Shown here: positions 1 through 64,000 of the stretch, piece after piece
How positions within the stretch are numbered: the stretch's first letter is position 1
Layout: every line of letters starts with the position of its first letter
DNA from: Minisyncoccota bacterium
GTDB taxonomy: Bacteria > Patescibacteriota > Minisyncoccia > Phycocordibacterales > JABAAK01
Reading direction: 5' to 3'
Length of the DNA: 64,000 nucleotides
Assembly (NCBI GenBank): GCA_965216295.1
Contig: OZ244141.1
Location: forward strand, 4,864 to 68,863
Notes under the pieces: generated by a model
What the model saw: only the letters and a program-made list of their open reading frames with translations
Told to the model about the DNA's origin: nothing
The model's database searches: none
Program-made: the position numbers and the translations under genes

Positions 1-97
1 AACCTACGACCTCTGCATTATCAGTGCAGTGCTCTAACCAGCTGAGCTACATTCGCGCAATGCAGAGCGAGTATACCATAGTGCCTCTAGCACATCA

Positions 98-1501
98 TTA
101 CAGTGCCAAACGGAATGCCTCATCACGATGATACACAGTTTGAAATGTCCCAAATGGTGCAAACCCTGGACTAAATAAAATAGTATCTTGAGACTTTGAG
201 AGTGATACTGCCCTATCAACCGCATCTTCAAGAGAGTCTACACGTATGTCGTTATCAGACAGTGCGTTAGCGATTTTGTCAGACCCAGAACCCGGTAAGA
301 GGAGTACAGTCCCATGATAGTTTTTCAATGCTTTCACAAGTGGCGCCACGGTAAACTTTTTATCAGCACCACCAAGAATAAGTACCGTTGCCTCTGGTAT
401 TGCGTTGAGTGCAGCAATGGTTGCCTGTGGTGTCGTTGCCGCACTATCGTTGTACCAAACACGATCAGTCAAACGACTAACTATCTTCTCTAATCGACCT
501 GGTAGTTTTCGCACAGAACGAAATGCTTTTTCAACAGTTGCATCTTGTATGGCAAGTTCTTCTGCAACTTTGTATGCAAGTGACGCATTGTAGAGCTGGT
601 GATCACCGCGTAACTGTACCCACGGTCGTAGATGAGGATTCATTTTTTCAACAACACGCACCCGTGCAGGAGATGGTATATCATACTGCTGTATCGCTCT
701 CTTCACAGACGCATCACATATGAGAATATCTCCTGACTTCTGAAACGCATAGCTGTTCGCCATGTCTGTAAAGTAGGATGCACTATCACCCTGATAGTAA
801 TCCATATAGTTATCAGCAAAATTGGTAAAGACACTGATGGTGGGACTCATCTTGGTAGTACCAAATCCTTGCAACTGCCATGCATCAAGTTCAAAGACAG
901 CAATAGAATCAGGTTCTATTGATTCAAATAATTGTAAATTAGAAATCCCTTTTTTGTTCCCACCAGACAACACCTTCTTTGTACCAAACGCACTACGACA
1001 GAGTGCTTCTACAAACGCTGTAACCGTTGACTTCCCTTCGGTACCAGTAATGCCGATAACACGAATACCCGCATGCTGTGCAAAAAATGCAGCACTCATA
1101 ATAATGGGGATTCCTGCCTTTCGTGCAGCGGCAAGGTAGATGTTATCTTTGGGCACTGCAGCGGCAGTGAGTATAAAATCAGCACTGACAAAGTCTTCCA
1201 CTGCATGACCTCCAAGACGAAATGTAATGTTTTTGTAACGACGGAGTGGTTCTACCGATTCAGTGAGTATATCGTACCCTTGTAGATCTGTGACGAGAAC
1301 GTGTGCACCTGCACGTGCCAACCAGGCAATGTCTCCTGCTTGTCTGCCGAGCGTCCCTAATCCCATAACAACTACCTTTCTATCTTTAAAAAAACGGTAT
1401 GGATCAAAATGAAGTTGCCACTGTGTCACCGTCTTACCACCAGTGACAAGTGTTGGAGTAAAAACATGCGTAGCGCTTTTTTGAACCTCGTGCTGTTTCA
1501 T
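98..1501 (-). CDS. murD: UDP-N-acetylmuramoylalanine--D-glutamate ligase (MurD). The internal ATG at 1501..1499 (MKQHEVQ...) gives 467 aa. The reading frame continues upstream without a stop into the ATPase ORF.
   Basis: Mur-ligase ATP-binding loop GITGTEGKSTV, VVVMGLGTLGRQAG N-terminal Rossmann motif, DSAATTPQATIAAL and ILGGADKKF C-terminal motifs. Length is typical of MurD. Confidence 0.85.
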   Translation of the reverse strand: MKQHEVQKSATHVFTPTLVTGGKTVTQWQLHFDPYRFFKDRKVVVMGLGTLGRQAGDIAWLARAGAHVLVTDLQGYDILTESVEPLRRYKNITFRLGGHAVEDFVSADFILTAAAVPKDNIYLAAARKAGIPIIMSAAFFAQHAGIRVIGITGTEGKSTVTAFVEALCRSAFGTKKVLSGGNKKGISNLQLFESIEPDSIAVFELDAWQLQGFGTTKMSPTISVFTNFADNYMDYYQGDSASYFTDMANSYAFQKSGDILICDASVKRAIQQYDIPSPARVRVVEKMNPHLRPWVQLRGDHQLYNASLAYKVAEELAIQDATVEKAFRSVRKLPGRLEKIVSRLTDRVWYNDSAATTPQATIAALNAIPEATVLILGGADKKFTVAPLVKALKNYHGTVLLLPGSGSDKIANALSDNDIRVDSLEDAVDRAVSLSKSQDTILFSPGFAPFGTFQTVYHRDEAFRLAL

Positions 1502-3490
1502 CGGTGGTGCACTACGTTCTTGCCCTCTTCTGTCCTTCTCTGGTATCTTTTTTTTCTCGTATGATGATATCTCTTCTGGTATCCTTTTTTTCTCGTGTGT
1601 TGTTGTCTCCTGAATGATTTTTGGTTTTGGACCGGGTATGAGTGGTTTCTGAGGGTGTATGTGAACTACCGTATCCTTTTTGTTTGGACCGGGTATGAGT
1701 GGTTTCTGAGGATGTGTGTGAACTACCGTATCCCTTTTAAAAGGTTGTTTTTTTTTCTGATGATGCGGTGGTGGTGGTGTGTGTGTCTTTACATCAGCAA
1801 GAGAAACCCAGTCACTATTTGTCGGAGCAGGAGGAGGTGGAGCAAGTTTTGGTTTCTGTTCTAAAGGAGTCTGTGTTGCTGCTTCTTGTTGCATCGACTT
1901 CAAGACGCTTGCAAGACTATTCCCAGCACTTGCTGGTGGGGCTTTCTGTTCCTCCTTCCGAGGAGGAGGAGGAGCACCGTTATGTATATTATTCCGTTGG
2001 GGAACCCCTTTTTCATTTTTCTCATGAAAAGGAGCACCTCTAGTTACTCCCTGCCCATCATTGCCACCCCCTTTCTTGTCAGAGAAACTTCGATGATTAC
2101 CATTGCCAGACGGTGGACCGTTACGAGAAAAATTATTCCTTCCACTTCCACCTCCTTTACCACCCCCCTTACCACTACTTGCTATCTCCTGCCAATCTTT
2201 TTGAAGACTCTCTCCTATGCGTCCTTCAACGTCCTCACGCGCTGTCCCGTACTGCTCCCTGGATTGTCGTAAAACATTCTCTCGTTGTGAATCTGCAGGG
2301 TGTTGAGGAGGAGCGACGGTATATGCAGAGAATGGACGAGAACCAGCGTTATCAATGTTAAGAACGAGGTACATGTGGTAGCGTGGTAGCGCGATAAGAT
2401 CTTCTTGCTTGAAGACAGGGGTAAATTGTTTCTCTACCAACTCTGCATCAAGTGGACCAATACGAAAAGTGATGAGTGTTCCAACGTTACCAAACACAGC
2501 ATCCCGCACCATCTCATCAAGTTGTGCAATATACTGATGTGCCATAACGAGGTTTAATTTGTATTTTCGTGCCTCTGAGAGTATCTCTGCAAACGTACTG
2601 CTGGCAAATGATTGAAACTCATCAACATAAAAGTTCGATGGTGGAAGTGCTTCACGCTCTTTACTCTCTAAATCAGCACGGGAAAGTGTCGCAAGATACA
2701 ATTTCGTTGAAAAAAGAACACCCAAGAGTCTCGCATTTGTATCACCAATAGTTCCTTTGGATAGGTTGATAAGGAGTATCTTTCTGGTATCAATCACATC
2801 ACGAAAACTGAAAGCAGATTTTGGTTGACCAATAATATTACGAATCAATGGGTTTGAGGTAAACTGTCCAATCTTGTTTTGAATCGCAGGTGTTGCCTCA
2901 GCAGAGTACCGATCTGTATATCGAGCAAAATCACCACGCCAGTATGACCGTACCTGTGGATCTTTCACTGCATCGATAACTCGTTCACGGAAATCTTTGT
3001 TCGTGTACATGCGACCAACATCAAGAAGTGTTGTATCAGGATACTCAAGCAGTGCGAGAAGCGTGTTACTCAAAATGTATTCCATTCTGTCAGACCATGA
3101 TGTCTCTCCCCAAATACGACGAAAAGCGGCAATGAGGCTACTGACCACAAGGTGCCGCTTATCATACCCAACGTCCTCCATGATATTGAGAGCAATGGGA
3201 CGCTCTTGATCATGTGGCGCAAAGTAAATAGTATCATTGAGACGATCTGGAGTAATAAAATTTAAAAGACTATCAACTGCTTGACCGTGAGGGTCCATAA
3301 AAACAAGACCTCCACCATTGTTGATATCCTGTATTGCCATGTTTTCCAACAGTGTAGATTTTCCTGTCCCCGTCTGTCCGATAACATAAATATGCCGTGA
3401 GCGATCCTTCTCTTTTATCCCAAAACGAGTGGGCTTCCCTCGCCCATGCGCTTCTCCTAGGTAGGTTACTTGTTCTTCTTCAGGTATCAT
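1502..3490 (-). CDS. TrwB/TraD/VirD4-like AAA ATPase. The core spans about aa 1-400 (nt 2291-3490). It is followed by a roughly 260-aa Gly/Pro/Lys-rich disordered tail that runs in frame into murD with no stop codon.
   Basis: Walker A VIGQTGTGKST, downstream FMDPHGQ (DPKGE-like), Walker B YVDEFQ, and NLVMAHQYIAQL, as in type IV coupling-protein-like ATPases. No N-terminal TM segment. The tail contains tandem repeats KKDTVVH(T/I)HPQKPLIPGP(N/K) and EKK(R/K)IPE(E/K). Confidence 0.5.
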
Positions 3491-3663
3491 ATCGTCTCTT
3501 TGTCTAGTGTTTCTGTATCTTCTGATCGTAGCATGCGATTACCAGCAATAATTGCCAACAGAAGACCGATGGAAAACACAATCCACTCCTCCCATCGTGA
3601 ATAGCCACCGATAAAGGGTATGAGTAATAAAACAAGACTAACAATAAAAACAAATCGTTCCAT
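3487..3663 (-). CDS. Small single-pass membrane protein (58 aa, MERFVFIVSLVLLLIPFIGGYSRWEEWIVFSIGLLLAIIAGNRMLRSEDTETLDKETI). Its TGA stop overlaps the ATG of the ATPase gene (ATGA).
   Basis: Read by hand in a different frame from the listed 67-aa ORF. It has a hydrophobic helix flanked by charged residues, and its stop overlaps the downstream start by 4 nt, which suggests translational coupling. Confidence 0.4.
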   Translation of the reverse strand: MERFVFIVSLVLLLIPFIGGYSRWEEWIVFSIGLLLAIIAGNRMLRSEDTETLDKETI

Positions 3664-3904
3664 GGTGAAGCAATTATACCCCTTTTTTCAGGGAACCGCA
3701 TAGTCAATAAACATACTATAAATCACAACCGTGAGTACAACACTTTCTTTTGCCCCACTTATCCCTAGTATCGACAATCTAGGGGTGCCGTGTACGGTTT
3801 ACAGACCAGTACAATCGTCCTACCCAAGTGTGAAACACTCGGGTAACTGACCATTCCTCACAGTATCTATATCAAAAAGATAAAAATGCTGTCAGGCAGT
3901 ATTC

Positions 3905-5361
<1,457 letters not shown>

Positions 5362-5520
5362 GAAAAAAATAATAAGTGGAGCAAGAGAAAATGTTGTACA
5401 ACAATCTCTTGCGATTGTGGTTGTGATGTTTATAGTAATGACTGTAAAAAAACAAAAACAAACCAGCGACTGCATTGCAGACGCTCAGAGACAACAACGG
5501 AAAGCCTGTTACCGTTAGTA

Positions 5521-5548
5521 GTATACCGTGAAGCATTAATAATATGCA
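5521..5548 (-). promoter_or_regulatory. Candidate sigma70-type promoter for the 16S gene: -35 TTGCAT, 18-nt spacer, -10 TATACT, read on the minus strand.
   Basis: Hexamers lie about 160-190 nt upstream of the mature 16S 5' end, in the only intergenic space between secF and the 16S gene. Confidence 0.3.
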
Positions 5549-5561
5549 AGGAAAGAAAGGG

Positions 5562-6560
5562 TTATATCACATCAACACCATGCAGTCGATTGCGCAATCG
5601 CAACTCTGCTTGTTCTAAATCACTTCTCTCACTAATATCGGTATCTTTCTTTTGCGGAAAAAATCTATGCCAGAGAACTAGCAGTGATGAAGCAAAGAAA
5701 AGTGATGAGTACGTACCTGCCACAATACCAATGAAGAGCGTGAGTGCAAACCATTGTGTTACTGGTACAAAGTAGACAATGAGAGCAAGTGGTATGACCG
5801 TTGATAGTGATGTGTACACAGAACGACGAAGACTTTGTCGAACACCTTTAGAGACAGTATCTTCAAAATGTTCTGCCCGTTTCTCTTGTTGCAGTATTGT
5901 AAGACGCTCACGAATACGATCAAAGACAACAATAGTATCGTTAATTGAATATCCGAGTATAGCAAGCAGTGCTGTGACAAAGAGAACATCAATAGCAACA
6001 TCAGTGAAAAGACCAAGAAGAGAGAATATGCCAATAGGAACCATAACATCGTGGAGCAATGCAATCGTTGCAACAACACCATACTTCCACGAACTCATTG
6101 GTCGAGAGACATTCCGAAAGGCAAATCCAACAAAGAGAATGATGATGAATGAAGCGATAACAATAGCAAGGATAGATCGACGGATGAGTTCCTGACTGAT
6201 GGTTGGTGAGAACGATTCAAAAGAGATGACGGTATAGGTAGCAAACGCCTCAGTGAAAACACTATCAAGTGCCAAATAAACATCTTCTGAAATAGCTGGT
6301 GCTGAGAGGGTAAAAGTGTCTTCGCTTTCTTTAATAGAGATGGTTTCCAGTACCTCTTGCACATTTTCCTCTGCAGAAGAGCTCCTCAGCGCTCTTTCCA
6401 CCGAAGCAGATACTGTTCCTTCTGGTAATTGAATAACTAAGCGTGAACTTCCTGAGAACTCTGGGGCAAGATTAGGACCTATCACCACCAAAGCAATGAT
6501 GGAGAGAATAATAATACTAACACCGATACTTGCGTGTGTGATTGTGTGTTTTTTAATCAT
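5562..6560 (-). CDS. secF: Protein-export membrane protein SecF. The start is probably MIKKH at 6560; the ORF also allows a start at 6584.
   Basis: SecD/SecF family motif GYSINDTIVVFDRIRE, six transmembrane segments, and position immediately downstream of secD. Confidence 0.85.
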   Translation of the reverse strand: MIKKHTITHASIGVSIIILSIIALVVIGPNLAPEFSGSSRLVIQLPEGTVSASVERALRSSSAEENVQEVLETISIKESEDTFTLSAPAISEDVYLALDSVFTEAFATYTVISFESFSPTISQELIRRSILAIVIASFIIILFVGFAFRNVSRPMSSWKYGVVATIALLHDVMVPIGIFSLLGLFTDVAIDVLFVTALLAILGYSINDTIVVFDRIRERLTILQQEKRAEHFEDTVSKGVRQSLRRSVYTSLSTVIPLALIVYFVPVTQWFALTLFIGIVAGTYSSLFFASSLLVLWHRFFPQKKDTDISERSDLEQAELRLRNRLHGVDVI

Positions 6561-6565
6561 AAATA

Positions 6566-7873
6566 CTATTGTGTTGCAATCCACTTATTCACCACCTTTG
6601 GCAAGTGTCTCGCGAGAAGTCGCAGGAGGAGTCGTGAAATCCAGTATGCCGAAAGCATGCTAACGATAATACCAAGAGCAAAGGTAAACGCAAACCCTTT
6701 CACAATTGATGTACCAAACCAGAATAAGAGAAGTGCAATGATGATACTTGAGAGATTGGCATCACGGATAGAATTCCAAGCACGTACGAATCCTCGTTCA
6801 ACAGCATCGGTAAACGAAGAACCCTTCCGTAACTCTTCACGCATTCTCTCAAAGATAAGCACATTCGCATCAACGGCAAAACCAACCGACATAATAAAAC
6901 CAGCAAGACCAGCAGCGGTCAAGACAACCGGTATCACCTTGAAAAGTGCAATCATGATGACGAGATATGCACTTAATGCAATAGCAGTTAAAAGACCAAC
7001 AGCACGATACACAAAAATGAGGAAAAGAACGATAAGGAGTATTGCAATAAATCCAGCTTTGATACTCAACGATAATGTCTCTGCACCAAGTGTTGGATTC
7101 ACGGTTCGTGTCTCCGATAGCACAATTGGTAATGGTAGTGCCCCATCATTCAAATTGGCAGCAAGATCTTTTGCTCCCTGTAAGTCAAAGGCTCCTGAAA
7201 TCTGTGTCGTCCCCCCAGGGATTGCCTCTCGTATTTGTGGTGTGGATATGGGAACACCGTCTAAGAAAATACCCAGCACGCTCCCAACATTATCACGCGT
7301 TACTGTTGCAAAATTCTTTCTCCCCTCACTATCAAATGTCAGAAGGACAGCAGGCTCATTACTCAGTGCTCCTCCAGGACCAGGAAGAAATTGCACCTCA
7401 GCACCAACTACATTACCACCAGTCACCGGTATATCCTTGTAAGTACGAGATGCTTCATCGTATAACTTGAATTCCAAAAATGGTGTCTTCCCTATCTGTC
7501 GTATTGCTTCACTAATATCGGTCACACCAGGCAAATCAATGCCGAGGCGATAGTGTTGTGGCAGACCAGTCAGTGCTGAACTACGAACGGTATATACCGA
7601 CGCTTCAGAAACACCCAATGAGTTAACACGCCTTTCAATAACCTTTTTCAATCCATTAACCCTATCAACAACAACACCCTTTGGTGGAATAACTGATGTA
7701 TCAATGGTATAGAGTAACGACGCACCCCCTGCCAGATCTAAACCAACAGCGAGAGGCTTTTCTTCGTTACCACTGACGTGAATACCAAGGAGTGTGGTAC
7801 CAATGGCAAGAATACCAACATATAGATACAGCACAACCCGCTTCGACCAAACACCTTGCCAGAGACTACCCAT
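6566..7873 (-). CDS. secD: Protein-export membrane protein SecD.
   Basis: GLDLAGGASLLY periplasmic motif, FAVDANVLIFERMREELRKG, and a polytopic C-terminal half. Confidence 0.85.
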   Translation of the reverse strand: MGSLWQGVWSKRVVLYLYVGILAIGTTLLGIHVSGNEEKPLAVGLDLAGGASLLYTIDTSVIPPKGVVVDRVNGLKKVIERRVNSLGVSEASVYTVRSSALTGLPQHYRLGIDLPGVTDISEAIRQIGKTPFLEFKLYDEASRTYKDIPVTGGNVVGAEVQFLPGPGGALSNEPAVLLTFDSEGRKNFATVTRDNVGSVLGIFLDGVPISTPQIREAIPGGTTQISGAFDLQGAKDLAANLNDGALPLPIVLSETRTVNPTLGAETLSLSIKAGFIAILLIVLFLIFVYRAVGLLTAIALSAYLVIMIALFKVIPVVLTAAGLAGFIMSVGFAVDANVLIFERMREELRKGSSFTDAVERGFVRAWNSIRDANLSSIIIALLLFWFGTSIVKGFAFTFALGIIVSMLSAYWISRLLLRLLARHLPKVVNKWIATQ

Positions 7874-7899
7874 GTCAGCACAGTATACACCTTTCCCCC

Positions 7900-9012
7900 C
7901 TATTCACGAATAATCCGTGTTTTATCCACTCGTATTAATCGACATCGCTTTGCCATACTCATCACAATACCAATCAAGAATGCTGATGCAACAAGGTGTG
8001 ACCCACCGTAACTAACAAATGGTAGTGTGATGCCAGTGACTGGTAAGACACCAGTGTTGACACCGATGTGTAAAATAAAGTGAGAGAATATGAGTCCAGC
8101 AGCACCAGTAACAAAGAGTGTTTCAAAATTAGTACGTCCTCGATAGGCGATATAGAGAAGTTGCGTTAAAATAATGCCAAACAACAAAAAGAGTAATGTC
8201 ACACCAATAAAACCCCATTCTTCAGCAAAGGCTGCAAAGATGAAATCAGATTCGTAGAGCGGTAAAAATTGCAATTTCGATTGAGTTCCCTCACCGACAC
8301 CCTTACCGAGCAATTCGCCTGAACCAACAGCAACTCGGGATTGGTATGCGTTGTACCCGGTTGTTTCAAGATTAGCGAGTGGATCAAGGAATGAACTGAT
8401 ACGATCTTGTTGGTAAGTCGGAAGAAACTGCCAACTTACCGCCGAAAAGGCAAACCCTATAATAATGAGTCCAAAGAGGTGTTTTTTGGAAACACCAGAG
8501 ACGAGAATCATAAAAAACCAAATACCCAACAGCACTGCAGATGAGCCAAAATCAGGTTGTACGAACACCAAAGCAGCAAGAATCCCTGTCAATAAGAGTG
8601 AAATGATAACGTTACGAATATGACGGATATGTATATGCCGTGTCGCAAAGTATCGCGCAAGGATAAAGATAAGGATGATTTTAACAAAATCAACTGGTTG
8701 TACATTAAAAGGTCCTACGACAAACCAGCTGTGTGCCCCATTTATCGTTGGAGCAAAAAATAAGAGACTGACAAGAACAAGAACAGCAAAAAAATAGAGA
8801 ACAAGAGGAAGCAAGGGTCCTCGAAGTGCACTGTACGAGAAATAAGAAGTCACCACAATGGTAACAATACTCAAAGTGACAAATAAGAGTTGTTTAGAAA
8901 AAAGTGCTCCCTCAAACTCATTGATGGGATACATAGTTACCAAACCAATACCGTAGAGGATGAGTATCGGGACGAGCAATGACCAATCAATACCTTGCAG
9001 ATACTGTCGCAT
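7900..9012 (-). CDS. ftsW: SEDS-family peptidoglycan glycosyltransferase (FtsW/RodA).
   Basis: FtsW/RodA/SpoVE signatures GYNAYQSRVAVGSGELLGKGVGEGTQSKLQFLPLYESDFIFAAFAEEWGFIG and LPFVSYGGSHLVAS, with 9-10 TM helices. Confidence 0.8.
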   Translation of the reverse strand: MRQYLQGIDWSLLVPILILYGIGLVTMYPINEFEGALFSKQLLFVTLSIVTIVVTSYFSYSALRGPLLPLVLYFFAVLVLVSLLFFAPTINGAHSWFVVGPFNVQPVDFVKIILIFILARYFATRHIHIRHIRNVIISLLLTGILAALVFVQPDFGSSAVLLGIWFFMILVSGVSKKHLFGLIIIGFAFSAVSWQFLPTYQQDRISSFLDPLANLETTGYNAYQSRVAVGSGELLGKGVGEGTQSKLQFLPLYESDFIFAAFAEEWGFIGVTLLFLLFGIILTQLLYIAYRGRTNFETLFVTGAAGLIFSHFILHIGVNTGVLPVTGITLPFVSYGGSHLVASAFLIGIVMSMAKRCRLIRVDKTRIIRE

Positions 9013-9015
9013 ATG

Positions 9016-9822
9016 CTACCTATCAATTGCCTGCACAGGCACCACTTCCATACGTGTCGGTTGCCGATCACACACACCAGCACCAGCAATACAATCACCG
9101 GTATTTAATTCGAATGGCTTAATCCAAGTATAGTAAATAGGCATGGACTCACCTGGTTGTAGATTTTCATGGTAGGTTCTCGAAGCAGCAATGGCATTGT
9201 CATCCCCATCAAAGATAATCGCAACAAAGTACATATAGCGCAATGGTACCGTTCCCGTGTTTGTCACCACCGCCTCTGCCCGTGGTTCCGTATCCCAGTG
9301 AGTAACCTTTTTATCACTCACAGCAATGTTGTATTGGTATTGTGTTTTCTGTAAAACAGGTTTCTGAAGAAGGCGAAAGTTTGTATTTGCTACTACCTGC
9401 CCACCAGTAGATATGTGCGGAACAAATACTACCGTACCACCGTTTGGCATGATAAATGTTTGAGAGGATGCACGATCAATTCTTCTCCCTTTCTCGTTAT
9501 AGATGTTGAATTCAAAAGGGACATTGGTAGCGGCACGATCTTCGTTCTGATTATCTATATACGCGGCGATAGCATACAAGCCATCGGTGAGTTTGAAAGA
9601 GCGAGCCCAAAGTGTTTTTACCGGAACAATCCCAAACTCACAGGCAATAGGACAGCTTCCCCCACAATCAACACCAACCTCATCTTGATTCTGCGTCCTA
9701 TCAGTACACGATGGCTCAACATGGAGCGTTAAGAATATACCGTATGAGATAAGAGCAGCGACCAGGATAAATAATCCCAACTGAATAGTAATCTTCCTTT
9801 TCTGAGCCCAGTACGATGCCAT
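9016..9822 (-). CDS. Hypothetical membrane-anchored, Cys-containing extracytoplasmic protein.
   Basis: N-terminal TM helix (IQLGLFILVAALISYGIFL), then CGGSCPIAC and further cysteines. No recognisable family. Confidence 0.45.
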   Translation of the reverse strand: MASYWAQKRKITIQLGLFILVAALISYGIFLTLHVEPSCTDRTQNQDEVGVDCGGSCPIACEFGIVPVKTLWARSFKLTDGLYAIAAYIDNQNEDRAATNVPFEFNIYNEKGRRIDRASSQTFIMPNGGTVVFVPHISTGGQVVANTNFRLLQKPVLQKTQYQYNIAVSDKKVTHWDTEPRAEAVVTNTGTVPLRYMYFVAIIFDGDDNAIAASRTYHENLQPGESMPIYYTWIKPFELNTGDCIAGAGVCDRQPTRMEVVPVQAIDR

Positions 9823-10005
9823 ACAGTATCATTGTATAGTACGGTACCATGTATACAAGATAGCGAGTATGGAACAATTTTGGAAAGGACTTTGTATTGG
9901 CCTCTTTTGTATTGGAGCGCTATGGTTCTTCGTTGGTTTCGGTGCTTTCGATATACTCTGCTTTGGAGACGATAAATGCGTGCTCCCCATCTCTACGTAG
10001 TGCCT

Positions 10006-11616
10006 CTATGTGATACTTCTCTTGAGACGAGCAATTATCCTCTCTGCTTTTGTTTTTACCTGCTTGAGATACGCTTCAAAATCTTTGATGCGATTCATAG
10101 AACCATCAGATATCTCGTAGTACTGCTGAATATGCACCTGTTCCAAAAACCACCTGTTGTGTGACACTAATAGAACAGCTCCGTTGTATGTCTTGAGTAA
10201 TTCACACAAAGCACGAACCGCAGGCATGTCGAGATGATTGGTTGGTTCATCAAGAATGAGCATGTTGACACCGAGTGTATCAAAGATTGCAAAGAGGGTG
10301 CGTGCACGAGTACCAGATGAAAGTTTTCCGACTGTTTGGTGTAATGCGTGTTCTGGCAGACCATATTTTTTCAACATATGAAATGCTTTTTCAGTATCTG
10401 TACCAGTTTCTCGTGTAAATAACTCCACAGCAGTACATGACCTATCAGCACGTTCGTGTTGTTGCATAAGATCACCAAAGGTTACCCCTTCTGAAACAGT
10501 AATGGTACCAGAGAGAGGTTTATGCATACCGATAATGGATCGTAAAACGGTACTCTTACCAACACCATTCTCTCCCATGAAACAGACCCGTGTACCAATT
10601 TTCAATTCAAACGAAAATGGACCAACTTCTGTTGTGTGTTGTGCTGGTAGTTCGGTGTCTTTATATCCCACAACAACCTGATCCGCTACGATAGCAACAT
10701 CTGATTCAATATCTTTTGAGTGCACACGCATTGCAAATGTTTCTTCTTCAAATGGTTTTTCTATTCGATCTAGTTTTTTTAATCGCCGTGATAGCGCTTT
10801 TGCTCTTCCCTGACTAGAACTTGCACGATCACGAGACCACCCTGCTGCACGCTTATCACTGTCTCGTACCTCAGTTTTGTCTATCTTCTCACTTTTCTCT
10901 TTTGTCGCACTCACCTGCTCTTCAAGACGAAGTATTTCTTTTTGCTGTCGCTCGTGCATTTCTTTCTGTCGCAAGTATTCTTTTTCTTGTCGTTGCAGGT
11001 AATCAGTATATGAACCACGCTGTGCTTGAATGGTTTTCTCTGTCAGTACAAACACACGGTTCGTGACTGCATCCATAAAGTACAAGTCATGTGATACGAT
11101 AATGAGTGTCTTTTTCGATTCCTTGAGAAAACTCTCCAACCAGATAAGTGATGGTATATCGAGATTGTTGGTTGGTTCATCAAGGAGGAATATATCAGCA
11201 TCTTCAAGTAAAAAACGAGTAAGGAGTATTTTGCTCTGTTGACCACCACTCATCAGTTTGAGCGGCAATGCAGCAATCTCCTTTGATATCCCCAGGCTGT
11301 TGAGAAATGTATAGGCACGATGTTCTGGCACAGAACCACCGTTTGCCTGTGGTGCAGTGATGTACGCAATGCCTGTACGACTTTCACCTGCAATTATTTC
11401 TTGCGGTAAGTGAGCAACTGTTTTTCCTTTCGCAATGGTAACTGAACCACCATCCGTTGATTCACACCCAGCAATGATTTTCAGTAACGTACTTTTACCA
11501 ACACCGTTTTTACCAACCAAGGCAACCTTGTGTCCTTCATCAAGCGTAAAAGAAATACCAGAAAAGAGTAATTGCGCATTAAATTGTTTTTCCAAAGATT
11601 GTACTGAGAGTAACAT
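10006..11616 (-). CDS. ABC-F family ATPase (translation-factor type, two nucleotide-binding domains, no TM domain).
   Basis: Two Walker A loops (GKNGVGKST and GENGVGKST), two ABC signatures (LSGGQQSKILL and LSSGTRARTLF), and a charged inter-domain linker rich in K, E, R and Q. Confidence 0.8.
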   Translation of the reverse strand: MLLSVQSLEKQFNAQLLFSGISFTLDEGHKVALVGKNGVGKSTLLKIIAGCESTDGGSVTIAKGKTVAHLPQEIIAGESRTGIAYITAPQANGGSVPEHRAYTFLNSLGISKEIAALPLKLMSGGQQSKILLTRFLLEDADIFLLDEPTNNLDIPSLIWLESFLKESKKTLIIVSHDLYFMDAVTNRVFVLTEKTIQAQRGSYTDYLQRQEKEYLRQKEMHERQQKEILRLEEQVSATKEKSEKIDKTEVRDSDKRAAGWSRDRASSSQGRAKALSRRLKKLDRIEKPFEEETFAMRVHSKDIESDVAIVADQVVVGYKDTELPAQHTTEVGPFSFELKIGTRVCFMGENGVGKSTVLRSIIGMHKPLSGTITVSEGVTFGDLMQQHERADRSCTAVELFTRETGTDTEKAFHMLKKYGLPEHALHQTVGKLSSGTRARTLFAIFDTLGVNMLILDEPTNHLDMPAVRALCELLKTYNGAVLLVSHNRWFLEQVHIQQYYEISDGSMNRIKDFEAYLKQVKTKAERIIARLKRSIT

Positions 11617-11705
11617 AAACGTTGTATTGATTGTCTATCATGCTGTTGCTTGCGCTCCATAGTGAAAATAGCGAAAGCACTATACCACAATCACTTCGCT
11701 ACACA

Positions 11706-13061
11706 CTATGATGCCGTTATCCCTAACTTTTGTAGACGACCAGCAATATTTTCGTACCCACGATCGATAACCTGTTTGTTATACAGAACAGTTTCACCAT
11801 CAGCAAGAATGGCAGCGAGAACACAGGCAAAGCCAGAACGAATATCGACAGCAACAACTGACGTTCCTTTTGGATGTTTACCATTCAAAGGATGTGTCCG
11901 TGCCCTACTATTATCCAAGTATTCAATATCAAACCCAAACTTTCGCAACTCTGTTATTTGTGCCGCCATTCTCTCTTCAAAGATAGTTTCCTGAACAGTG
12001 TGTGTGTCGTTAACCTGTGTCAGAAAAACAAGTGTTGGTGTTTGTAAGTCAGTCGGGAATCCTGGATACTCCTTTGTGGTAATGGATAGTGATTTTTTGT
12101 TGGTAAAGGAAAAATCTTCTGGAATGCAGAGGTGAATACTTTCTGCTGTCTCGGTGATGCCTGGAACCCCAAGAGTACGGAGTAATTCCACCACCACTCG
12201 CACATGCTGTGGTTGGCAGTTTGTAATGGTAATGTCACGACCAACTGAAGCAGCAAGAAGGAGCCAAGAACCTGTTTCAATTCTATCTGGAATATTCGTA
12301 AACGGAACTGAAGCAACAAGCGGAACACCACCAGTACCATCAATACTCAGCGTTTCTGTGCCAATGCCACGTATTGTGCCACCATTGTCAACAAAAAATT
12401 GTAGGAGATTTTCAATCTCTGGTTCTAACGCACAGTTCTGTATCACTGTTGTGCCAGAAGCAAGCAATGCCGTCATTGCCGCTGTCATCGTACCGACAAC
12501 ACTCTTTCGCGGAAAGGCAAAAGTTGTACCAGAGAGTCCTTGTGGTGCCTCACAGACTATATGTCTGTCATTGATATGCACTGTGGCACCGAGTGCTCGA
12601 TAGAAATCAAGATAAAAATCAATGGGACGCTTACCAATAGAGCATCCTCCAGGACCAGCTTTAGGGATGCAACAACGACCAGTACGAGCAAGACAGGGAC
12701 CAGAAAAAGCAACAACTCCTCTAGTCTCTGCAACCTCATCAGCTGGTAAATCAGATCCCACCTGTTTCGGCACGACGACAGAAACATCACCATTTGCACG
12801 ATGACACGTAATACCAAGTGATTTGAGAATACGCAGAAGTGATGCTACATCACTGACTGTCGGCACATTGTGTAAGGTAAAATCACCTTGAAAGATAACC
12901 GCAGAGGCAAGTGCTGGGAGAATACCATTCTTTGAAGGAGCAATCGGTATAACACCAGAAATGATCCTTTGACCACCACAACCAACAATACGGAGAACAT
13001 CCGTAGTATCATTTCGATTATCATGCCCTACATGTAGCAATCCATCAAGTGATGTCTTCAT
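11706..13061 (-). CDS. murA: UDP-N-acetylglucosamine 1-carboxyvinyltransferase (MurA).
   Basis: EPSP-synthase fold signature ISGVIPIAPSKNGILPALASAVIFQGDFTLHNVP and a C-terminal RGYENIAGRLQKLGI motif. Length 451 aa. Confidence 0.85.
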   Translation of the reverse strand: MKTSLDGLLHVGHDNRNDTTDVLRIVGCGGQRIISGVIPIAPSKNGILPALASAVIFQGDFTLHNVPTVSDVASLLRILKSLGITCHRANGDVSVVVPKQVGSDLPADEVAETRGVVAFSGPCLARTGRCCIPKAGPGGCSIGKRPIDFYLDFYRALGATVHINDRHIVCEAPQGLSGTTFAFPRKSVVGTMTAAMTALLASGTTVIQNCALEPEIENLLQFFVDNGGTIRGIGTETLSIDGTGGVPLVASVPFTNIPDRIETGSWLLLAASVGRDITITNCQPQHVRVVVELLRTLGVPGITETAESIHLCIPEDFSFTNKKSLSITTKEYPGFPTDLQTPTLVFLTQVNDTHTVQETIFEERMAAQITELRKFGFDIEYLDNSRARTHPLNGKHPKGTSVVAVDIRSGFACVLAAILADGETVLYNKQVIDRGYENIAGRLQKLGITAS

Positions 13062-13076
13062 AGGGGTAGTAAAAAT

Positions 13077-13715
13077 TTAACGGTGACACAGCGTTCTTGA
13101 GAACTGGAAAAGTAAAATAATTGAAAGAAGTGAAGTAATAGTAACCAAAAAATAGACGACAATTTGAATAGCAATAAAGGTTGGTGTTATAGCAAGCTGA
13201 CCTAAAGCCGAGAATGGAATGATTGCCAACAGAGAAAACAACACGAGAAAACCACTGGTCAAAATACCAAACATACCAGTTGCCCCAGCTAAGATGCCAA
13301 GCCGTCGCCATGCTTTTGCCAATGCGTGATAGAACAGCATTCCAATAAGGGAAAGTGCTATTGGCCAAATACCATAGAGAACAGAAAAGATTTGATCAAT
13401 GAGAGATGGTGCTGATTGATTTAAAAATAAAAGAAGGGTGCTGAGTATGATAGCACCAGATACTGAAACAGCAATATAGATAAGTGCATACAGAGCAAGG
13501 CGTTTACTTCGTACCGTCACACCAGCCATATAGTACCCTGCTTGAGTTATGGTAATGAAAAAGACAGACAACACCGTGAGAGTAATAAAGGTGGTAAGTG
13601 AAAACTCACCAACACTCAGAAATCTCCAAAGGACATCGACAAAGAGATATCCCACACTTGCAATTCCCGCAAGAAAATAAATGTTGCCGCACATTGCATT
13701 CTGAAATGACTTCAT
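13077..13715 (-). CDS. Hypothetical integral membrane protein (5-6 TM).
   Basis: Uniformly hydrophobic helices and no soluble domain. Confidence 0.45.
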   Translation of the reverse strand: MKSFQNAMCGNIYFLAGIASVGYLFVDVLWRFLSVGEFSLTTFITLTVLSVFFITITQAGYYMAGVTVRSKRLALYALIYIAVSVSGAIILSTLLLFLNQSAPSLIDQIFSVLYGIWPIALSLIGMLFYHALAKAWRRLGILAGATGMFGILTSGFLVLFSLLAIIPFSALGQLAITPTFIAIQIVVYFLVTITSLLSIILLFQFSRTLCHR

Positions 13716-13782
13716 ATGTATATATGGTAAGAACTATACCACCCATTTCACAACTTTCATAACACCCAATAGTATACCACCT

Positions 13783-15180
13783 TTAGACACGTCGTTGGTT
13801 TGCCTCCTTGGTTGCAACGCCAAAGTCCTGTTCAAGAGCCTCAGCAAGGAAATCCGCTCCAAGAATGGCAACCATCTTTTTTGTATCAACAATACCGTTG
13901 TAGAGGCACGTTGTTGCTCCCGGAGAAGGCGTGACATTAAATAGTATGTGATCACCTTGCAATTTCGCCTCACCCAAGCTTAGTGGTATCTTAGTGGCAG
14001 TATTGACGATTTGCGGTCGAACACCACCCTGCCCTCGTGCTCGTTGCACTTCAGAGAATGTAACGGTAGGAATAATCTTTCGCACCTCTTTCATAAAAAG
14101 GTAGTTACCAAGAAATGGAATCTGGAAGAGTATGTTGTGCTTTATCGCATAGAAGAAGAAATCAACATCAAGTAAAATACGAATGTACGATACGATACTG
14201 CCAAAAAGTGGTGAGAGTGTTGAGAAGAATTCCCTCACAGTGCTATATCGATGCCGTTCAAGCATAAAAACCATTCGTGTGGTTGGACCAAACCTTGTTT
14301 TGGTACTATCTAAAATATCTGGGTCACCGTGTACTGCAGAAAACGGTAATTTTGGATTTTGTACTGTATAGACCTTCGTGGTGATGTGCTTTGGTGTGTA
14401 ATAAAAATTACCAGCAACACAGAGAAGAGAGAGCTTCTGTGCCTCTGGGAGATGCATTTGTTTTGCAAACAACATACTGTGTGCACCAGCACAGACAGAA
14501 ACAAAACGACAACGGTATACTTCCCGATTGGTGGTGACAGTAAACTGCCCATTCTCATCTCGCTCTATTTTTTGTACCTCTGTATTAAATGCAACATGGA
14601 AATTTTTTCCTGTTACTTTTGAGTGTGCCTGTGCATCTTCAAGTAGTGATTGTGCTAGTATTCCGTAGTTTACCGTTAGCCCGTCTTTGTTGTAGAGCGC
14701 AGAGAGTCGTTGCCAAGCAGGTCTGCCTTCAAGTATCTTCGGTTCAACAGCCCCTATCTCATTTCTACTTAACTGTTCAAGGGTTGGATACAGAGAAGCA
14801 ATTTCTTCAAATCGCTTCTTTAAAAAAGAAACTTCATCGTCACCAATCCCGAGTACCATTTTTGGTCCTCGTAAAAAAAGCCCTTCTTTCTCTTTCGTCT
14901 GCACGTAGTGGCGTACAAATGCCGATTTCTGCTTTACTGCTGCTGCCTTCTCAAATGTATAGTTTGTCTCAATATCCCCTTCATGCAGAGTTTGTGAGTT
15001 ACTCGTTGCATGAGAATTAATAAATCCAGCATCGCTTTCTTTTTCAAGAAGAACAACATTCTGCAAATTGGTATACTTTGCCATGGCAAAGAACTGTGCG
15101 GCACCTGACACACCAGCACCAATAACAACAACGTCAAGTACGTCCTTGTTAGTATTGTTCGTAGTATCCATTGGATTCAT
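13783..15180 (-). CDS. mqo: FAD-dependent malate:quinone oxidoreductase-like protein.
   Basis: N-terminal DVVVIGAGVSGA FAD fold. Blocks matching Mqo: ..ETNYT.., GDDEVSFLKKRFEEI, RFVSVCAGAHSMLFAKQMHLPEAQK and TPSPGATT. Confidence 0.55.
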   Translation of the reverse strand: MNPMDTTNNTNKDVLDVVVIGAGVSGAAQFFAMAKYTNLQNVVLLEKESDAGFINSHATSNSQTLHEGDIETNYTFEKAAAVKQKSAFVRHYVQTKEKEGLFLRGPKMVLGIGDDEVSFLKKRFEEIASLYPTLEQLSRNEIGAVEPKILEGRPAWQRLSALYNKDGLTVNYGILAQSLLEDAQAHSKVTGKNFHVAFNTEVQKIERDENGQFTVTTNREVYRCRFVSVCAGAHSMLFAKQMHLPEAQKLSLLCVAGNFYYTPKHITTKVYTVQNPKLPFSAVHGDPDILDSTKTRFGPTTRMVFMLERHRYSTVREFFSTLSPLFGSIVSYIRILLDVDFFFYAIKHNILFQIPFLGNYLFMKEVRKIIPTVTFSEVQRARGQGGVRPQIVNTATKIPLSLGEAKLQGDHILFNVTPSPGATTCLYNGIVDTKKMVAILGADFLAEALEQDFGVATKEANQRRV

Positions 15181-15207
15181 ACGGCATTATATTTCTGCGA
15201 CACCACT

Positions 15208-15870
15208 CTATGACTGTATGTCTGCAACACTGATGAATTGTGAGAAACTCTCACACCAAATAACGACACTATTAAGCCCAGTAATGTCTAAATCATCAGG
15301 TAATGTAAAGACCTGATAACCACTAAACTGATTCATTTCACCAATATCAATCGACTTGTCTTTGAGGGCAAGGAATGCAGATCCTGTTTCCACATTCACT
15401 CCTGGCACAAGGTACACGTGATATGCGGGTCCATTTGTTACACGAAAGTCTTCACCAGTTACCAATTTCTTTTTCCCATCAAAGTCAACAATCATGACAT
15501 TCCCCCACCCTCGATGAGCAGGATCAGAACCTTGTGCGTCTGGATTAAAAGTACCAGTTCGTAAAATTGTGACTTGTGGTTTTTGCTGAGGTATTTTTTC
15601 TGTCTCTGTTACATCACCATCTGTATCTACAATTTTTTCCGTTTCATCTTCTTGTGTTAGTGTCTCAGAGTCAATTACTTCAACTTCTACTGGAAGAACA
15701 CCAGGAAGTACTGAAACCGCTTCATTTTTTCGCAATGCATCAATAAGTGCAATATCAGATTCAGTCTTTGGTTTCTCAACAGATCGATGAGTGATATATA
15801 TAAAACCCGCAATGATGACAAGAATAACAATAAAGATACCAATCTTATTCATATTTGCAGTATGAACCAT
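15208..15870 (-). CDS. Membrane-anchored DM13-domain protein.
   Basis: N-terminal TM helix, acidic linker, then a DM13-like block GTFNPDAQGSDPAHRGWGNVMIVDFDGKKKLVTGEDFRVTNGPAYHVYLV. Confidence 0.55.
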   Translation of the reverse strand: MVHTANMNKIGIFIVILVIIAGFIYITHRSVEKPKTESDIALIDALRKNEAVSVLPGVLPVEVEVIDSETLTQEDETEKIVDTDGDVTETEKIPQQKPQVTILRTGTFNPDAQGSDPAHRGWGNVMIVDFDGKKKLVTGEDFRVTNGPAYHVYLVPGVNVETGSAFLALKDKSIDIGEMNQFSGYQVFTLPDDLDITGLNSVVIWCESFSQFISVADIQS

Positions 15871-15931
15871 TGCTCTAATAATATCAATACGCTACAATAC
15901 ACACATCATTGAAATTAATTTTTTGTAATAT

Positions 15932-16501
15932 ATGGGTAAGTATATAAAATATATACGAGAACACTTCCTCGTGATTCTTGCATTCGCCCTCCCTGTTTTC
16001 GTCATCATTGGAGTTGTTCTGAGTATCTATCTACCAAAACAACCACCGCTGACAACGTATACCTTTCTCTATAGCCACTGCAACTATTATTACGCATGTA
16101 CAGGTCACTACCATATCTCAGAGGATGGTGACATTTATCTAAAACAAAAGGATGAGAAAGGTGCTCGCCATACATCATTACTTGAAGATCCGATGCTCTT
16201 TATCTACAATCCAACGACCGATACCAACACAAGTATCACAATAGAAGAGGCACAAAATATATCGTTAAACAAGAGTACCACCTCACCAGATAATGTGCAG
16301 TTGTACTATCAGAGAGGAAATGATAGTAATATTCCATTTCTTTTAGAAAGTGTGACAGGATACGGTACTCGTCCTGGGCATGGGTACTTTTTTCAAAAAG
16401 ACGACATGACACAGAGAGTAAACCTCATCATGAATGTACAACGGAATGGTAGAGGAGTTAATAAGTATGATTACTCCTTCATTGGGTGGATTATAGAATA
16501 A
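15932..16501 (+). CDS. Hypothetical membrane-anchored protein.
   Basis: A single N-terminal TM helix followed by a domain of unknown function. Confidence 0.4.
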   Translation: MGKYIKYIREHFLVILAFALPVFVIIGVVLSIYLPKQPPLTTYTFLYSHCNYYYACTGHYHISEDGDIYLKQKDEKGARHTSLLEDPMLFIYNPTTDTNTSITIEEAQNISLNKSTTSPDNVQLYYQRGNDSNIPFLLESVTGYGTRPGHGYFFQKDDMTQRVNLIMNVQRNGRGVNKYDYSFIGWIIE

Positions 16502-16504
16502 AGT

Positions 16505-17485
16505 ATGGGGTATACTGAAAACAATATGGAAAGGACTGAGTTGCAAGAAAATAGTGATACCCCAACAGAGGTGACTCCTCAGAAAAAATCAAAAATTGAT
16601 GTTAAGAAAATCCTCTATTCGGTGGCTGCTGTTTTTGTCATTATCGGACTGCGAGAATATCTAGGAGAGATATGGTCTCTCGTTGGACCGTTTGGAAGAA
16701 TTGCCTTAACACTTCTTCTCGGTATTGCTCTAACCGTCAGTGCTATGATTTTGGTGAAACAAAGGAAGATACACGTGGGTGGTAGTGTTCTTCATTTCAT
16801 TGGAGGTCTCTTGGTGGCAGCTGGTATATCTCTTGTTCTGTTTGAGTTGCATTCTAGAGAATTTCTTATCGATAATCTTTTTTGGTTATCAGCATTCCTA
16901 TTCTTCATTATGACTGGTGTGTATGCCTTTCTTGCGCACAAAGAGAGGGGTGTTGGTCACAGTGTTTTTGTCTTTATGGCAGTATCTGCATTTACCACTA
17001 CTGCAATATTCGCGCTCAGAGCAATTTCTGATACAATAATATTCAAGCTCAAAATAATTTTTGATATTGATGTTTTTTTAAGTGATTTATATACCTATCT
17101 TTCAATAGCAATTGGTGTTTTGTATATAGCGCTCGCTTACATGCAAAAAGAGACACTACACAGATACCTCTCTCGTTTTCTATACATCTTTGGCTATTTA
17201 GGAATATACGCTAGTTTTTTTGAACAAGCAGTTCTGCACAAATCTATTCCGTGGGAAGTGGCAGGATACTTTATCATCGTTCTTGGTTTTTATTTGTCTA
17301 GATATATGAATAGCAGAATACTTCTGGTGATGGGCATTCTTTTTCTTGTCCCACAAATCTTCTATACAGCAAGTGAACACTTCTCTCTCACTAACTGGCC
17401 TATCATGCTCATCATTCTCGGAGTACTTGTTGCCATCTTTGGTTACCTTTCAACAAGACTCTCTCTATTTTCTAAACAAAACTAG
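16505..17485 (+). CDS. Hypothetical polytopic membrane protein (about 8 TM).
   Basis: Repeated hydrophobic helices. It begins 4 nt after the previous ORF. Confidence 0.45.
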   Translation: MGYTENNMERTELQENSDTPTEVTPQKKSKIDVKKILYSVAAVFVIIGLREYLGEIWSLVGPFGRIALTLLLGIALTVSAMILVKQRKIHVGGSVLHFIGGLLVAAGISLVLFELHSREFLIDNLFWLSAFLFFIMTGVYAFLAHKERGVGHSVFVFMAVSAFTTTAIFALRAISDTIIFKLKIIFDIDVFLSDLYTYLSIAIGVLYIALAYMQKETLHRYLSRFLYIFGYLGIYASFFEQAVLHKSIPWEVAGYFIIVLGFYLSRYMNSRILLVMGILFLVPQIFYTASEHFSLTNWPIMLIILGVLVAIFGYLSTRLSLFSKQN

Positions 17486-17495
17486 GTAGTGGTTG

Positions 17496-20400
17496 CTATA
17501 AAGAAGGTGCGCCATTGGAGTAAAAGGTGGTAACTGGAGTCGGAAGATGGATTGGTTCTTTTAGTGTTGATTGAGTTGTCGACTGCTGTTCTTGTGAGTT
17601 TTTCTTTGGAACCCCATTTTGTTTTTTTGCTGGTTGAACGATATCATTTATAAATACTGGAGTTGTCGGTAAACTAGGTGCATTGATATTTGTGTTGAAG
17701 TGAGTATTCTCTGGAATAACGATACTTTGAGGAGGTGATAGTGCTGATTTTTGTGCTCTGAGGATAGTGATTCTTTCGAGGAGTGCGTTGATTGCTTTTC
17801 TGAGCATAGTAATGGTGCCGGCGGTATCACCACGGTCTGGTTGAATAATGATTATTTCTTCTGGTATGAGTTGTTTTGGTATGGATTGTTTTGGTATGGA
17901 TTGTTCTATTTGTTCTTGGATGTGCTGTATGGTTGCTGGTCCGAGGACACCGGTTGGTGCAGACAGTCCTAGTGGAGTGAGTATCTCTTCTTTGTATACT
18001 TCTTGGTATTGTTCCAGAGCTCTCTTGGTTGCTGGTCCAAAGTATTCTGTTTCTTGTCCTGGTGATCCTGCTCCTTGGTCTGTAACGGTGAATCCTTGAT
18101 TGTTGAGGAACTGTTGTAGTTGTTTCACTTCTTTCTCTTCATCTCCTAGTTGTAACGATGTTGTAAATATAATTTTCCCGACAGGAACAATATCTTGTTC
18201 TACATCCTCACCAATGATTTTTCCTTCGCCATCATTATTGTCAAAGACGTCTGGAACGATTATAGACGTAATGGAACCGACAATTCCTCCTCCGCCGCCA
18301 CTTGAAGCTATTCTAAAAGATGGGATAGCGAAAGTATCAGCAGAGACATTCTCAACATCATCGGTAAATTGTATTGAACAATCTGAGTATGTTCCTGAAC
18401 TTGGTGAATTGAATGTAACGGTATATGTTCCTAACTCTTCGGTTGTTTCATAACTACCTTCAATTGTTTGTAAATCTTGACATTTTTCATCAAACGATGG
18501 TGTTAGAGTCTCTCCTGCTGTTCCACTAACATTAACTGTGAAGTAGGGTCTTGACTTTCTACTTGTATTTACCGCAGAGACAGAATTGATAACTGGAGCA
18601 TCATTATCTATTCGTATTTTCATTTTAACCATGTTCCCGGCTGCATCATGTACTACTACAATTGGTTTTGTATCATATTCTCCAGATGGAATGCCTGCTG
18701 GTATAATTTGCTCTGCATCAAATGTTTTTGAAGAAAGTGCCCCGTTTACTTGTATTGCATTACTATCTTCAACGACAAATGAAAGAGTTCTTGTTGTTCC
18801 TGCTTTAATAGGTGGTATGACAGTTTGGACTGGGCTGACAGTGTCTACAAATATTGTCAGTGTCGATTCTAATAGCTGCACACCATTTAAATCAAACTCT
18901 CTTACTGTGATGTTATATTCCCTGTCATTTGATCCTACAGAAGTGGGAAATGCACTCTTTGGAATTGTCACTGTTCCGCCAGTGCCGTCTCCATTGACGT
19001 ATGTACTACCATCAAAACTATACTTCCACGCTGTTCCTAATCTCTTTATTACGGTTATAGTTGAATCTGAAGTTATACCGTCTGATTTAGATATACCTGT
19101 GTCATTTGCAAGAGTTAGTGTCAAAGTGGGAGGTGTTAATGTAACATTTGCTGTACTCGCCTCACTGGCACTCCCAACAATATCATATACTATGGCTCGT
19201 ATTGTATATGTCCCAAACTCCAAGGTTGATAGGTTAAGGTTTGTTGTGTTTTCATCATTATCATTAAAAAAGTTACTAGTGTATGAACCAGATACCTGTT
19301 CATTATTTTGATTACGAATTTCATAATGAACGCTCCCTACACCACTACCTGAATCGGAAGCAGTTACGGAAACAATAAATGTTTCTGTTTTTTCTCGTAT
19401 GATTGTTGTTGCTGGTATATTAAAAGAATTGATAGTTGGAGGTGTTGTATCAGTGAATATAGTATATTTCTCATAGGAAAAATTATTGCCTTTTTGTTCC
19501 CGTATACAAATCTGAGCAGCACCATCGTTATCAAACACACCGTTATCACTCTTTATCGCAGTGGCACTATATCCAGAAATAGAATTACATGGCGTGGTCA
19601 CATTGGAGCTAGCAGCATATTGAAAAGTAAAACCTTCCGCCCCTTTTGCAACTATTATATCTATTGGCGGTGTGCTGTTTTTTACTTGTTTGCTAATATA
19701 ATGCCGGGATTCAGTGAGTACATTATCATCATGATCATAATCTATTATGGCGGGATTCTGTGTGTACGCTGATTTTTTTGTGACAGAATTAATACTTCTA
19801 ATCGGGTCGGAAGAGTTTCCTGCATTGTCATATACGCTAGCTTGTAGTGTATATGTTCCAGACAGAATGCCAGATAAATCAAGAGTTGTTGTTTGACGAT
19901 TACTAACAATTTGCTCTATAACCTCCTTAGGTGTAAAACTATTTGCAGGATCAATCGAATAGACAATTTTCCCTACCCTATTTATGTCTGCAATACCCGC
20001 CACAGTAACCTCAAATTGTGCTTGATTAGCTAATGTGATGCTATTTGAATCTGCAGAAATACCAGTAGCGGTTGGAGGTGTTGTGTCAACTATAAATTTA
20101 TATGATAAGTATGAGTAGTTGGCGTCAATGTGGTTTGTTCTTATACAGATTGTATAACCACCATCATTATCTATAACCGAATTACCAACCAAAATAGGGT
20201 TCGTACCATAATTCCTTAACGCAATATCACTACATTCTACGGCTGTACCAGACTGTATATTGTATTTGATATCAAAAAAACCTTCAATTCCATCTATAGT
20301 AATTATTGCCTGGGTTGTATTACTTTTTCCATCCTTATTTATAAAATGAATTTCTTCTGAACCATTATCATAGTTAACGATGAAATCTGCTGGTTGTAAA

Positions 20401-23400
20401 AATGATTTTAATACAACGCTTGTTGTACTCACCTCACTGGCATTCCCAGCATAATCATATACTGTGGCTTGTATTGTATATGTCCCAGACCTCAAAGCTG
20501 ATAAATCAAATTCTTTTAAATTTAGACCCAAAAAAAATTCACCAGTGATTGGACCCAGTACCCGTTCATCATTTTGGTCATAGATTTCATAGACAACTTC
20601 CTTTAATGCACTTTCTAAATCAACAGCAACTGTAGTAGCCGAAAACACCACATCACGAGTTTTTATAACTTCTGTTGTTGATGTAGAAAAAGAGGTAATA
20701 GACGGAAGCGTCGTATCTACAAATACAGGATATCTTGTATAGAAAAAGCCACCATCTCGTTCGGCTCGTATACAAATCAGTCCCTCTTGTGCTTCCAACA
20801 AAATTGATGAATCAGTTTTTATTGGATTTTCTGTATAAGAATCTAAAGAATCACATTTTATTGACGCAGTGACAATTGTGTTCCTATATTCAAATTCATA
20901 GGTTGAACTGGGGCTAGCAGCATATTGAAAAGTATAACCTTCCACTTCTTTTGCAACTATTATATCTATTGGTGTACCTTCTCTTGTCTCTTTGTTTATA
21001 TAGTGTTTAACTGCAGTGGATGGATCATTGTCATCATAATCTATTATGGCAGAGTTCTGTATATATTCTGGGCCTCTTACGATAGAATTGAGAAATTGAG
21101 TGACGTTTCTTGCGTTGTCATATATGCTAACTACTAGCGTATTATTAATTCCAGTTGGAGCAATAGATAAATCAAGAGTTGTCGTGTAATCGCCAGAGAT
21201 GGCCTCCACAATATCTTTTGGTATAAAACCACTTGCAGGAACAAATGAATATACGATTTTCCCCACTCCATTTGTGTCCGCGATACCCTCTATAACAACC
21301 TCAAAGTCTTCTGCGAGACTCTTTACTCGTTTACCATTAGCTCCAATCCCAAGTCCAAGTCCCGCCGGTGTGATTTCCTCTGCTGCAGAAACACCAGTAG
21401 CGGTTGGAGGTGTTGTATCAACTATAAAGTTGTATTTTACATAGACTGAACCAGAATCATTAGATGCTCGAATACAAATCGCATAATCACCATCATTCGT
21501 TATGGAATCCGTATCATTATATATTGGTGTGTCTGTATATGTAAGATTGCTATCACAGGCTGTGGCTGTATCAGACTGAATGCTATATCCAATACTATTA
21601 ACATTTGCAGGTTTTTCTACAGTAACGATTGGTGCTGGTTTTAATAAAGCATTCGTCGCCTTCTCATTGAGATAATTGATGTTGTTGTTATAACCTGTTT
21701 CTATGTATCTTCCACTTACTAGCACTAATGTACTAGGAAGAATATCACTATTATCATTCGGTCTTCCAATAGTATTACTTGTAGCCAAATCAATGAAGTT
21801 TTCTGCTTTGTCGTATACCCTAGCTTGTAGTGTATATGTTCCAAATAGAACACTAGATAAATCAAGGGTTGTTGTGTGATCGCCAGAAGCGACTATATCC
21901 TGCTTGGGTGTAAAACCACCTGCAGGATCAAGTGAATAGACAATCCTCTTCGCATCCGCTATGCCAGTTATTGAAACTTCAAACTCGGCTTGATTACTTG
22001 TTGTGATTTCATTTGATTTTGCAGAAATATCAGTAGCGGTTGGAGGTGTTGTATCAACTGTAAAGTTGTATTTTGTATAGACTGAATCAGAATTATTAGA
22101 TGCTTCAATACAAATCGCATAATCACCATCATCCGTTATGGAATCCGTATCAGTATATATTGGTGTGTCTGTATATGTAAGATTGCTATCACAGGCTATG
22201 GCTGTATCAGACTGAATGCTATATCCAATACCATCAACACCACCCTTTTGTGTTGCAGTGACTATTGGTGATTCTGTTAGACCTCTTGCAGCCTGATTGA
22301 GATAGTAGACTGTATCGCCAACATGCACGACCTTTAATGAAACCACATCTCCGACCGATATGAATGCCCGTCCAGCGGCTGATTGATTGCCCACTATTCT
22401 TTGTGCTTCAATTCTCTCGCCTTGATTGCCCCCTGTCAATATTTCTGAGTCAACGGTTATGTTGGAAATTTTCAGTGTTCGTCCGTCTGCTTTTGTTATA
22501 ACTAAATGAGAGTTTCTTTGTTTTGCCTCTTCAAAGATGAGGTGTAGGTCAGAGTATGTTGCTGGATCGTATTCGAAATACCAATTTTCAACACCCTGTA
22601 TTACATTGGTGTAAAACTCCAAACTAACGAAAGTTGCGTTAGCTCTCTTGGTGAATTGTTGTGTGATAGGAACATCTGTGTCAGGCAGTTTCGCGTTTAT
22701 TGCGCTCTTTACTAGAACAATCTGTTTCTCAACAACCTGTTTCTCAATAGTATCACTTGCAGTCAGATCAATGAAGTTTTCTGCATTGTCATATATTCTG
22801 GCTTGTAGTGCATATGTTCCATCTGGAATACCAGACACATCAAGAGTTGTTGCGTGATCGCCAGAGGAAAGTCTTTCGTTAGAGTCAGACTTTGTAATAT
22901 TTTTTGGTGTAAAACCACCTGCAGGATCAAGTGAATAGACAATATTCCGTATCCCCCCTGCATTCGCATCTGCTATGTCAGTTATTGAAACTCCAAACTG
23001 AGCTTGATTACTTAATGTGATGTCGTTTGAATCTGCAAAAACACCAGTAGCGGTTGGAGGTGCTGTATCAACTGTAAAGGCATATGCTGCATATGATGAA
23101 CTATTAGTATCAGATAATTGAATACAAATTTTATAGTCACCATCATTCGTTATAAGAGCCGTGTCAGTATATATTGGTGCATTTGCAGGACGATCATATG
23201 AAACCTTATTTGAATCATCACACTTTGCGCCTCGAAGATCTCCTCTAAGATTTAAAAGTTGGTATTTAACTGTTTCACTTGATGTTTTTTCTACAGTGAC
23301 TATTGGGAAATTCGCCAATCCTCTTGCTTGCTTGTTAAGATAATGAATCGAATCCCCTGTAGTAAAATTTTGGACTTTTATGTAGTCTCCTCCTTTTGTT

Positions 23401-23516
23401 GGTACTGGAGTTGTCAGAGCTGCTGCGGTTTGAATAAAAACAAATACACTCAATAGGCATAGAAACCCTATTGTCGCCAAACTTGATATCTTTTTCACCA
23501 TTGTCCTTTCTGACAT
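17496..23516 (-). CDS. Giant secreted/surface protein of 2006 aa. It has a signal peptide, at least 5 tandem Ig-like (VDTTPPTAT) repeats of about 180 aa, and a C-terminal peptidoglycan-binding (PG_binding_1-like) module.
   Basis: Signal peptide LATIGFLCLLSVFVFIQTAAA. Repeated unit ...YTDTPIYTDTDSITDDGDYAICI..NFTVDTTPPTAT..IVYSLDPAGGFTPK..TYTLQARVYD.AENFIDL. C-terminal LGDEEKEVKQLQQFLNNQGFTVTDQGAGSPGQETEYFGPATKRALEQYQ. Confidence 0.8.
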   Translation of the reverse strand: MSERTMVKKISSLATIGFLCLLSVFVFIQTAAALTTPVPTKGGDYIKVQNFTTGDSIHYLNKQARGLANFPIVTVEKTSSETVKYQLLNLRGDLRGAKCDDSNKVSYDRPANAPIYTDTALITNDGDYKICIQLSDTNSSSYAAYAFTVDTAPPTATGVFADSNDITLSNQAQFGVSITDIADANAGGIRNIVYSLDPAGGFTPKNITKSDSNERLSSGDHATTLDVSGIPDGTYALQARIYDNAENFIDLTASDTIEKQVVEKQIVLVKSAINAKLPDTDVPITQQFTKRANATFVSLEFYTNVIQGVENWYFEYDPATYSDLHLIFEEAKQRNSHLVITKADGRTLKISNITVDSEILTGGNQGERIEAQRIVGNQSAAGRAFISVGDVVSLKVVHVGDTVYYLNQAARGLTESPIVTATQKGGVDGIGYSIQSDTAIACDSNLTYTDTPIYTDTDSITDDGDYAICIEASNNSDSVYTKYNFTVDTTPPTATDISAKSNEITTSNQAEFEVSITGIADAKRIVYSLDPAGGFTPKQDIVASGDHTTTLDLSSVLFGTYTLQARVYDKAENFIDLATSNTIGRPNDNSDILPSTLVLVSGRYIETGYNNNINYLNEKATNALLKPAPIVTVEKPANVNSIGYSIQSDTATACDSNLTYTDTPIYNDTDSITNDGDYAICIRASNDSGSVYVKYNFIVDTTPPTATGVSAAEEITPAGLGLGIGANGKRVKSLAEDFEVVIEGIADTNGVGKIVYSFVPASGFIPKDIVEAISGDYTTTLDLSIAPTGINNTLVVSIYDNARNVTQFLNSIVRGPEYIQNSAIIDYDDNDPSTAVKHYINKETREGTPIDIIVAKEVEGYTFQYAASPSSTYEFEYRNTIVTASIKCDSLDSYTENPIKTDSSILLEAQEGLICIRAERDGGFFYTRYPVFVDTTLPSITSFSTSTTEVIKTRDVVFSATTVAVDLESALKEVVYEIYDQNDERVLGPITGEFFLGLNLKEFDLSALRSGTYTIQATVYDYAGNASEVSTTSVVLKSFLQPADFIVNYDNGSEEIHFINKDGKSNTTQAIITIDGIEGFFDIKYNIQSGTAVECSDIALRNYGTNPILVGNSVIDNDGGYTICIRTNHIDANYSYLSYKFIVDTTPPTATGISADSNSITLANQAQFEVTVAGIADINRVGKIVYSIDPANSFTPKEVIEQIVSNRQTTTLDLSGILSGTYTLQASVYDNAGNSSDPIRSINSVTKKSAYTQNPAIIDYDHDDNVLTESRHYISKQVKNSTPPIDIIVAKGAEGFTFQYAASSNVTTPCNSISGYSATAIKSDNGVFDNDGAAQICIREQKGNNFSYEKYTIFTDTTPPTINSFNIPATTIIREKTETFIVSVTASDSGSGVGSVHYEIRNQNNEQVSGSYTSNFFNDNDENTTNLNLSTLEFGTYTIRAIVYDIVGSASEASTANVTLTPPTLTLTLANDTGISKSDGITSDSTITVIKRLGTAWKYSFDGSTYVNGDGTGGTVTIPKSAFPTSVGSNDREYNITVREFDLNGVQLLESTLTIFVDTVSPVQTVIPPIKAGTTRTLSFVVEDSNAIQVNGALSSKTFDAEQIIPAGIPSGEYDTKPIVVVHDAAGNMVKMKIRIDNDAPVINSVSAVNTSRKSRPYFTVNVSGTAGETLTPSFDEKCQDLQTIEGSYETTEELGTYTVTFNSPSSGTYSDCSIQFTDDVENVSADTFAIPSFRIASSGGGGGIVGSITSIIVPDVFDNNDGEGKIIGEDVEQDIVPVGKIIFTTSLQLGDEEKEVKQLQQFLNNQGFTVTDQGAGSPGQETEYFGPATKRALEQYQEVYKEEILTPLGLSAPTGVLGPATIQHIQEQIEQSIPKQSIPKQLIPEEIIIIQPDRGDTAGTITMLRKAINALLERITILRAQKSALSPPQSIVIPENTHFNTNINAPSLPTTPVFINDIVQPAKKQNGVPKKNSQEQQSTTQSTLKEPIHLPTPVTTFYSNGAPSL
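20000..23200 (-). repeat. Intragenic tandem repeats of about 540 bp in the 2006-aa gene (Ig-like domain units, about 5 copies).
   Basis: 21380-21610 and 22030-22240 are more than 90% identical (...cagtagcggttggaggtgttgtatcaact.taaagttgtatttt...caaatcgcataatcaccatcat.cgttatggaatccgtatca...). Confidence 0.6.
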
Positions 23517-23560
23517 ACTGTAATAATTATACTATATTTTTGACACAGAGACACTCTTTT

Positions 23561-24951
23561 TTAAATATTGGGTATACTCCTCGTCCCTTCTTTCACCCGA
23601 GGGAAAAATGATCCCTGAAAACCCTCTCCCCCTGGTGGTGTAACTGACTGTTGATTTTCTACCTTTTGATCCTTTTCTTGTGGTACATCATCTTGGCTAC
23701 TTGTTGGTACGTTATCATTGGTGGAGTAAGCTTCTGGAGCACTGAAAACTCGGGAGGGTAAGTTTGCTGGTTGTATTGTTGATTCTTGTAGTATTGTTCC
23801 TTGTGTTGGTTGTACGAATGGTTGTCGTTTTTCTTCTACTTTTCGTTCTGCTGGTTTTAGTACTTCAATAGGGAGAGGAGGAATAGGGAGAGGAGGAGTT
23901 GATGTTTGAATGCTTGGTGCGCTGAGAGAATCAGGGTATCGGAAGGCACTATCAATATTGAGATCAATGAAACGGTCAAACTCTTCTCTTCTTTCAGTCT
24001 CTATCACTGCTTGTTTTTCAATCTCCACTTGTCTTTCTCTTTGCCTTTCTCTTTCATCAACATCCTCTTGTTTTTGTGTTCTGAGGGTAGTGATTCTTTC
24101 AAGGAGTGCGTTGATTGCTTTTCTGAGCATAGTAATGGTGCCGGTGGTGGTATCACCACGGTCTGGTTGTTGAATGATGATTACTTCTTCTTCTGGTATG
24201 GGTTGTTCTGTTTGTTCTTGGATGTGCTGTATGGTTGCTGGTCCGAGGACACCGGTTGGTGCAGACAGTCCTAGTGGAGTGAGTATTTCTTCTTTGTATG
24301 CTTCTTGGTATTGTTCCAGAGCTCTCTTGGTTGCTGGTCCAAAGTATTCTGTTTCTTGTCCTGGTGATCCTGCTCCTTGATCTGTAACGGTGAATCCTTG
24401 ATTGTTGAGGAACTGTTGTAGTTGTTTCACTTCTTTCTCTTCATCTCCTAGTTTGAGAGGTTTGGTGAACAAGAGTGTTTCTTGTGTTGTTGGGAGAGCG
24501 GGTGCTTTGTCGGTTACTACTTCTTCCTCTGTTGGTGTCTCTATGACTTCATCACCATTTGTTACGATTTCTGGTGCCTTGATGCTTCGTGAACCATTGC
24601 CACCACCGCTGCCGCCACTTGAAGCTATTCTAAAGGAATCAAGGGTTATGGCATTTGAGAGGTTCCCTGCTTCATCAGTGAACTGAATAGTACAGTCATC
24701 ATATGTCTCTGAACTTGGAGAGTTGATGGTGATGGTATAGTCTGCAGAATCATTTGAAGTAGAGATATACTGTCCTTCAATGACTGAGAAGTCAGAACAC
24801 TTTCCAGCAAAGACAGGGGTGAGTATCTCTTCTTCTGTAGCAAAGACAGATGCTTGATTTCTGGCAACAGTTACTTCTAAGTACGGCTTTCTCTTGTTTG
24901 ATACATTAAACTGTTCTCTGACTGATACTGTTGGTGCTTGGTTGTCTACTC
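23561..24951 (-). repeat. Copy 1 of the conserved C-terminal anchoring module shared by the giant genes (about 1.39 kb). It is nearly identical at the DNA level to 35998-37355, with a shorter related copy at about 17790-18180.
   Basis: Identical stretches of hundreds of nt are visible, for example cttggttgctggtccaaagtattctgtttcttgtcctggtgatcctgctcc in all three genes. Antisense ORFs 23906..24274, 36325..36678 and 17751..17972 encode the same peptide. Confidence 0.7.
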
Positions 24952-27900
24952 TGACTCGAAGAGAGACAGTATTACCTCCCGCATCAGTGACACTCGTATC
25001 TGACACCCTTCGCACTCCTGGCGCTGCTCCCGCAGGAACTCTCACTGCTTGGGTAAAGGAATATGGGACGGTTGTTCCAGCAATACTAATTGTAGTGATG
25101 TCAGTAAAGGTGAAAGACCTTGTATATAATTCACCATCTCCTTTGGTGAATGGGAAAGAAGTCTGGACTGGTGCTGTGGTATCTATAAACAGATTGAACG
25201 GAATTGCCCTATCTGATGTATTTCCAGCGTAATCATCTATGGTAACTGTGATACTATTTTCTCCATTTGCAAATGAATGTCCTGAAAGCCGTATCACTTT
25301 GCCTGTAGCACACTCACCACCATTGTCCACTATAGTTATAGTTCCATCAGTTACAAAAAAGTCACCGTCATAGAATTTCACTTTACTGCTATCTGTATAT
25401 GCGGAATCAGCTATGGATAGCCCACAAGCATAGATAGTTTGCCGATTTGTATTTGTGAAAGCAGCATTACTATCAAGTGTCAAAGTAGGTAATTTTACTG
25501 TATCGATGGTGATTGAGAGTAACTTAATCCTTATTGTTTCTACCGTTTCACCTACAGGAGTTATTGATCCAGCTATATCATATTCACCTTGTGGCAAAGT
25601 AATAGCATCTGTAGTAAATTGTCCAGTTGTAGCATCTGCAGCAAACTCCGGCAGTAGTGGTGCCCACGCTTCAGTGCCTCGTTCTGTTTTATATAGATGA
25701 ACGGTAGCACCTGCTGGTGTAATTCCACTGAGTCCTATTGACGTTGTTCCAACATATATTACAGATTCTACAACACTAGATATTATGCTTGTATCTGATA
25801 ATGCCAACCCTGCTACACCATCTTCTCCTTCTTTTGAGTTTTTGTATCCTTTGTTTCCTGCTACATCAGTTGCTGCAAAACAGAGTTGTTTAGGGTTATT
25901 GCCACCAGTAGTTCTCAAAATGACTGGACTTTTATATGATATATACGGTGTTTGAACAGAACAATCAACTGATGCAGCAGAAGAGGCAACAGTTGTCTGG
26001 AAACTATGCATGATTGTTGTGGTTAAATCTTCTGCGGCCGCAACAAATCCTTCGTTCCCGTTAGCAACTCCTGCTTTAATAATACTAACGACTGGAGGTG
26101 TCGTATCCACCACAAACTCTAGAGAACTGCCATACACTGAGTTTCCAGCAGCATCAGTTGTTTGTATACATATCTTTTGTGAACCTTCTGTCAGTCCCGC
26201 CGCCTCATTAGTTATTGGGTTTGTGTAGCTAGAGGTGTCGTCACACTCTACGGTAGACTCTACAAGTGCAAACGAATCAAAGATACCCGCTGTCGTAACT
26301 GTCGTACCAAGCGATATGCCTACGGTGTTGAGCCTCTTTGCCTTTTTTTCTTTATTGAGGTACTGAGGAGTTGTGAAAGTGAAAAGATCAGAAGAGAATA
26401 TAAAGGTAGAGGCAGTTGCAGGTGCTTGTGTATCGAGCGTAATTGGTAGGAGCGGTAATGGACCTACTTCTACACCATTGGCATCAGTTACGTAGCCGAA
26501 GAAGTTATTCCGACCTTCTTGTAAGTCTACCACCTCAGTCTGGAAGGTCTCATCACTTTCAACTTCAACAGGGAGATCATCTCCATCCGAATTTATAATT
26601 CTAACTCCTGTTGTTCCTGCAACAGCTGTTCCCATGAGACGAACTGATGTTGTCTTGGTAATTCTGTCACCTTTAGCAGCAGTATCATCATCGGAAACAA
26701 TACCAAACTCAGATATCAATGGATCTTGTGCGTTGACACTTGATTGATATGCATATGCTTGATAAATACCTTCAGTTAAGAGAGATGTGAAACAAGCCTT
26801 GCCTGTTGTTGTTTCGATTTCAGAACCTTGAACATAAGGGGTTGGTTCTACTGTATTTACTCCACAGGTAGCACTGCTTGATAACAAATCACTTGTTGCG
26901 ATGGCTTGCGTAGAAGTATCCAATGCAACAAAACTATTGGCATTATCTGTTCTATAGACACTCCATTTTGAAGGAGTTAGGGTCTCAGGAAATTGAATAG
27001 AATCTGATTCATTACCCGCTCTATCTTTTAATTTGTATGTTACAGTTGCAAATGGCTTGTCTGGTGATGCACTCGTTGTAATTGTGTATTGATCAGAATC
27101 CACAAGATCATATGAAGGTGTTTCTTCTATAGCAGTACTGTCGTCATATATAGAAACATCTCCCACATCACTGTCTGCATTTCTTGTAATCGTAAATGCA
27201 TGTTTATTTCCTGCGGTCAGTGTTGGGTTATATACATACACAAAACTTGCCAATTCAGACTCAGTTGGTACTACCGTATCTAGTTGTATATTCAAAATGT
27301 CTGATAGTGGGCTGTGAAGACCCCCATCATCAAACGCTTGTACTCTAATTTGATACTCTCCATCTTGAGCAAGTATCTCCTCATCAAATTCAAACACTTT
27401 TGAAAATTCATATATCGTGTTTTCACCTGAGGTGCCTGATACTACTCCCCATTCACCAGCAGATGGTTTTTCTATAGGTATTACTTTTGGAGTGTTGTCA
27501 CCGTACAGTATCGTGAGCTCAATATAATCAACCGCTGTCTCTGAGCCTGCGATTTTCTCTCCATTTGTTTTACCAAACTGTCCTGATATCTGCCATCCAT
27601 CGACCACATTGGTGATACCATCACTGTTTGATACTCCCGTGTCATCACTTTGCAGTAGTCTCAAGTTGGTTATCTTTTTTGGTATTTCCAAGAATTTAAT
27701 CTGTGTTGTATCTATTCCCTGAACCATGTTACCAGCCCTATCCACTGCAAACGCTGTGACTTGATACCAAGCATCATACGATCTCGAATTGCCATCTTCA
27801 CCAATTCCTAAATCAATATACGGTATATTAACAGAGTATCCATCTTCATTTTCCACTAGTATAGTCCCCTGTTTGTAACCACTACTCGTTGGATCAAACG

Positions 27901-30900
27901 CTACATCATTTGGATCATCTATGAGGTTACCGCTATCTTCTTCAACAATCTGTCGTCTCAAAAGTATTGCATAATATTCAAGATCTTCTTTAGCAGATTG
28001 GGATCTACCGTCTGAACCAAAAGTTATATCAGTTGCAGTAGTTTGAACATTACTACTTATTTCTAGATCATTGAACCAAGATATTGGAGGAGTATTATCA
28101 ATGGTAAGTGTATAGACTGGTGTTGAGGCAATGTCGGAGAAGTTTCCCGCTTCATCTGTTTGCAATGCAACAAAGTAAAATTCTCTTCCATTAACTCTCT
28201 CTTCATCTATTATGGTATCACTTGTATATGTTTCAACAACACGCTTATTAGTATTAGCATCAAAGTTTGTTACGTCATAGACATTTGCTGTGTAAGGATT
28301 TTCAGGTGCCTGTCCAACAGGTTCCAGCGTATCCCTATCTATCTCATCTCCCTCTGCAAACACATCAACAGGTATTCTGTATAAGAATATCTGATAGTTG
28401 TCATCGTCATTGTCATTACCTGACGTGAGAGTGAAGTGTAAATTATTTATCTTGTTTGTGATGTTATCTGTATTTGTTCCAACTCTCAGTGTGTTATTGT
28501 ATTTTCCAAAGGTATCATCCTCATCAATAAGATTTGGTATTAAAGGTATAGAAGGTGGTGTGGTGTCTATGGTTATGATAAGACTATTGTTTTCAAGTGC
28601 TGAAACATTTCCAGCTGCATCTCTTACTTGGAATCGGATGTCATACTCTCCATCGACAAGATCAGAAATAGCAACATTGTTTCCAAAGGCAATCGTTGCT
28701 GAGTTCCCTGTTTCTGCTATTATAGTTAAATCTTCTGGATCTACATCCGTACCCTCTGTGGTTTTGTTATAAATGTATGTCTTTACTGTCTCGCCATTTT
28801 CTAAACTTTCTATTTCAAAGTTTGGTGTTGTGTCGTTTGTTTTGTTGTCTCCTTGTACACCAGAATCGGAATCACCAGTAAGAACAAAAGGATTATTCCC
28901 TTCAGGTACTACTGTGTCGCGAGTAAAGTCGTAATTTGCATAAGATTTGTTTTTGTATTGGTTTACAGATCGCACACATACCCTGTAATCCCCATCTGCT
29001 GTCATGAAACTGTCATCAGTCTTTATGGGTGAGTCATAGGCAGTGCTACTGTCATCGCCATAGTCTTCACTGTCACATGAGGTATCTGCAGTGACTATTT
29101 TGTATCTAAATTGAACATTGGAAGCGGGGTCTGCCGTAACTATCGCACTAGAAGGATTCTGCCGACTGAGGACAAGATTTAGATAATTCTTCGCATCCGT
29201 TTGTGGGTCTGCATCATCATCGTATTCCACCATATCTTCGTTTGCTGTAAAGACAGTGTCGTGTACGACAGATGTGTAAGTAAATCTAAACACTCTATAT
29301 GCTATGTTCCCCGCATAATCAAAGAATCCAAGACAAAGACCGTACTCTTTGCCAGTCTCAAAGAGAGTATATGATACAGGATAAAATGTATTAGTATGAG
29401 TGCTATGGATGGTAGTGTATGAGATGCTCTCACAGTCGCTCTCTTCAAAGGAACTTGCTGTCAAAAGAACTCCAGACTGTATATTCAAGAGTGATTCTTC
29501 TGGGGTGTTTGTTGTTACAATAGGCAAAGATTTGCTACTATTTTCTATATTCAAATAATATGTAGGCCCGATTTTTACAAGGACATTTTCATCAGGAGTT
29601 ATGACAAGCCCACTTAAGTCTGGAGGAGTGGTGTCGTAGGTTATATCTACAGTTTCAGATCCTACTGATGTCTCAGTGATTCCTCCTGTCTTTGAGACTG
29701 TGTATCTTGCTCTCACTTTATACTTGCCTTCACCGTGGTTATCTAGATCTATTGATGCTACTAATGGATTTGATGTAATTGTCGCTGTCTGCCAATTCTC
29801 TCCATCATCTAAACTGTATTCTACAGATGTTAAAGTCCCTCCCTCAGGAATAGTCGGGATGGTGATAGAAACTAGTGGGTCATTAGTGCTGCCATCTTTA
29901 ATGGCTTGCTCATTGCTATTGTGTACTGCTTGACTCCTGCCGGATGCAACATCAACCACGCTGGAAAGACCAACATCAGTAAATGTAACTGTAGGAGGAG
30001 TAAGGGGAGGCTTGGAAGGGTTGTAGTTTAATGTTGCACCAAAATGTGAAGATGTGTCTGGAGACGCATACCCAAGGGCATATGAAAACTCGTAATCAAG
30101 CCTTGATTCTAGATGGTTGTCCAACTGTATCTCTACCGCAGATTCCATACTTGCCGGGTATCCTTTTATTTGAAATCCACTAAGGGACTGATTATCACTC
30201 ACATCCTCCGTTAAACTTATCACTATCTCGTTTTCTGGACCTTTTGTATACACAGGACTATCGAATAAAATATCAACACTACGAGAACTGACAACTTCGT
30301 AAGCAGTCAAACCTTGTATAGCATCTTGTCCCGAACTGTCTGATCCACTTACAGTTACTGCATTGGAGTCGTCGAAGTTATCAAGGAAACCACCTAATCC
30401 AAATTTAACGGCAGTTATGACATATGGCTCAGTAAATTTTATTACTAGTTTTTCAGGATATGCTTGACTACTATTATCATCAGCTGGTTTTTTTACAAAA
30501 ACCACCTCTCCGACTTCTGAAGAAGAATAGACAGTGGAAAAAATATCATTGGCGTAATACACACAAGAGGTTGCTGCAGTGAGTGAATCATCAGCATCTC
30601 CATAATAGGTTTCATATGGACTGCCATCTAACCCAAAGAATTTACAATAGCTAAATTCTGGGACAACTGTCTTGTAATCATTGGGCAAGTCTTTGGATAC
30701 TCTTGCTGGGAATTGTCCTCGTGCAAGGTATGGGCTGTTAGTAGTATCTGTTGTGATGGTTATGGGGTTAGAAGTGTCTGTGTCTGTCCACATTGCACTG
30801 TACGGATTATCATTGGTTAGATTTATTGTTTTTATTGCAAAATGATCACCTGGTCTTCCTACTATACGCAAGATTGGTGTGGTAGGAATTTCTGGTGGAG

Positions 30901-33900
30901 ATACTGCGATGGTTGGGATTTGCTTACGACCGAGTGTAAGGATGTATTTAAAAGCTGTGAACCCAGTGTTTTCTAAATCATCTTTTTGCCTTATCACTGT
31001 AAATCTTTCACCAGAGTTGAGTTTTGCACCTGGTGTGATTTCTGCTGTGTCGGAGGTGGTGTCGGCATACTCAGAACCCCTTAAATGCCCATAAAATATT
31101 TCAAACCTGAATCGGTCTTTATAATTGGAAAGTGATGCGTTAAAAGTTGTTGTAATGGAGATAACTATATTATTTCCATCAAAATAAACCCCTTGAATCT
31201 TCCCCCCAACAAAATCGAAGGCATTAGAACCTACCGGTGAAAACAAGGACCCCTTGCTAGCCAAAAGGTTTGCACCATATCCTGCAATTGTACTGAACTC
31301 TATATCTCTGTTGAGTAATTTTCCATTTAGGTCTACTGCACGCACAAGCATTTTCCCATTCTCCTTTATCAGACTCGCATCTTGATCTATGATAGGAAAG
31401 CTGTATGTGCCTATAGATGTAGGCGATGCGCCTGTAGTGGTGAGTGTGGTGTCTGAAAGGGTTAGAGAGGTTTTCTTAGCATAGACATCATAAGACCATT
31501 GGGTTCCTTCTACAGTTTCCAGATCTGAAATAGAAAGAGTGGGGTCACTTACCAGGTCCTCAGCATCCTCTGTGTCGTCTTTTAAATTCACAGTCGGTGG
31601 ATTTGGTGGAGCTTTGTCAACCTGAAAGTTAAATACTTTGTATGATGTATTTCCAAAACTATCCTTAAGTCTAAAACAGTTAGCCCATCTACCGTCTGGT
31701 ATAGGGTCTTTTACATTGCCGATGGTGTATCTATTTAGCATATAGTGCTTAATCACAGGCGTGGTGGAATATCCTGAATCGATTCTACTAAGAAGACCAA
31801 TATATTGAGAAGATGTAGGGTCACAGTAACTATCGGGTACATCACCAGTTGTAGATATTGGCTTTGTTCCAAAAGAACGTATTACTGGGTCTGGATATCC
31901 TTCTGAGTCTAACTCTAGAATTATATCTTCGGGCTCACCATAGAAAGTGTTGGAGGTTATAAAATATCTAGGCACTCCTCCCTCTATTTTTTCTATAAAG
32001 GCACTTGGGTTTATATTAAAGGTGAGAGGTTGAGGTGGAGATGTGTTTACTTCTAAGTCTAGAATTTTTTTAATCGCTGTGGGATCTAAACCTGATGCAA
32101 TGACAGATGCTCCTATGTCATATCTGCCATTTGCGAAGGTTTGTATAGGTACTTCAAACGTCCCATCTACTGACACCGCTACTTCAATGGGTGCCACTGT
32201 CCAACTGAGCGAGTCGGAGTGTGCTTGTATGTATATATTCACTTGTGTATTTGGCACCGATAATCCTGTGAAGGATATTTCGCCATCTTTTGTGTATCTT
32301 ATGTCATCCACTGTCTTACCAGCAACTTCTTCACCATTTGCGGTAACAGGTAAAAATTTTGTAACCGTACCGTCTTCTGAATTTTTAGAATTTTTATATG
32401 ATATATTTCCCACAAAGTCGGTTGCCTTGAAACATGTTTGGTTTTCTACAAGTGGGGTTGTTGGTGAGAGAGATGTAACCCAAGCATATACAATGTCTGG
32501 CGGTGTGTAAGATTCATAAGTCAAAGCGGCACTCGTACAATCCGCCAGACTGTCTGTCATAAGGGTGGATGTCCTAGAAAACTCAAATGTAACTAATCCT
32601 GCAGACTCTGCTTGTGGGACATATCCTGTTAAACCGCTGTTATTAATACCTGCATTGAAAATTTTAATCGGTGCTGGTTTTACAAGAGTGAAAAAGAATT
32701 TGATTGACCTAAAATTGAATGCGGCATCTGGGTTAGCAAAACATGTATAATATTTTTGATGTGAGTAAGTATCGTTTGTTCTTAAATCTTTAGGGGATAT
32801 CACCGTTCCACTCTCGAAGTAATCATAGTCTCTTGCATATTCTGAGAAAGAACACGGATTGTTCTCTGCATTTGCATCTATATCAGAGTAGTTGAATTCC
32901 GAAGAGAGCACACCCTCTGGTGGTGACAAAATCACTAAAGGTCTAGTATCGTTGCCAACCTTACTGAATGCTAAGTAATTGACACCACCTTCTGTTTGTA
33001 TAACAGCAGGATTTCCTGTAACAGTGTACTCTGAGGGAAGCGTTCTATCTACTGTGTATTGGAAAGATACATAGACACCGGCTCCTTCAATCTCTCCTTT
33101 TACACATATCTTATATGTGGTTCCATCTGCGATAAAGCTTGAGTCTTGGTTTGTGGGGATTGATGTATAAGGATAATTACTTATATTTTCACACTGTGTG
33201 CTGCTTACATTTGATCCTGACCTAACAGCATATTTTATATTGGCTGAGCCGTTTGCAGATACTGTAAATATCGGTACTGCATTTCCATCTGCCCTATACT
33301 CTGCCCCTTGTATGTTTAGATAATTTACACCCTCATTGCTGTATATTACCCTTGAATTGGGTGTGATGACGGGTGGTTTTGCAGTGGAAAAGTCTAACTG
33401 TGCCTCTGTGCTGATATTACCTGCTACATCAGTTTGCTGTGTATATATTGTATGAGATTCCAGACTAAGACTGGTTGTCGAAATGGTGGTGCTAGTCCCG
33501 TCAACATAAGAACCATCGTCTAGTTTATATTTCCAAGACGAACCAGATACTGTCTCCAAGTCGCCTATTGTTATAGTTTCAGCTGATTTATCAAAAGAAA
33601 GTGACGGAGGAACAGGGTTGACAAAGTCGAGTTCGACTGGACTATTTACCACACCGGCCTCACCAGTTTCTCCATACTTATCTGTTGTAAACACTTTTAT
33701 TTCTATAGTCCCAGTGTCGGTAATGATGATGGTATTGCCTGTGCCTACCATATTTTCATCTCCATTTTTCGTTATTTGAACATCATTCACTTTGTATGAG
33801 TATGTCCAAGATGCCACCTCTTCTGATATTGCGACAGTAAAAATCCCATTGTTTGTAATACCGTCAGTATCACTGTATCCAGTGTCTTCTTGAAGAATTG

Positions 33901-35995
33901 CCTGAGGTCCAGTTGGTCCACCACCTTTAGTTACCACAAAATCAAAGGAACCATAGTCTGTATTAGCAGACAAAGAATTGATAACCTTAACACAATATCT
34001 ATAATTTCCACTCCTCCTACTGTAATTATTGAAATATTTGTTAGTTATATCGTTATGTGTAGAAGCATATTCTGTATCTGCAATAGTTTCACAGGTCTGC
34101 TCAGCCCCTGGATTAAGTATAAGAGCGGATGTTGTTGTAATGTCAGCTGAGGGGTTTGTCGTTATTGTAAATAATCTACTAGTCTGTTGTGTGTGTTCAA
34201 TTGTTTGATCAGTCAAAAACCGTATAGTGTTGCCATTCTCCTCTATCTGACCAAAGATTGAGTTTGGTACAATGGTGATTGTTACAACTGAATCATAAGT
34301 GGCTTTAAACCTAAAAGGATCAGTTACCCCTGTTCCACCACCACTGCCTCCTAGTCTTGCTTGGACACAGAAGATGTAATCGTTGCCGTGCACTATACTA
34401 CTGTCGTCATTTTTTATGTTACCTGCTTGGTAGGATGCATTGTCTGTAGGACACACCTTAGAATTATCACTATTATCCTCAGAGACATGATAGTGATACG
34501 AAACTTGACGGTCCAGTGTGGGTGGGGTTTCTGGGTCTGTTGTAAATATATCAACAGGATTACCGTTGTCCCTTTGGGTTCTATTTTCAGAGTTTAAGAA
34601 ATAATTCCCAGAATCTGCCGGATATTCTGTAATATTGGCAGGGACAATAGTAGGGATAGGTGGGTTGTTGGATATGTGCTCCGCCGTAAAAGAACTAAAA
34701 TCCTCTAAAATAAAAGATGGTGAAGATGATGACGAAGGTGCTCGTGCATATGCGAATTCATACCTATTAGGATATGATGTGTCAGGAGACTTGACCTGTA
34801 GCGAAGTTACACCCGCTGGAAATCGACCTCGTGCAAAGTTATTTCCTCCGCTATCTGTAGTGATAGAAATTGGAGAGGTTGTGTTTTGATCTACCCAGGT
34901 AAGAGGCCCATCTGTTCCATTGATCTTACTTAATATAGCAAAATAGTCTCCCGCTTCTCCAGTTATTGTAAGAACACCTTCATCGGTTATCGTTGGTGTG
35001 TCTGGACTTACAAAGGGAGTTCTGTATCCTCGATTTGGGCTCTGAGTCAAACCATCATCGCCATTTAGAAAATATGAAAAAGTATAAACCTTACCTCTAT
35101 CTAAAGACTGTGCTGGTTGTATGTACACATCTAATTCTGGCACTTTATTTCCGAAAATAAATAAACGCCCAACTATAGTTGCCACCAGAGCATTTGATTC
35201 ATATTCTATATCTAATGTGTTTTCAGCTCCATATGTATGTATAGGATCAACGAAAGTATACCCATCTGAGTCAATAAACTCACTCAGGTTTACAGTTACT
35301 TCATTTATGGTAAGCGTTCCGCTAACATTAGTACTTGATGCCAAACTGGTTTTAATCCTAGTTATGATAACTGGCTCATCAAATTTTATTACCACTTTTT
35401 CAGCATCACGACTAGATATTACACCCTTCTTATCGTACACACTAATTTTGTCCCCTCTGCCAAAATCGGCTATATAACTGTAAATACCATCATTCGTAAA
35501 ACAATTTCCACCATTCTTCCCAGCCTCAGTATTAATATTATAACCACCAGTTTTTATAAATGGATTGCCTGCTCGGTTATAAACTTTGCAAGAAGTAATA
35601 ATTGAATTACCAGACGATCGGATTGATAAAATATCTTCTTCTGCTGATTCAGAAAATTGCCCTCGTGCAAGGTATGGGTTACTGCCACTTGTAGTGATTG
35701 TTCTGGGAAGAGCAACATTCTTCTCTACCCAAGTAATATGTGTGACGGCAGATTCAATTTCACTTGCTACATCAAAAGTCCGACTCTGATCAGAACCTGT
35801 TATTTTAATAATTGGTTTTAATGGATCATCCGTGTTTACTATCTCTGGTCGTAAAGGGTCTACCGCAAAAGTAGCCTGAGTGAATATAAATGCAGATATC
35901 ACCAAGAAAAAGAGTCCCCAAACATATGATTTGGAGTGAAGATTATTCATTTTTTGTTTTTTCATTCTACTTGTCATATTACTACAATTATACAT
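23561..35995 (-). CDS. Giant secreted/surface protein of 4144 aa, with Ig-like/adhesin-type repeats and the same C-terminal peptidoglycan-binding anchoring module.
   Basis: N-terminal signal peptide (..VWGLFFLVISAFIFTQATFA). Many VDTTPP, VDKAPP and DTTAP domain boundaries. Its ATG overlaps the TAA of the upstream giant gene (TAATG). The C-terminal roughly 460 aa are nearly identical to the C-terminus of the 3715-aa protein. Confidence 0.8.
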   Translation of the reverse strand: MYNCSNMTSRMKKQKMNNLHSKSYVWGLFFLVISAFIFTQATFAVDPLRPEIVNTDDPLKPIIKITGSDQSRTFDVASEIESAVTHITWVEKNVALPRTITTSGSNPYLARGQFSESAEEDILSIRSSGNSIITSCKVYNRAGNPFIKTGGYNINTEAGKNGGNCFTNDGIYSYIADFGRGDKISVYDKKGVISSRDAEKVVIKFDEPVIITRIKTSLASSTNVSGTLTINEVTVNLSEFIDSDGYTFVDPIHTYGAENTLDIEYESNALVATIVGRLFIFGNKVPELDVYIQPAQSLDRGKVYTFSYFLNGDDGLTQSPNRGYRTPFVSPDTPTITDEGVLTITGEAGDYFAILSKINGTDGPLTWVDQNTTSPISITTDSGGNNFARGRFPAGVTSLQVKSPDTSYPNRYEFAYARAPSSSSSPSFILEDFSSFTAEHISNNPPIPTIVPANITEYPADSGNYFLNSENRTQRDNGNPVDIFTTDPETPPTLDRQVSYHYHVSEDNSDNSKVCPTDNASYQAGNIKNDDSSIVHGNDYIFCVQARLGGSGGGTGVTDPFRFKATYDSVVTITIVPNSIFGQIEENGNTIRFLTDQTIEHTQQTSRLFTITTNPSADITTTSALILNPGAEQTCETIADTEYASTHNDITNKYFNNYSRRSGNYRYCVKVINSLSANTDYGSFDFVVTKGGGPTGPQAILQEDTGYSDTDGITNNGIFTVAISEEVASWTYSYKVNDVQITKNGDENMVGTGNTIIITDTGTIEIKVFTTDKYGETGEAGVVNSPVELDFVNPVPPSLSFDKSAETITIGDLETVSGSSWKYKLDDGSYVDGTSTTISTTSLSLESHTIYTQQTDVAGNISTEAQLDFSTAKPPVITPNSRVIYSNEGVNYLNIQGAEYRADGNAVPIFTVSANGSANIKYAVRSGSNVSSTQCENISNYPYTSIPTNQDSSFIADGTTYKICVKGEIEGAGVYVSFQYTVDRTLPSEYTVTGNPAVIQTEGGVNYLAFSKVGNDTRPLVILSPPEGVLSSEFNYSDIDANAENNPCSFSEYARDYDYFESGTVISPKDLRTNDTYSHQKYYTCFANPDAAFNFRSIKFFFTLVKPAPIKIFNAGINNSGLTGYVPQAESAGLVTFEFSRTSTLMTDSLADCTSAALTYESYTPPDIVYAWVTSLSPTTPLVENQTCFKATDFVGNISYKNSKNSEDGTVTKFLPVTANGEEVAGKTVDDIRYTKDGEISFTGLSVPNTQVNIYIQAHSDSLSWTVAPIEVAVSVDGTFEVPIQTFANGRYDIGASVIASGLDPTAIKKILDLEVNTSPPQPLTFNINPSAFIEKIEGGVPRYFITSNTFYGEPEDIILELDSEGYPDPVIRSFGTKPISTTGDVPDSYCDPTSSQYIGLLSRIDSGYSTTPVIKHYMLNRYTIGNVKDPIPDGRWANCFRLKDSFGNTSYKVFNFQVDKAPPNPPTVNLKDDTEDAEDLVSDPTLSISDLETVEGTQWSYDVYAKKTSLTLSDTTLTTTGASPTSIGTYSFPIIDQDASLIKENGKMLVRAVDLNGKLLNRDIEFSTIAGYGANLLASKGSLFSPVGSNAFDFVGGKIQGVYFDGNNIVISITTTFNASLSNYKDRFRFEIFYGHLRGSEYADTTSDTAEITPGAKLNSGERFTVIRQKDDLENTGFTAFKYILTLGRKQIPTIAVSPPEIPTTPILRIVGRPGDHFAIKTINLTNDNPYSAMWTDTDTSNPITITTDTTNSPYLARGQFPARVSKDLPNDYKTVVPEFSYCKFFGLDGSPYETYYGDADDSLTAATSCVYYANDIFSTVYSSSEVGEVVFVKKPADDNSSQAYPEKLVIKFTEPYVITAVKFGLGGFLDNFDDSNAVTVSGSDSSGQDAIQGLTAYEVVSSRSVDILFDSPVYTKGPENEIVISLTEDVSDNQSLSGFQIKGYPASMESAVEIQLDNHLESRLDYEFSYALGYASPDTSSHFGATLNYNPSKPPLTPPTVTFTDVGLSSVVDVASGRSQAVHNSNEQAIKDGSTNDPLVSITIPTIPEGGTLTSVEYSLDDGENWQTATITSNPLVASIDLDNHGEGKYKVRARYTVSKTGGITETSVGSETVDITYDTTPPDLSGLVITPDENVLVKIGPTYYLNIENSSKSLPIVTTNTPEESLLNIQSGVLLTASSFEESDCESISYTTIHSTHTNTFYPVSYTLFETGKEYGLCLGFFDYAGNIAYRVFRFTYTSVVHDTVFTANEDMVEYDDDADPQTDAKNYLNLVLSRQNPSSAIVTADPASNVQFRYKIVTADTSCDSEDYGDDSSTAYDSPIKTDDSFMTADGDYRVCVRSVNQYKNKSYANYDFTRDTVVPEGNNPFVLTGDSDSGVQGDNKTNDTTPNFEIESLENGETVKTYIYNKTTEGTDVDPEDLTIIAETGNSATIAFGNNVAISDLVDGEYDIRFQVRDAAGNVSALENNSLIITIDTTPPSIPLIPNLIDEDDTFGKYNNTLRVGTNTDNITNKINNLHFTLTSGNDNDDDNYQIFLYRIPVDVFAEGDEIDRDTLEPVGQAPENPYTANVYDVTNFDANTNKRVVETYTSDTIIDEERVNGREFYFVALQTDEAGNFSDIASTPVYTLTIDNTPPISWFNDLEISSNVQTTATDITFGSDGRSQSAKEDLEYYAILLRRQIVEEDSGNLIDDPNDVAFDPTSSGYKQGTILVENEDGYSVNIPYIDLGIGEDGNSRSYDAWYQVTAFAVDRAGNMVQGIDTTQIKFLEIPKKITNLRLLQSDDTGVSNSDGITNVVDGWQISGQFGKTNGEKIAGSETAVDYIELTILYGDNTPKVIPIEKPSAGEWGVVSGTSGENTIYEFSKVFEFDEEILAQDGEYQIRVQAFDDGGLHSPLSDILNIQLDTVVPTESELASFVYVYNPTLTAGNKHAFTITRNADSDVGDVSIYDDSTAIEETPSYDLVDSDQYTITTSASPDKPFATVTYKLKDRAGNESDSIQFPETLTPSKWSVYRTDNANSFVALDTSTQAIATSDLLSSSATCGVNTVEPTPYVQGSEIETTTGKACFTSLLTEGIYQAYAYQSSVNAQDPLISEFGIVSDDDTAAKGDRITKTTSVRLMGTAVAGTTGVRIINSDGDDLPVEVESDETFQTEVVDLQEGRNNFFGYVTDANGVEVGPLPLLPITLDTQAPATASTFIFSSDLFTFTTPQYLNKEKKAKRLNTVGISLGTTVTTAGIFDSFALVESTVECDDTSSYTNPITNEAAGLTEGSQKICIQTTDAAGNSVYGSSLEFVVDTTPPVVSIIKAGVANGNEGFVAAAEDLTTTIMHSFQTTVASSAASVDCSVQTPYISYKSPVILRTTGGNNPKQLCFAATDVAGNKGYKNSKEGEDGVAGLALSDTSIISSVVESVIYVGTTSIGLSGITPAGATVHLYKTERGTEAWAPLLPEFAADATTGQFTTDAITLPQGEYDIAGSITPVGETVETIRIKLLSITIDTVKLPTLTLDSNAAFTNTNRQTIYACGLSIADSAYTDSSKVKFYDGDFFVTDGTITIVDNGGECATGKVIRLSGHSFANGENSITVTIDDYAGNTSDRAIPFNLFIDTTAPVQTSFPFTKGDGELYTRSFTFTDITTISIAGTTVPYSFTQAVRVPAGAAPGVRRVSDTSVTDAGGNTVSLRVRVDNQAPTVSVREQFNVSNKRKPYLEVTVARNQASVFATEEEILTPVFAGKCSDFSVIEGQYISTSNDSADYTITINSPSSETYDDCTIQFTDEAGNLSNAITLDSFRIASSGGSGGGNGSRSIKAPEIVTNGDEVIETPTEEEVVTDKAPALPTTQETLLFTKPLKLGDEEKEVKQLQQFLNNQGFTVTDQGAGSPGQETEYFGPATKRALEQYQEAYKEEILTPLGLSAPTGVLGPATIQHIQEQTEQPIPEEEVIIIQQPDRGDTTTGTITMLRKAINALLERITTLRTQKQEDVDERERQRERQVEIEKQAVIETERREEFDRFIDLNIDSAFRYPDSLSAPSIQTSTPPLPIPPLPIEVLKPAERKVEEKRQPFVQPTQGTILQESTIQPANLPSRVFSAPEAYSTNDNVPTSSQDDVPQEKDQKVENQQSVTPPGGEGFQGSFFPRVKEGTRSIPNI

Positions 35996-38900
35996 TAGAA
36001 ACCTTCGCCATTAAATCGCAAAGCATCTCTTTCCACTTCCACCCGAGGGAAAAATGATCCCTGAAAACCCCCTCCCCCTGACTGTTGATTTTCTACCTTT
36101 TGATCCTTTTCTTGTGGTACATCATCTTGGCTACTTGTTGGTGCGTTACCATTGGTGAAGTAAGCTTCTGGAGCACTGAAAACTCGGGAGGGTAAGTTTG
36201 TTGATTGTGTTGTTGATTCTTGTAGTATTGTTCCTTGTGTTGGTTGTACGACTGGTTGTCGTTTTTCTTCTACCTTTCGTTCTGCTGGTTTTGGTACTTC
36301 AATAGGGAGAGGAGGGGTTGATACTTGAATGCTTGGTGCACTGAGAGAATCAGGGTATCGGAAGGCACTATCAATATTGAGATCAATGAAACGATCAAAC
36401 TCTTCTCTTCTCTCGGTCTCTATCACTGCTTGTTTTTCAATCTCCACTTGCCTTTCTCTTTCATCAACATCCTCTTGTTTTTGTGTTCTGAGGGTAGTGA
36501 TTCTTTCGAGGAGTGCGTTGATTGCTTTTCTGAGCATAGTAATGGTGCCGGTGGTGGTATCACCACGGTCTGGTTGAATGATGATTACTTCTTCTTCTGG
36601 TATGGGTTGTTCTGTTTGTTCTTGGATGTGCTGTATGGTTGCTGGTCCGAGGACACCGGTTGGTGCAGACAGTCCTAGTGGAGTGAGTATCTCTTCTTTG
36701 TATGCTTCTTGGTATTGTTCCAGAGCTCTCTTGGTTGCTGGTCCAAAGTATTCTGTTTCTTGTCCTGGTGATCCTGCTCCTTGGTCTGTAACGGTGAATC
36801 CTTGATTGTTGAGGAACTGTTGTAGTTGTTTCACTTCTTTCTCTTCATCTCCTAGTTTGAGAGGTTTGGTGAACAAGAGTGTTTCTTGTGTTGTTGGGAG
36901 AGCGGGTGCTTTGTCGGTTACTACTTCTTCTTCTACTGGTGTCTCTGTGACTTCATCACCATTTGTTACGATTTCTGGTGCTTTGATGCTTCGTGAACCA
37001 TTGCCACCACCGCTGCCGCCACTTGAAGCTATTCTAAAGGAATCAAGGGTTATGGCATTTGAGAGGTTCCCTGCTTCATCAGTGAACTGAATAGTACAGT
37101 CATCATATGTCTCTGAACTTGGAGAGTTGATGGTGATGGTATAGTCTGCAGAATCATTTGAAGTAGAGATATACTGTCCTTCAATGACTGAGAAGTCAGA
37201 ACACTTTCCAGCAAAGACAGGGGTGAGTATCTCTTCTTCTGTAGCAAAGACAGATGCTTGATTTCTGGCAACAGTTACTTCTAAATACGGCTTTCTCTTG
37301 TTTGATACATTAAACTGTTCTCTGACTGATACTGTTGGTGCTTGGTTGTCTACACGAACCAATAACTCAATACTGTTTCCTGAGAGATCGGCAACGAATA
37401 GTCCAGTAGATCTAGTTCCAACTTCCGCAGCAGATGGAACAGCAACTTCTCTGGTGAAGGTGTTTTGTATCCTTGTATTTGCTGCGTTATTGTTTATTAT
37501 CTGTAGTTCGTTTGCATCGGTAACGGTAAATGAAAGTCTTTTGGTAACACCAGATTGTACAAAAGGAAAGCCTGTCTGAACTGGTGCTGTAGTATCTACA
37601 GTAAATGTGCCAATACTGGTTGATGCAACATTACCTGCGTAATCTTCTGCTTGAACGGCACAATTGTTGTAGACAAATCCGTCTTCAAGTGCTGACCCAT
37701 TTGATGATGTAAGTGTGATAGTTTTTGAACCTGTTAGGAAATCACTTAACGGTGTATTAGTGCCACATAATCCTGTAACACTCAATCGTACATACTCCTC
37801 AGCTTGTACACGTATAGCGGGTATTGTGAACGATGTTATTCTTATAACTGGTGCGGAGTTGTCTATTACTAGATCAAAAACTTTTACAACAGTGGTGTGT
37901 GGTGAATCTGCAGATGGTTTGATAGAACCGGCTACATCATAGTCTCCACTTGAAAGTGATACTGATTCTGAAACAAAGCTACCATCTGTGCCAGAGTTTG
38001 TGGTTAACACATGTAATGCATTTGATTCTGACCAGTCTGTGTTGCCCTCTAGTGCTATATATAACTTTACTTCTGTATTTGGTGATGTCTGTCCCTTAAA
38101 TGTTACTGAGTTTGCCTTTGTATATCTTTTATCATCTCTTGAAGTTCCAGGAGCGCTATCATCAATTGTAATACTTGCTATTCCCTCTATTGCTCTTTTT
38201 GAATTTCTGTATCCTATATTTCCTGCTGCATCAGTTGCCTTGAAACATATTTGATTGTTGGTAGATATGGTGCCACCAGTATATGAAGTATATGAGGATG
38301 AGTAACCTTGAGCAGAACAATTTTCAGCAGCGGCACTGTTGGCTTTGTCTGTCTGAAAACTTTGTATTGTTGTGGGCGTCAAGTCGCTTACCGTTGCTGC
38401 AAACGTATCATTCCCTACTTTTATTATTGTTATGTTCGGTGTCGTGATGTCTACTGTAAAGAGGAATGAGTTGGATGTACTGTATGCCGTGTTACCAGCT
38501 ATATCAGAATTTTTAACACATATCTTTTTATCACCATCAATTAAGCCTACGTTGTCATTTGTTATTTCTTCGGTGTAATCAATCACACTACTATCACATT
38601 CAGTCGTTGCATCAACAATTGCATAGTTATTAGATACACCAGTAACCGCAGTCACAGATCCTAATGATGCTGGTGTGCCTGTGCTGTATATGTTTGCACC
38701 ATTTAGATATTTTGTAGTGGTGCCGGTTAACAATGCAGATGGAGTGAACTTTGATATTGCTGGACTCTTTGTATCTAAAGTAATGGTTGGAAGTGTTGTT
38801 GGCCCTATCTCTGATCCATCTATAGTGATGTAGCCTGAAAAAGTGTTTATTCCTTCATGTAATTCAGTCGATGGAATATTGATAAGTCCATTGTCATCAG

Positions 38901-41900
38901 TAGTACCGTTGTATACTTCTGTTTCATTTTTTTCAAAAACATCAACTTTAAACTTTCCTGTAAACAAAGCTTGTCCTTTGGTGATAGAGCTACCTGGCTC
39001 AATTGGTTCTCTTAGTTCTGCAATTCTAGTAAATTCAACACCAGTGGTACTCCCAAAATTCCCACTGGTGCTCCATCCTTTTACATCATATGATTTACCA
39101 GACTCTTCATTGGTTATTCTTATGTATGCCTTCTCAAAAAATGCATCGGTACCAATATTAAATCGATACGCAATCCCATTGATTTCAAGTGCAGTAAGAG
39201 TATTAAAGAGATAGGTTATTGTTTCAATAACCACATTTTTCTCTTCTGAGGTACCCTTTCCCAAAGTAAAAGAGATGATACCTCCTGGGGCTTCTCCAAG
39301 ATTAGATACCCGCAAATTATTTTTCGAATACCCTGTATGCTTATTATTATCTCCAGTTTGACCACCACTAGTAATCACTCCGCCATAAACAGATTGATGT
39401 ATAACTCTAGCTGGAGTGTTTGGTAGAGTGACACCTTGAAGATCTGGAGACACTACGTTGGTTATCCTGTCATTATTAGACACGCCTGTATCTTCATCTG
39501 CCACAACACTAAAGTCTGATATTAACGAAGAAGCTCTTTTTGAATTTTTGTATCCTATATTTCCTGCTGCATCAGTTGCCTTGAAACATATTTGATTGTT
39601 GGTAGATATGGTGCCACCAGTATATGAAGTATATGAGGATGAGTAACCTTGAGCAGAACAATTTTCAGCAGCGGCACTGTTGGCTTCGTCTGTCTGAAAA
39701 CTTTGTATTGTTGTGGATGTAAGATCATTTGCCACTGCTATAAATTCATCATTGCTTGAAGAGTCTTGCCCTACTTTTATTATTGTTATCTCTGGTGCCG
39801 TAGTGTCTACTGTAATATTTGTGCTCCCGTATACCGTGTTACCAGCTATATCAGAATTTTTAACACATATCTTTTTATCACCATCAATTAAGCCTGCATT
39901 GTCATTTGTTATTTCTTCGGTGTAATCAATCACACTACTATCACATTCAGTCGTTGCATCAACAAGTGCATAGTTATTAGATACACCAGTAACTGCAGTC
40001 ACAGATCCTAATGATGCTGGTGTGCCTGTGCTGTATATGTTTGCACCATTTAGATATTTTGTAGTGGTGCCGGTTAACAATGCGGATGGAGTGAACTCTG
40101 GTACTGCTGGACTCTTTGTATCTAAGGTAATAGTTGGAAGTGTTGTTGGCCCTATCTCTGATCCGTCTATAGTGACGTAACCCAAGAAGTTGTTTACTCC
40201 TTCTTGTAATTCAGTCGCTGGAATATTGATAAGTCCATTGTCATCAGCAGTACCGTTGTATATTTCTGTTTTCGCTTTTTCAAAAACCTCAACTCTAAAC
40301 TGTCCTGTAAAAAAAGCTTGTCCTTTGGTGATAGAGCTACCTGGCTCAATTGGTTCTTTTAGTTCTGCAATTCTAGTAAATTCAACACCAGTGATACTCC
40401 CAGTATTCCCAATGCCGGTCCAGCTTTTTACATCATATGATTTACCAGATTCTTCATTGGTTATTCTTATGTATGCCTTCTTATTAAAAAATGTATAGGT
40501 GTCAATATTAAATTGATACGCAATCCCTTGGACTGAAGCTTCAGTATCATCAAAGATATAGGTTATTGTTTTAATAACCACATTGCTCTCTTCTGAAGTA
40601 CCCTCTCCCAAAGTAAAAGAGGTACCGCTTGCTGGAGCTATTCCAAATCCAGTCTTATCAGTCCCAGATATACTGTCCGAATACCCTGTATGCCTATTAT
40701 TATTTCCTAGTGCATTAATACCACCAGTAAACACTTCGTTATAAACAGATTGGTAACCGTCGTGTATAACTCTAGCTGGAGTGTTTGGTAGAGTGACACC
40801 TTGAAGATCTGGAGACACTACATTGGTTATCCTGTCATTATTGGACACACCTGTGTCTTCATCTGCCACAACACTAAAGTCTGGTATCAATGAACTTTCT
40901 GCATTACTACTGGTCTGGTAAGAGTTGGTTTCATACCGTCCTTCAGTTAAGCTAGACTGAAAACATACTGTTGCTTCAGAAATATTTACCACGGTACCTT
41001 CTGTGTAAGAATCATATCCGTCGGATACACAACCTTCAGATTTTTTTAAGATAGTACTTGAAGATGTATCATCAACTGCAACATATTGAGTAGCATCTCC
41101 TTCAACATCATAGATACTTATCTCTACAGGGACTATGGGAAGTATGATAAGGTCTGATATATTACCTGCTGCATCAACTAATTTATATCCTATGGTCAAA
41201 GGAAGATCACCAAGGGTGGTATAGGAACCATTAAAAATATTACTTGCATTAAAAACATAATTGCCTTCATTGTATATATTACTTTCCGTATCGTCGTCAT
41301 TAATTCTTACTATCTCTATGTCTCTAACGTCACTTGCGTCGTTTCTAGATGCTGTAAATGTGTGTTGAGTGTTCGAATTATTTTCTACGATTTTGTTATA
41401 TGCATATTTAAATGTTAATAGATCTTCTGCTACTGGAACTATGGTATCAAGAGTTACATTTAATGCGTCAGAAGACGCTCCTTCTTCTCCACTGGCGTTA
41501 AATGTCCTTGCTCTTATCTCATATGCCCCATCGATACCTACAAATCCGTTTTCATTTAACGAAATTGCCTCACTAAACTGATAAATTGTATCATCACCAG
41601 ATCCTGTTGATGCCCACCCATCATCTGGTTTCGGTATGTCTACTGTTCTTACATTAGATGTTCCGTCTGTGGTGGGATAACCAATACTTATCTGAACTAA
41701 TGTTACTGTTGTTTCAATATCAAAGTTTTTTTCTCCTTGTGTCTTTGGAAATTCACCAGAAATTGTCCACACATCATTATCGCTAGTGATATTATCATCA
41801 TCTGCTACACCTGCTGTATCATCATCAGAAGACAAGTCTATATTCTCTGGAATAGGTGGCGCTTCTAAAACCTTAATGTTTGTAGTATCTGATCCTGCTC

Positions 41901-44900
41901 TCACGTTACCCGCATAGTCTACAACATACGCACCAACCCTATACCATGTGTTATAAGGTCTATCTACACCCAGAGATACGCTTGGTATTTGTATATTCAA
42001 TCCGTTTCCGCTCGGCGTTGTTGTAATCTGTTGAGTTTGACTTCCCTCCTTTGATGGTAAGAACCAATCATCACCTTCTACAGTCTGAAATCCATTGACA
42101 CTGTCTTCTACTAATTGGTGGAATAGTATATAGTAGTAGTCAACACCAAAATTAAGATCTGTTGTTGTTTCTGATTTACCGCTTGATATAAACGTTATGT
42201 CAGTCTTAGAAGTTTGTTTGTCCCTACATTGACTTGTTTCTGGTGTTCGACAACTATCACTGTCTGGATTCAGGTTTAAATCTTCACTCCAAGGCTGAGG
42301 AGCTTGTGTATCAATAGATAGTGTTAATATTTCAGAAAAGTCAGATACGTTTCCTGCATCATCAACTTGTAGTGCAACAAAGTAAAAATCTTTTTCAATA
42401 TTTTTCTCATCACCATTTATACCCACAGTAGAGTACGCCTCAACATCTCGAGTACCATCACTCTCTGTGTTTTTATCTTTGAACAAGTTATTAGAACCGT
42501 ATATGTGAGCAGAAACGGTCGTGTGAGGGTCTGCTGGAGCATTTTGAATTGGTGTCAGTGTAGCAATTACTCCTTCGGGAAGCTCATAGAAAAGAAGTTG
42601 GTGTTTATCTATGTCATCACCATCAGATGGTGTGAGTGCAAAGGATAAATCCCTAGTTTTTTTTGTTATGTTATCATCGTCTGTCCCTACTCTAAATTCG
42701 TTTTCGTATTTCCCAAATGAATCATCCTCTGCAGCCAAGTCGGGTATGCGAGGCGCTGCTGGTGCTACGGTGTCTATTGTAATTGTAAGATCGCCTAAAT
42801 ATCCAGACTTGTTTCCAGCCTTATCTTCTATTTGGAAACGAATTTTATATGTACCATCAGTAAATGCATTGCCATTTCCAAAAACAGCATCCGTAGTACC
42901 ATCAACTGGACCTGAAATTACTTTTGATAGTTCGGTTAGTTCGCCTCTCTCTACATTATTATTACTATTACCGTCAACCCAAATGTATGTTGTTACTGCT
43001 GAGTTTTTTTCAACATTTACAATTGTAAAGCCTGGTGTTGTGTCATTTGTTTTATTATCTCCCTGTGTACCTGAATCACTTCCACTTGCGAGTGTGATTA
43101 CTGAAGACTCAGGTGCTTTTACGCCAGAGTCTACTGTGACATCAAAAGTTGGTGGCTGTATGTATTCTTCTACTGCTTTTATTACAACAGCTTTGAAGTT
43201 TGTAGTATTAATTAAAATAACAGTACCTTTCGTTACCAATAATGGAGTAGGATATATTCCCACTGGATATAAAACTGAGTTGATAGTCAATGGATAATTA
43301 CTTTCTGTTATTGTGTAGTCTTTCTTAAAACTTAATCTAAAAATAGTTTCTGTTAGTGTGGATGAGGACGGGTATATGCCTCTATCGGAACAATCACGGA
43401 CCTTATTGCTAAGGGTCCATTTACATATGCCATAATCCCCACGTATGTTTGTTATAATATTTTGACCGCTAGAAGTATCAAATACTTCCACAATCTCTGA
43501 TTCGTTTCCTGCATCATCTGTTGCGGTGGCTTGTATTGTATTAAGCGTTCCTTCAACTGATGAGTCGGTATCACTCTGCGGTACCGTTATTGTGTATTCA
43601 TTGCCACCGCCAGTACAGCCACTACCATCTGCCGTAGTTGTTGTAGATATGGATGAAGCGGAGGTGCCGATATATATTTTAATTGTTGAACCTGTCTCGG
43701 CACATCCTATGAAGGTTAGTCCAGCAGATAAGTCTTGCGTGTAGTTATCAGAGTCACCTCCTGCAAGTCCTTCCCTAAATGTATCGCTAGCAGAATCAAG
43801 ATCTATACTTGGAGCTGCTGGTGCTGCTGTATCTTTTGTAACTGTATGTGTCACTGACTGGCTTGTGTTCTCTGCGTTGTCTGTAATCGTAATAGAGAAT
43901 GTTAGAGAGCCATCTGTAAGTGTACTTAAATCAAGATCTTTTGATGCGACACCATTTCCAAAACTAGTGATGGTACCTGAAACTGCAACATTTGAAGAGT
44001 CGGTGACTGTGTAGGCAAGAGATGCTGCATCGGCCGCTATGTTTTCTACTCTTAAAGTGTAAGCAGATTGGTTGTCTATGTTTACATGAGTTGGCATAGC
44101 ATCGGAACCCGCAGTATCAAACTGATGTCCTGTGGGAGCTGTTGTGTCTATTGTAATTGTAAGATTACCGAGAGATTGTGTGGTTTTATTTCCAGCTTTA
44201 TCTTCTATGTGATGTGTAATAACATACGAACCGTCTGCAAGCACGGCATTACTAACAGAGTCATTTGAATTAAATACGTAGCTTGGAACATCATTTCCAA
44301 AGGCGACATTTACATTGCCGTCAGTTGATCCTTGCAATGTTTCTGATATGAGAATCGTTGTACCTGCTTTAGTTGCATATGTGGATACAACTGAATATTT
44401 TTCAACGTTTGTGACTGTGAAGGTTGGTCTGTTACTATTTGTTTTATTATCTCCTGATGTACCTGAATCACTTGTGAGTGTGGTTGCCGGAACAGGAGAT
44501 GTCTTTACTCCAGAGTCTATCGTGACACCAATACCAATTTGGGAGACAACAGTATCAGGAGCAAGATATCCTTGAATATTTCCGTTCTTTATAAAATATA
44601 TAAAAACAGTAGTTCCACTTTCCACGGTCACCGGTAAACTTAGCTCAGTGCTTTCGCTTCCATAAAGATCATCACCGATTCTCAATTTCATTTTGTCATC
44701 ACCCAAACTTGTTAATGTCAATCTTCTAGTAAAAGTCAACTTAGCAAAGAACCTATTATCCCCTTGTAAATTTTTTGAACCCACACGAGTACTGCAATTT
44801 AGATTGTACTGAGTAGGTTCAGTACCATTAGTAATATGGGATAAAGCGTTAATTAGAGCAGCATTACAATTACTATAGTATCTGCTGTCTGATACTATAT

Positions 44901-47142
44901 TTTCAGAAGTTGAGAGTGCTTCTGTCTCTGAACTATTTCCCGCATCATCTGTTGCGGTGACATGTATTGTATTAAGTGTTCCCCTAGCTGAGAATGATAC
45001 ATCAGCTTTTTGTACGTCTATAGTGTATTCTTTACCATCAGTACAAGAGTCGCCACTTGCTAGTGCTGTATCTGATATGGGATCAGCATCCCCATCAATA
45101 TATATATTAATTGTTGAATCTGCCTCTGCACATCCAGTAAAAGTCAAAGTATTCGAAGCTTGTGTGTAGTTATCAGAGTCACCCCCTGCAAGTCCTTCCC
45201 TTGATGTATCGGTTGTAAGACTTATACTTGGAGCTGCTGGTGTCACAGTGTCTACTGTAATATTTTTGCTTCCGTATGCTATGTTTCCACTTGCCGTTTC
45301 TGTCCCTCTGATACAAATTGTTTTCTCTCCTTCTGACAATCTTGAGTCTTTGTTTTGTATAACATCAGCTGTAAATGTTGTTGTTGCATCACACGTAGCA
45401 TCAAAACCATCTATAACAGCAGATGAAAATGTAAAACCTTCAGAGAGTTCAAACAAAGAAAAAGCGTTATCATCTTTACCCACTTTATTTAAATAATAAC
45501 TCCCATTGTTTTCGTATAGATTAGATGAAAGTGAAATTGTAAAATCAGATGCCGTTGTTTGTTTAGCAAAACGAACTTTTTCATCTACCGTGTTGCCTGC
45601 TGCATCAGTTGCTCTTGCACAGATTTGATAAGTACCATCATTCTCTGATTCAAAACTTGATATGAGGGGTGCTGCATCTTTTGTGATGCTGCTTGCACAA
45701 GGTGTATTTCCAGAAGAGATGAGTCCAACTGCAGTTGAATATTTTACTGTTGCAGCATTGGTGTCTGTTGCGGTTATTGAGAACACAGGATTGCCCCCTG
45801 AGTTTGCAAGTGTTGTTGTTGTAATGGCAGGAGTAGTTCCAGATGTGAGAGCTGAATCAAAGGTGGGTGTACCAAATGTAGGATCGGTCTTGTCTATCGT
45901 GACAGATGTTCCATTAAGAGAAAAAGATGTCCAATTCTGAGTCCCCATTTTGTTTGATGGTGTTGCTGTATCCCCAAAACCAGATACAGTAAAATCGTTA
46001 ATAGTAAGTAGTTTCTCATCCCCATCCTCAATAGTAGTCCCATCATCACCACCAATCACATATGTAGCTAAAACAGTGTTTCCGGTGATATCTTTGGAAA
46101 AGGCTGGTTCTGCCAAAAAATACGCGATTGCATTATCATTAAAAGCGAGGGTTTCATCAAAGGTTATTAGTACTTCGATGGTGTCACCGTCGTTTGCATA
46201 TCTGTTATTCCCAGATGATGGCAGACAACCCGTACACCCAGTAATTTCTACACCAGTTACTGTCGGTGGAGTGGTGTCTGCTGCTTGTGGTACTGCATAT
46301 GCCAAAGGGGTACCGTAAGTGCCTGGAAGTGATGATTCATCTTCAACTAATGAATAACTAAAAGTATAATCTTCTCCCGAAGATAAATCTACTGTTGGGC
46401 GTAAAAATAATTTCGTATCTGTAGGCTTGTAACCTTTTATTATAGTTGGTGATGAAGATACAAGAAATTTTACTGTCCAATCACTTTGCACTGCCACCTT
46501 GTTTTCTTCTGTAATGTCAGGACTTCCGTCAATGTTGTAATCAGTATATGTTCCATCAGATTTCACCACCCTTGTTGGGAGGTTCGCATCATTTTCACCT
46601 TGCACACTTGTTAAGACCCAATTTTCTTTAAGATTAAATTGAACAATAACACGGGCAGTAGCAAAAGGGAGCACATAGGTAAGTGCATTAAAATTACCAC
46701 AGGCAACGGTGCCTTCACCTCCAAGAGTAATATTGGGTTGCAAAAATCCTGTCTTACACTCCTCTGTGTCATCACTCACCAGCGCAACACTAGCGGGCAC
46801 TGGAATAGCACCGTGAGTATAACCAGTTACTTTTGTAAGAATATTCTGAATAACTGTTGCAAAATCTGAACTGCCAGATGCTTCCCATTCTGTATCTTGC
46901 TGGGCAATTCCTACGAAAGATTGAACTGCAAAAAAATCACCCGGTTGACCCGTAATACTTATCACAGGTCTTGCCGGGTTTGTGTCATCCTCAAGGATAG
47001 GAACAGATGTTGTACCAACTGCAAACACAATCTGAATAAAAAGGAAGGTGCAGAAAACTACCAACAAACTCGCAATCACTTTTGGAACAAGTGACGTTAT
47101 AAGTTTTGACAAACCTTTAGGTAATAAAATTTTTTCCTGCAT
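35995..47142 (-). CDS. Giant secreted/surface protein of 3715 aa. It contains an internal tandem duplication of about 455 aa and the shared C-terminal peptidoglycan-binding module.
   Basis: Signal peptide LLVVFCTFLFIQIVFAVG. Duplicated block SSLISDFSVVADEDTGVSNNDRITNVVSPDLQGVTLPNTPARVIH ... ICFKATDAAGNIGY(K/R)NSKRA. C-terminal VDNQAPTVSV..PG-binding..ITMLRKAINALLERITTLR. Confidence 0.8.
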   Translation of the reverse strand: MQEKILLPKGLSKLITSLVPKVIASLLVVFCTFLFIQIVFAVGTTSVPILEDDTNPARPVISITGQPGDFFAVQSFVGIAQQDTEWEASGSSDFATVIQNILTKVTGYTHGAIPVPASVALVSDDTEECKTGFLQPNITLGGEGTVACGNFNALTYVLPFATARVIVQFNLKENWVLTSVQGENDANLPTRVVKSDGTYTDYNIDGSPDITEENKVAVQSDWTVKFLVSSSPTIIKGYKPTDTKLFLRPTVDLSSGEDYTFSYSLVEDESSLPGTYGTPLAYAVPQAADTTPPTVTGVEITGCTGCLPSSGNNRYANDGDTIEVLITFDETLAFNDNAIAYFLAEPAFSKDITGNTVLATYVIGGDDGTTIEDGDEKLLTINDFTVSGFGDTATPSNKMGTQNWTSFSLNGTSVTIDKTDPTFGTPTFDSALTSGTTPAITTTTLANSGGNPVFSITATDTNAATVKYSTAVGLISSGNTPCASSITKDAAPLISSFESENDGTYQICARATDAAGNTVDEKVRFAKQTTASDFTISLSSNLYENNGSYYLNKVGKDDNAFSLFELSEGFTFSSAVIDGFDATCDATTTFTADVIQNKDSRLSEGEKTICIRGTETASGNIAYGSKNITVDTVTPAAPSISLTTDTSREGLAGGDSDNYTQASNTLTFTGCAEADSTINIYIDGDADPISDTALASGDSCTDGKEYTIDVQKADVSFSARGTLNTIHVTATDDAGNSSETEALSTSENIVSDSRYYSNCNAALINALSHITNGTEPTQYNLNCSTRVGSKNLQGDNRFFAKLTFTRRLTLTSLGDDKMKLRIGDDLYGSESTELSLPVTVESGTTVFIYFIKNGNIQGYLAPDTVVSQIGIGVTIDSGVKTSPVPATTLTSDSGTSGDNKTNSNRPTFTVTNVEKYSVVSTYATKAGTTILISETLQGSTDGNVNVAFGNDVPSYVFNSNDSVSNAVLADGSYVITHHIEDKAGNKTTQSLGNLTITIDTTAPTGHQFDTAGSDAMPTHVNIDNQSAYTLRVENIAADAASLAYTVTDSSNVAVSGTITSFGNGVASKDLDLSTLTDGSLTFSITITDNAENTSQSVTHTVTKDTAAPAAPSIDLDSASDTFREGLAGGDSDNYTQDLSAGLTFIGCAETGSTIKIYIGTSASSISTTTTADGSGCTGGGNEYTITVPQSDTDSSVEGTLNTIQATATDDAGNESEIVEVFDTSSGQNIITNIRGDYGICKWTLSNKVRDCSDRGIYPSSSTLTETIFRLSFKKDYTITESNYPLTINSVLYPVGIYPTPLLVTKGTVILINTTNFKAVVIKAVEEYIQPPTFDVTVDSGVKAPESSVITLASGSDSGTQGDNKTNDTTPGFTIVNVEKNSAVTTYIWVDGNSNNNVERGELTELSKVISGPVDGTTDAVFGNGNAFTDGTYKIRFQIEDKAGNKSGYLGDLTITIDTVAPAAPRIPDLAAEDDSFGKYENEFRVGTDDDNITKKTRDLSFALTPSDGDDIDKHQLLFYELPEGVIATLTPIQNAPADPHTTVSAHIYGSNNLFKDKNTESDGTRDVEAYSTVGINGDEKNIEKDFYFVALQVDDAGNVSDFSEILTLSIDTQAPQPWSEDLNLNPDSDSCRTPETSQCRDKQTSKTDITFISSGKSETTTDLNFGVDYYYILFHQLVEDSVNGFQTVEGDDWFLPSKEGSQTQQITTTPSGNGLNIQIPSVSLGVDRPYNTWYRVGAYVVDYAGNVRAGSDTTNIKVLEAPPIPENIDLSSDDDTAGVADDDNITSDNDVWTISGEFPKTQGEKNFDIETTVTLVQISIGYPTTDGTSNVRTVDIPKPDDGWASTGSGDDTIYQFSEAISLNENGFVGIDGAYEIRARTFNASGEEGASSDALNVTLDTIVPVAEDLLTFKYAYNKIVENNSNTQHTFTASRNDASDVRDIEIVRINDDDTESNIYNEGNYVFNASNIFNGSYTTLGDLPLTIGYKLVDAAGNISDLIILPIVPVEISIYDVEGDATQYVAVDDTSSSTILKKSEGCVSDGYDSYTEGTVVNISEATVCFQSSLTEGRYETNSYQTSSNAESSLIPDFSVVADEDTGVSNNDRITNVVSPDLQGVTLPNTPARVIHDGYQSVYNEVFTGGINALGNNNRHTGYSDSISGTDKTGFGIAPASGTSFTLGEGTSEESNVVIKTITYIFDDTEASVQGIAYQFNIDTYTFFNKKAYIRITNEESGKSYDVKSWTGIGNTGSITGVEFTRIAELKEPIEPGSSITKGQAFFTGQFRVEVFEKAKTEIYNGTADDNGLINIPATELQEGVNNFLGYVTIDGSEIGPTTLPTITLDTKSPAVPEFTPSALLTGTTTKYLNGANIYSTGTPASLGSVTAVTGVSNNYALVDATTECDSSVIDYTEEITNDNAGLIDGDKKICVKNSDIAGNTVYGSTNITVDTTAPEITIIKVGQDSSSNDEFIAVANDLTSTTIQSFQTDEANSAAAENCSAQGYSSSYTSYTGGTISTNNQICFKATDAAGNIGYKNSKRASSLISDFSVVADEDTGVSNNDRITNVVSPDLQGVTLPNTPARVIHQSVYGGVITSGGQTGDNNKHTGYSKNNLRVSNLGEAPGGIISFTLGKGTSEEKNVVIETITYLFNTLTALEINGIAYRFNIGTDAFFEKAYIRITNEESGKSYDVKGWSTSGNFGSTTGVEFTRIAELREPIEPGSSITKGQALFTGKFKVDVFEKNETEVYNGTTDDNGLINIPSTELHEGINTFSGYITIDGSEIGPTTLPTITLDTKSPAISKFTPSALLTGTTTKYLNGANIYSTGTPASLGSVTAVTGVSNNYAIVDATTECDSSVIDYTEEITNDNVGLIDGDKKICVKNSDIAGNTAYSTSNSFLFTVDITTPNITIIKVGNDTFAATVSDLTPTTIQSFQTDKANSAAAENCSAQGYSSSYTSYTGGTISTNNQICFKATDAAGNIGYRNSKRAIEGIASITIDDSAPGTSRDDKRYTKANSVTFKGQTSPNTEVKLYIALEGNTDWSESNALHVLTTNSGTDGSFVSESVSLSSGDYDVAGSIKPSADSPHTTVVKVFDLVIDNSAPVIRITSFTIPAIRVQAEEYVRLSVTGLCGTNTPLSDFLTGSKTITLTSSNGSALEDGFVYNNCAVQAEDYAGNVASTSIGTFTVDTTAPVQTGFPFVQSGVTKRLSFTVTDANELQIINNNAANTRIQNTFTREVAVPSAAEVGTRSTGLFVADLSGNSIELLVRVDNQAPTVSVREQFNVSNKRKPYLEVTVARNQASVFATEEEILTPVFAGKCSDFSVIEGQYISTSNDSADYTITINSPSSETYDDCTIQFTDEAGNLSNAITLDSFRIASSGGSGGGNGSRSIKAPEIVTNGDEVTETPVEEEVVTDKAPALPTTQETLLFTKPLKLGDEEKEVKQLQQFLNNQGFTVTDQGAGSPGQETEYFGPATKRALEQYQEAYKEEILTPLGLSAPTGVLGPATIQHIQEQTEQPIPEEEVIIIQPDRGDTTTGTITMLRKAINALLERITTLRTQKQEDVDERERQVEIEKQAVIETERREEFDRFIDLNIDSAFRYPDSLSAPSIQVSTPPLPIEVPKPAERKVEEKRQPVVQPTQGTILQESTTQSTNLPSRVFSAPEAYFTNGNAPTSSQDDVPQEKDQKVENQQSGGGGFQGSFFPRVEVERDALRFNGEGF
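35998..37355 (-). repeat. Copy 2 of the conserved C-terminal anchoring module.
   Basis: Same as above. It differs from copy 1 by small in-frame indels (ERERQRERQ versus ERERQ; PIPPLPIEV versus PIEV). Confidence 0.7.
38190..40930 (-). repeat. Intragenic tandem duplication inside the 3715-aa gene: two units of about 1.37 kb at roughly 85-90% identity.
   Basis: For example 38161-38340 and 39540-39700 are nearly identical (atttctgtatcctatatttcctgctgcatcagttgccttgaaacatatttgattgttggtagatatggtgccaccagtatatgaagtatatgaggatgagtaaccttgagcagaacaattttcagcagcggcactgttggct). Confidence 0.65.
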
Positions 47143-47198
47143 ACTATTCTCTATAGAAAGAATACCATATAACCTGTGCGTATTTTGTATATATTAAC

Positions 47199-47930
47199 TT
47201 AATCAATATATTGTAATATTTCAAGATCAACCAACGCATTCAATTCATCTTGGCTGGCTTTTCTAGAGAATATTTTTGAGAAAAACCTTACAAATGACAC
47301 TTTTAATGAGCTTTTTGCCACCTCCCCGTCTTTTAAGACATATTTCTCTATACCGTCCTTGTTTTTAAGAACCAATGATTTTGTTTGGTTATCAACATAT
47401 ACTCTCATTTCTGTATAACCAAACAGTATTGGCGTCTCAACAGTTACCGCACCACTTTCTTTGTCTACAAACACTTTTATATCTTTACTACCCTTTCTGA
47501 TAACAGCATGACCATCACGAAATGAAACATTCTGATCATCAAGGAGTGACCTGTATTCCTGAGAAACCAAAACACCTTTATTGAATTGACTCAAAGTCTT
47601 TTCGGTAACAATCGACGCCACATCCCCATCTTTGTTGTAAAAAATCTCAGTACCGTTTACCTTTTTTTCAAACACCCTTTTCCCATCGTCATCAAATGCC
47701 TCTATCCTGCCATCAGGAAAATACCTTTTCTCCAATTTCTGAGAAAAAAACTGCTCTACAACACCTCCCTCTGACCGCACCCATCTTGTGTAGCCATCTG
47801 TCTCAACATACTCACTGGTAGTCGTCAGTTCTGTGGCAACCTCCTCTGGCACCTGAGCATTCGCGGTACCGACAAAAACAAAAGCTGCTACAAAATACAA
47901 GAAAGGTAATATAACCATATATAACTGCAT
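47199..47930 (-). CDS. Hypothetical secreted protein (signal peptide, MORN/YwqK-like short repeats).
   Basis: Signal peptide ILPFLYFVAAFVFVGTANA. Repeated DG..E..DD.GK / Y.KDGD motifs. It lies directly upstream of the giant-gene block on the same strand. Confidence 0.45.
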   Translation of the reverse strand: MQLYMVILPFLYFVAAFVFVGTANAQVPEEVATELTTTSEYVETDGYTRWVRSEGGVVEQFFSQKLEKRYFPDGRIEAFDDDGKRVFEKKVNGTEIFYNKDGDVASIVTEKTLSQFNKGVLVSQEYRSLLDDQNVSFRDGHAVIRKGSKDIKVFVDKESGAVTVETPILFGYTEMRVYVDNQTKSLVLKNKDGIEKYVLKDGEVAKSSLKVSFVRFFSKIFSRKASQDELNALVDLEILQYID

Positions 47931-47992
47931 AGTAACATATAGATATACCCCCTCTTATATCCATTATGTGGAGTATGGTATCAAAAATGAGT

Positions 47993-48649
47993 CTAAATAC
48001 CTGATCCTGAATCCTTTTTCTCACCCAGACTTTTAAGTACTCCAGAGAAAGATTTCCAAATGCTCTTTTTCTCAGAATTATTAAACCACTTTTCTAACAC
48101 ATATTTTTCCTCTGTATCATTGATACGCAGACTGTCTAAGCTAGCTACATCTTTTGCCTTTTGGTACATCTCATCCTTGCTAATATTATTTGCTATTCCC
48201 TTTTTGATATCTTCATAGCTTTTACCAGCCAATTCTAATTCTAACGCCCGGTAAGAAATATAATGAATCAGTACAGCAAATATTGCAGATCTTTTGTTAC
48301 CATCCATCAATCCTTTTGGATCATCCGGTGCATGGCATTTTATTTTTGTAAAAAATAACTCTGCTGCTATATAATCTACCTCTGCTATTCTTGGCTGAAA
48401 ATATGGAAAATTGCAAGATATAGCCCGAAACAACTCTTTCATTGCAGACATCCACTCATCTTTGTCTATAGCAAAAGAAGGTTCTTTTTTTTGACCATGT
48501 TCAAATTCCTTAAACGCGTCATAAAAAACCGTTTCTATAAGTTCAAGCGAAAAGCTTGAATAAAGATCAATATTAGATTTATTCTTTTGACAACTTCCTA
48601 ATAATATCCCCATACGTGTGAAATGCTTTGTTTGCAGCGACTTTTCCAT
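47993..48649 (-). CDS. Fic/Doc-family-like protein (possible Doc-type toxin).
   Basis: Motif HAPDDPKGLMDGNKRSAIFAVL resembles the Doc core H.F.(D/N)(A/G)NKR(T/S)A, though with an insertion. An overlapping 51-aa ORF (MKNTCNSTRIKDFKSSLTEEQRKNIIKHGKVAANKAFHTYGDIIRKLSKE, about 48730-48575) lies upstream in another frame. Confidence 0.3.
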   Translation of the reverse strand: MEKSLQTKHFTRMGILLGSCQKNKSNIDLYSSFSLELIETVFYDAFKEFEHGQKKEPSFAIDKDEWMSAMKELFRAISCNFPYFQPRIAEVDYIAAELFFTKIKCHAPDDPKGLMDGNKRSAIFAVLIHYISYRALELELAGKSYEDIKKGIANNISKDEMYQKAKDVASLDSLRINDTEEKYVLEKWFNNSEKKSIWKSFSGVLKSLGEKKDSGSGI

Positions 48650-48884
48650 GTTTAATTATGTTCTTCCTCTGTTCTTCTGTTAGAGAACTTTTAAAATCTT
48701 TTATACGTGTTGAGTTACATGTGTTTTTCATAACAATATACTACCCACCTATCAATAGCACTACAAACAAAGACTAACTATCAAGTTCATGATAGCACGA
48801 GGAATAGCGTCACACAACCATATAGGATATGTGGTGTAGAGAGCAGATATTGATAGCAAAACCAAAAAAGTAACTCTATTTGTA

Positions 48885-48925
48885 TGTATTTAGGGAATAT
48901 GGGCAATGGGTGGTATAATTGACAT
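48885..48925 (+). promoter_or_regulatory. Candidate promoter for the antitoxin-toxin pair, with an extended -10 (TGgTATAAT at 48911-48919).
   Basis: A TATAAT hexamer with an upstream TG sits about 20 nt before the ATG at 48938. The -35 is weak. Confidence 0.3.
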
Positions 48926-48937
48926 ACAGAAAGTAGT

Positions 48938-49426
48938 ATGACCAAAATAGATACAATCAAGTATCAAAACGCAATTTTGTATTTTATACAACATTGTAAC
49001 AACGAACACCTCGGTGCCACCAAATTAAACAAGTTGGTGTACTACTTAGATTTCTTGCATTACAGAGATGCCGGCAAAACCGTAACGGGAGATATATACA
49101 CGCACAAACAGTATGGTCCTGTTCCTAATTCCATAGATTACATCATTAATCTCCTTCAAAAAGAAGACAAGCTAGCCGTCACTGAAAATCCTTTTAACGA
49201 TGAGAATAGTGGACATCGGAAGAAGTATGAAACAAAAGTAGCCTCTGATACGTCTTGTTTTGATAAAGAGGAATTGAAGCTTTTACAAGGTATCTGCAAA
49301 GCATTCGAACAGTATAATACTCAAACAATTGTTGCCCAGACACACCTGGAAGCCCCTTGGTTTTACTCCAAGCCGCATGAAACTATTGATTATGAATACG
49401 CAAAATCAATAGATGTGAAAGTTTAG
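48938..49426 (+). CDS. DUF4065/Panacea-domain (SocA-like) antitoxin.
   Basis: ATKLNKLVYYLDFLHYRDAGKTVTGDIYTHKQYGPVPNSIDYI matches the Panacea/GepA core. Confidence 0.55.
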   Translation: MTKIDTIKYQNAILYFIQHCNNEHLGATKLNKLVYYLDFLHYRDAGKTVTGDIYTHKQYGPVPNSIDYIINLLQKEDKLAVTENPFNDENSGHRKKYETKVASDTSCFDKEELKLLQGICKAFEQYNTQTIVAQTHLEAPWFYSKPHETIDYEYAKSIDVKV

Positions 49427-49434
49427 TATGTGGT

Positions 49435-49848
49435 ATGTGGGAACCGCAAGAATATAAACAACGACCAGAGTTTCAAAAAACAGTAAAAAAACTAAAATTG
49501 AATCCTGCGGTTGAGAAACATCTTGTAAGTTCCATAGATAATTGGTTGCAGAGTGAACACGATCATTTAATAGCATTACCAACAAAAAAACTTTTATGGC
49601 AATCTAAGGATAAAAACGTAAAAATATTTTGTGTGAAAATACCAAGTCCAGACAGACAATCTGGTAAAAGTGGTGGGTATAGATTAATCGTAATTTATTC
49701 TATTAGTGAATGTGTTGCAGAAGTTGGGAAAATTTTTGACAGAAGAAAGCTCGGCTTTAAAGGCAGTTCTGGTAAAGATGATAGTAACTATGATGAGCAT
49801 ATTGCTGATTTAAAAAAAGAATACACACGCGAGCCCAAAGAGTGTTAA
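49435..49848 (+). CDS. RelE/HigB-superfamily toxin-like protein.
   Basis: 137 aa, with SGKSGGYRLIVIY resembling the HigB/RelE GGYRVIY core. It starts 8 nt after the Panacea ORF. Confidence 0.45.
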   Translation: MWEPQEYKQRPEFQKTVKKLKLNPAVEKHLVSSIDNWLQSEHDHLIALPTKKLLWQSKDKNVKIFCVKIPSPDRQSGKSGGYRLIVIYSISECVAEVGKIFDRRKLGFKGSSGKDDSNYDEHIADLKKEYTREPKEC

Positions 49849-49875
49849 TTCTTTATCAAAACCCAAAGCTTCGCC

Positions 49876-49964
49876 TAAAAAACTGCGGAGAGGGAGGGAT
49901 TCGAACCCTCGGTACGGCGTAAACCGTACACTCGTACTCCAAACGAGCGCCTTCAGCCACTCAG
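49876..49964 (-). tRNA. tRNA-Ser (anticodon GGA).
   Basis: The reverse complement gives GGAGGGGTGGCTGAGTGGCTGAAGGCG CTCGT-TTGGAGT-ACGAG, a long variable arm, GGTTCGAATCC, and a G73 discriminator. Confidence 0.8.
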
Positions 49965-50338
49965 CCACCCCTCCTATGACGATCCAGAAAAGACTGCAGA
50001 ATAACTGCCGCTGCCTCTGCGTCAGTACCTCGACCAAGTCGCTTAGTCTGTTTGGTTGAATAATACTCTGGTTCGTAATGTACTACCAACCCTTGTTTTT
50101 CTAAGCTAGAGACAATCTTATGGATAACTATCATAACCTTGTTCTTCTCCCCTTTCAGGTTGTACGACTCACCAACAACAACCTCACTAATGGCACGCTC
50201 TTTGCAGTACGCGAGTATAGCATCTTCAACGGTTTCTGTGAGATGGGTAGCAACAGGAAAGGCAACCGTACCACCGTCGTCAGAGACGGCAATGCCTGTC
50301 TTTTTTGTACCAACGTCAATACCAAGATATTTTTTCAT
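49961..50338 (-). CDS. ruvX: YqgF/RuvX family Holliday-junction resolvase-like nuclease (pre-16S rRNA nuclease).
   Basis: MKKYLGIDVGTKKTGIAVSD N-terminus and a C-terminal ...GTDAEAAAVILQSFL. The start is set at ATG 50338 because the upstream extension would overlap tRNA-Pro. Confidence 0.8.
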   Translation of the reverse strand: MKKYLGIDVGTKKTGIAVSDDGGTVAFPVATHLTETVEDAILAYCKERAISEVVVGESYNLKGEKNKVMIVIHKIVSSLEKQGLVVHYEPEYYSTKQTKRLGRGTDAEAAAVILQSFLDRHRRGG

Positions 50339-50344
50339 ATACTG

Positions 50345-50415
50345 TCGGACCGCCGAGAATCGAACTCGGACCACGCGCACCCGAAGCGCGTACACTACCA
50401 CTATGCTACGGTCCG
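50345..50415 (-). tRNA. tRNA-Pro (anticodon CGG).
   Basis: The reverse complement gives CGGACCG..., anticodon stem-loop CGCGC-TTCGGGT-GCGCG, T arm CCGAG-TTCGATT-CTCGG, acceptor CGGTCCG plus A. Confidence 0.7.
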
Positions 50416-50428
50416 TGCAAAATCACTA

Positions 50429-52093
50429 CTATTTCCTCTTTGCTGCACGTTCCCCCGCAGCGTAGATAAGGCCACAAAACACAGGATTCGGATCAAAGGG
50501 ACGTGCCGTGAATTCAGGATGATACTGGGTACCAACAAAGAATGGGTGTTTGGTAGTATCTAACTCAATTGCCTCAACGAGTCCTTTTTTGGAAGTGGCG
50601 GAGACAAGGAGTCCTTTTTTGGTAAACTCTTTCACATACGCACCATTCACTTCGTAACGATGCCGATGCCTCTCTTGAATCGTCCTTGTTCCATAGAGAT
50701 CATGAAGAATCCTTGGACGCATAAGTGTGGCGGTGTATAAACCAAGTCGCATAGATGCTCCGTACTGTTTCTGATTCATTTTCTCCTTTTGTTCTTCAAG
50801 AATGTGAATCACTGGATGTGGTGTCCGAGGATCAACCTCAGTGCTATTTGCTGTTTTTTTACCAACCACATTTTGCATATACTCAACGACCATCAGTTGT
50901 AATCCGTAGCAAATACCTAATATCGGTATATCGTGTTCACGAGCAAAACGGATAACATTGAGTTTTCCGGGAACCCCTGTATTCCCAAAACCACCTGGGA
51001 TGATAATACCGTCAAATTTCTCAAGATGGCGAAGCGCATAATCGCCATCTCGCCCTTCAAAATCCTTGGTATCAATCAATTCAGGTACCACCCGCACACC
51101 CTCAGAAACACCAGAGAAACGCATTGCCTCAAGAATGGAGATGTAGGAATCTTTAAGAATGTAGGATCCAGTTGCAAAATACTTCCCGACAATAGCGATA
51201 CGCACCTCCGGAAACTTTTTATTTTTAACATTTTTCTGCAACTGCCGCCATTTGCGAAGTGTGTTCGTTCGTCGTTGTTTTGGTAAACAGAGAAGATTGA
51301 TAAGCTTCTCCCCTATTTTTTCTTTTTCAAGGTTCGTGATGATATCGTAAATACACGCAACATCGGTAGCGGCAATAATATGTTTCTTTTGTAAATTTGA
51401 AGAGCGTGCTATTTTCTCTTTACGACGATTATCAATCTTTCCTTCACTCCGAGCGATAACAAGAGATGGCACAACACCATATGAGTTGAGTGTTCGAATA
51501 GCGTTTTGTGTTGGTCGTGTCTTTGCCTCACCAATACTGTTTGGACATGGTAGGTATGAGACCAACGCAAAGATAACATGGTTAGGTTTTTCAACCTGCA
51601 TCTGCCTGCCCGCCTCAATGAACAGTAAGTTCTGATAGTCACCGAGGGTTCCACCAATCTCAACAATTTGCACATCTGCTTGCGAACGGCGTGCCGACAA
51701 CTCTATCCGCTGCCGAGTCTCATCAACTAAGTGTGGTATGGTCTCAACACATTTACCGTCATATCCCAATGAACGCTCTCGATCAATCACATGTTGGTAC
51801 ACCATACCGCTGGTTATATAGTCTTCACGGTAAAAACTACGACCAAGAAATCGTTCGTAGTTTCCTAAGTCTTGATCGGTTTCTAATCCTGTATCAAGCA
51901 CAAAAACTTCCCCATGTTCAGTTGGATTCATAGTCCCCGCATCAACATTCAGATACGGATCAATCTTCATGAGGTTCGTCTTGTAACCATACTCAGAAAG
52001 TATGACTGCTGTTGAAGAAGCAGTAATCCCTTTTCCGATGCCAGACATAACCCCACCAACAACAAATATGTACCGTGTTTTTTCCTGACGCAT
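50429..52093 (-). CDS. pyrG: CTP synthase.
   Basis: N-terminal YIFVVGGVMSGIGKGITASS, a glutamine amidotransferase C-terminal domain, 554 aa. Confidence 0.9.
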   Translation of the reverse strand: MRQEKTRYIFVVGGVMSGIGKGITASSTAVILSEYGYKTNLMKIDPYLNVDAGTMNPTEHGEVFVLDTGLETDQDLGNYERFLGRSFYREDYITSGMVYQHVIDRERSLGYDGKCVETIPHLVDETRQRIELSARRSQADVQIVEIGGTLGDYQNLLFIEAGRQMQVEKPNHVIFALVSYLPCPNSIGEAKTRPTQNAIRTLNSYGVVPSLVIARSEGKIDNRRKEKIARSSNLQKKHIIAATDVACIYDIITNLEKEKIGEKLINLLCLPKQRRTNTLRKWRQLQKNVKNKKFPEVRIAIVGKYFATGSYILKDSYISILEAMRFSGVSEGVRVVPELIDTKDFEGRDGDYALRHLEKFDGIIIPGGFGNTGVPGKLNVIRFAREHDIPILGICYGLQLMVVEYMQNVVGKKTANSTEVDPRTPHPVIHILEEQKEKMNQKQYGASMRLGLYTATLMRPRILHDLYGTRTIQERHRHRYEVNGAYVKEFTKKGLLVSATSKKGLVEAIELDTTKHPFFVGTQYHPEFTARPFDPNPVFCGLIYAAGERAAKRK

Positions 52094-52121
52094 TACCCCA
52101 TGGTATCACAAGAGGGGGATA

Positions 52122-52799
52122 CTACTGAGTAGGTTCTTTTGAGAGCTGAAAACGTAAAACGCTCGTATTGAAATTGTTGTGATGTGCAATGACTGCCCCA
52201 CCTGTACCGCCCTCTGGTACAGCAGCAACGAGTATCTGTGCACCGATAACAACAGTTCTGGGTTCTCCTTCCTTGGTATACAGTGGCTGACCATCAATAA
52301 ATGCAATCACCTTCTTACCATCAACGGTGGCAGGGATAAGGACTGATACGACACTGTCTTTTTTAGTGGCATCAACAGCATATGACACAAGCGATGCATC
52401 TTCTCCTGTCGGTATCGGTTTGACAACAAGAGCTTCATAGATATTACTATCACGACCTGCCCCACGTACCTGTTCCTCAAGTGTATAGAGAAGTGATGTT
52501 GGGTCACCATTAAAGAGATTCTGTAGTGGTTCACTCACGCCACGACCAAGAAAGTTGAGAGAAAAATCGTCCCTGTGAACGACAATGACACCAGAGTCCG
52601 TAGGAACAGCAGAAAGATTGGAGAGGCTCACCAATCGCTGTGATGATCCTGTCGCACCATCTGTCAATCGTGAAGGTAACATATTAAAAATGGAAACACC
52701 AACAACAACAATCACAACAACGAGAATAATCGCTATAAGAGACTTCACGAGTACACGCCCTATCATAGTACTTCTATAATACAACACAATGACACACAC
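52122..52799 (-). CDS. Hypothetical membrane-anchored extracytoplasmic protein.
   Basis: TM helix LIAIILVVVIVVVGVSIF then a soluble domain. The start may be the internal MIGRV. Confidence 0.4.
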   Translation of the reverse strand: MCVIVLYYRSTMIGRVLVKSLIAIILVVVIVVVGVSIFNMLPSRLTDGATGSSQRLVSLSNLSAVPTDSGVIVVHRDDFSLNFLGRGVSEPLQNLFNGDPTSLLYTLEEQVRGAGRDSNIYEALVVKPIPTGEDASLVSYAVDATKKDSVVSVLIPATVDGKKVIAFIDGQPLYTKEGEPRTVVIGAQILVAAVPEGGTGGAVIAHHNNFNTSVLRFQLSKEPTQ

Positions 52800-52850
52800 G
52801 ATTATTGATATTCCACAATACTACCCTCGTCTTTTGTATACTGCCACCAT

Positions 52851-54998
52851 ATGAAACAGGCTACAGTGGGCGACGCCCTCATCACAGAGCACTTCCGTGG
52901 CATTACTCATGAAAAACGAAAAAGTCTTGCAACACTTGGATTACTCACGGTGCGTGACCTCTTGTACCATTTCCCTGCTCGTTTTGAACAACCAGGAACC
53001 CGCTTCTCTGGTTCTCTCCAGAAAGGTGAGACGGTAGTGGTTGAAGGAGAGGTGAGTGCCATACGAATGCGAAAGACACGAGGAACAAGACGTGTCATGG
53101 TAGCTGAAGCAAGTATTCAAGCAGGAGTTGGTAGGGTTGTGCCAGTTATGTGGTTTCATCAACCATACATTGCAAAACAATTCCAGAAAGGTGACATGGT
53201 ACGGATACGTGGCAGTGTTGCAGGAAGCACGAAATACTACATCACAAACCCAACAATACAAAAAATCAATGCTCTCACGAACCCATTTGATGAAACAACA
53301 CCCACCAACGAACCATTAGTGCCCATCTATCCAACAACAAAAGGAATATCATCTGCATGGCTCCAGGGTAAAGTCGAGGCACTCCTTCGCACTGACATTC
53401 CAAAGCACCTCGAAGATGTTGTTCCCAAACAGGTACAAACATCACTGCATCTACCAAATCTGCACGACGCCCTCCTCACCATTCACCAACCACGCAATAC
53501 AGATGAGTATGAAGTTGCTCAGAAACGTTTCATTTTTGAAATTATGTTTGTCCTCCAGGTTACCCAACAGTACAGCCTGCAGAAAAGATCACAAGAAAAG
53601 GTACGAATGATACATATCCAAAAAGATCACGTACAATCATTTATGCAAGAACACTTCGCTTTTACCCCAACGCAAGCACAGTATCGTGTGGTGGATGAAA
53701 TTCAGAAAGATTTGATGCGAGGGACACCGATGGCACGATTATTGGAAGGAGATGTGGGTTCAGGAAAAACCGCAGTAGCAGCCGCCATTCTCTACGCCAT
53801 TGTCACCGCAAAAAAAGAGAAGAAAACGGTTGCAGAAAACATTGCTCAAATAGCGTATATGGCACCAACAGAACTTCTTGCACGCCAACAATTCGACACT
53901 ATCACAGCACTCTTTGGACACCTCCCTATACACGTTGGTTTGATTACTGGTAAGCAGTGTATGAAATTTCCCTCAAAAGTAGATAAAGAAAAAGCAACAA
54001 AAATCTCTCGCCCCCAGTTAGAAAAGTGGATACAAAACGGAGAGATTGCAATTCTCGTTGGCACACACGCACTCATACAAAAAAGTGTTATTTTCAGACA
54101 CCTCTCACTAGTCGTTATTGATGAGCAGCACCGATTTGGTGTTGCCCAACGACAACAGATTATTCAACAAAAAATAGAAACACCACACCTCCTATCAATG
54201 ACAGCAACACCAATCCCTCGAACTCTTGCTCTTGCCCTCTACGGTGATCTCTCACTCTCAGTCCTTGACGAATTACCCGTGGGAAGAAAACCCGTAGAGA
54301 CAAAACTGCTCAGTGATACAGAGAGTGCAGAGGTCTATGAACACATTCGCAGTGAAGTAACAAAGGGACATCAAGCATACATACTTTGTCCTCGCATTAA
54401 CGAGTCTGAAGAATCACCACTCCGCTCAGTCAAAGAAGAGTATCTTCTGGTAAAAGAAACAGTATTTCCAGACCTCACCATTGCTATGCTACACGGCAAA
54501 ATGAATGCCACAGAACGAATAGATGTTATGGAACGATTTACCAATGGAGAGATTGATGTTTTGGTGACCACCACCGTCATTGAAGTTGGTATTAACGTAC
54601 CAAACGCAACAACGATGGTCGTGTTTCATGCGGAACGGTTTGGCCTCGCACAGCTCCACCAACTCCGTGGTCGTGTCATTCGCAGCCAGTTTCAACCGTA
54701 CTGCTTTATACTCAGTAGTAACAAAAACCCAATGACACGAGACCGACTTACTTTCTTTGCAAAAACACACAATGGATTTGAACTCGCTGAACAAGACCTT
54801 CAGGTGCGTGGTATGGGAGAGTTGATAGGGTTGCGACAATCAGGCATCCCCGACATTGCTATGGAAGCACTCAAAAACAAAAAACTGGTAACGATAGCAC
54901 AAGAACAGGCAAAAACCATCGTGACCAAAGACCCAACACTACACCACCACCCACACCTCCTCAAGCGTGCACAACAAGGGAGTCATGCCCGTGAGTAA
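52851..54998 (+). CDS. recG: ATP-dependent DNA helicase RecG.
   Basis: Wedge domain, helicase motifs GDVGSGKT, DEQHRFGV, MTATPIPRTLAL and QLRGRVIRS. Confidence 0.85.
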   Translation: MKQATVGDALITEHFRGITHEKRKSLATLGLLTVRDLLYHFPARFEQPGTRFSGSLQKGETVVVEGEVSAIRMRKTRGTRRVMVAEASIQAGVGRVVPVMWFHQPYIAKQFQKGDMVRIRGSVAGSTKYYITNPTIQKINALTNPFDETTPTNEPLVPIYPTTKGISSAWLQGKVEALLRTDIPKHLEDVVPKQVQTSLHLPNLHDALLTIHQPRNTDEYEVAQKRFIFEIMFVLQVTQQYSLQKRSQEKVRMIHIQKDHVQSFMQEHFAFTPTQAQYRVVDEIQKDLMRGTPMARLLEGDVGSGKTAVAAAILYAIVTAKKEKKTVAENIAQIAYMAPTELLARQQFDTITALFGHLPIHVGLITGKQCMKFPSKVDKEKATKISRPQLEKWIQNGEIAILVGTHALIQKSVIFRHLSLVVIDEQHRFGVAQRQQIIQQKIETPHLLSMTATPIPRTLALALYGDLSLSVLDELPVGRKPVETKLLSDTESAEVYEHIRSEVTKGHQAYILCPRINESEESPLRSVKEEYLLVKETVFPDLTIAMLHGKMNATERIDVMERFTNGEIDVLVTTTVIEVGINVPNATTMVVFHAERFGLAQLHQLRGRVIRSQFQPYCFILSSNKNPMTRDRLTFFAKTHNGFELAEQDLQVRGMGELIGLRQSGIPDIAMEALKNKKLVTIAQEQAKTIVTKDPTLHHHPHLLKRAQQGSHARE

Positions 54999-55049
54999 AT
55001 TGATATCATTGTGTGTGATATACTTGAGATATAGATGGATTAGGCACCG

Positions 55050-55080
55050 GGCCCAATTGGGTAATCCGGGCCTTTTTTTT
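55050..55080 (+). terminator. Rho-independent terminator after recG.
   Basis: GGCCC-aattgggtaatcc-GGGCC hairpin followed by T8. Confidence 0.5.
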
Positions 55081-55203
55081 ACTCTGTAAGTATGGATCAA
55101 TATAGTCCCTTTTAAGAATGTCTCTATAGTAAAACTGTATGTACTCACCAGGAAGAATAACGGTGCACAGCAAGGAAGTCATGCCCGTGAGTAATATTGC
55201 AAG

Positions 55204-55276
55204 TCCACCCGCCTGGACTTGAACCAGGAACCGCTCGTGTATAAGACGAGTGCTCTACCAATTGAGCTACAGGTGG
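55204..55276 (-). tRNA. tRNA with anticodon UAU (tRNA-Ile reading AUA).
   Basis: The reverse complement gives CCACCTG TA GCTC AATTGGTA GAGC A CTCGT-CTTATAC-ACGAG ... CCTGG-TTCAAGT-CCAGG CGGGTGG A. The anticodon loop has U33 and A37 in place. Confidence 0.65.
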
Positions 55277-55337
55277 TTTATCCCACCACGAAACCATCAT
55301 ACCCCCACACGCAACAAGGTGGTATACTCCCACCGCC

Positions 55338-56012
55338 ATGGCACTTTCCGACAAACGCATCATAGACGAGATGGAGAAAGGCCACATTGTTATTACGCCA
55401 TTTTCCAAAGAAAACCTCTCCACCTCAAGCTATGATGTTGCCTTGGGTGAGTACTACTTTGAAGAACAGCGTCCAGACACCACAAAGGTCTATAAGATCT
55501 ACAACCCGTATAGTAAAAAGGCTGTCGATCGGGTATGGGGGGTAACACCACTCCAAGCAGAGAGAGCGGAAACAGTTTTAGGTGATACGTTCCCTTTTGA
55601 CGGTATCACAAAAAATGATAAGGTCATACTCGTTCCTGCAGGTGCCACCATTCTGGCACACACCGAAGAATTCATTGGTGGTGTTGATCACATCACTACC
55701 ATGATGAAAGCTCGTTCATCACTTGGCAGAAACTTTATTGAAGTATGTAAGTGCGCTGGCTGGGGTGATGTGGGGTACATCAACCGATGGACTATGGAAA
55801 TTACTAACAACTCGAGATACTACGCTATCCCCCTTGTTGTTGGACGACGTATCGGACAGATTATCTTTTTCAACACTGGTGCCATTCGTGCCTCTGATTA
55901 CGCAGGAAGTGGAAAGTATCAAACAACAACAGATTTGCAAGAACTTCAAAAGATGTGGCGACCAGATATGATGCTCCCAAAGATGTATAACGATCGAGAG
56001 GTGCAAAAGTAG
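55338..56012 (+). CDS. dcd: dCTP deaminase family protein (longer than the canonical Dcd).
   Basis: N-terminal LSDKRIIDEMEKGHIVITPF, a Dcd/dUTPase beta-barrel core, 224 aa. Confidence 0.75.
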   Translation: MALSDKRIIDEMEKGHIVITPFSKENLSTSSYDVALGEYYFEEQRPDTTKVYKIYNPYSKKAVDRVWGVTPLQAERAETVLGDTFPFDGITKNDKVILVPAGATILAHTEEFIGGVDHITTMMKARSSLGRNFIEVCKCAGWGDVGYINRWTMEITNNSRYYAIPLVVGRRIGQIIFFNTGAIRASDYAGSGKYQTTTDLQELQKMWRPDMMLPKMYNDREVQK

Positions 56013-56022
56013 CAGAGAAACT

Positions 56023-56718
56023 ATGGAACAGGCAAACAAAAGAACTGACACAAACGTCCGTATTGAGAGTTCGTGGCGTGACGCACTTAAAGATTTTTTT
56101 ACAACCGACGAGTGGCACCAATTAGCGGTTTCAGTACGACAGGAATACCTCTCGGATAAAGAGGTGTATCCACGCGCGACACAGGTGTTTCATGCGTTTA
56201 ACTGCTGTCCTTTTACAAAAGTACGGGTGGTCATACTCGGTCAAGATCCATACCACGGAAAAGGACAAGCACATGGACTATCGTTTTCTGTACCACAAGG
56301 CACTCGCACACCACCATCACTACAAAATATTTTTAAAGAAATTCAGAACGATACTGGTGTGACAGTCGATACTCGATCTGGTGATTTAACTCCGTGGACA
56401 GAGCAAGGAGTCTTTTTATTAAACAGCATTCTGACCGTTGTCGCCAACACGCCCACAGCACACCGAGGGCTTGGCTGGGAAGGATTTACCGACACGGTAA
56501 TACAGACACTCTCCGAGAAACGAGAACATCTCGTCTTTCTCCTCTGGGGTGCATACGCAAAGGGTAAGCAAGAACTCATAGACAACACCAAACATGCTGT
56601 CTTTACCGCAGCACACCCATCACCGTTTTCTGCACACCACGGTTTCTTTGGTTGCAAACACTTCAGTAAGGCAAATGAATACCTCGTCGCCAATGCGCAA
56701 AAACCGATTCAATGGTAG
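56023..56718 (+). CDS. ung: Uracil-DNA glycosylase (family 1).
   Basis: GQDPYHG water-activating loop, HPSPFS motif and GVFLLN. Confidence 0.85.
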   Translation: MEQANKRTDTNVRIESSWRDALKDFFTTDEWHQLAVSVRQEYLSDKEVYPRATQVFHAFNCCPFTKVRVVILGQDPYHGKGQAHGLSFSVPQGTRTPPSLQNIFKEIQNDTGVTVDTRSGDLTPWTEQGVFLLNSILTVVANTPTAHRGLGWEGFTDTVIQTLSEKREHLVFLLWGAYAKGKQELIDNTKHAVFTAAHPSPFSAHHGFFGCKHFSKANEYLVANAQKPIQW

Positions 56719-56723
56719 AGAAA

Positions 56724-58643
56724 CTACTTCCCTAACTCGTTCTGTATCTCTATACCTTCTCCACGGAGAACCTCCTCATAGTCACCTCGTTCAAGTGTTT
56801 CAACTTCAAGTAGACGTACCACCAAAACATCAAGCACACTACGGTGTTTGGTAAGAATCTCTGTCGCACGAGCATGCGCATCTTTCACTATCTTCTCAAT
56901 TTCTGTATCTATCTCTTGCTCTGTCGTCGGTGCATGTCCTTCACGTACAGAACCAAAGGCACCCGCCTGCTTTTGTCGAAGAACAATAGGACCAATCTTA
57001 CTCGACATACCAAAACGAGTAACCATACTATGTGCAAGTTCTGAAACATTTTTTAAATCACTGGATGGACCAGTTGAAAGATCCTGGAAAACGATCTCTT
57101 CTGCAACGTAGCCACCAAGTGCCATGGTGATATTATCAATCAACTCTTTTCTTGTTTTCAAACGACGCTCAGTATCTGGTAGTGATAGCACATACCCACC
57201 TGCATGACCACGGGAAACAATAGTTATCTTTTGCACTGGATCGGCAAATGGAAGGAGGGATGCGAGAAGTGCGTGCCCTGCTTCGTGGTAAGCGATGACT
57301 CTTCGTTCATGGTCAGTGATGACACGACTAGGACGCTCTGGTCCAAAGAGTACTTTCTCAATAGAAGCGAGAAGGTCTCCTTGTCCAATCTTTGTACGGT
57401 TATCACGCACCGCAAGAATACCTGCCTCATTCACCACCGAAGCAAGGTCAGCTCCCGAGAGACCAGGAGTACGACGAGCAACAATTGTAAAATCCACATC
57501 CTCTTCAAGTTTCTTTCCGCGTGCATGTACCGCGATAATCTCCTTTCGCTCTTTGATGTCTGGCAAATCAATAGTTACCTTTCTATCAAAACGACCAGGA
57601 CGAAGCAATGCCGTATCAAGAATGTCTGCACGATTTGTTGATGCCAAGACAATAACTTTATCTGTCTGTTCAAAGCCATCCATCTCTACTAGTATTTGGT
57701 TGAGTGCCTGCTCTCGTTCATCGTTACCACCGCCAAGTCCTGAGCCACGCGCACGCCCTACCGCATCTATCTCGTCAATAAAGACAATCGCTGGCGCTGT
57801 CTTTTTGGCGTTTGCAAATAAGTCACGCACTCGAGATGCACCAACACCAACAAACATTTCTACAAACTCTGATCCTGAAATAGAAAAGAATGGTACATTT
57901 GCTTCCCCCGCTACTGCTCGTGCAAGAAGTGTTTTACCGGTACCAGGAGCACCAGTGAGAAGAACTCCTTTGGGTACTTTTGAACCAATCGCAAAGAAAC
58001 GCTCTGGCTGTTTTAAAAATTCGACAAACTCCTGTAATTCCTGTTTTGCCTCTTGTGCTCCAGCAACATCTTTAAAAGTTACTCTGTTTGCCTTATCATT
58101 TGGATTGATAAATCGTGCTCGTGACCTGCCGAACTGAAATACCTGCATACCAACACCTTTTGCCTGTCGAGTGATAAACCAAATGAACAGGAGGAGAATA
58201 AGAATGGGAAAGAGAAACGGTAACACATTTTTTACCCACACACCAAACCCTGTTTCTTTTTCAATACGATACTCAATTGCTCCTAGTTGTGCAGCAGTCA
58301 CTCCGAGGTTCAAGAGAGTTTGATCAAATGCCTCAAAGGCATCTTTTCGTAACACCGCTTTCGTGTCATCAGTGTATACCACTGACACCTCTGGACCACT
58401 CACTATTAATGATGTAATGTTTCTGTTTTGTATTGCTGTGACAATTTCTGAAATTGATGGGTTTTTCACTTCTTCTTTTTCTTGAAGCAATCCATACCCG
58501 TACGAAGAAACAAGAAGTATTCCAACAACTACCAAAAGCACAGTGGTGAACTTGGGTGGTTTTTTGGTACCCCTTTTTCTTCCAAGGATACTCTTCATCT
58601 TTTTTTGTCTTTTGTCTTTTTTGCTAGCCTTTTTTCTTTCCAT
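56724..58643 (-). CDS. ftsH: ATP-dependent zinc metalloprotease FtsH.
   Basis: Two N-terminal TM helices, AAA module [25 protein letters not shown] region, HEAGHAL zinc site. Confidence 0.9.
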
Positions 58644-58717
58644 ATACTATATATGTTCCACCCACTGTTTTACCCACACACCCTCCTTTATACCTTGCTA
58701 AGGTATTATATACAGTA

Positions 58718-59161
58718 ATGGCGTATATAACCAACCGAGAGGTGAAAAAAAATATGAAAATCGTGGATACTCTGCGAGCGGGCATCTCCCTCATTGGGAG
58801 TGAGGTGAAGAGTGTTCGTGAGGGTTCTGGATCACTCCAAGGTGCTCGTGTCCTAATACGAGGCAATGAAGTGTTCCTTGTTGGAGCAACCATACCCCCT
58901 TATCAGGTAAAAAATACACCAGATGACTATGATCCTACTCGTACTAGACGACTCCTCATTGGCAAACATGAGCGAGAACAACTTGCGCGAAAGGTTGATG
59001 CAAAAAACTTGACACTTGTACCCATCTCTATTTACAATGTTGGTAGAAACCTCAAGGTTGATATTGCACTTGCGCGGAAAAAATTGAGTGGTGACAAACG
59101 TGAGGTTATACAGAAAAGAGATGCGAAACGGACAATACGGAAAGCATTTGGAAGAAAGTAA
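58718..59161 (+). CDS. smpB: SsrA-binding protein SmpB.
   Basis: GISLIGSEVKSVREGSGSLQGARVLIRGNEVFL and a basic C-terminal tail. Located directly upstream of tmRNA. Confidence 0.85.
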   Translation: MAYITNREVKKNMKIVDTLRAGISLIGSEVKSVREGSGSLQGARVLIRGNEVFLVGATIPPYQVKNTPDDYDPTRTRRLLIGKHEREQLARKVDAKNLTLVPISIYNVGRNLKVDIALARKKLSGDKREVIQKRDAKRTIRKAFGRK

Positions 59162-59213
59162 TTTCTATTCCTCTCTAGGGAGTCATCTCACCCCACCCGA
59201 GGTGGCTCCCTAC

Positions 59214-59560
59214 GGGGGTGTCAGGATTTGACAGTTACCCAAGGTAGATAGTGTAGCGTGGTAGAGCGAGATCTCTTTAAACATCGAATACATGCAAAAG
59301 AAAAATTTGCACGGGCTGGTCTCGTACCAGTACCTGCATTTGCGTAAGTAAAATTCACGTGAGTGCCGTCTGCTAAGCAATACTCAGTACGCATAGCAAG
59401 GCGTCAGAATTCTGAGTACATGGATGTGTGAACCGCTTCGGTACACATCGACATACAGAAGCAAACCACGGGTGTGCTTACCCTATATAAGCACTACGTC
59501 ACGAAGAAGCGCTATGTACCAGTAACATGGACGGGAGTTCAATTCTCCCCACCTCCACCA
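59214..59560 (+). ncRNA. ssrA: tmRNA (ssrA), 347 nt.
   Basis: 5' GGGGGTGTCAGGATTTGACAG pairs with 3' ...GGACGGGAGTTCAATTCTCCCCACCTCCACCA (T arm plus acceptor plus CCA). A candidate tag ORF at 59294..59347 gives AKEKFARAGLVPVPAFA followed by a stop. Confidence 0.8.
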
Positions 59561-59589
59561 TTTAGAATTTATTAAATGATTTCCTTAAA

Positions 59590-59760
59590 GGGTTTGTGAT
59601 TGCTTGCTTCAATGTCTCTAAAGTTCGACATTTTGAAATAAGGTAAAACCAATTCCCACAAACCCTATGGACATTGTTCTAAAAAAGTTCGAGATACGAT
59701 TTGCTTTTCTGTTTGTGTTATAGGTCCGATGATTCTCACATTCCTAATCTCACTTTTTTA
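59590..59760 (+). repeat. Left copy of an imperfect direct repeat (blocks ..gttcgacattttgaaata.. and ..ttgcttttctgtttgtgttataggtccgatgattctcac..).
   Basis: Both blocks recur, in the same order and orientation, at 62841-62862 and 63104-63150. Confidence 0.45.
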
Positions 59761-59922
59761 TAATCCACCTTCAAAAATAAGTACTAGCATTATAATTTAG
59801 ACATATATTTTTTTGGTTTGTATGAACCATCTGCCTTTCTTTGTTTGAAAGTTTTTTTACAATTAGATATTGAGTTAAAAGAATTATTAACATTTTATAA
59901 TATTGAACCAAGTGATGTATAA

Positions 59923-60197
59923 TTAAGATATATGAAAAAGCATATTTTGGATGAAAGTAAGGTTCAAAAATGCTCTTTTTTGCATTGGTTCAGAACAATT
60001 CTCAAAAATATCCCTTGCCCTTCGTACTACAGATAGTACTGTAGACACTGTTGTTTGGTATTCATAATCAGCTTCTCTGTGTTCCGAAAGCTCAACTTCC
60101 AAGAGCTGTAATTTATCAGCATACTCTTGATGCTTTTTGTCATAGATGTCCTTAGTAATTCGTCTGTTGATACTCTTGCAACCTTTATTGCTTTCAT
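59923..60197 (-). pseudogene. Probable remnant of a serine recombinase. ATG 60197 begins MKAIKVARVSTDE..., then the frame is lost. A C-terminal fragment lies in another frame.
   Basis: The Y/V-ARVST-DE catalytic-serine motif is at the N-terminus. A 96-codon open frame with no start codon (..KSINRRITKDIYDKKHQEYADKLQLLEVELSEHREADYEYQTTVSTVLSVVRRARDIF..) is shifted relative to it. Confidence 0.3.
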
Positions 60198-60203
60198 AGG
60201 TCG

Positions 60204-61367
60204 TTACACTAATCTAATCAGCTTCTCAAGAAAGTTTTTACTCTCGCTTATATCTATCTCGTTATTAGCAGATAAGATTAGATTATGGATTATTTCACCA
60301 TTAAATTGAGTAACCCCTCTTGAGTTTCTACCTGCCCAGTGCTTTAGGAGAATGGTTGAGTTCAACAAATCTATTTGGAAAACAGAGATGAGAGTTTGAG
60401 CAACAATCTTATTTGGCTCAAGTCCAATAAAATAGAACATAAATACACTCTTATCTGTCGCCAAAAACTTTAACATTTTATCTATGTTGTATGCTTTTGG
60501 GTTTGACTTCAATATCATAATCTTGGTTTTAACATCAGTTTCAGTATGATATTTCTCAAATATCCTAGTATAGTCTCCTAGTGAGTTTTTTGTTCCAAAA
60601 CTAGAAATCTTTTTATTGCTGTTATAAAGCTCTTGAACCAGTTTGTCTCGTAGATCATCATCTTCTCCTGCTATAAGATACTCAATAACTCTGCCTCTTA
60701 TATTTACGTTTTCTATAAATCCTGCTATAAGTATTTCGTTTTTATATTGTTCAACCTTCGCATCAAGGTCTGACTTCAATTCTACAAAATCAGCTGAGTT
60801 CACAAAATTGATTGCCCTTTGTGGAGCTTGTTTAACCACTTCTTCTGCTTCAAGTGATAATTCGTACTTACTGCCTGATGGACTAATGCCAGTAGTGGCT
60901 TCTACGAGGCGTATAAGGTTACCATCAAATCCAAGCTCTTCGTGAATTGCAAAAAGATCATCAAAGTGCTCAGGTGAATTATCTATCTCATTAAATTTTT
61001 TTGAAATATCTGAGCCATTAAAACTACCCCTTATATTATCTTCTCTGAGCCGTTGTGAACTATGGCTAATTTTTTGCAGAAAGGTTGTATTAGCTAGGTA
61101 TATAAAGTTCTTTTCAGGTGTTACTAAGCAGACTAAAAATGGCAACTCATCATACTTCTGAAGATTTGAGAGAGAAAGAACCGTATTTGAGAAACTGGAA
61201 GAATGGGAAGAACTAAAGCGTATAGCAAAATGTTCAGAATAATAAACCGACCTATCTTTAGTTAGATTGAACTGATTTTGAACCCCATCAATCAAGACCG
61301 ACTTATTTCCGATACCGTCCTTTGACTTGATGTAGTTAATCAATTCAAATGCTTGTTGGTTTATCAT
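60204..61367 (-). CDS. Putative Type II restriction endonuclease (cognate of the adjacent methyltransferase).
   Basis: 387 aa with no detectable family. Its ATG overlaps the methyltransferase stop (ATGA at 61364-61367). AT-rich codon usage. Confidence 0.45.
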   Translation of the reverse strand: MINQQAFELINYIKSKDGIGNKSVLIDGVQNQFNLTKDRSVYYSEHFAIRFSSSHSSSFSNTVLSLSNLQKYDELPFLVCLVTPEKNFIYLANTTFLQKISHSSQRLREDNIRGSFNGSDISKKFNEIDNSPEHFDDLFAIHEELGFDGNLIRLVEATTGISPSGSKYELSLEAEEVVKQAPQRAINFVNSADFVELKSDLDAKVEQYKNEILIAGFIENVNIRGRVIEYLIAGEDDDLRDKLVQELYNSNKKISSFGTKNSLGDYTRIFEKYHTETDVKTKIMILKSNPKAYNIDKMLKFLATDKSVFMFYFIGLEPNKIVAQTLISVFQIDLLNSTILLKHWAGRNSRGVTQFNGEIIHNLILSANNEIDISESKNFLEKLIRLV

Positions 61368-62329
61368 ATTAGTTTTAGTTTATCGGTTGACTGTCTCGCA
61401 TCTTCCGTTTGATCAACTCCTGAATTACGCTCCCAGAATACACCGTTTGCGTATCCTTGAATTGTATTATCCTCTTCGGCAAATCCAATTCTCTTTTCGG
61501 CAAGACAACAGTATTCTTCATTCATTTCAATACCAATATATTTTCTATTGAGTTTTTTCGCTACAACGGAAGTTGTTCCAGAGCCAAGGAAAGGGTCTAA
61601 AACGACATCACCTTCATTTGTAGAAGCCAGTATCACTTTCGCCACCAATTTCTCAGGTTTCTGTGTGGGGTGGTCAGTATTCTCTGGCATTGACCAGAAA
61701 GGGATTGTTATATCGGTCCACAAATTTGAGGGATGAGTTAATCTGAACTTACCATCATCATCTTCAGACCAATCTTTAGCTACTCCATTTTCTCTATAAG
61801 GAGCAATTACCTTCTTCTTTAACTTTACGGCATCAACCTTAAATTTGTAATTATCTGACACTGTTGCAAACCAAATATCCTCTGAACAGTTTTTCCAGTT
61901 TGATAATGCACCTCTGCCTTTCTCTCTTTCCCAAGACACTCTATTCCTAATTTTCAAATGCTTATCTAGTATATTAAATATCATTTGAGATGTTTTCCAA
62001 TCGCAACAAACGTAAACTGAGGAGGTTGTTTTAAGGGTATGTTTAATAGAAAGTAACCACTCTTCAAATAGTTTTTCATATTCTTCAGCCTTTTTTATGC
62101 GAAATTTATTATTACCAAAATCTTTATTAAGATTGTAAGGAGGGTCAATAAATAAAAGATCTACAGAAGCATCTGGTAGATGTGGTGCAACCTCAGACAA
62201 TTGAGCGTGGATTGTTTTGTTGAAAATATCACCCTTCAACATTTTATTTGTAAGCAACCGCTTCCTTAAGACTTTCATTTCCTCTTCGGTCATAGAAGTA
62301 GTCCTATTATTTTTTGCTCTTTTTTTCAT
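61364..62329 (-). CDS. DNA methyltransferase (N6-adenine/N4-cytosine, beta-class; ParB-less N6_N4_Mtase family).
   Basis: Motif IV LLFIDPPYN comes before motif I VVLDPFLGSGTT (circularly permuted order). 321 aa. Confidence 0.8.
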   Translation of the reverse strand: MKKRAKNNRTTSMTEEEMKVLRKRLLTNKMLKGDIFNKTIHAQLSEVAPHLPDASVDLLFIDPPYNLNKDFGNNKFRIKKAEEYEKLFEEWLLSIKHTLKTTSSVYVCCDWKTSQMIFNILDKHLKIRNRVSWEREKGRGALSNWKNCSEDIWFATVSDNYKFKVDAVKLKKKVIAPYRENGVAKDWSEDDDGKFRLTHPSNLWTDITIPFWSMPENTDHPTQKPEKLVAKVILASTNEGDVVLDPFLGSGTTSVVAKKLNRKYIGIEMNEEYCCLAEKRIGFAEEDNTIQGYANGVFWERNSGVDQTEDARQSTDKLKLI

Positions 62330-62333
62330 AAAT

Positions 62334-62513
62334 TTAATTTGTTTTAGTGTTGCTTAAAAAGTTATCGAACTCACTCTTTTCAATCCGAAATTCCTTTCCA
62401 ATCTTATACGCTTTCAGACGACCTGCCTTGATGTAGCGGTAAATCGTCATTATGTTTACATCTAGCTTTTCAGCTAAATCTTCTGCTTTGTAAAATCCTT
62501 TTTCTTTTTCCAT
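62334..62513 (-). CDS. Small excisionase/MerR-like HTH DNA-binding protein (59 aa); candidate controller of the R-M operon or an Xis.
   Basis: Read by hand as MEKEKGFYKAEDLAEKLDVNIMTIYRYIKAGRLKAYKIGKEFRIEKSEFDNFLSNTKTN. The TIYRYIKAGRL..KIGKEFRI segment matches the HTH_17/excisionase pattern. Confidence 0.5.
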   Translation of the reverse strand: MEKEKGFYKAEDLAEKLDVNIMTIYRYIKAGRLKAYKIGKEFRIEKSEFDNFLSNTKTN

Positions 62514-62829
62514 AGTTTTATCTAGTTATTATACTTTACAATAGTTTACACAGCAATTCAGCTCATTGTGGAGAAAAGAAGTTTCCCCAAGTACTCTTTC
62601 TTTTCTGTGACGGTCCACTTCGGATTGTCTCTGGTAGCTACTTGGTATTCTTTGGCAACCCTTTCCCAAATCTTTAGCTCATCTTCAGGATACAAATCAC
62701 GCTGAAAGTTACTAACCGTTTCTTCAAGAGAAGTCTTTTCAACCTCTTCAATTTTTTCTTTGTATTTCTGAACCCTGAAAAAGTTGAAGAAACTGCAAAA
62801 TCTCTGGGTTTTGACATCTAAAATACTTA

Positions 62830-63160
62830 TAAGTTCTGAAGTGCGACATTTTGAAACATATCTAAAATCCCACTAAACTGCAATTCACTCTTTATCTTCT
62901 TCCAATTTGCAGTTCTGAACTTGTCCAGCACTGGGAGCTCCTTCCCTACAATATCAACTAATACGAGAGGAGGAGTTAAAAAAAATATTATAAAAAACTA
63001 AATGATTGTTTAGAAGCATACAAAGCTTTCATTGAATCTGAAAAAATTACACTCTTTGGATATTGTTATCTCAATATCCCTATTTTTATATTAATAATAC
63101 TCTTTGCTTTCTGTTTGTGTTGTGGATCCGATGATTTCTACCATTTCATACCGCCTAATT
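62830..63160 (+). repeat. Right copy of the imperfect direct repeat (gaagtgcgacattttgaaaca ... ctttgctttctgtttgtgttgtggatccgatgatttctac).
   Basis: See the left copy. The spacing between blocks is 263 nt here and 74 nt in the left copy. Confidence 0.45.
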
Positions 63161-63206
63161 TATATTCATGAACCTTTTGATCAGTATTTCTACCAATAAA
63201 TTATCT

Positions 63207-63659
63207 TTATGCAAAATCTTTATAATCATATCGTTTAACATCTAATTTATCATTTACAGAAAAAATATATACATTATTTCGTGATGCAAATAATTTTGGT
63301 ATTCTTTTTAATGCAATTTTAGCAGTTTCTTTTGGCAGAGCCAAGCCATAATAAGCACCTCCTTTAATGCTCTTTTCTGAGGTTGTGTCATCCTTTTTAA
63401 TTGTAGATGTATTCATTCTCGTACAAAGTTGCCCTAATGCTGATAAAAAATTCTCTTTACACGGTTTACCTGTTTTTTTAAGAATATTTCTTCCTTTTGC
63501 TTCTATATAAAAATATCTACTACATCTTCTGTTTATTAATGTTATATCTACACCGCCATCAGTTTTACGTTTAGGACTTGCTGTTTTCCATTTATTTTGC
63601 AAAAAATGTACAACTGCCTTTTCAACGTCTTCTTCTTTTAATTCTATCCATTTTTTCAT
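63207..63659 (-). CDS. Hypothetical protein with a PD-(D/E)xK nuclease-like motif.
   Basis: GGVDITLINRRCSRYFYIEAKG (D..(x)n..E.K pattern), 150 aa, basic. Confidence 0.35.
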   Translation of the reverse strand: MKKWIELKEEDVEKAVVHFLQNKWKTASPKRKTDGGVDITLINRRCSRYFYIEAKGRNILKKTGKPCKENFLSALGQLCTRMNTSTIKKDDTTSEKSIKGGAYYGLALPKETAKIALKRIPKLFASRNNVYIFSVNDKLDVKRYDYKDFA

Positions 63660-63870
63660 ATATTTTACTTTAAATTAAATGTTTTTATCTACATCTAACT
63701 CTTTTTCTTTCTCACTCATACTTCAATCTCATTAAATCTTACCGACCATACACTCAACTGGTGTTTCCTCCACAACTATTCCGAGCATGACAAAGGAAGT
63801 AACCATAACAAAAATACCACCCGTGCCCTTCACACATAGTTATACATTTTTCACAAAAAATACCAATTAA

Positions 63871-64000
63871 TTATTTCTCAGGAGTATTATTTGTTTTTTC
63901 ATCAGGTGATGTCGTCTCTTTTTGTTCTTCGCCTTTCTCACTTACCTCTTTTTGTTGTACAGACCCTGTGGTAGCTGCTTCTTGCACCTCTCCCTCATCT
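63871..64000 (-). CDS. 3' end of a minus-strand ORF that continues beyond the window (acidic, low-complexity C-terminus ...TSPDEKTNNTPEK).
   Basis: Open frame from the window edge to TAA at 63871-63873. Confidence 0.25.
   Translation of the reverse strand, partial: DEGEVQEAATTGSVQQKEVSEKGEEQKETTSPDEKTNNTPEK

What the first reader, a model, noticed from the sequence alone, without database searches (positions are those of the whole stretch)
98..3707. VirD4/TrwB-like ATPase joined in frame to MurD through a repetitive disordered linker, preceded by a coupled 58-aa TM protein
ORF 98..3490 is continuous for 1130 codons. The N-terminal 400 aa form a TrwB/TraD/VirD4-type AAA ATPase (Walker A GQTGTGKST, DPHGQ, Walker B DEFQ) with no N-terminal membrane helices. 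About 260 aa of low-complexity Gly/Pro/Lys/His sequence follow. This stretch includes two perfect-ish tandem repeats (57-nt unit at 1625-1740; 36-nt unit at 1550-1600). Then comes a complete MurD that has its own internal ATG at 1501. This is either a genuine ATPase-MurD fusion or a stop codon missing between two genes. Immediately upstream, a hand-found 58-aa single-TM ORF (3487..3663) ends in ATGA overlapping the ATPase start. It could supply the membrane anchor that canonical coupling proteins carry in cis, giving a split coupling protein (inference).
Basis: partly seen in the sequence, partly recalled or inferred. Interest (0 to 1): 0.6.

Follow-up and report, generated by a model that had tools for sequence, protein, structure and literature searches.

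The report
Orphan coupling-type ATPase fused to dead MurD
In one uncultivated Patescibacteria genome, a membrane-tethered motor ATPase common to this group is joined in one reading frame to a copy of the cell-wall enzyme MurD that has lost its metal-site catalytic residues; the join is unique and needs confirming on the raw reads.

Summary
ORF 98..3490 (minus strand, 1130 codons) is continuous. It contains a TrwB/VirD4-fold P-loop ATPase (aa 1-430), a 264-aa disordered stretch, and a full-length MurD-like module (aa 695-1130). A 58-aa ORF overlaps the ATPase start by ATGA.

Three points change the interpretation:
- The small ORF is a conserved two-helix membrane hairpin, not a single TM. It lies upstream on the same strand in 121 of 140 testable relatives, which supports a split membrane-anchored ATPase.
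- Relatives end 7-14 residues after a conserved C-terminal peptide and are followed by tRNA-Ile. In the window that peptide is internal (aa 559-567), and 127 linker codons plus murD lie before the same tRNA. murD is upstream in 73 of 154 relatives and is never downstream or fused. No second fusion exists among 1.84 billion representative proteins.
- The MurD module carries D182N, H183Y, K198M and N268Q. These positions are invariant in 119-120 of 120 homologues, so it is probably not an active ligase.

An A9 run, the only one in 64 kb, sits where the ancestral stop should be. A genuine young fusion (about 0.65) therefore cannot be separated from a homopolymer error without the reads. This is a new variant of a known kind, of moderate interest.

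The parts
3673..3678 (-). TATAAT box 10 nt upstream of the small ORF's ATG; likely promoter of a short-leader or leaderless small-ORF/ATPase transcript
   Evidence: Read from the sequence. Many window genes have a similar box 10-15 nt before the ATG and no SD. Function is inferred.
3487..3663 (-). 58-aa two-helix membrane hairpin protein, the conserved partner of the ATPase; its stop overlaps the ATPase start (ATGA)
   Evidence: An HMM iterated from it finds 130 homologous ORFs (116 unique) with core LILLGvLtiLtPFSGLPxsxRslLxvifGAcVlgIG. They lie upstream on the same strand in 121/140 loci, and 78 are within 150 nt.
2201..3490 (-). TrwB/VirD4-fold P-loop ATPase domain (aa 1-430), with Walker A at nt 3353-3379 and Walker B at nt 2612-2626; no TM helix
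   Evidence: Pfam TrwB_AAD_bind. PDB profile hit to TrwB only, E=3e-5. AF2 model pLDDT 79.5, pTM 0.84, matching TrwBdeltaN70 at TM 0.60-0.67. 59-70% identity to hundreds of Patescibacteria proteins.
1817..2200 (-). Native disordered Gly/Pro/Ser/Lys-rich tail of the ATPase (aa 431-558)
   Evidence: All relatives carry a variable 100-600 aa low-complexity tail after the ATPase. Composition.
1790..1816 (-). Conserved 'C-terminal' peptide SDWVSLADV (aa 559-567), which is internal in this protein
   Evidence: In the closest relatives the motif ..[YS][ED][ED]GWVSLGDL is followed by only 7-14 residues and the stop. The wider family ends in ..PFEVPEExLRxhFK...
1748..1756 (-). A9 run (CAG AAA AAA AAA CAA; aa 579-581) at the position expected for the ancestral stop. 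A +/-1 change gives a stop after 2 or 7 codons past the run's following CAA
   Evidence: It is the only A/T run of 9 or more in the 64-kb window. It is a candidate site for a sequencing error, a stop-loss mutation or transcriptional slippage.
1409..1789 (-). 127-codon Lys/Pro/Thr/His-rich linker (aa 568-694) with no homologue; contains both tandem duplications (1626-1738, 1539-1609) and the start candidates ATG 1499-1501 and GTG 1427-1429
   Evidence: No database protein matches it. The open frame has P about 0.01. The codon-usage score is weakly positive in frame 0 only. Repeats.
98..1408 (-). MurD-like three-domain module (aa 695-1130, including stop 98-100) with a degenerate active site: P-loop R->E (nt 1037-1039), D182N/H183Y (nt 806-811), K198M (nt 761-763), N268Q (nt 596-598)
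   Evidence: NCBIfam murD at 239 bits against a cut-off of 212. Alignment to E. coli MurD 1e0d_A. These positions are invariant in 119-120 of 120 homologues. The window deviates at 18 of 108 highly conserved columns, against a control mean of 1.05 and maximum of 6.
1..56 (-). tRNA-Ile(GAT), cut by the window edge; the ancestral downstream neighbour of the ATPase gene
   Evidence: Rfam tRNA at 45 bits. It aligns to the tRNA-Ile(GAT) that follows the ATPase in L005 (50 nt after the stop), L003 and L006.
3907..5368 (-). 16S rRNA gene directly upstream; the small-ORF/ATPase pair lies between 16S and tRNA-Ile (a split rrn operon)
   Evidence: Rfam SSU at 1335 bits. 16S also lies upstream of the ATPase in L003 and L004.

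Best explanation
The locus holds a two-gene module found across Patescibacteria. The first gene encodes a 58-aa two-helix membrane hairpin. The second, translationally coupled to it, encodes a soluble TrwB/VirD4-fold P-loop ATPase. That ATPase has a long disordered tail which normally ends in a conserved short peptide.

Inference: the hairpin tethers the ATPase ring to the membrane, doing in trans what the two N-terminal helices of canonical coupling proteins do in cis. The tail peptide is inferred to be a docking motif for an unknown partner.

In this one lineage a murD copy with about 380 nt of upstream sequence came to lie between the ATPase's 3' end and the tRNA-Ile that normally follows it. 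The ATPase stop was lost at or near what is now an A9 run. The former spacer, enlarged by two in-frame tandem duplications, is read through into murD and gives a 1130-aa protein.

The MurD moiety keeps its fold and its UDP-MurNAc-L-Ala, nucleotide and D-Glu contact residues. It has lost the Mg2+-site residues (H183Y, K198M, D182N) and N268. It therefore most likely no longer ligates D-Glu. It persists as a ligand-binding or docking appendage, with a working murD expected elsewhere in the 512-kb genome.

Shown here: the ORF, the domains, the fold, the partner conservation, the synteny, the insertion site and the residue losses. Inferred: the membrane tethering, the loss of activity, the non-catalytic role, and that the fusion is real at the DNA level.
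For: - ORF and domains.
- Fold.
- Partner gene: present in 121/140 loci, always upstream on the same strand, with a two-helix core. A sister branch of the family has N-terminal TM helices in cis, so the family works at the membrane.
- Insertion: relatives end 7-14 aa after the conserved peptide and are followed by tRNA-Ile(GAT). The window has the same peptide, then linker and murD, then the same tRNA.
- In favour of a real fusion:
  - The 127-codon linker is open (P about 0.01).
  - There is no start codon in frame between aa 568 and 663, and none at the native MurD start.
  - There is no TATAAT-like box before either internal start candidate, in a genome that lacks SD sequences.
  - Both duplications have periods that are multiples of 3.
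  - Linker frame 0 has a positive codon-usage score while all 24 intergenic control frames are negative.
  - About 52 kb of other ORFs, including three of 2006-4144 aa, hold 28 A/T runs of 7 or more without a frameshift.
- Dead active site; roles of H183 and KCX198 from PMC9780078 and PMC4816537.
- Constraint on MurD: excess divergence is 0.16 at columns that are at least 95% conserved and 0.38-0.48 at variable columns. The 436 codons contain no stop.
Against: - The fusion is a singleton. It has one protein record from one contig. No relative exceeds 70% identity in 185,579 species genomes or in the JGI metagenomes. No second fusion exists among 1.84 billion representatives. Neither conservation nor an independent assembly supports it.
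- The A9 run sits exactly where the ancestral stop is expected. No other run of 9 or more exists in the window to calibrate the error rate.
- GTG 1429 has an SD-like GGTGG and lies only 7 codons before the native MurD start, so a separate murD gene is conceivable.
- The linker discriminates between frames worse than any of 124 real-gene windows.
- Burying the conserved C-terminal peptide inside the protein might impair the ATPase's normal function.
- Loss of ligase activity is inferred from residues and was not measured.
- FtsW and a MurA-like gene are present and no other murD is visible in the window. This copy could therefore be the only murD and would then have to work.
Confidence: 0.55

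Rival explanations
1. Sequence artefact. The true genome has A8 or A10 (or another indel in the A/T-rich linker). The ATPase then ends about 15-21 residues after its conserved peptide, as its relatives do, and a separate murD-like gene starts at GTG 1429 or ATG 1501.
For: - The A9 run at 1748-1756 is the only run of 9 or more in 64 kb, and it lies just where relatives stop.
- Both shifted frames stop within 2-7 codons after the run's following CAA.
- GTG 1429 is 7 codons before the native MurD start and has an SD-like GGTGG.
- The fusion is a singleton.
- The linker shows only weak frame discrimination.
Against: - After such a stop, 72 further codons up to ATG 1501 would be open with no start codon (P about 0.09). 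The full 127 codons have P about 0.01.
- 28 A/T runs of 7 or more, and 3 of 8 or more, in 52 kb of other ORFs are intact, including 30 kb of giant ORFs. The assembly is therefore not indel-prone.
- Both duplications preserve the frame.
- There is no promoter-like box before the internal starts.
Confidence: 0.22
2. Neutral read-through into a decaying gene. The fusion is real at the DNA level but has no function. A redundant murD copy lost its start and its catalytic residues and is eroding. Stop loss in the ATPase gene extends translation into it, and the product is tolerated or degraded.
For: - Five changes at otherwise invariant catalytic or P-loop positions, and 18/108 deviations at conserved columns.
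- The native start codon is lost.
- Singleton distribution.
- The conserved terminal peptide is now buried.
Against: - 436 codons contain no stop or frameshift.
- Divergence is graded by column conservation (0.16 against 0.38-0.48) rather than uniform.
- 90 of 108 highly conserved columns and all substrate-contact residues tested (K115, N138, E157, N271, R302, D317, S415, F422) are kept.
- The codon-usage signal of the MurD part is as strong as in other genes (frame 0 +0.286).
Confidence: 0.2
3. Active bifunctional protein. The MurD moiety is this genome's working D-Glu ligase, relocated from the murD-murC cluster. It uses a modified metal site and is tethered to a membrane-associated ATPase.
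For: - FtsW and a MurA-like gene are retained nearby, and no other Mur ligase lies in the window.
- In relatives murD is linked to this ATPase module (murD-murC-rsmI-small ORF-ATPase).
- The NCBIfam murD equivalog cut-off is passed.
- Substrate-contact residues are kept.
Against: - H183 and K198 are 120/120 invariant in homologues.
- KCX198 stabilises the catalytic Mg2+, and Lys198 mutants are much less active (PMC4816537). H183 contacts Mg2+ (PMC9780078).
- Only 64 kb of a 512-kb contig was seen, so a canonical murD may lie elsewhere.
Confidence: 0.1

Closest known systems
Type IV coupling proteins (TrwB of R388, VirD4, F TraD)
   Same: - FtsK/HerA-superfamily P-loop core with an inserted all-helical domain. 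TrwBdeltaN70 is the best full-length structural match and the only sequence-profile hit in the PDB.
- F TraD also has a disordered C-terminal extension ending in a short partner-binding peptide (own knowledge).
   Different: - There is no TM anchor in the polypeptide. A separate 58-aa two-helix protein is encoded upstream instead.
- No VirB4, relaxase or other T4SS gene lies in 64 kb.
- The neighbours are housekeeping genes: rRNA, tRNA and, in relatives, murD-murC-rsmI.
Orphan VirD4-type T4CP homologues of Patescibacteria (PMC12102498)
   Same: Same group of proteins: 5,713 homologues in 2,918 genomes, only 148 near virB4, with possible exaptation noted. The window's ATPase is 59-70% identical to many of them.
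   Different: The passages I read (term search only) do not mention the conserved 2-TM partner gene, the conserved C-terminal peptide, or the synteny with murD-murC-rsmI and the rrn operon. The MurD fusion is unique to this window.
[quoted passage not shown]
   Same: Three-domain architecture. The murD equivalog score is passed. K115, N138, E157, H267, N271, R302, D317, S415 and F422 are conserved.
   Different: - D182N, H183Y, K198M, N268Q and the P-loop R->E.
- No start codon of its own at the native N-terminus.
- At most 45% identical to any other MurD, whereas the homologues average 56% to one another.
- Fused to an unrelated ATPase.
Thermus thermophilus dnaX tau/gamma (transcriptional slippage at an A9 run)
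   Same: An A9 run inside a coding sequence, with stops close by in both shifted frames. Slippage would yield a shorter product alongside the full-length one (PMC1088944; window).
   Different: Nothing shows that slippage occurs or is used here, and no relatives carry the same arrangement to test conservation.
Natural Mur-enzyme fusions (e.g. bifunctional MurE/MurF, MurC/Ddl; NCBIfam NF008896, NF011171)
   Same: A Mur ligase joined in frame to another protein (these models appear as weak hits).
   Different: Those fusions join two active enzymes of the same pathway. Here the partner is a coupling-type ATPase and the Mur module lacks its metal-site residues.

Membership tests
Type IV coupling protein (VirD4/TrwB/TraD) | P-loop NTPase core of the FtsK/HerA/TrwB type with Walker A and B | tested here: met
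   GQTGTGKST and VDEFQ. Pfam TrwB_AAD_bind at 36.3 bits against 20.5. TrwB is the only PDB profile hit.
Type IV coupling protein (VirD4/TrwB/TraD) | All-alpha domain inserted in the nucleotide-binding domain | tested here: met
   The AF2 model has helices H109-H234 between core strands. It aligns over about 430 columns to TrwBdeltaN70 at TM 0.60-0.67. This rests on a prediction.
Type IV coupling protein (VirD4/TrwB/TraD) | N-terminal transmembrane anchor in the same polypeptide | tested here: not met
   No hydrophobic segment in the 1130-aa protein. Homology to relatives starts at residues 1-6. A separate 2-TM ORF lies upstream.
Type IV coupling protein (VirD4/TrwB/TraD) | Genetic association with a T4SS (virB4) or a relaxase | tested here: not met
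   None among the annotated genes of the 64-kb window. The rest of the 512-kb contig was not seen. The literature reports 148 of 5,713 near virB4.
Type IV coupling protein (VirD4/TrwB/TraD) | Hexameric ring that engages DNA or protein substrates | not testable with these tools
   Needs biochemistry or a multimer model.
MurD (UDP-MurNAc-L-Ala:D-Glu ligase) | Three-domain Mur ligase architecture and the family score threshold | tested here: met
   MurD-like_N, Mur_ligase_M and Mur_ligase_C. TIGR01087 at 239.4 bits against a cut-off of 211.95.
MurD (UDP-MurNAc-L-Ala:D-Glu ligase) | Mg2+-site residues His183 and carbamoylated Lys198 | tested here: not met
   H183Y (aa 895) and K198M (aa 910). Both are 120/120 conserved in homologues. 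Their roles come from PMC9780078 and PMC4816537.
MurD (UDP-MurNAc-L-Ala:D-Glu ligase) | ATP, UMA and D-Glu contact residues (K115, N138, N268, N271, R302, D317, S415, F422) | tested here: inconclusive
   All are kept except N268Q (119/120 N in homologues). In addition, the P-loop GTRGKS has become GTEGKS (R is 120/120).
MurD (UDP-MurNAc-L-Ala:D-Glu ligase) | Independent gene with its own start at the native N-terminus | tested here: not met
   Stand-alone MurDs start at the position of aa ~695. No ATG, GTG or TTG occurs between aa 689 and 708. The nearest are GTG V688 and ATG M664.
Patescibacterial 2-TM mini-protein partner of the orphan ATPase (unnamed family, defined here) | Two hydrophobic helices around a PF(S/I)G turn, encoded upstream of the ATPase on the same strand | tested here: met
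   The window ORF matches the family HMM (E=7e-10) and overlaps the ATPase start by 4 nt. The family is present in 121/140 loci.
dnaX-type transcriptional slippage site | Run of at least 9 A in the sense strand with nearby stops in both shifted frames | tested here: met
   A9 at 1748-1756. Stops follow 2 and 7 codons past the run's following CAA. It is the only such run in 64 kb.
dnaX-type transcriptional slippage site | Heterogeneous mRNA and two protein products | not testable with these tools
   Needs RNA or protein data.

The most novel reading that the evidence does not exclude
The fusion is a natural 'Rosetta stone'. On this reading the orphan coupling-type ATPase and its 2-TM partner are not a secretion component. 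They form a membrane-tethered motor that works with the peptidoglycan-precursor (Mur ligase) machinery. This would explain why the module follows murD-murC-rsmI in about half of related genomes. In this lineage the ATPase has captured a catalytically dead MurD as a built-in adaptor that binds a precursor or a Mur complex. The A9 run placed just after the native C-terminal peptide would then act like the Thermus dnaX site. Slippage would give a normal-length ATPase with its peptide near the free end, and in-frame reading would give the ATPase-pseudoMurD form.
Probability: 0.12. Interest if true: 0.75.

Novelty: new variant of a known kind. Interest (0 to 1): 0.45.

Why it matters
Thousands of Patescibacteria genomes encode VirD4-like ATPases that are not next to any secretion system, and their role is unknown (PMC12102498).

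Three leads emerge from this locus and its 154 relatives:
- The ATPase almost always comes with a tiny two-helix membrane protein, so it is probably a split, membrane-tethered motor.
- Its long disordered tail ends in a conserved peptide, which looks like a docking motif.
- The module is often placed after murD-murC-rsmI or inside a split rRNA operon.

If the in-frame MurD fusion is genuine, it is the only direct physical hint so far that links this motor to cell-wall precursor synthesis. It would also be an example of a Mur ligase turned into a pseudoenzyme. If the fusion is a homopolymer error, the family-level findings still stand, and the case is a caution about singleton fusions in metagenome-assembled genomes.

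Tried and rejected
- Lost stop between conserved neighbours: rejected. murD is upstream in 73 of 154 loci and downstream in none. Apparent full-length matches such as L057, L080 and L082 are a separate murD lying 2.2-2.4 kb upstream.
- Retrieving the source contig or its gene calls: failed. P0001 and the SecF-like protein are not on record, and the cluster record carries no accession or name. I could not look for a second murD or identify the sequencing platform.
- Independent assembly of the junction: none found. The best identities are 70% in species genomes and 63% in metagenomes. Neither the 5.8-billion nor the 1.84-billion protein set holds a second fusion.
- Shine-Dalgarno test for an internal MurD start: uninformative. 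The genome hardly uses SD, and its 16S tail lacks CCUCC.
- Consensus promoter and terminator scan of 1-4000: not above shuffles, at 9 against 7.4 and 1 against 2.8.
- Homology between the small ORF and the in-cis N-terminal helices of the sister branch: none detected. The 'split' is therefore supported by topology and synteny only.
- Homology of the 127-aa linker to any protein: none.
- Codon-usage test of the linker: intermediate, not decisive.
- Structure prediction of the MurD part: not run. With an alignment of canonical MurDs it would return the MurD fold regardless of activity.

Full report
**1. Observation**

All features are on the minus strand.

- ORF 98..3490 is continuous for 1130 codons.
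- Pfam places TrwB_AAD_bind on aa 28-327 (36.3 bits, cut-off 20.5). It places MurD-like_N, Mur_ligase_M and Mur_ligase_C on aa 705-1108.
- NCBIfam's murD equivalog scores 239.4 bits (cut-off 211.95) on aa 705-1128.
- Between the two domains lie 264 residues rich in P, K, G, Q and T.
- The linker holds two tandem duplications. One has a 57-nt period (1626-1738, 95% identity). The other has a 36-nt period (1539-1609, 86% identity).
- The 58-aa ORF 3487..3663 overlaps the ATPase start by ATGA.

Three corrections follow in the sections below.

**2. Setting**

The window comes from a Patescibacteria (Paceibacteria-type) genome. All relatives of the ATPase are from that group.

The identical 1130-aa protein is on record once, from a single 511,782-bp contig, without name or accession.

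On the same strand the order is:
- a MurA-like gene,
- an ABC-F ATPase,
- an unknown gene,
- FtsW, SecD and SecF,
- 16S rRNA (3907-5368),
- the small ORF,
- the fusion ORF,
- a tRNA cut by the window edge.

The rest of the window holds housekeeping genes and three giant surface-protein ORFs. It has no T4SS gene, no relaxase and no other Mur ligase.

**3. The ATPase and its family**

Several hundred proteins match aa 1-430 at 45-70% identity.

- They start with the ATPase at residues 1-6 and have no TM helix.
- A variable low-complexity tail follows. The median total length is 590 aa, and the range is 528-982.
- They end in a conserved peptide at the extreme C-terminus. In most it reads ..PFEVPEExLRxhFK... 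In the window's subclade it reads ..Y[ED][ED]GWVSLGDL, followed by 7-14 residues.

A profile of the domain finds only TrwB in the PDB (E=3e-5).

An AlphaFold model (pLDDT 79.5, pTM 0.84) matches TrwBdeltaN70 over about 430 of 435 residues at TM 0.60-0.67. The match includes an all-helical insertion (H109-H234). DotL, Cagbeta, HerA and VirB4 follow.

A 2025 survey counted 5,713 such VirD4-type homologues in 2,918 Patescibacteria genomes. Only 148 lie near virB4, and the authors raised possible exaptation (PMC12102498). The ATPase is therefore a member of a known 'orphan coupling protein' group.

**4. The small ORF**

An HMM iterated from the window's 58-aa ORF recovers 130 ORFs (116 unique) in the fetched loci.

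- Of 140 ATPase loci with at least 400 nt upstream, 121 (86%) carry it upstream on the same strand.
- In 78 of these it is within 150 nt.
- The conserved core is LILLGvLtiLtPFSGLPxsxRslLxvifGAcVlgIG. This is two hydrophobic helices around a tight turn, followed by a charged tail.

It is thus a two-helix hairpin, not a single TM. Two helices is the topology of the N-terminal anchor of canonical coupling proteins (own knowledge).

A more distant branch of the ATPase family has 1-2 N-terminal TM helices plus a domain of about 350 aa in cis (P0286, P0288, P0307). The family is therefore membrane-associated elsewhere. Those helices are not detectably homologous to the small ORF.

The 'anchor in trans' idea is well supported by synteny and topology. 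It remains an inference.

A TATAAT box lies 10 nt before the small ORF's ATG. The genome lacks SD sequences, and its 16S tail lacks CCUCC. The pair is probably transcribed from that box and translated by coupling.

**5. How murD got there**

In 154 related loci murD lies upstream on the same strand in 73, at 2.2-7.5 kb. It is never downstream and never fused.

Where the intervening genes were examined (L057, L080, L082), the order is murD, murC, rsmI-type methylase, small ORF, ATPase.

In the window's closest relatives the ATPase gene is followed by tRNA-Ile(GAT):
- 50 nt after the stop in L005,
- after a tRNA-Thr in L006,
- after one extra gene in L003.

A 16S gene lies upstream in L003 and L004. 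The window's truncated tRNA at 1-56 is that same tRNA-Ile.

The ancestral state here was therefore 16S ... small ORF, ATPase, tRNA-Ile. The window has about 380 nt of linker plus murD inserted between the ATPase's conserved terminal peptide and the tRNA. That peptide is now internal (SDWVSLADV, aa 559-567).

The ancient linkage of the module to murD-murC makes a local duplication or transposition a plausible source. This is inference.

**6. The MurD module**

Stand-alone MurDs (430-470 aa) align from window aa ~695. No start codon exists there. The nearest are GTG V688 and ATG M664.

The module is at most 45% identical to any MurD. The 120 homologues average 56% to one another.

Mapped onto E. 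coli MurD (1e0d_A, where the P-loop Lys is residue 115):
- Kept: K115, N138, E157, H267, N271, R302, D317, S415 and F422.
- Changed: D182N, H183Y, K198M, N268Q and GTRGKS to GTEGKS.
- The changed positions are invariant in 119-120 of 120 homologues.

At 108 columns that are at least 95% conserved, the window deviates 18 times. The control mean is 1.05 and the maximum is 6.

H183 contacts Mg2+ (PMC9780078). Carbamoylated K198 stabilises the catalytic Mg2+, and Lys198 mutants are much less active (PMC4816537, citing Dementin 2001).

The excess divergence is graded: 0.16 at the most conserved columns and 0.38-0.48 at variable ones. The 436 codons have no stop, and their codon-usage signal is as strong as in other genes.

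This pattern indicates accelerated but still constrained evolution with specific loss of the metal site. That is the signature of a pseudoenzyme or a re-purposed paralogue rather than plain decay.

**7. Real fusion or error?**

For a real fusion:
- The 127 linker codons are open (P about 0.01 by dinucleotide shuffling).
- No start codon lies in frame between aa 568 and 663.
- Both duplications keep the frame.
- The linker's frame 0 has a positive codon-usage score, while all 24 intergenic control frames are negative.
- No promoter-like box precedes the internal starts.
- About 52 kb of other ORFs contain 28 A/T runs of 7 or more, and 3 of 8 or more, without a frameshift. This set includes 30 kb of giant ORFs.

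Against:
- The fusion is a singleton.
- An A9 run (1748-1756), the only A/T run of 9 or more in the window, sits 11 codons after the conserved peptide. That is where relatives stop. Both shifted frames terminate 2 or 7 codons past the run's following CAA.
- The linker discriminates frames worse than any real-gene window.
- GTG 1429 could serve as a murD start.

I put a genuine fusion at about 0.65 and an indel artefact at about 0.2-0.25. Only the reads can decide.

Even if the DNA is correct, an A9 run is a known transcriptional slippage site. In Thermus thermophilus dnaX it gives about 50% truncated product (PMC1088944). Both a normal-length ATPase and the fusion may therefore be made. This is speculative.

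**8. Mechanism proposed**

- Shown: the parts and their conservation.
- Inferred: the hairpin protein tethers a TrwB-like ATPase ring to the membrane. The disordered tail presents a terminal peptide to an unknown partner. In this lineage the tail continues into a MurD-fold module. That module can probably still bind UDP-MurNAc-L-Ala and nucleotide but cannot ligate. It would act as an adaptor or have no role.
- Prediction: a canonical murD lies elsewhere in the genome.

**9. Comparison, novelty and score**

The ATPase works like, and is structurally closest to, a type IV coupling protein. It fails two defining membership features: the in-cis anchor and T4SS association. It belongs to the known orphan group in Patescibacteria.

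As far as I could check, the new elements are:
- the conserved 2-TM partner,
- the terminal peptide,
- the murD-murC-rsmI and rrn synteny,
- the unique fusion to a metal-site-dead MurD.

Verdict: a real and unusual ORF, a new variant of a known kind, with interest about 0.45. Its central claim, the fusion, still needs read-level confirmation.

Noticed in passing
window 3907-3935 (16S 3' end) and the start regions of about 29 window genes: The 16S rRNA 3' tail reads ...GTGGAATGTAAATCAAG and lacks the anti-Shine-Dalgarno CCUCC. Most genes have no SD. Many have a TATAAT-like box 10-15 nt before the ATG, which suggests leaderless or short-leader translation.
   Followed up: partly
window 1-5368; L003, L004, L005, L006: Protein-coding genes (the small ORF and the ATPase) lie between the 16S rRNA gene and tRNA-Ile(GAT), which is a split rrn operon. 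No 23S rRNA is present in the 64-kb window.
   Followed up: partly
window 17496-47142 (-): Three tandem giant ORFs of 2006, 4144 and 3715 aa fill 30 kb. The first has Big_13, PKD-like and PG_binding_1 domains, so they are probably surface or adhesion proteins.
   Followed up: partly
window 55203-55276 (-): A tRNA-Ile with anticodon TAT, which to my knowledge is an uncommon way for bacteria to read AUA. It is present alongside the tRNA-Ile(GAT) at 1-56.
   Followed up: no
window 48938-49848 (+): A SocA/Panacea-domain antitoxin-like gene (162 aa) is followed 8 nt later by an unannotated 137-aa ORF. This may be a toxin-antitoxin pair.
   Followed up: no
P0286, P0288, P0307 and about 40 other hits: A more distant branch of the same ATPase family carries an N-terminal region of 300-460 aa with 1-2 TM helices and a conserved ...LN.EELA..YH.P... 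segment before the ATPase. This is a different way of anchoring the same motor.
   Followed up: partly
L057, L080, L082 and 73 loci overall: The gene order murD, murC, rsmI-type TP_methylase, small 2-TM ORF, ATPase was seen in the three loci examined. murD lies upstream on the same strand in 73 of 154 loci, so the orphan ATPase module often sits at the end of a Mur-ligase cluster.
   Followed up: yes
window 58718-59560: smpB lies directly next to the tmRNA gene (tag peptide AKEKFARAGLVPVPAFA). This is an ordinary arrangement, recorded for completeness.
   Followed up: no

Follow-up and report, generated by a model that had tools for sequence, protein, structure and literature searches.

Two giant surface-protein genes that adjoin each other in the window (the whole stretch of 64,000 nucleotides that was analysed) share a near-identical 3' tract, and gene conversion between tandem paralogs is the well-supported reading of how their tails came to be alike. 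The tract is recombinational in origin, and its breakpoints can be placed in the alignment. Judged from their sequences, these two genes and a third behind them are old tandem paralogs encoding secreted giants built of Ig-like repeats, and in all likelihood the whole is best explained by such paralogs, a PG-binding tail module and at least two gene-conversion events. The three genes are:

35995..47142, minus strand: g3715, the 3715-aa giant gene, first of the three tandem paralogs, with an N-terminal signal peptide, Big_13 Ig-like repeats and a C-terminal PG_binding_1 domain
23561..35995, minus strand: g4144, the 4144-aa giant gene, second paralog, with the same architecture as g3715
17496..23516, minus strand: g2006, the 2006-aa giant gene, third paralog, 44 nt downstream of g4144

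The g3715 stop codon and the g4144 ATG overlap by 1 nt, and all three open reading frames are intact, full-length and co-oriented, each with its own start and signal peptide. Together they occupy 29.6 kb of a 512-kb contig (511,782 bp). Big_13 matches occur in all three (E from 1e-44 to 7e-12), and the giants combine the features of fibrillar-adhesin-like proteins, namely a signal peptide, a long Ig-like repeat stalk and a terminal PG_binding_1 domain; no adhesive tip domain was identified in any of the three.

The shared tract and the gene-specific ends behind it are as follows:

36036..37353, minus strand: converted tract, g3715 copy, 1318 nt, codons 3264-3701, probably the donor lineage
23590..24949, minus strand: converted tract, g4144 copy, 1360 nt, codons 3683-4134, probably the recipient
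35998..36035, minus strand: gene-specific unconverted end of g3715, roughly the last 12-14 codons, ...EVERDALRFNGEGF
23564..23589, minus strand: gene-specific unconverted end of g4144, roughly the last 8-10 codons, ...KEGTRSIPNI

By blastn, nt 11047-12406 of g4144 match nt 9790-11107 of g3715, and the alignment of 1360 columns contains 27 mismatches and four gaps, giving 94.9% identity with gaps counted and 97.95% over 1318 nt with gap columns excluded. The longest exact run is 302 nt, when the longest exact repeat expected by chance in 64 kb is about 15 nt. The initial annotation had described this near-identical 1.4-kb 3' module, and the alignment bears it out; the in-frame indels that it named, ERERQRERQ versus ERERQ and PIPPLPIEV versus PIEV, are both among the four found (3, 12, 15 and 12 nt, all in frame). 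Its statement that the copies differ only by in-frame indels has to give way to the 27 substitutions, about 13 of them synonymous and 14 non-synonymous, with a spectrum of 15 T/C and 11 A/G changes and a single transversion. Nor are the last roughly 460 codons alike to the end: identity stops after FFPRV, 26-38 nt short of each stop codon, and the final 10 and 14 codons differ. The start of g4144 and its ribosome-binding region share sequence with the unconverted end of g3715. Only 1 of the 27 substitutions lies in the first 370 nt of the long tract (P=0.0016), which could reflect constraint, and the synonymous differences by themselves do not prove that the tract comprises segments of several ages. 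Scans of both tract copies for promoters and terminators found sites no more numerous than in shuffled sequence.

How could old paralogs come to share such a tail? Residues 2760-3702 of g3715 are collinear with residues 3157-4135 of g4144, so that the upstream ectodomains, which had been called unrelated, can be aligned, the 340 residues before the breakpoint being 34.1% identical. Upstream of the tract the paralogs have 20-50% amino acid identity and pS of 0.7-0.8, against pS of 0-0.19 inside it, and dS drops from about 1.87 (saturated) upstream to 0.044 inside. Non-synonymous changes are absent from the folded parts of the module, and the disordered tail has a dN/dS of about 0.84. The maximum-chi-square breakpoint falls at 'VDNQAPTV', the first module codon (codon column 569; chi2 777), a value reached in 0 of 2000 permutations. 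The comparison with orthologs rests on one informative relative, P0001, from another organism (locus L001, ERZ26869290): over the upstream 340 residues g3715 is 51.5% identical to P0001 and 34.1% to g4144, and in the Ig-like domain the figures are 72.6% and 100%. An ortholog of the g4144 N-terminus begins 20 nt beyond P0001, and therefore the duplication that produced g3715 and g4144 predates the split from the P0001 organism; the L001 contig is a fold-back chimera in which the gene downstream of P0001 is truncated. Orthologous modules in relatives are 59-74% identical in protein and 67-76% in DNA. As in a non-reciprocal transfer, all three loci and the intervening DNA have been retained, with flanks that are homologous but diverged. 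The step in dS, the chi-square breakpoint and the tree incongruence with P0001 thus uphold the gene-conversion reading that had first been suggested by inspection.

A shorter copy of the PG-binding core had also been noticed in the 2006-aa gene, and it is indeed present, about 90% identical to both others:

17748..18151, minus strand: second, short tract in g2006, PG_binding_1 and the start of the heptad helix, equivalent to 24071-24453 and 36478-36857

Its 404 nt, aligned in 407 columns, are 90.4% identical to the g3715 copy and 89.4% to the g4144 copy, and within a 243-nt core only one site differs from g3715. This tract has sharp edges of its own, with the 5' edge at ...CAACTAGGAGATGAAGAG. 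At three sites and one indel g2006 agrees with g3715 and not with g4144, and the reverse pattern occurs at no site. The PG_binding_1 domains of the three window copies are 97.5-100% identical, compared with 59-63% to relatives, and the Ig-like domain of g2006 is only 50.9% identical to those of g3715 and g4144. The PG_binding_1 domain and a three-heptad zipper form a cassette common to the three giants, and the g2006 tract spans exactly these two.

In the course of events that we propose, a tract of 1.36 kb of g3715 type would have overwritten the tail of g4144, and a separate tract of about 0.4 kb, comprising only PG_binding_1 and the heptads, would have homogenised g2006 with the other two, closest to the g3715 copy; after conversion the copies would have gained a few point changes and slippage indels. 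There are at least two conversion events, and isolated events and ongoing homogenisation both fit data in which the window giants are singleton clusters. The sequence comparison points to the g3715 lineage as the probable donor, a direction that is provisional because it draws on one relative (P0001), a chimeric contig and a truncated downstream gene. Uniform tails may bring a selective benefit, and the events may have followed a RecA pathway; recombination between tandem paralogs could also have evened out the tails as a neutral side effect.

The module that has been homogenised comprises five parts:

24608..24949 (g3715: 37012-37353), minus strand: Ig-like beta-sandwich domain, module aa 1-114 (AF2, residues 1-113; Foldseek)
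24470..24607, minus strand: disordered linker, Gly-rich and then acidic, module aa 115-160 (AF2 pLDDT below 50)
24200..24469 (g3715: about 36604-36873; g2006: within 17748-18151), minus strand: PG_binding_1 of the GSPGQETxYFG subtype, module aa about 161-250 (Pfam; AF2, residues 160-250)
23939..24151, minus strand: long helix, module aa 267-337 (AF2)
23590..23938, minus strand: Pro/Gln/Glu-rich disordered tail ending in FFPRV (dN/dS about 0.84)

The Cys51/Cys86 pair of the Ig-like domain is invariant across the family. All three tails match Pfam PG_binding_1 (PF01471) at 35.3-35.5 bits against a cut-off of 23 (E about 1e-8), and AF2 places helices at residues 172-183, 205-222 and 237-248 of this region with pLDDT of 93-97; the model used had a 19-sequence alignment and a mean pLDDT of 80, an 8-sequence alignment that gave pLDDT 51 having been set aside. 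Among the Foldseek matches listed for the module model there are only Ig-like folds, all to the Ig-like domain, and sequence matches to PG-binding domains in the PDB are weak (4nso, E=0.11; 1lbu, E=0.91). No NCBIfam family was assigned to the module or to the unknown neighbouring ORFs. The long helix opens with three clean heptads, ITMLRKAINALLERITTL (24083-24136), whose a/d positions, I-L-I-L-I-L, are kept in relatives, and it holds the 12-nt ERERQ(RERQ) slippage indel (24029-24052); the disordered tail holds the 15-nt PIPPL indel (23861-23896) and the 12-nt VTPP indel (23621-23647).

In each giant the sole hydrophobic segment is the N-terminal signal peptide, a C-terminal TM helix is absent from all three, and no LPXTG motif was found near their C-termini. 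Sortase anchoring was rejected, since the combination of LPXTG, C-terminal hydrophobic helix and basic tail did not occur. Because PG_binding_1 scores above the Pfam threshold and there is a single signal peptide with neither a C-terminal TM helix nor LPXTG, PG_binding_1 is predicted most likely to hold the C-terminus non-covalently in the cell wall. An ectodomain of 2000-3700 residues would then project outward from the wall-held C-terminus, and the helix may oligomerise the base of the giants.

A comparable array exists in a circular 647,271-bp Patescibacteria genome sequenced at 465x (ENA ERZ25072384 ctg341572), which encodes three tandem giants: P0042, a 3150-aa protein and P0052. Like the window genes, they end in a last Ig-like domain, a Gly run, PG_binding_1 and a tail, and their 3' ends are homogenised, with 5.4-7.0 kb in common at 93-97% nucleotide identity and mosaic similarity upstream. 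Unlike in the window, the homogenised region of 5.4-7.0 kb takes in many repeats of the ectodomain, and each protein has PG_binding_1 twice; the module reaches only about 39% identity with that of the window. With no flanking synteny to the window, this array probably arose independently. About 80 other loci from Patescibacteria that encode this PG_binding subtype were compared, and none showed another near-identical copy of the domain within +/-10 kb, the internal repeats of L059 aside; L044, L055 and L059 (80-94% similarity over whole contigs) were left out because co-binned strains and paralogs are inseparable there. When genome contigs and metagenome contigs were scanned with peptides of the module, no relative came up, and exact look-ups of five window proteins matched no other contig that might hold strain variants; in databases each window giant forms a singleton cluster, all from one contig. 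The 560 aa preceding the g4144 breakpoint had no match in a word-indexed homolog search, and the ancestral g4144 tail was for this reason not recovered. The 16S rRNA gene agreed with none of the loci collected, and the taxonomic placement is therefore based on relatives of the module.

One joint suggestion, that the giants co-assemble through the helix or that the cassette serves as a recombination handle for ectodomain reshuffling, we regard as rather unlikely. If co-assembly were true, three different fibres would form a single hetero-oligomer docked at the wall, their compatibility being maintained by conversion. The handle is suggested by the mosaic giants of the second (647-kb) genome, and if it were true, an episymbiotic Patescibacterium could reshuffle ectodomains between tandem giants.

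It is very improbable that the module is the handle of a programmed switching system in which cassette exchange, inversion or a diversity-generating retroelement swaps or mutates ectodomains. Conserved boxes that encode anchors do serve in this way in some S-layer systems, such as the Lactobacillus slp inversion (PMC3666127), and the giants of the second genome are mosaics of one another, but in the window the three genes are full-length and in one orientation, and neither a recombinase nor a reverse transcriptase was found among the annotated neighbours. A retroelement target was rejected, because the mismatches (26 transitions to 1 transversion) are not adenine-specific and no RT domain was found among the annotated ORFs. 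Variation by silent cassettes or inversion, of the C. fetus sap or L. acidophilus slp type, was likewise rejected on the strength of complete co-oriented genes with signal peptides and the absence of an inverted module copy in the window.

An assembly artefact, a mis-join or duplicated consensus in place of two real loci, has very little chance of being the explanation. Exact runs of up to 302 nt could mislead an assembler, in the related contig L001 a fold-back chimera is plain to see, and the g3715 and g4144 copies are known from the assembled contig. However, the copies differ at 27 sites and by four in-frame indels with the frames open in both, none of the three ORFs is broken and each has its own start and signal peptide, and the tract stops inside each gene ahead of different stop regions. 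Furthermore, the junction from the g3715 tail to the g4144 start is syntenic in L001, the contig is 511,782 bp long, and a like array occurs in the 465x circular genome.

A recent whole-gene duplication followed by very fast ectodomain divergence would agree with the tandem arrangement and common architecture of the genes, but synonymous sites upstream are saturated as far as the breakpoint, where divergence falls in a single step, and diversifying selection cannot saturate such sites. The upstream part of g3715 is also nearer to P0001 than to g4144, and the neighbour of P0001 is the g4144 ortholog, making such a duplication extremely unlikely. Purifying selection alone, keeping old tails alike through strong anchor constraint, would account for the lack of amino acid differences in the folded parts and for the conservation of PG_binding_1 across the family, but is virtually dismissed by synonymous sites that are nearly identical too (dS 0.044 against about 1.9 upstream), by an unconstrained disordered tail that is just as similar, and by the much lower identity of the relatives' orthologous modules (59-74% protein, 67-76% DNA).

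Gene conversion among the paralogs matters for these organisms because giant surface proteins take up about 6% of such minimal genomes and are leading candidates for host-cell attachment in the Patescibacteria. In at least two genomes that are not related, recombination has made the anchor-encoding ends of their genes uniform, and hence homologous recombination actively shapes these giant genes. The tracts also delimit a functional unit, the last Ig-like domain together with PG_binding_1 and the heptad helix. Assemblies may break or be joined wrongly at the repeats in such arrays, which are 0.4-7 kb long and 93-100% identical, and the repeats also lead to false orthology calls and distort dN/dS scans.

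Pathogens offer well-known cases in which gene conversion acts on the anchor regions of surface-protein paralogs; what is new is the lineage. The situation is reminiscent of babA, babB and babC in Helicobacter pylori, paralogous surface genes with a divergent middle and homologous C-terminal regions encoding the anchor. The bab C-terminal homology region is more than 90% identical and encodes the membrane-anchoring part, and bab chimeras arise from intragenomic gene conversion in the 3' (about 1200-2100 bp) and 5' regions (PMC4552749). Unlike the tandem window genes, the bab loci are dispersed, their anchor is an outer-membrane beta-barrel and not a predicted PG-binding domain, and the proteins have about 700 aa, compared with 2000-4100 aa in the window; the bab 5' ends are also homogenised and there are phase-variable repeats, neither of which is seen here. 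Giant1-5 of Apilactobacillus kunkeei are similar in that a small genome devotes about 6% to consecutive genes for secreted proteins of 3000-8000 aa, but their C-terminal domain is DUF5776 where the window giants have PG_binding_1, and paralogs within one genome are less than 20% identical, whereas conversion is the main feature of the window. The Lactobacillus slpA/slpB and cbsA/cbsB pairs share with the window giants a conserved C-terminal region, which in Lactobacillus binds the wall non-covalently, and divergent exposed N-terminal regions, there being several S-layer genes per genome with a conserved wall-binding region of about 125 aa (PMC3666127). In these pairs, unlike in the window, one copy is silent and is exchanged when a stretch of chromosome inverts, teichoic acid serves as the wall receptor, and the proteins are small S-layer subunits, not giants.

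What might explain why giant surface-protein genes that diverged long ago end in almost the same DNA? The three giant ORFs of the window are close-packed in the same orientation:

35995-47142, minus strand, g3715, 3715-aa ORF
23561-35995, minus strand, g4144, 4144-aa ORF
17496-23516, minus strand, g2006, 2006-aa ORF

Pairwise blastn of the g4144 and g3715 coding strands gives a single dominant match, window 23590-24949 versus 36036-37353, with 27 mismatches and 4 gaps in 1360 columns. This is 94.9% identity, or 97.95% once gap columns are dropped, and bears out the initial annotation, which had the last parts of the two genes almost identical in DNA. The two copies match without interruption for up to 302 nt, compared with a chance expectation of ~15 nt in 64 kb. 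The copies had been said to differ by in-frame indels only, but the 27 substitutions come in addition to the four indels, whose lengths are 3, 12, 15 and 12 nt. Short tandem repeats (CAA-CAA, AGAGAAAGRCAA x2 and CTCCTCTCCCTATTS x2) seem to have slipped at three or more of these indels. The 5' edge of the tract is abrupt, at the codons for VDNQAPTV, and the 3' edge follows FFPRV, after which the final 10 and 14 codons of the two genes differ. The shorter copy reported in g2006 was found as a 404-nt stretch at 17748-18151 (407 alignment columns, ~90% identity), with a 243-nt core that differs from the g3715 copy at 1 site; tblastn detected no further module copy in the window.

The upstream ectodomains had been described as unrelated in sequence, but blastp aligns those of g3715 and g4144 as old paralogs (g3715 residues 2760-3702 with g4144 3157-4135, and more blocks farther upstream), and by sequence comparison the three giant genes are old paralogs rather than unrelated genes with the tail alone in common. 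When the last ~1000 codons of g3715 and g4144 are aligned by codon, amino acid identity in 40-codon windows lying 5' of the breakpoint ranges from 17 to 61% and pS is saturated, mostly at 0.7-0.8, and inside the tract pS is 0-0.19. Summed by region, dS is ~1.87 and dN 0.64 upstream, and 0.044 and 0.014 in the module. A maximum-chi-square scan places the breakpoint at alignment codon 569, where the module begins, with a mismatch rate of 49% to the left and 2.4% to the right (chi2 777 versus 18, the largest among 2000 permutations). Near-identity at synonymous sites, together with a dN/dS of ~0.84 in the disordered tail of the tract, means that selection on the protein cannot account for the similarity.

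P0001 (682 aa, ENA ERZ26869290) was the one close relative that a word-indexed search turned up; an exhaustive search added P0016 (1818 aa) and also recovered the window's own three proteins. The contig with P0001, L001 (ctg269087; 439-3963, 7560-8195), is a fold-back with an inverted self-repeat at 96-98%, probably a long-read chimera, and only local gene order was used from it. Another giant gene starts 20 nt after the P0001 gene; its protein is collinear with g4144 (35% over 1225 aa), and only short repeated domains match g3715.

Pairwise identities on either side of the breakpoint
340 aa before the breakpoint: g3715-P0001 51.5%; g3715-g4144 34.1%; g4144-P0001 36.4%; g2006 versus g3715/g4144 26-29%
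Module Ig-like domain: g3715-P0001 72.6%; g3715-g4144 100%; g4144-P0001 72.6%; g2006 versus g3715/g4144 50.9%

The PG_binding_1 domains of the window are 97.5-100% identical to one another and 59-63% identical to those of P0001 and P0016; between P0001 and P0016 the figure is 74%. The pairwise identities and the neighbor of P0001 place the g3715/g4144 duplication before the split from the L001 organism, and the tails after it. The near-identical tails thus point strongly to gene conversion, as had been suggested for the anchor ends. Since the two genes have an Ig-like domain of P0001/g3715 type in common, while the unconverted paralog g2006 is at ~50%, the g3715 lineage was most likely the donor and g4144 the recipient, an assignment that would fail if the paralogs of L001 were also homogenized.

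The g2006 tract has a sharp 5' edge (~50% identity to the left of ...CAACTAGGAGATGAAGAG, 100% to the right) and ends at ...RITILRAQK. It spans only PG_binding_1, the spacer and the first helix heptads, and the adjacent Ig-like domain is not converted. Within this interval g3715 and g4144 differ by 3 substitutions and 1 indel, and g2006 agrees with g3715 at all of them; the sequences point to at least two conversion events. The first 370 nt of the long tract contain 1 of its 27 substitutions (P=0.0016), and synonymous sites by themselves are too few to reveal a younger sub-tract there.

The substitutions between converted copies are nearly all transitions, with transition:transversion counts of 26:1 in 23590-24949 versus 36036-37353 and 9:0 in 17748-18151 versus 36478-36857 (P ~9e-6 against a 2:1 expectation), compared with 96:48 in an older internal repeat of g3715 and ~1.4-1.8:1 in the tails of a second genome, discussed below. 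Two of the substitutions are tandem ACA<->GTA doubles, and no sequence motif is common to the substitution sites. Either deamination or a mutation spectrum left uncorrected by mismatch repair could underlie the bias. Upstream of the module, a short conserved block encoding ...NQICFKATDAAGN... (25818-25891, 38183-38256 and 39524-39597) has a g4144/g3715 synonymous divergence of ~0.33-0.37, in surroundings of 0.7-0.8, and may be what remains of an older conversion tract that has eroded. An internal tandem duplication in g3715 (38192-40894, unit ~1.35 kb or ~450 aa) has an overall identity of 86.7%, rising to 92-97% in patches, which again suggests partial homogenization; internal repeats of g2006 are 72-92% identical.

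The PG_binding_1-subtype pattern GSPGQETxYFG occurs at 80 loci, mostly in MAGs labeled Patescibacteria, Paceibacterota, Parcubacteria or Saccharibacteria, and ~20 giants (2-7 kaa) encoded in other genomes have the same C-terminal architecture. The giant proteins of the window come from a single 511,782-bp contig (NCBI and ENA) and form singleton clusters. Such indirect indications make a Patescibacteria (CPR) origin of the window likely. One circular contig of 647,271 bp at 465x coverage carries P0042 (4210 aa), P0052 (3068 aa) and a 3150-aa giant between them (L083 and L084, ENA ERZ25072384 ctg341572_465x_c, record 503675-555828). These giants have 3' regions of 5.4-7.0 kb in common at 92.8-96.6% nucleotide identity, and P0052 is a mosaic: its N-terminus is like P0042, its middle like the 3150-aa gene (96-100% amino acid identity), the following block again like P0042, and its tail like both. 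This array is likely to be independent, since its flanking genes show no synteny with the window. No second near-identical domain copy was seen within +/-10 kb at the ~80 other loci, L044, L055 and L059 aside, a range that a 12-kb spacing would escape.

An assembly artefact is an unlikely source of the near-identical tails, given that the copies differ from each other, no reading frame is broken, a relative preserves one of the junctions in synteny, and the same pattern is present in a high-coverage circular genome. For a dedicated variation system the defining parts are absent: neither a reverse transcriptase nor a recombinase was found among the annotated neighbors, the mismatches show no bias toward A, partial and inverted cassettes are lacking, and promoter-like sites occur no more often than in shuffled sequence. 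Purifying selection alone and recent whole-gene duplication are both incompatible with what synonymous sites and orthology show.

To what would gene conversion apply in these proteins? All three tails match Pfam PG_binding_1 (35 bits; cut-off, 23), and Big_13 Ig-like domains precede them. An AF2 model from a 19-sequence family alignment, which also contains the PG_binding_1 core motif, has a mean pLDDT of 80:

Module residues 1-113, beta-sandwich, block pLDDT 64-94
Module Cys51 and Cys86 (window 24692-24799), invariant in the first domain of 19 family members from different genomes
Module residues 114-155, disordered linker, pLDDT below 50
Module residues 160-250, PG_binding_1, pLDDT 93-97
Module residues 267-337, single long helix, block pLDDT 81-96

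The invariant cysteines suggest that this extracellular domain has kept a disulfide. Foldseek against the PDB matched Ig-like domains only, with weak E-values (6e-3 to 5e-2). The helix opens with three heptads (a/d positions I-L-I-L-I-L); P0001 and P0016 keep these, and the relative P0115 does so in part. A first AF2 model has the last ~115 tract residues disordered. At the N-terminus of every giant a single hydrophobic segment leads into an Ala-rich site resembling a cleavage site, and none of the three has another membrane helix or an LPXTG near the C-terminus. Peptidoglycan and export genes (MurA-like, FtsW, SecD/SecF) lie in the same window. The giants are predicted to be exported by Sec, with PG_binding_1 holding the C-terminus in the wall, the helix possibly mediating oligomerization, and the Ig-repeat fiber pointing outward.

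A C-terminal motif, approximately Y-x-P-I...F/Y-x-V-R...G-A-P-x-F-COOH, was seen in 10 of 161 proteins compared: g2006 and nine relatives (P0019, P0038, P0042, P0043, P0052, P0056, P0108, P0109 and P0120). Nearly all have the architecture of the giants, and none has a membrane helix before the motif, which may be an uncharacterized C-terminal signal. The motif is missing from g4144, and the conversion tract ends just short of it. Its sites are:

17499-17540, g2006, ...FYSNGAPSL
35998-36054, g3715, ...FFPRVEVERDALRFNGEGF

Elsewhere the window contains:

98-3490, minus strand, single 1130-aa ORF
3907-5368, minus strand, lone full-length bacterial 16S rRNA gene (1335 bits)
48938-49848, plus strand, SocA/Panacea-domain antitoxin-like ORF (162 aa), then a 137-aa ORF, just upstream of the giant-gene array
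55203-55276, minus strand, tRNA-Ile, anticodon TAT (UAU)
58718-59560, plus strand, SmpB gene with the tmRNA gene directly after it (tag AKEKFARAGLVPVPAFA)

No 23S or 5S gene was found in the 64 kb. The 1130-aa ORF joins an N-terminal TrwB/TraG-type coupling-ATPase region (aa 27-343) to a complete C-terminal Mur-ligase region with MurD-like N, M and C domains (aa 705-1108), an unusual fusion if real. The 137-aa ORF has no family match, and with the 162-aa ORF may form a toxin-antitoxin pair.

Our literature search found no report of such conversion in Patescibacteria; to our knowledge the process is of a known kind, and the lineage and protein family are apparently without earlier description. 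The nearest parallel in mechanism is the H. pylori bab family, with a C-terminal homology region >90% identical and conversion in the 3' region (PMC4552749). In architecture it is the A. kunkeei Giant1-5 array, whose authors detected no recent conversion among its paralogs (PMC12863079). A conserved C-terminal wall-binding region is common to Lactobacillus S-layer gene pairs (PMC3666127).
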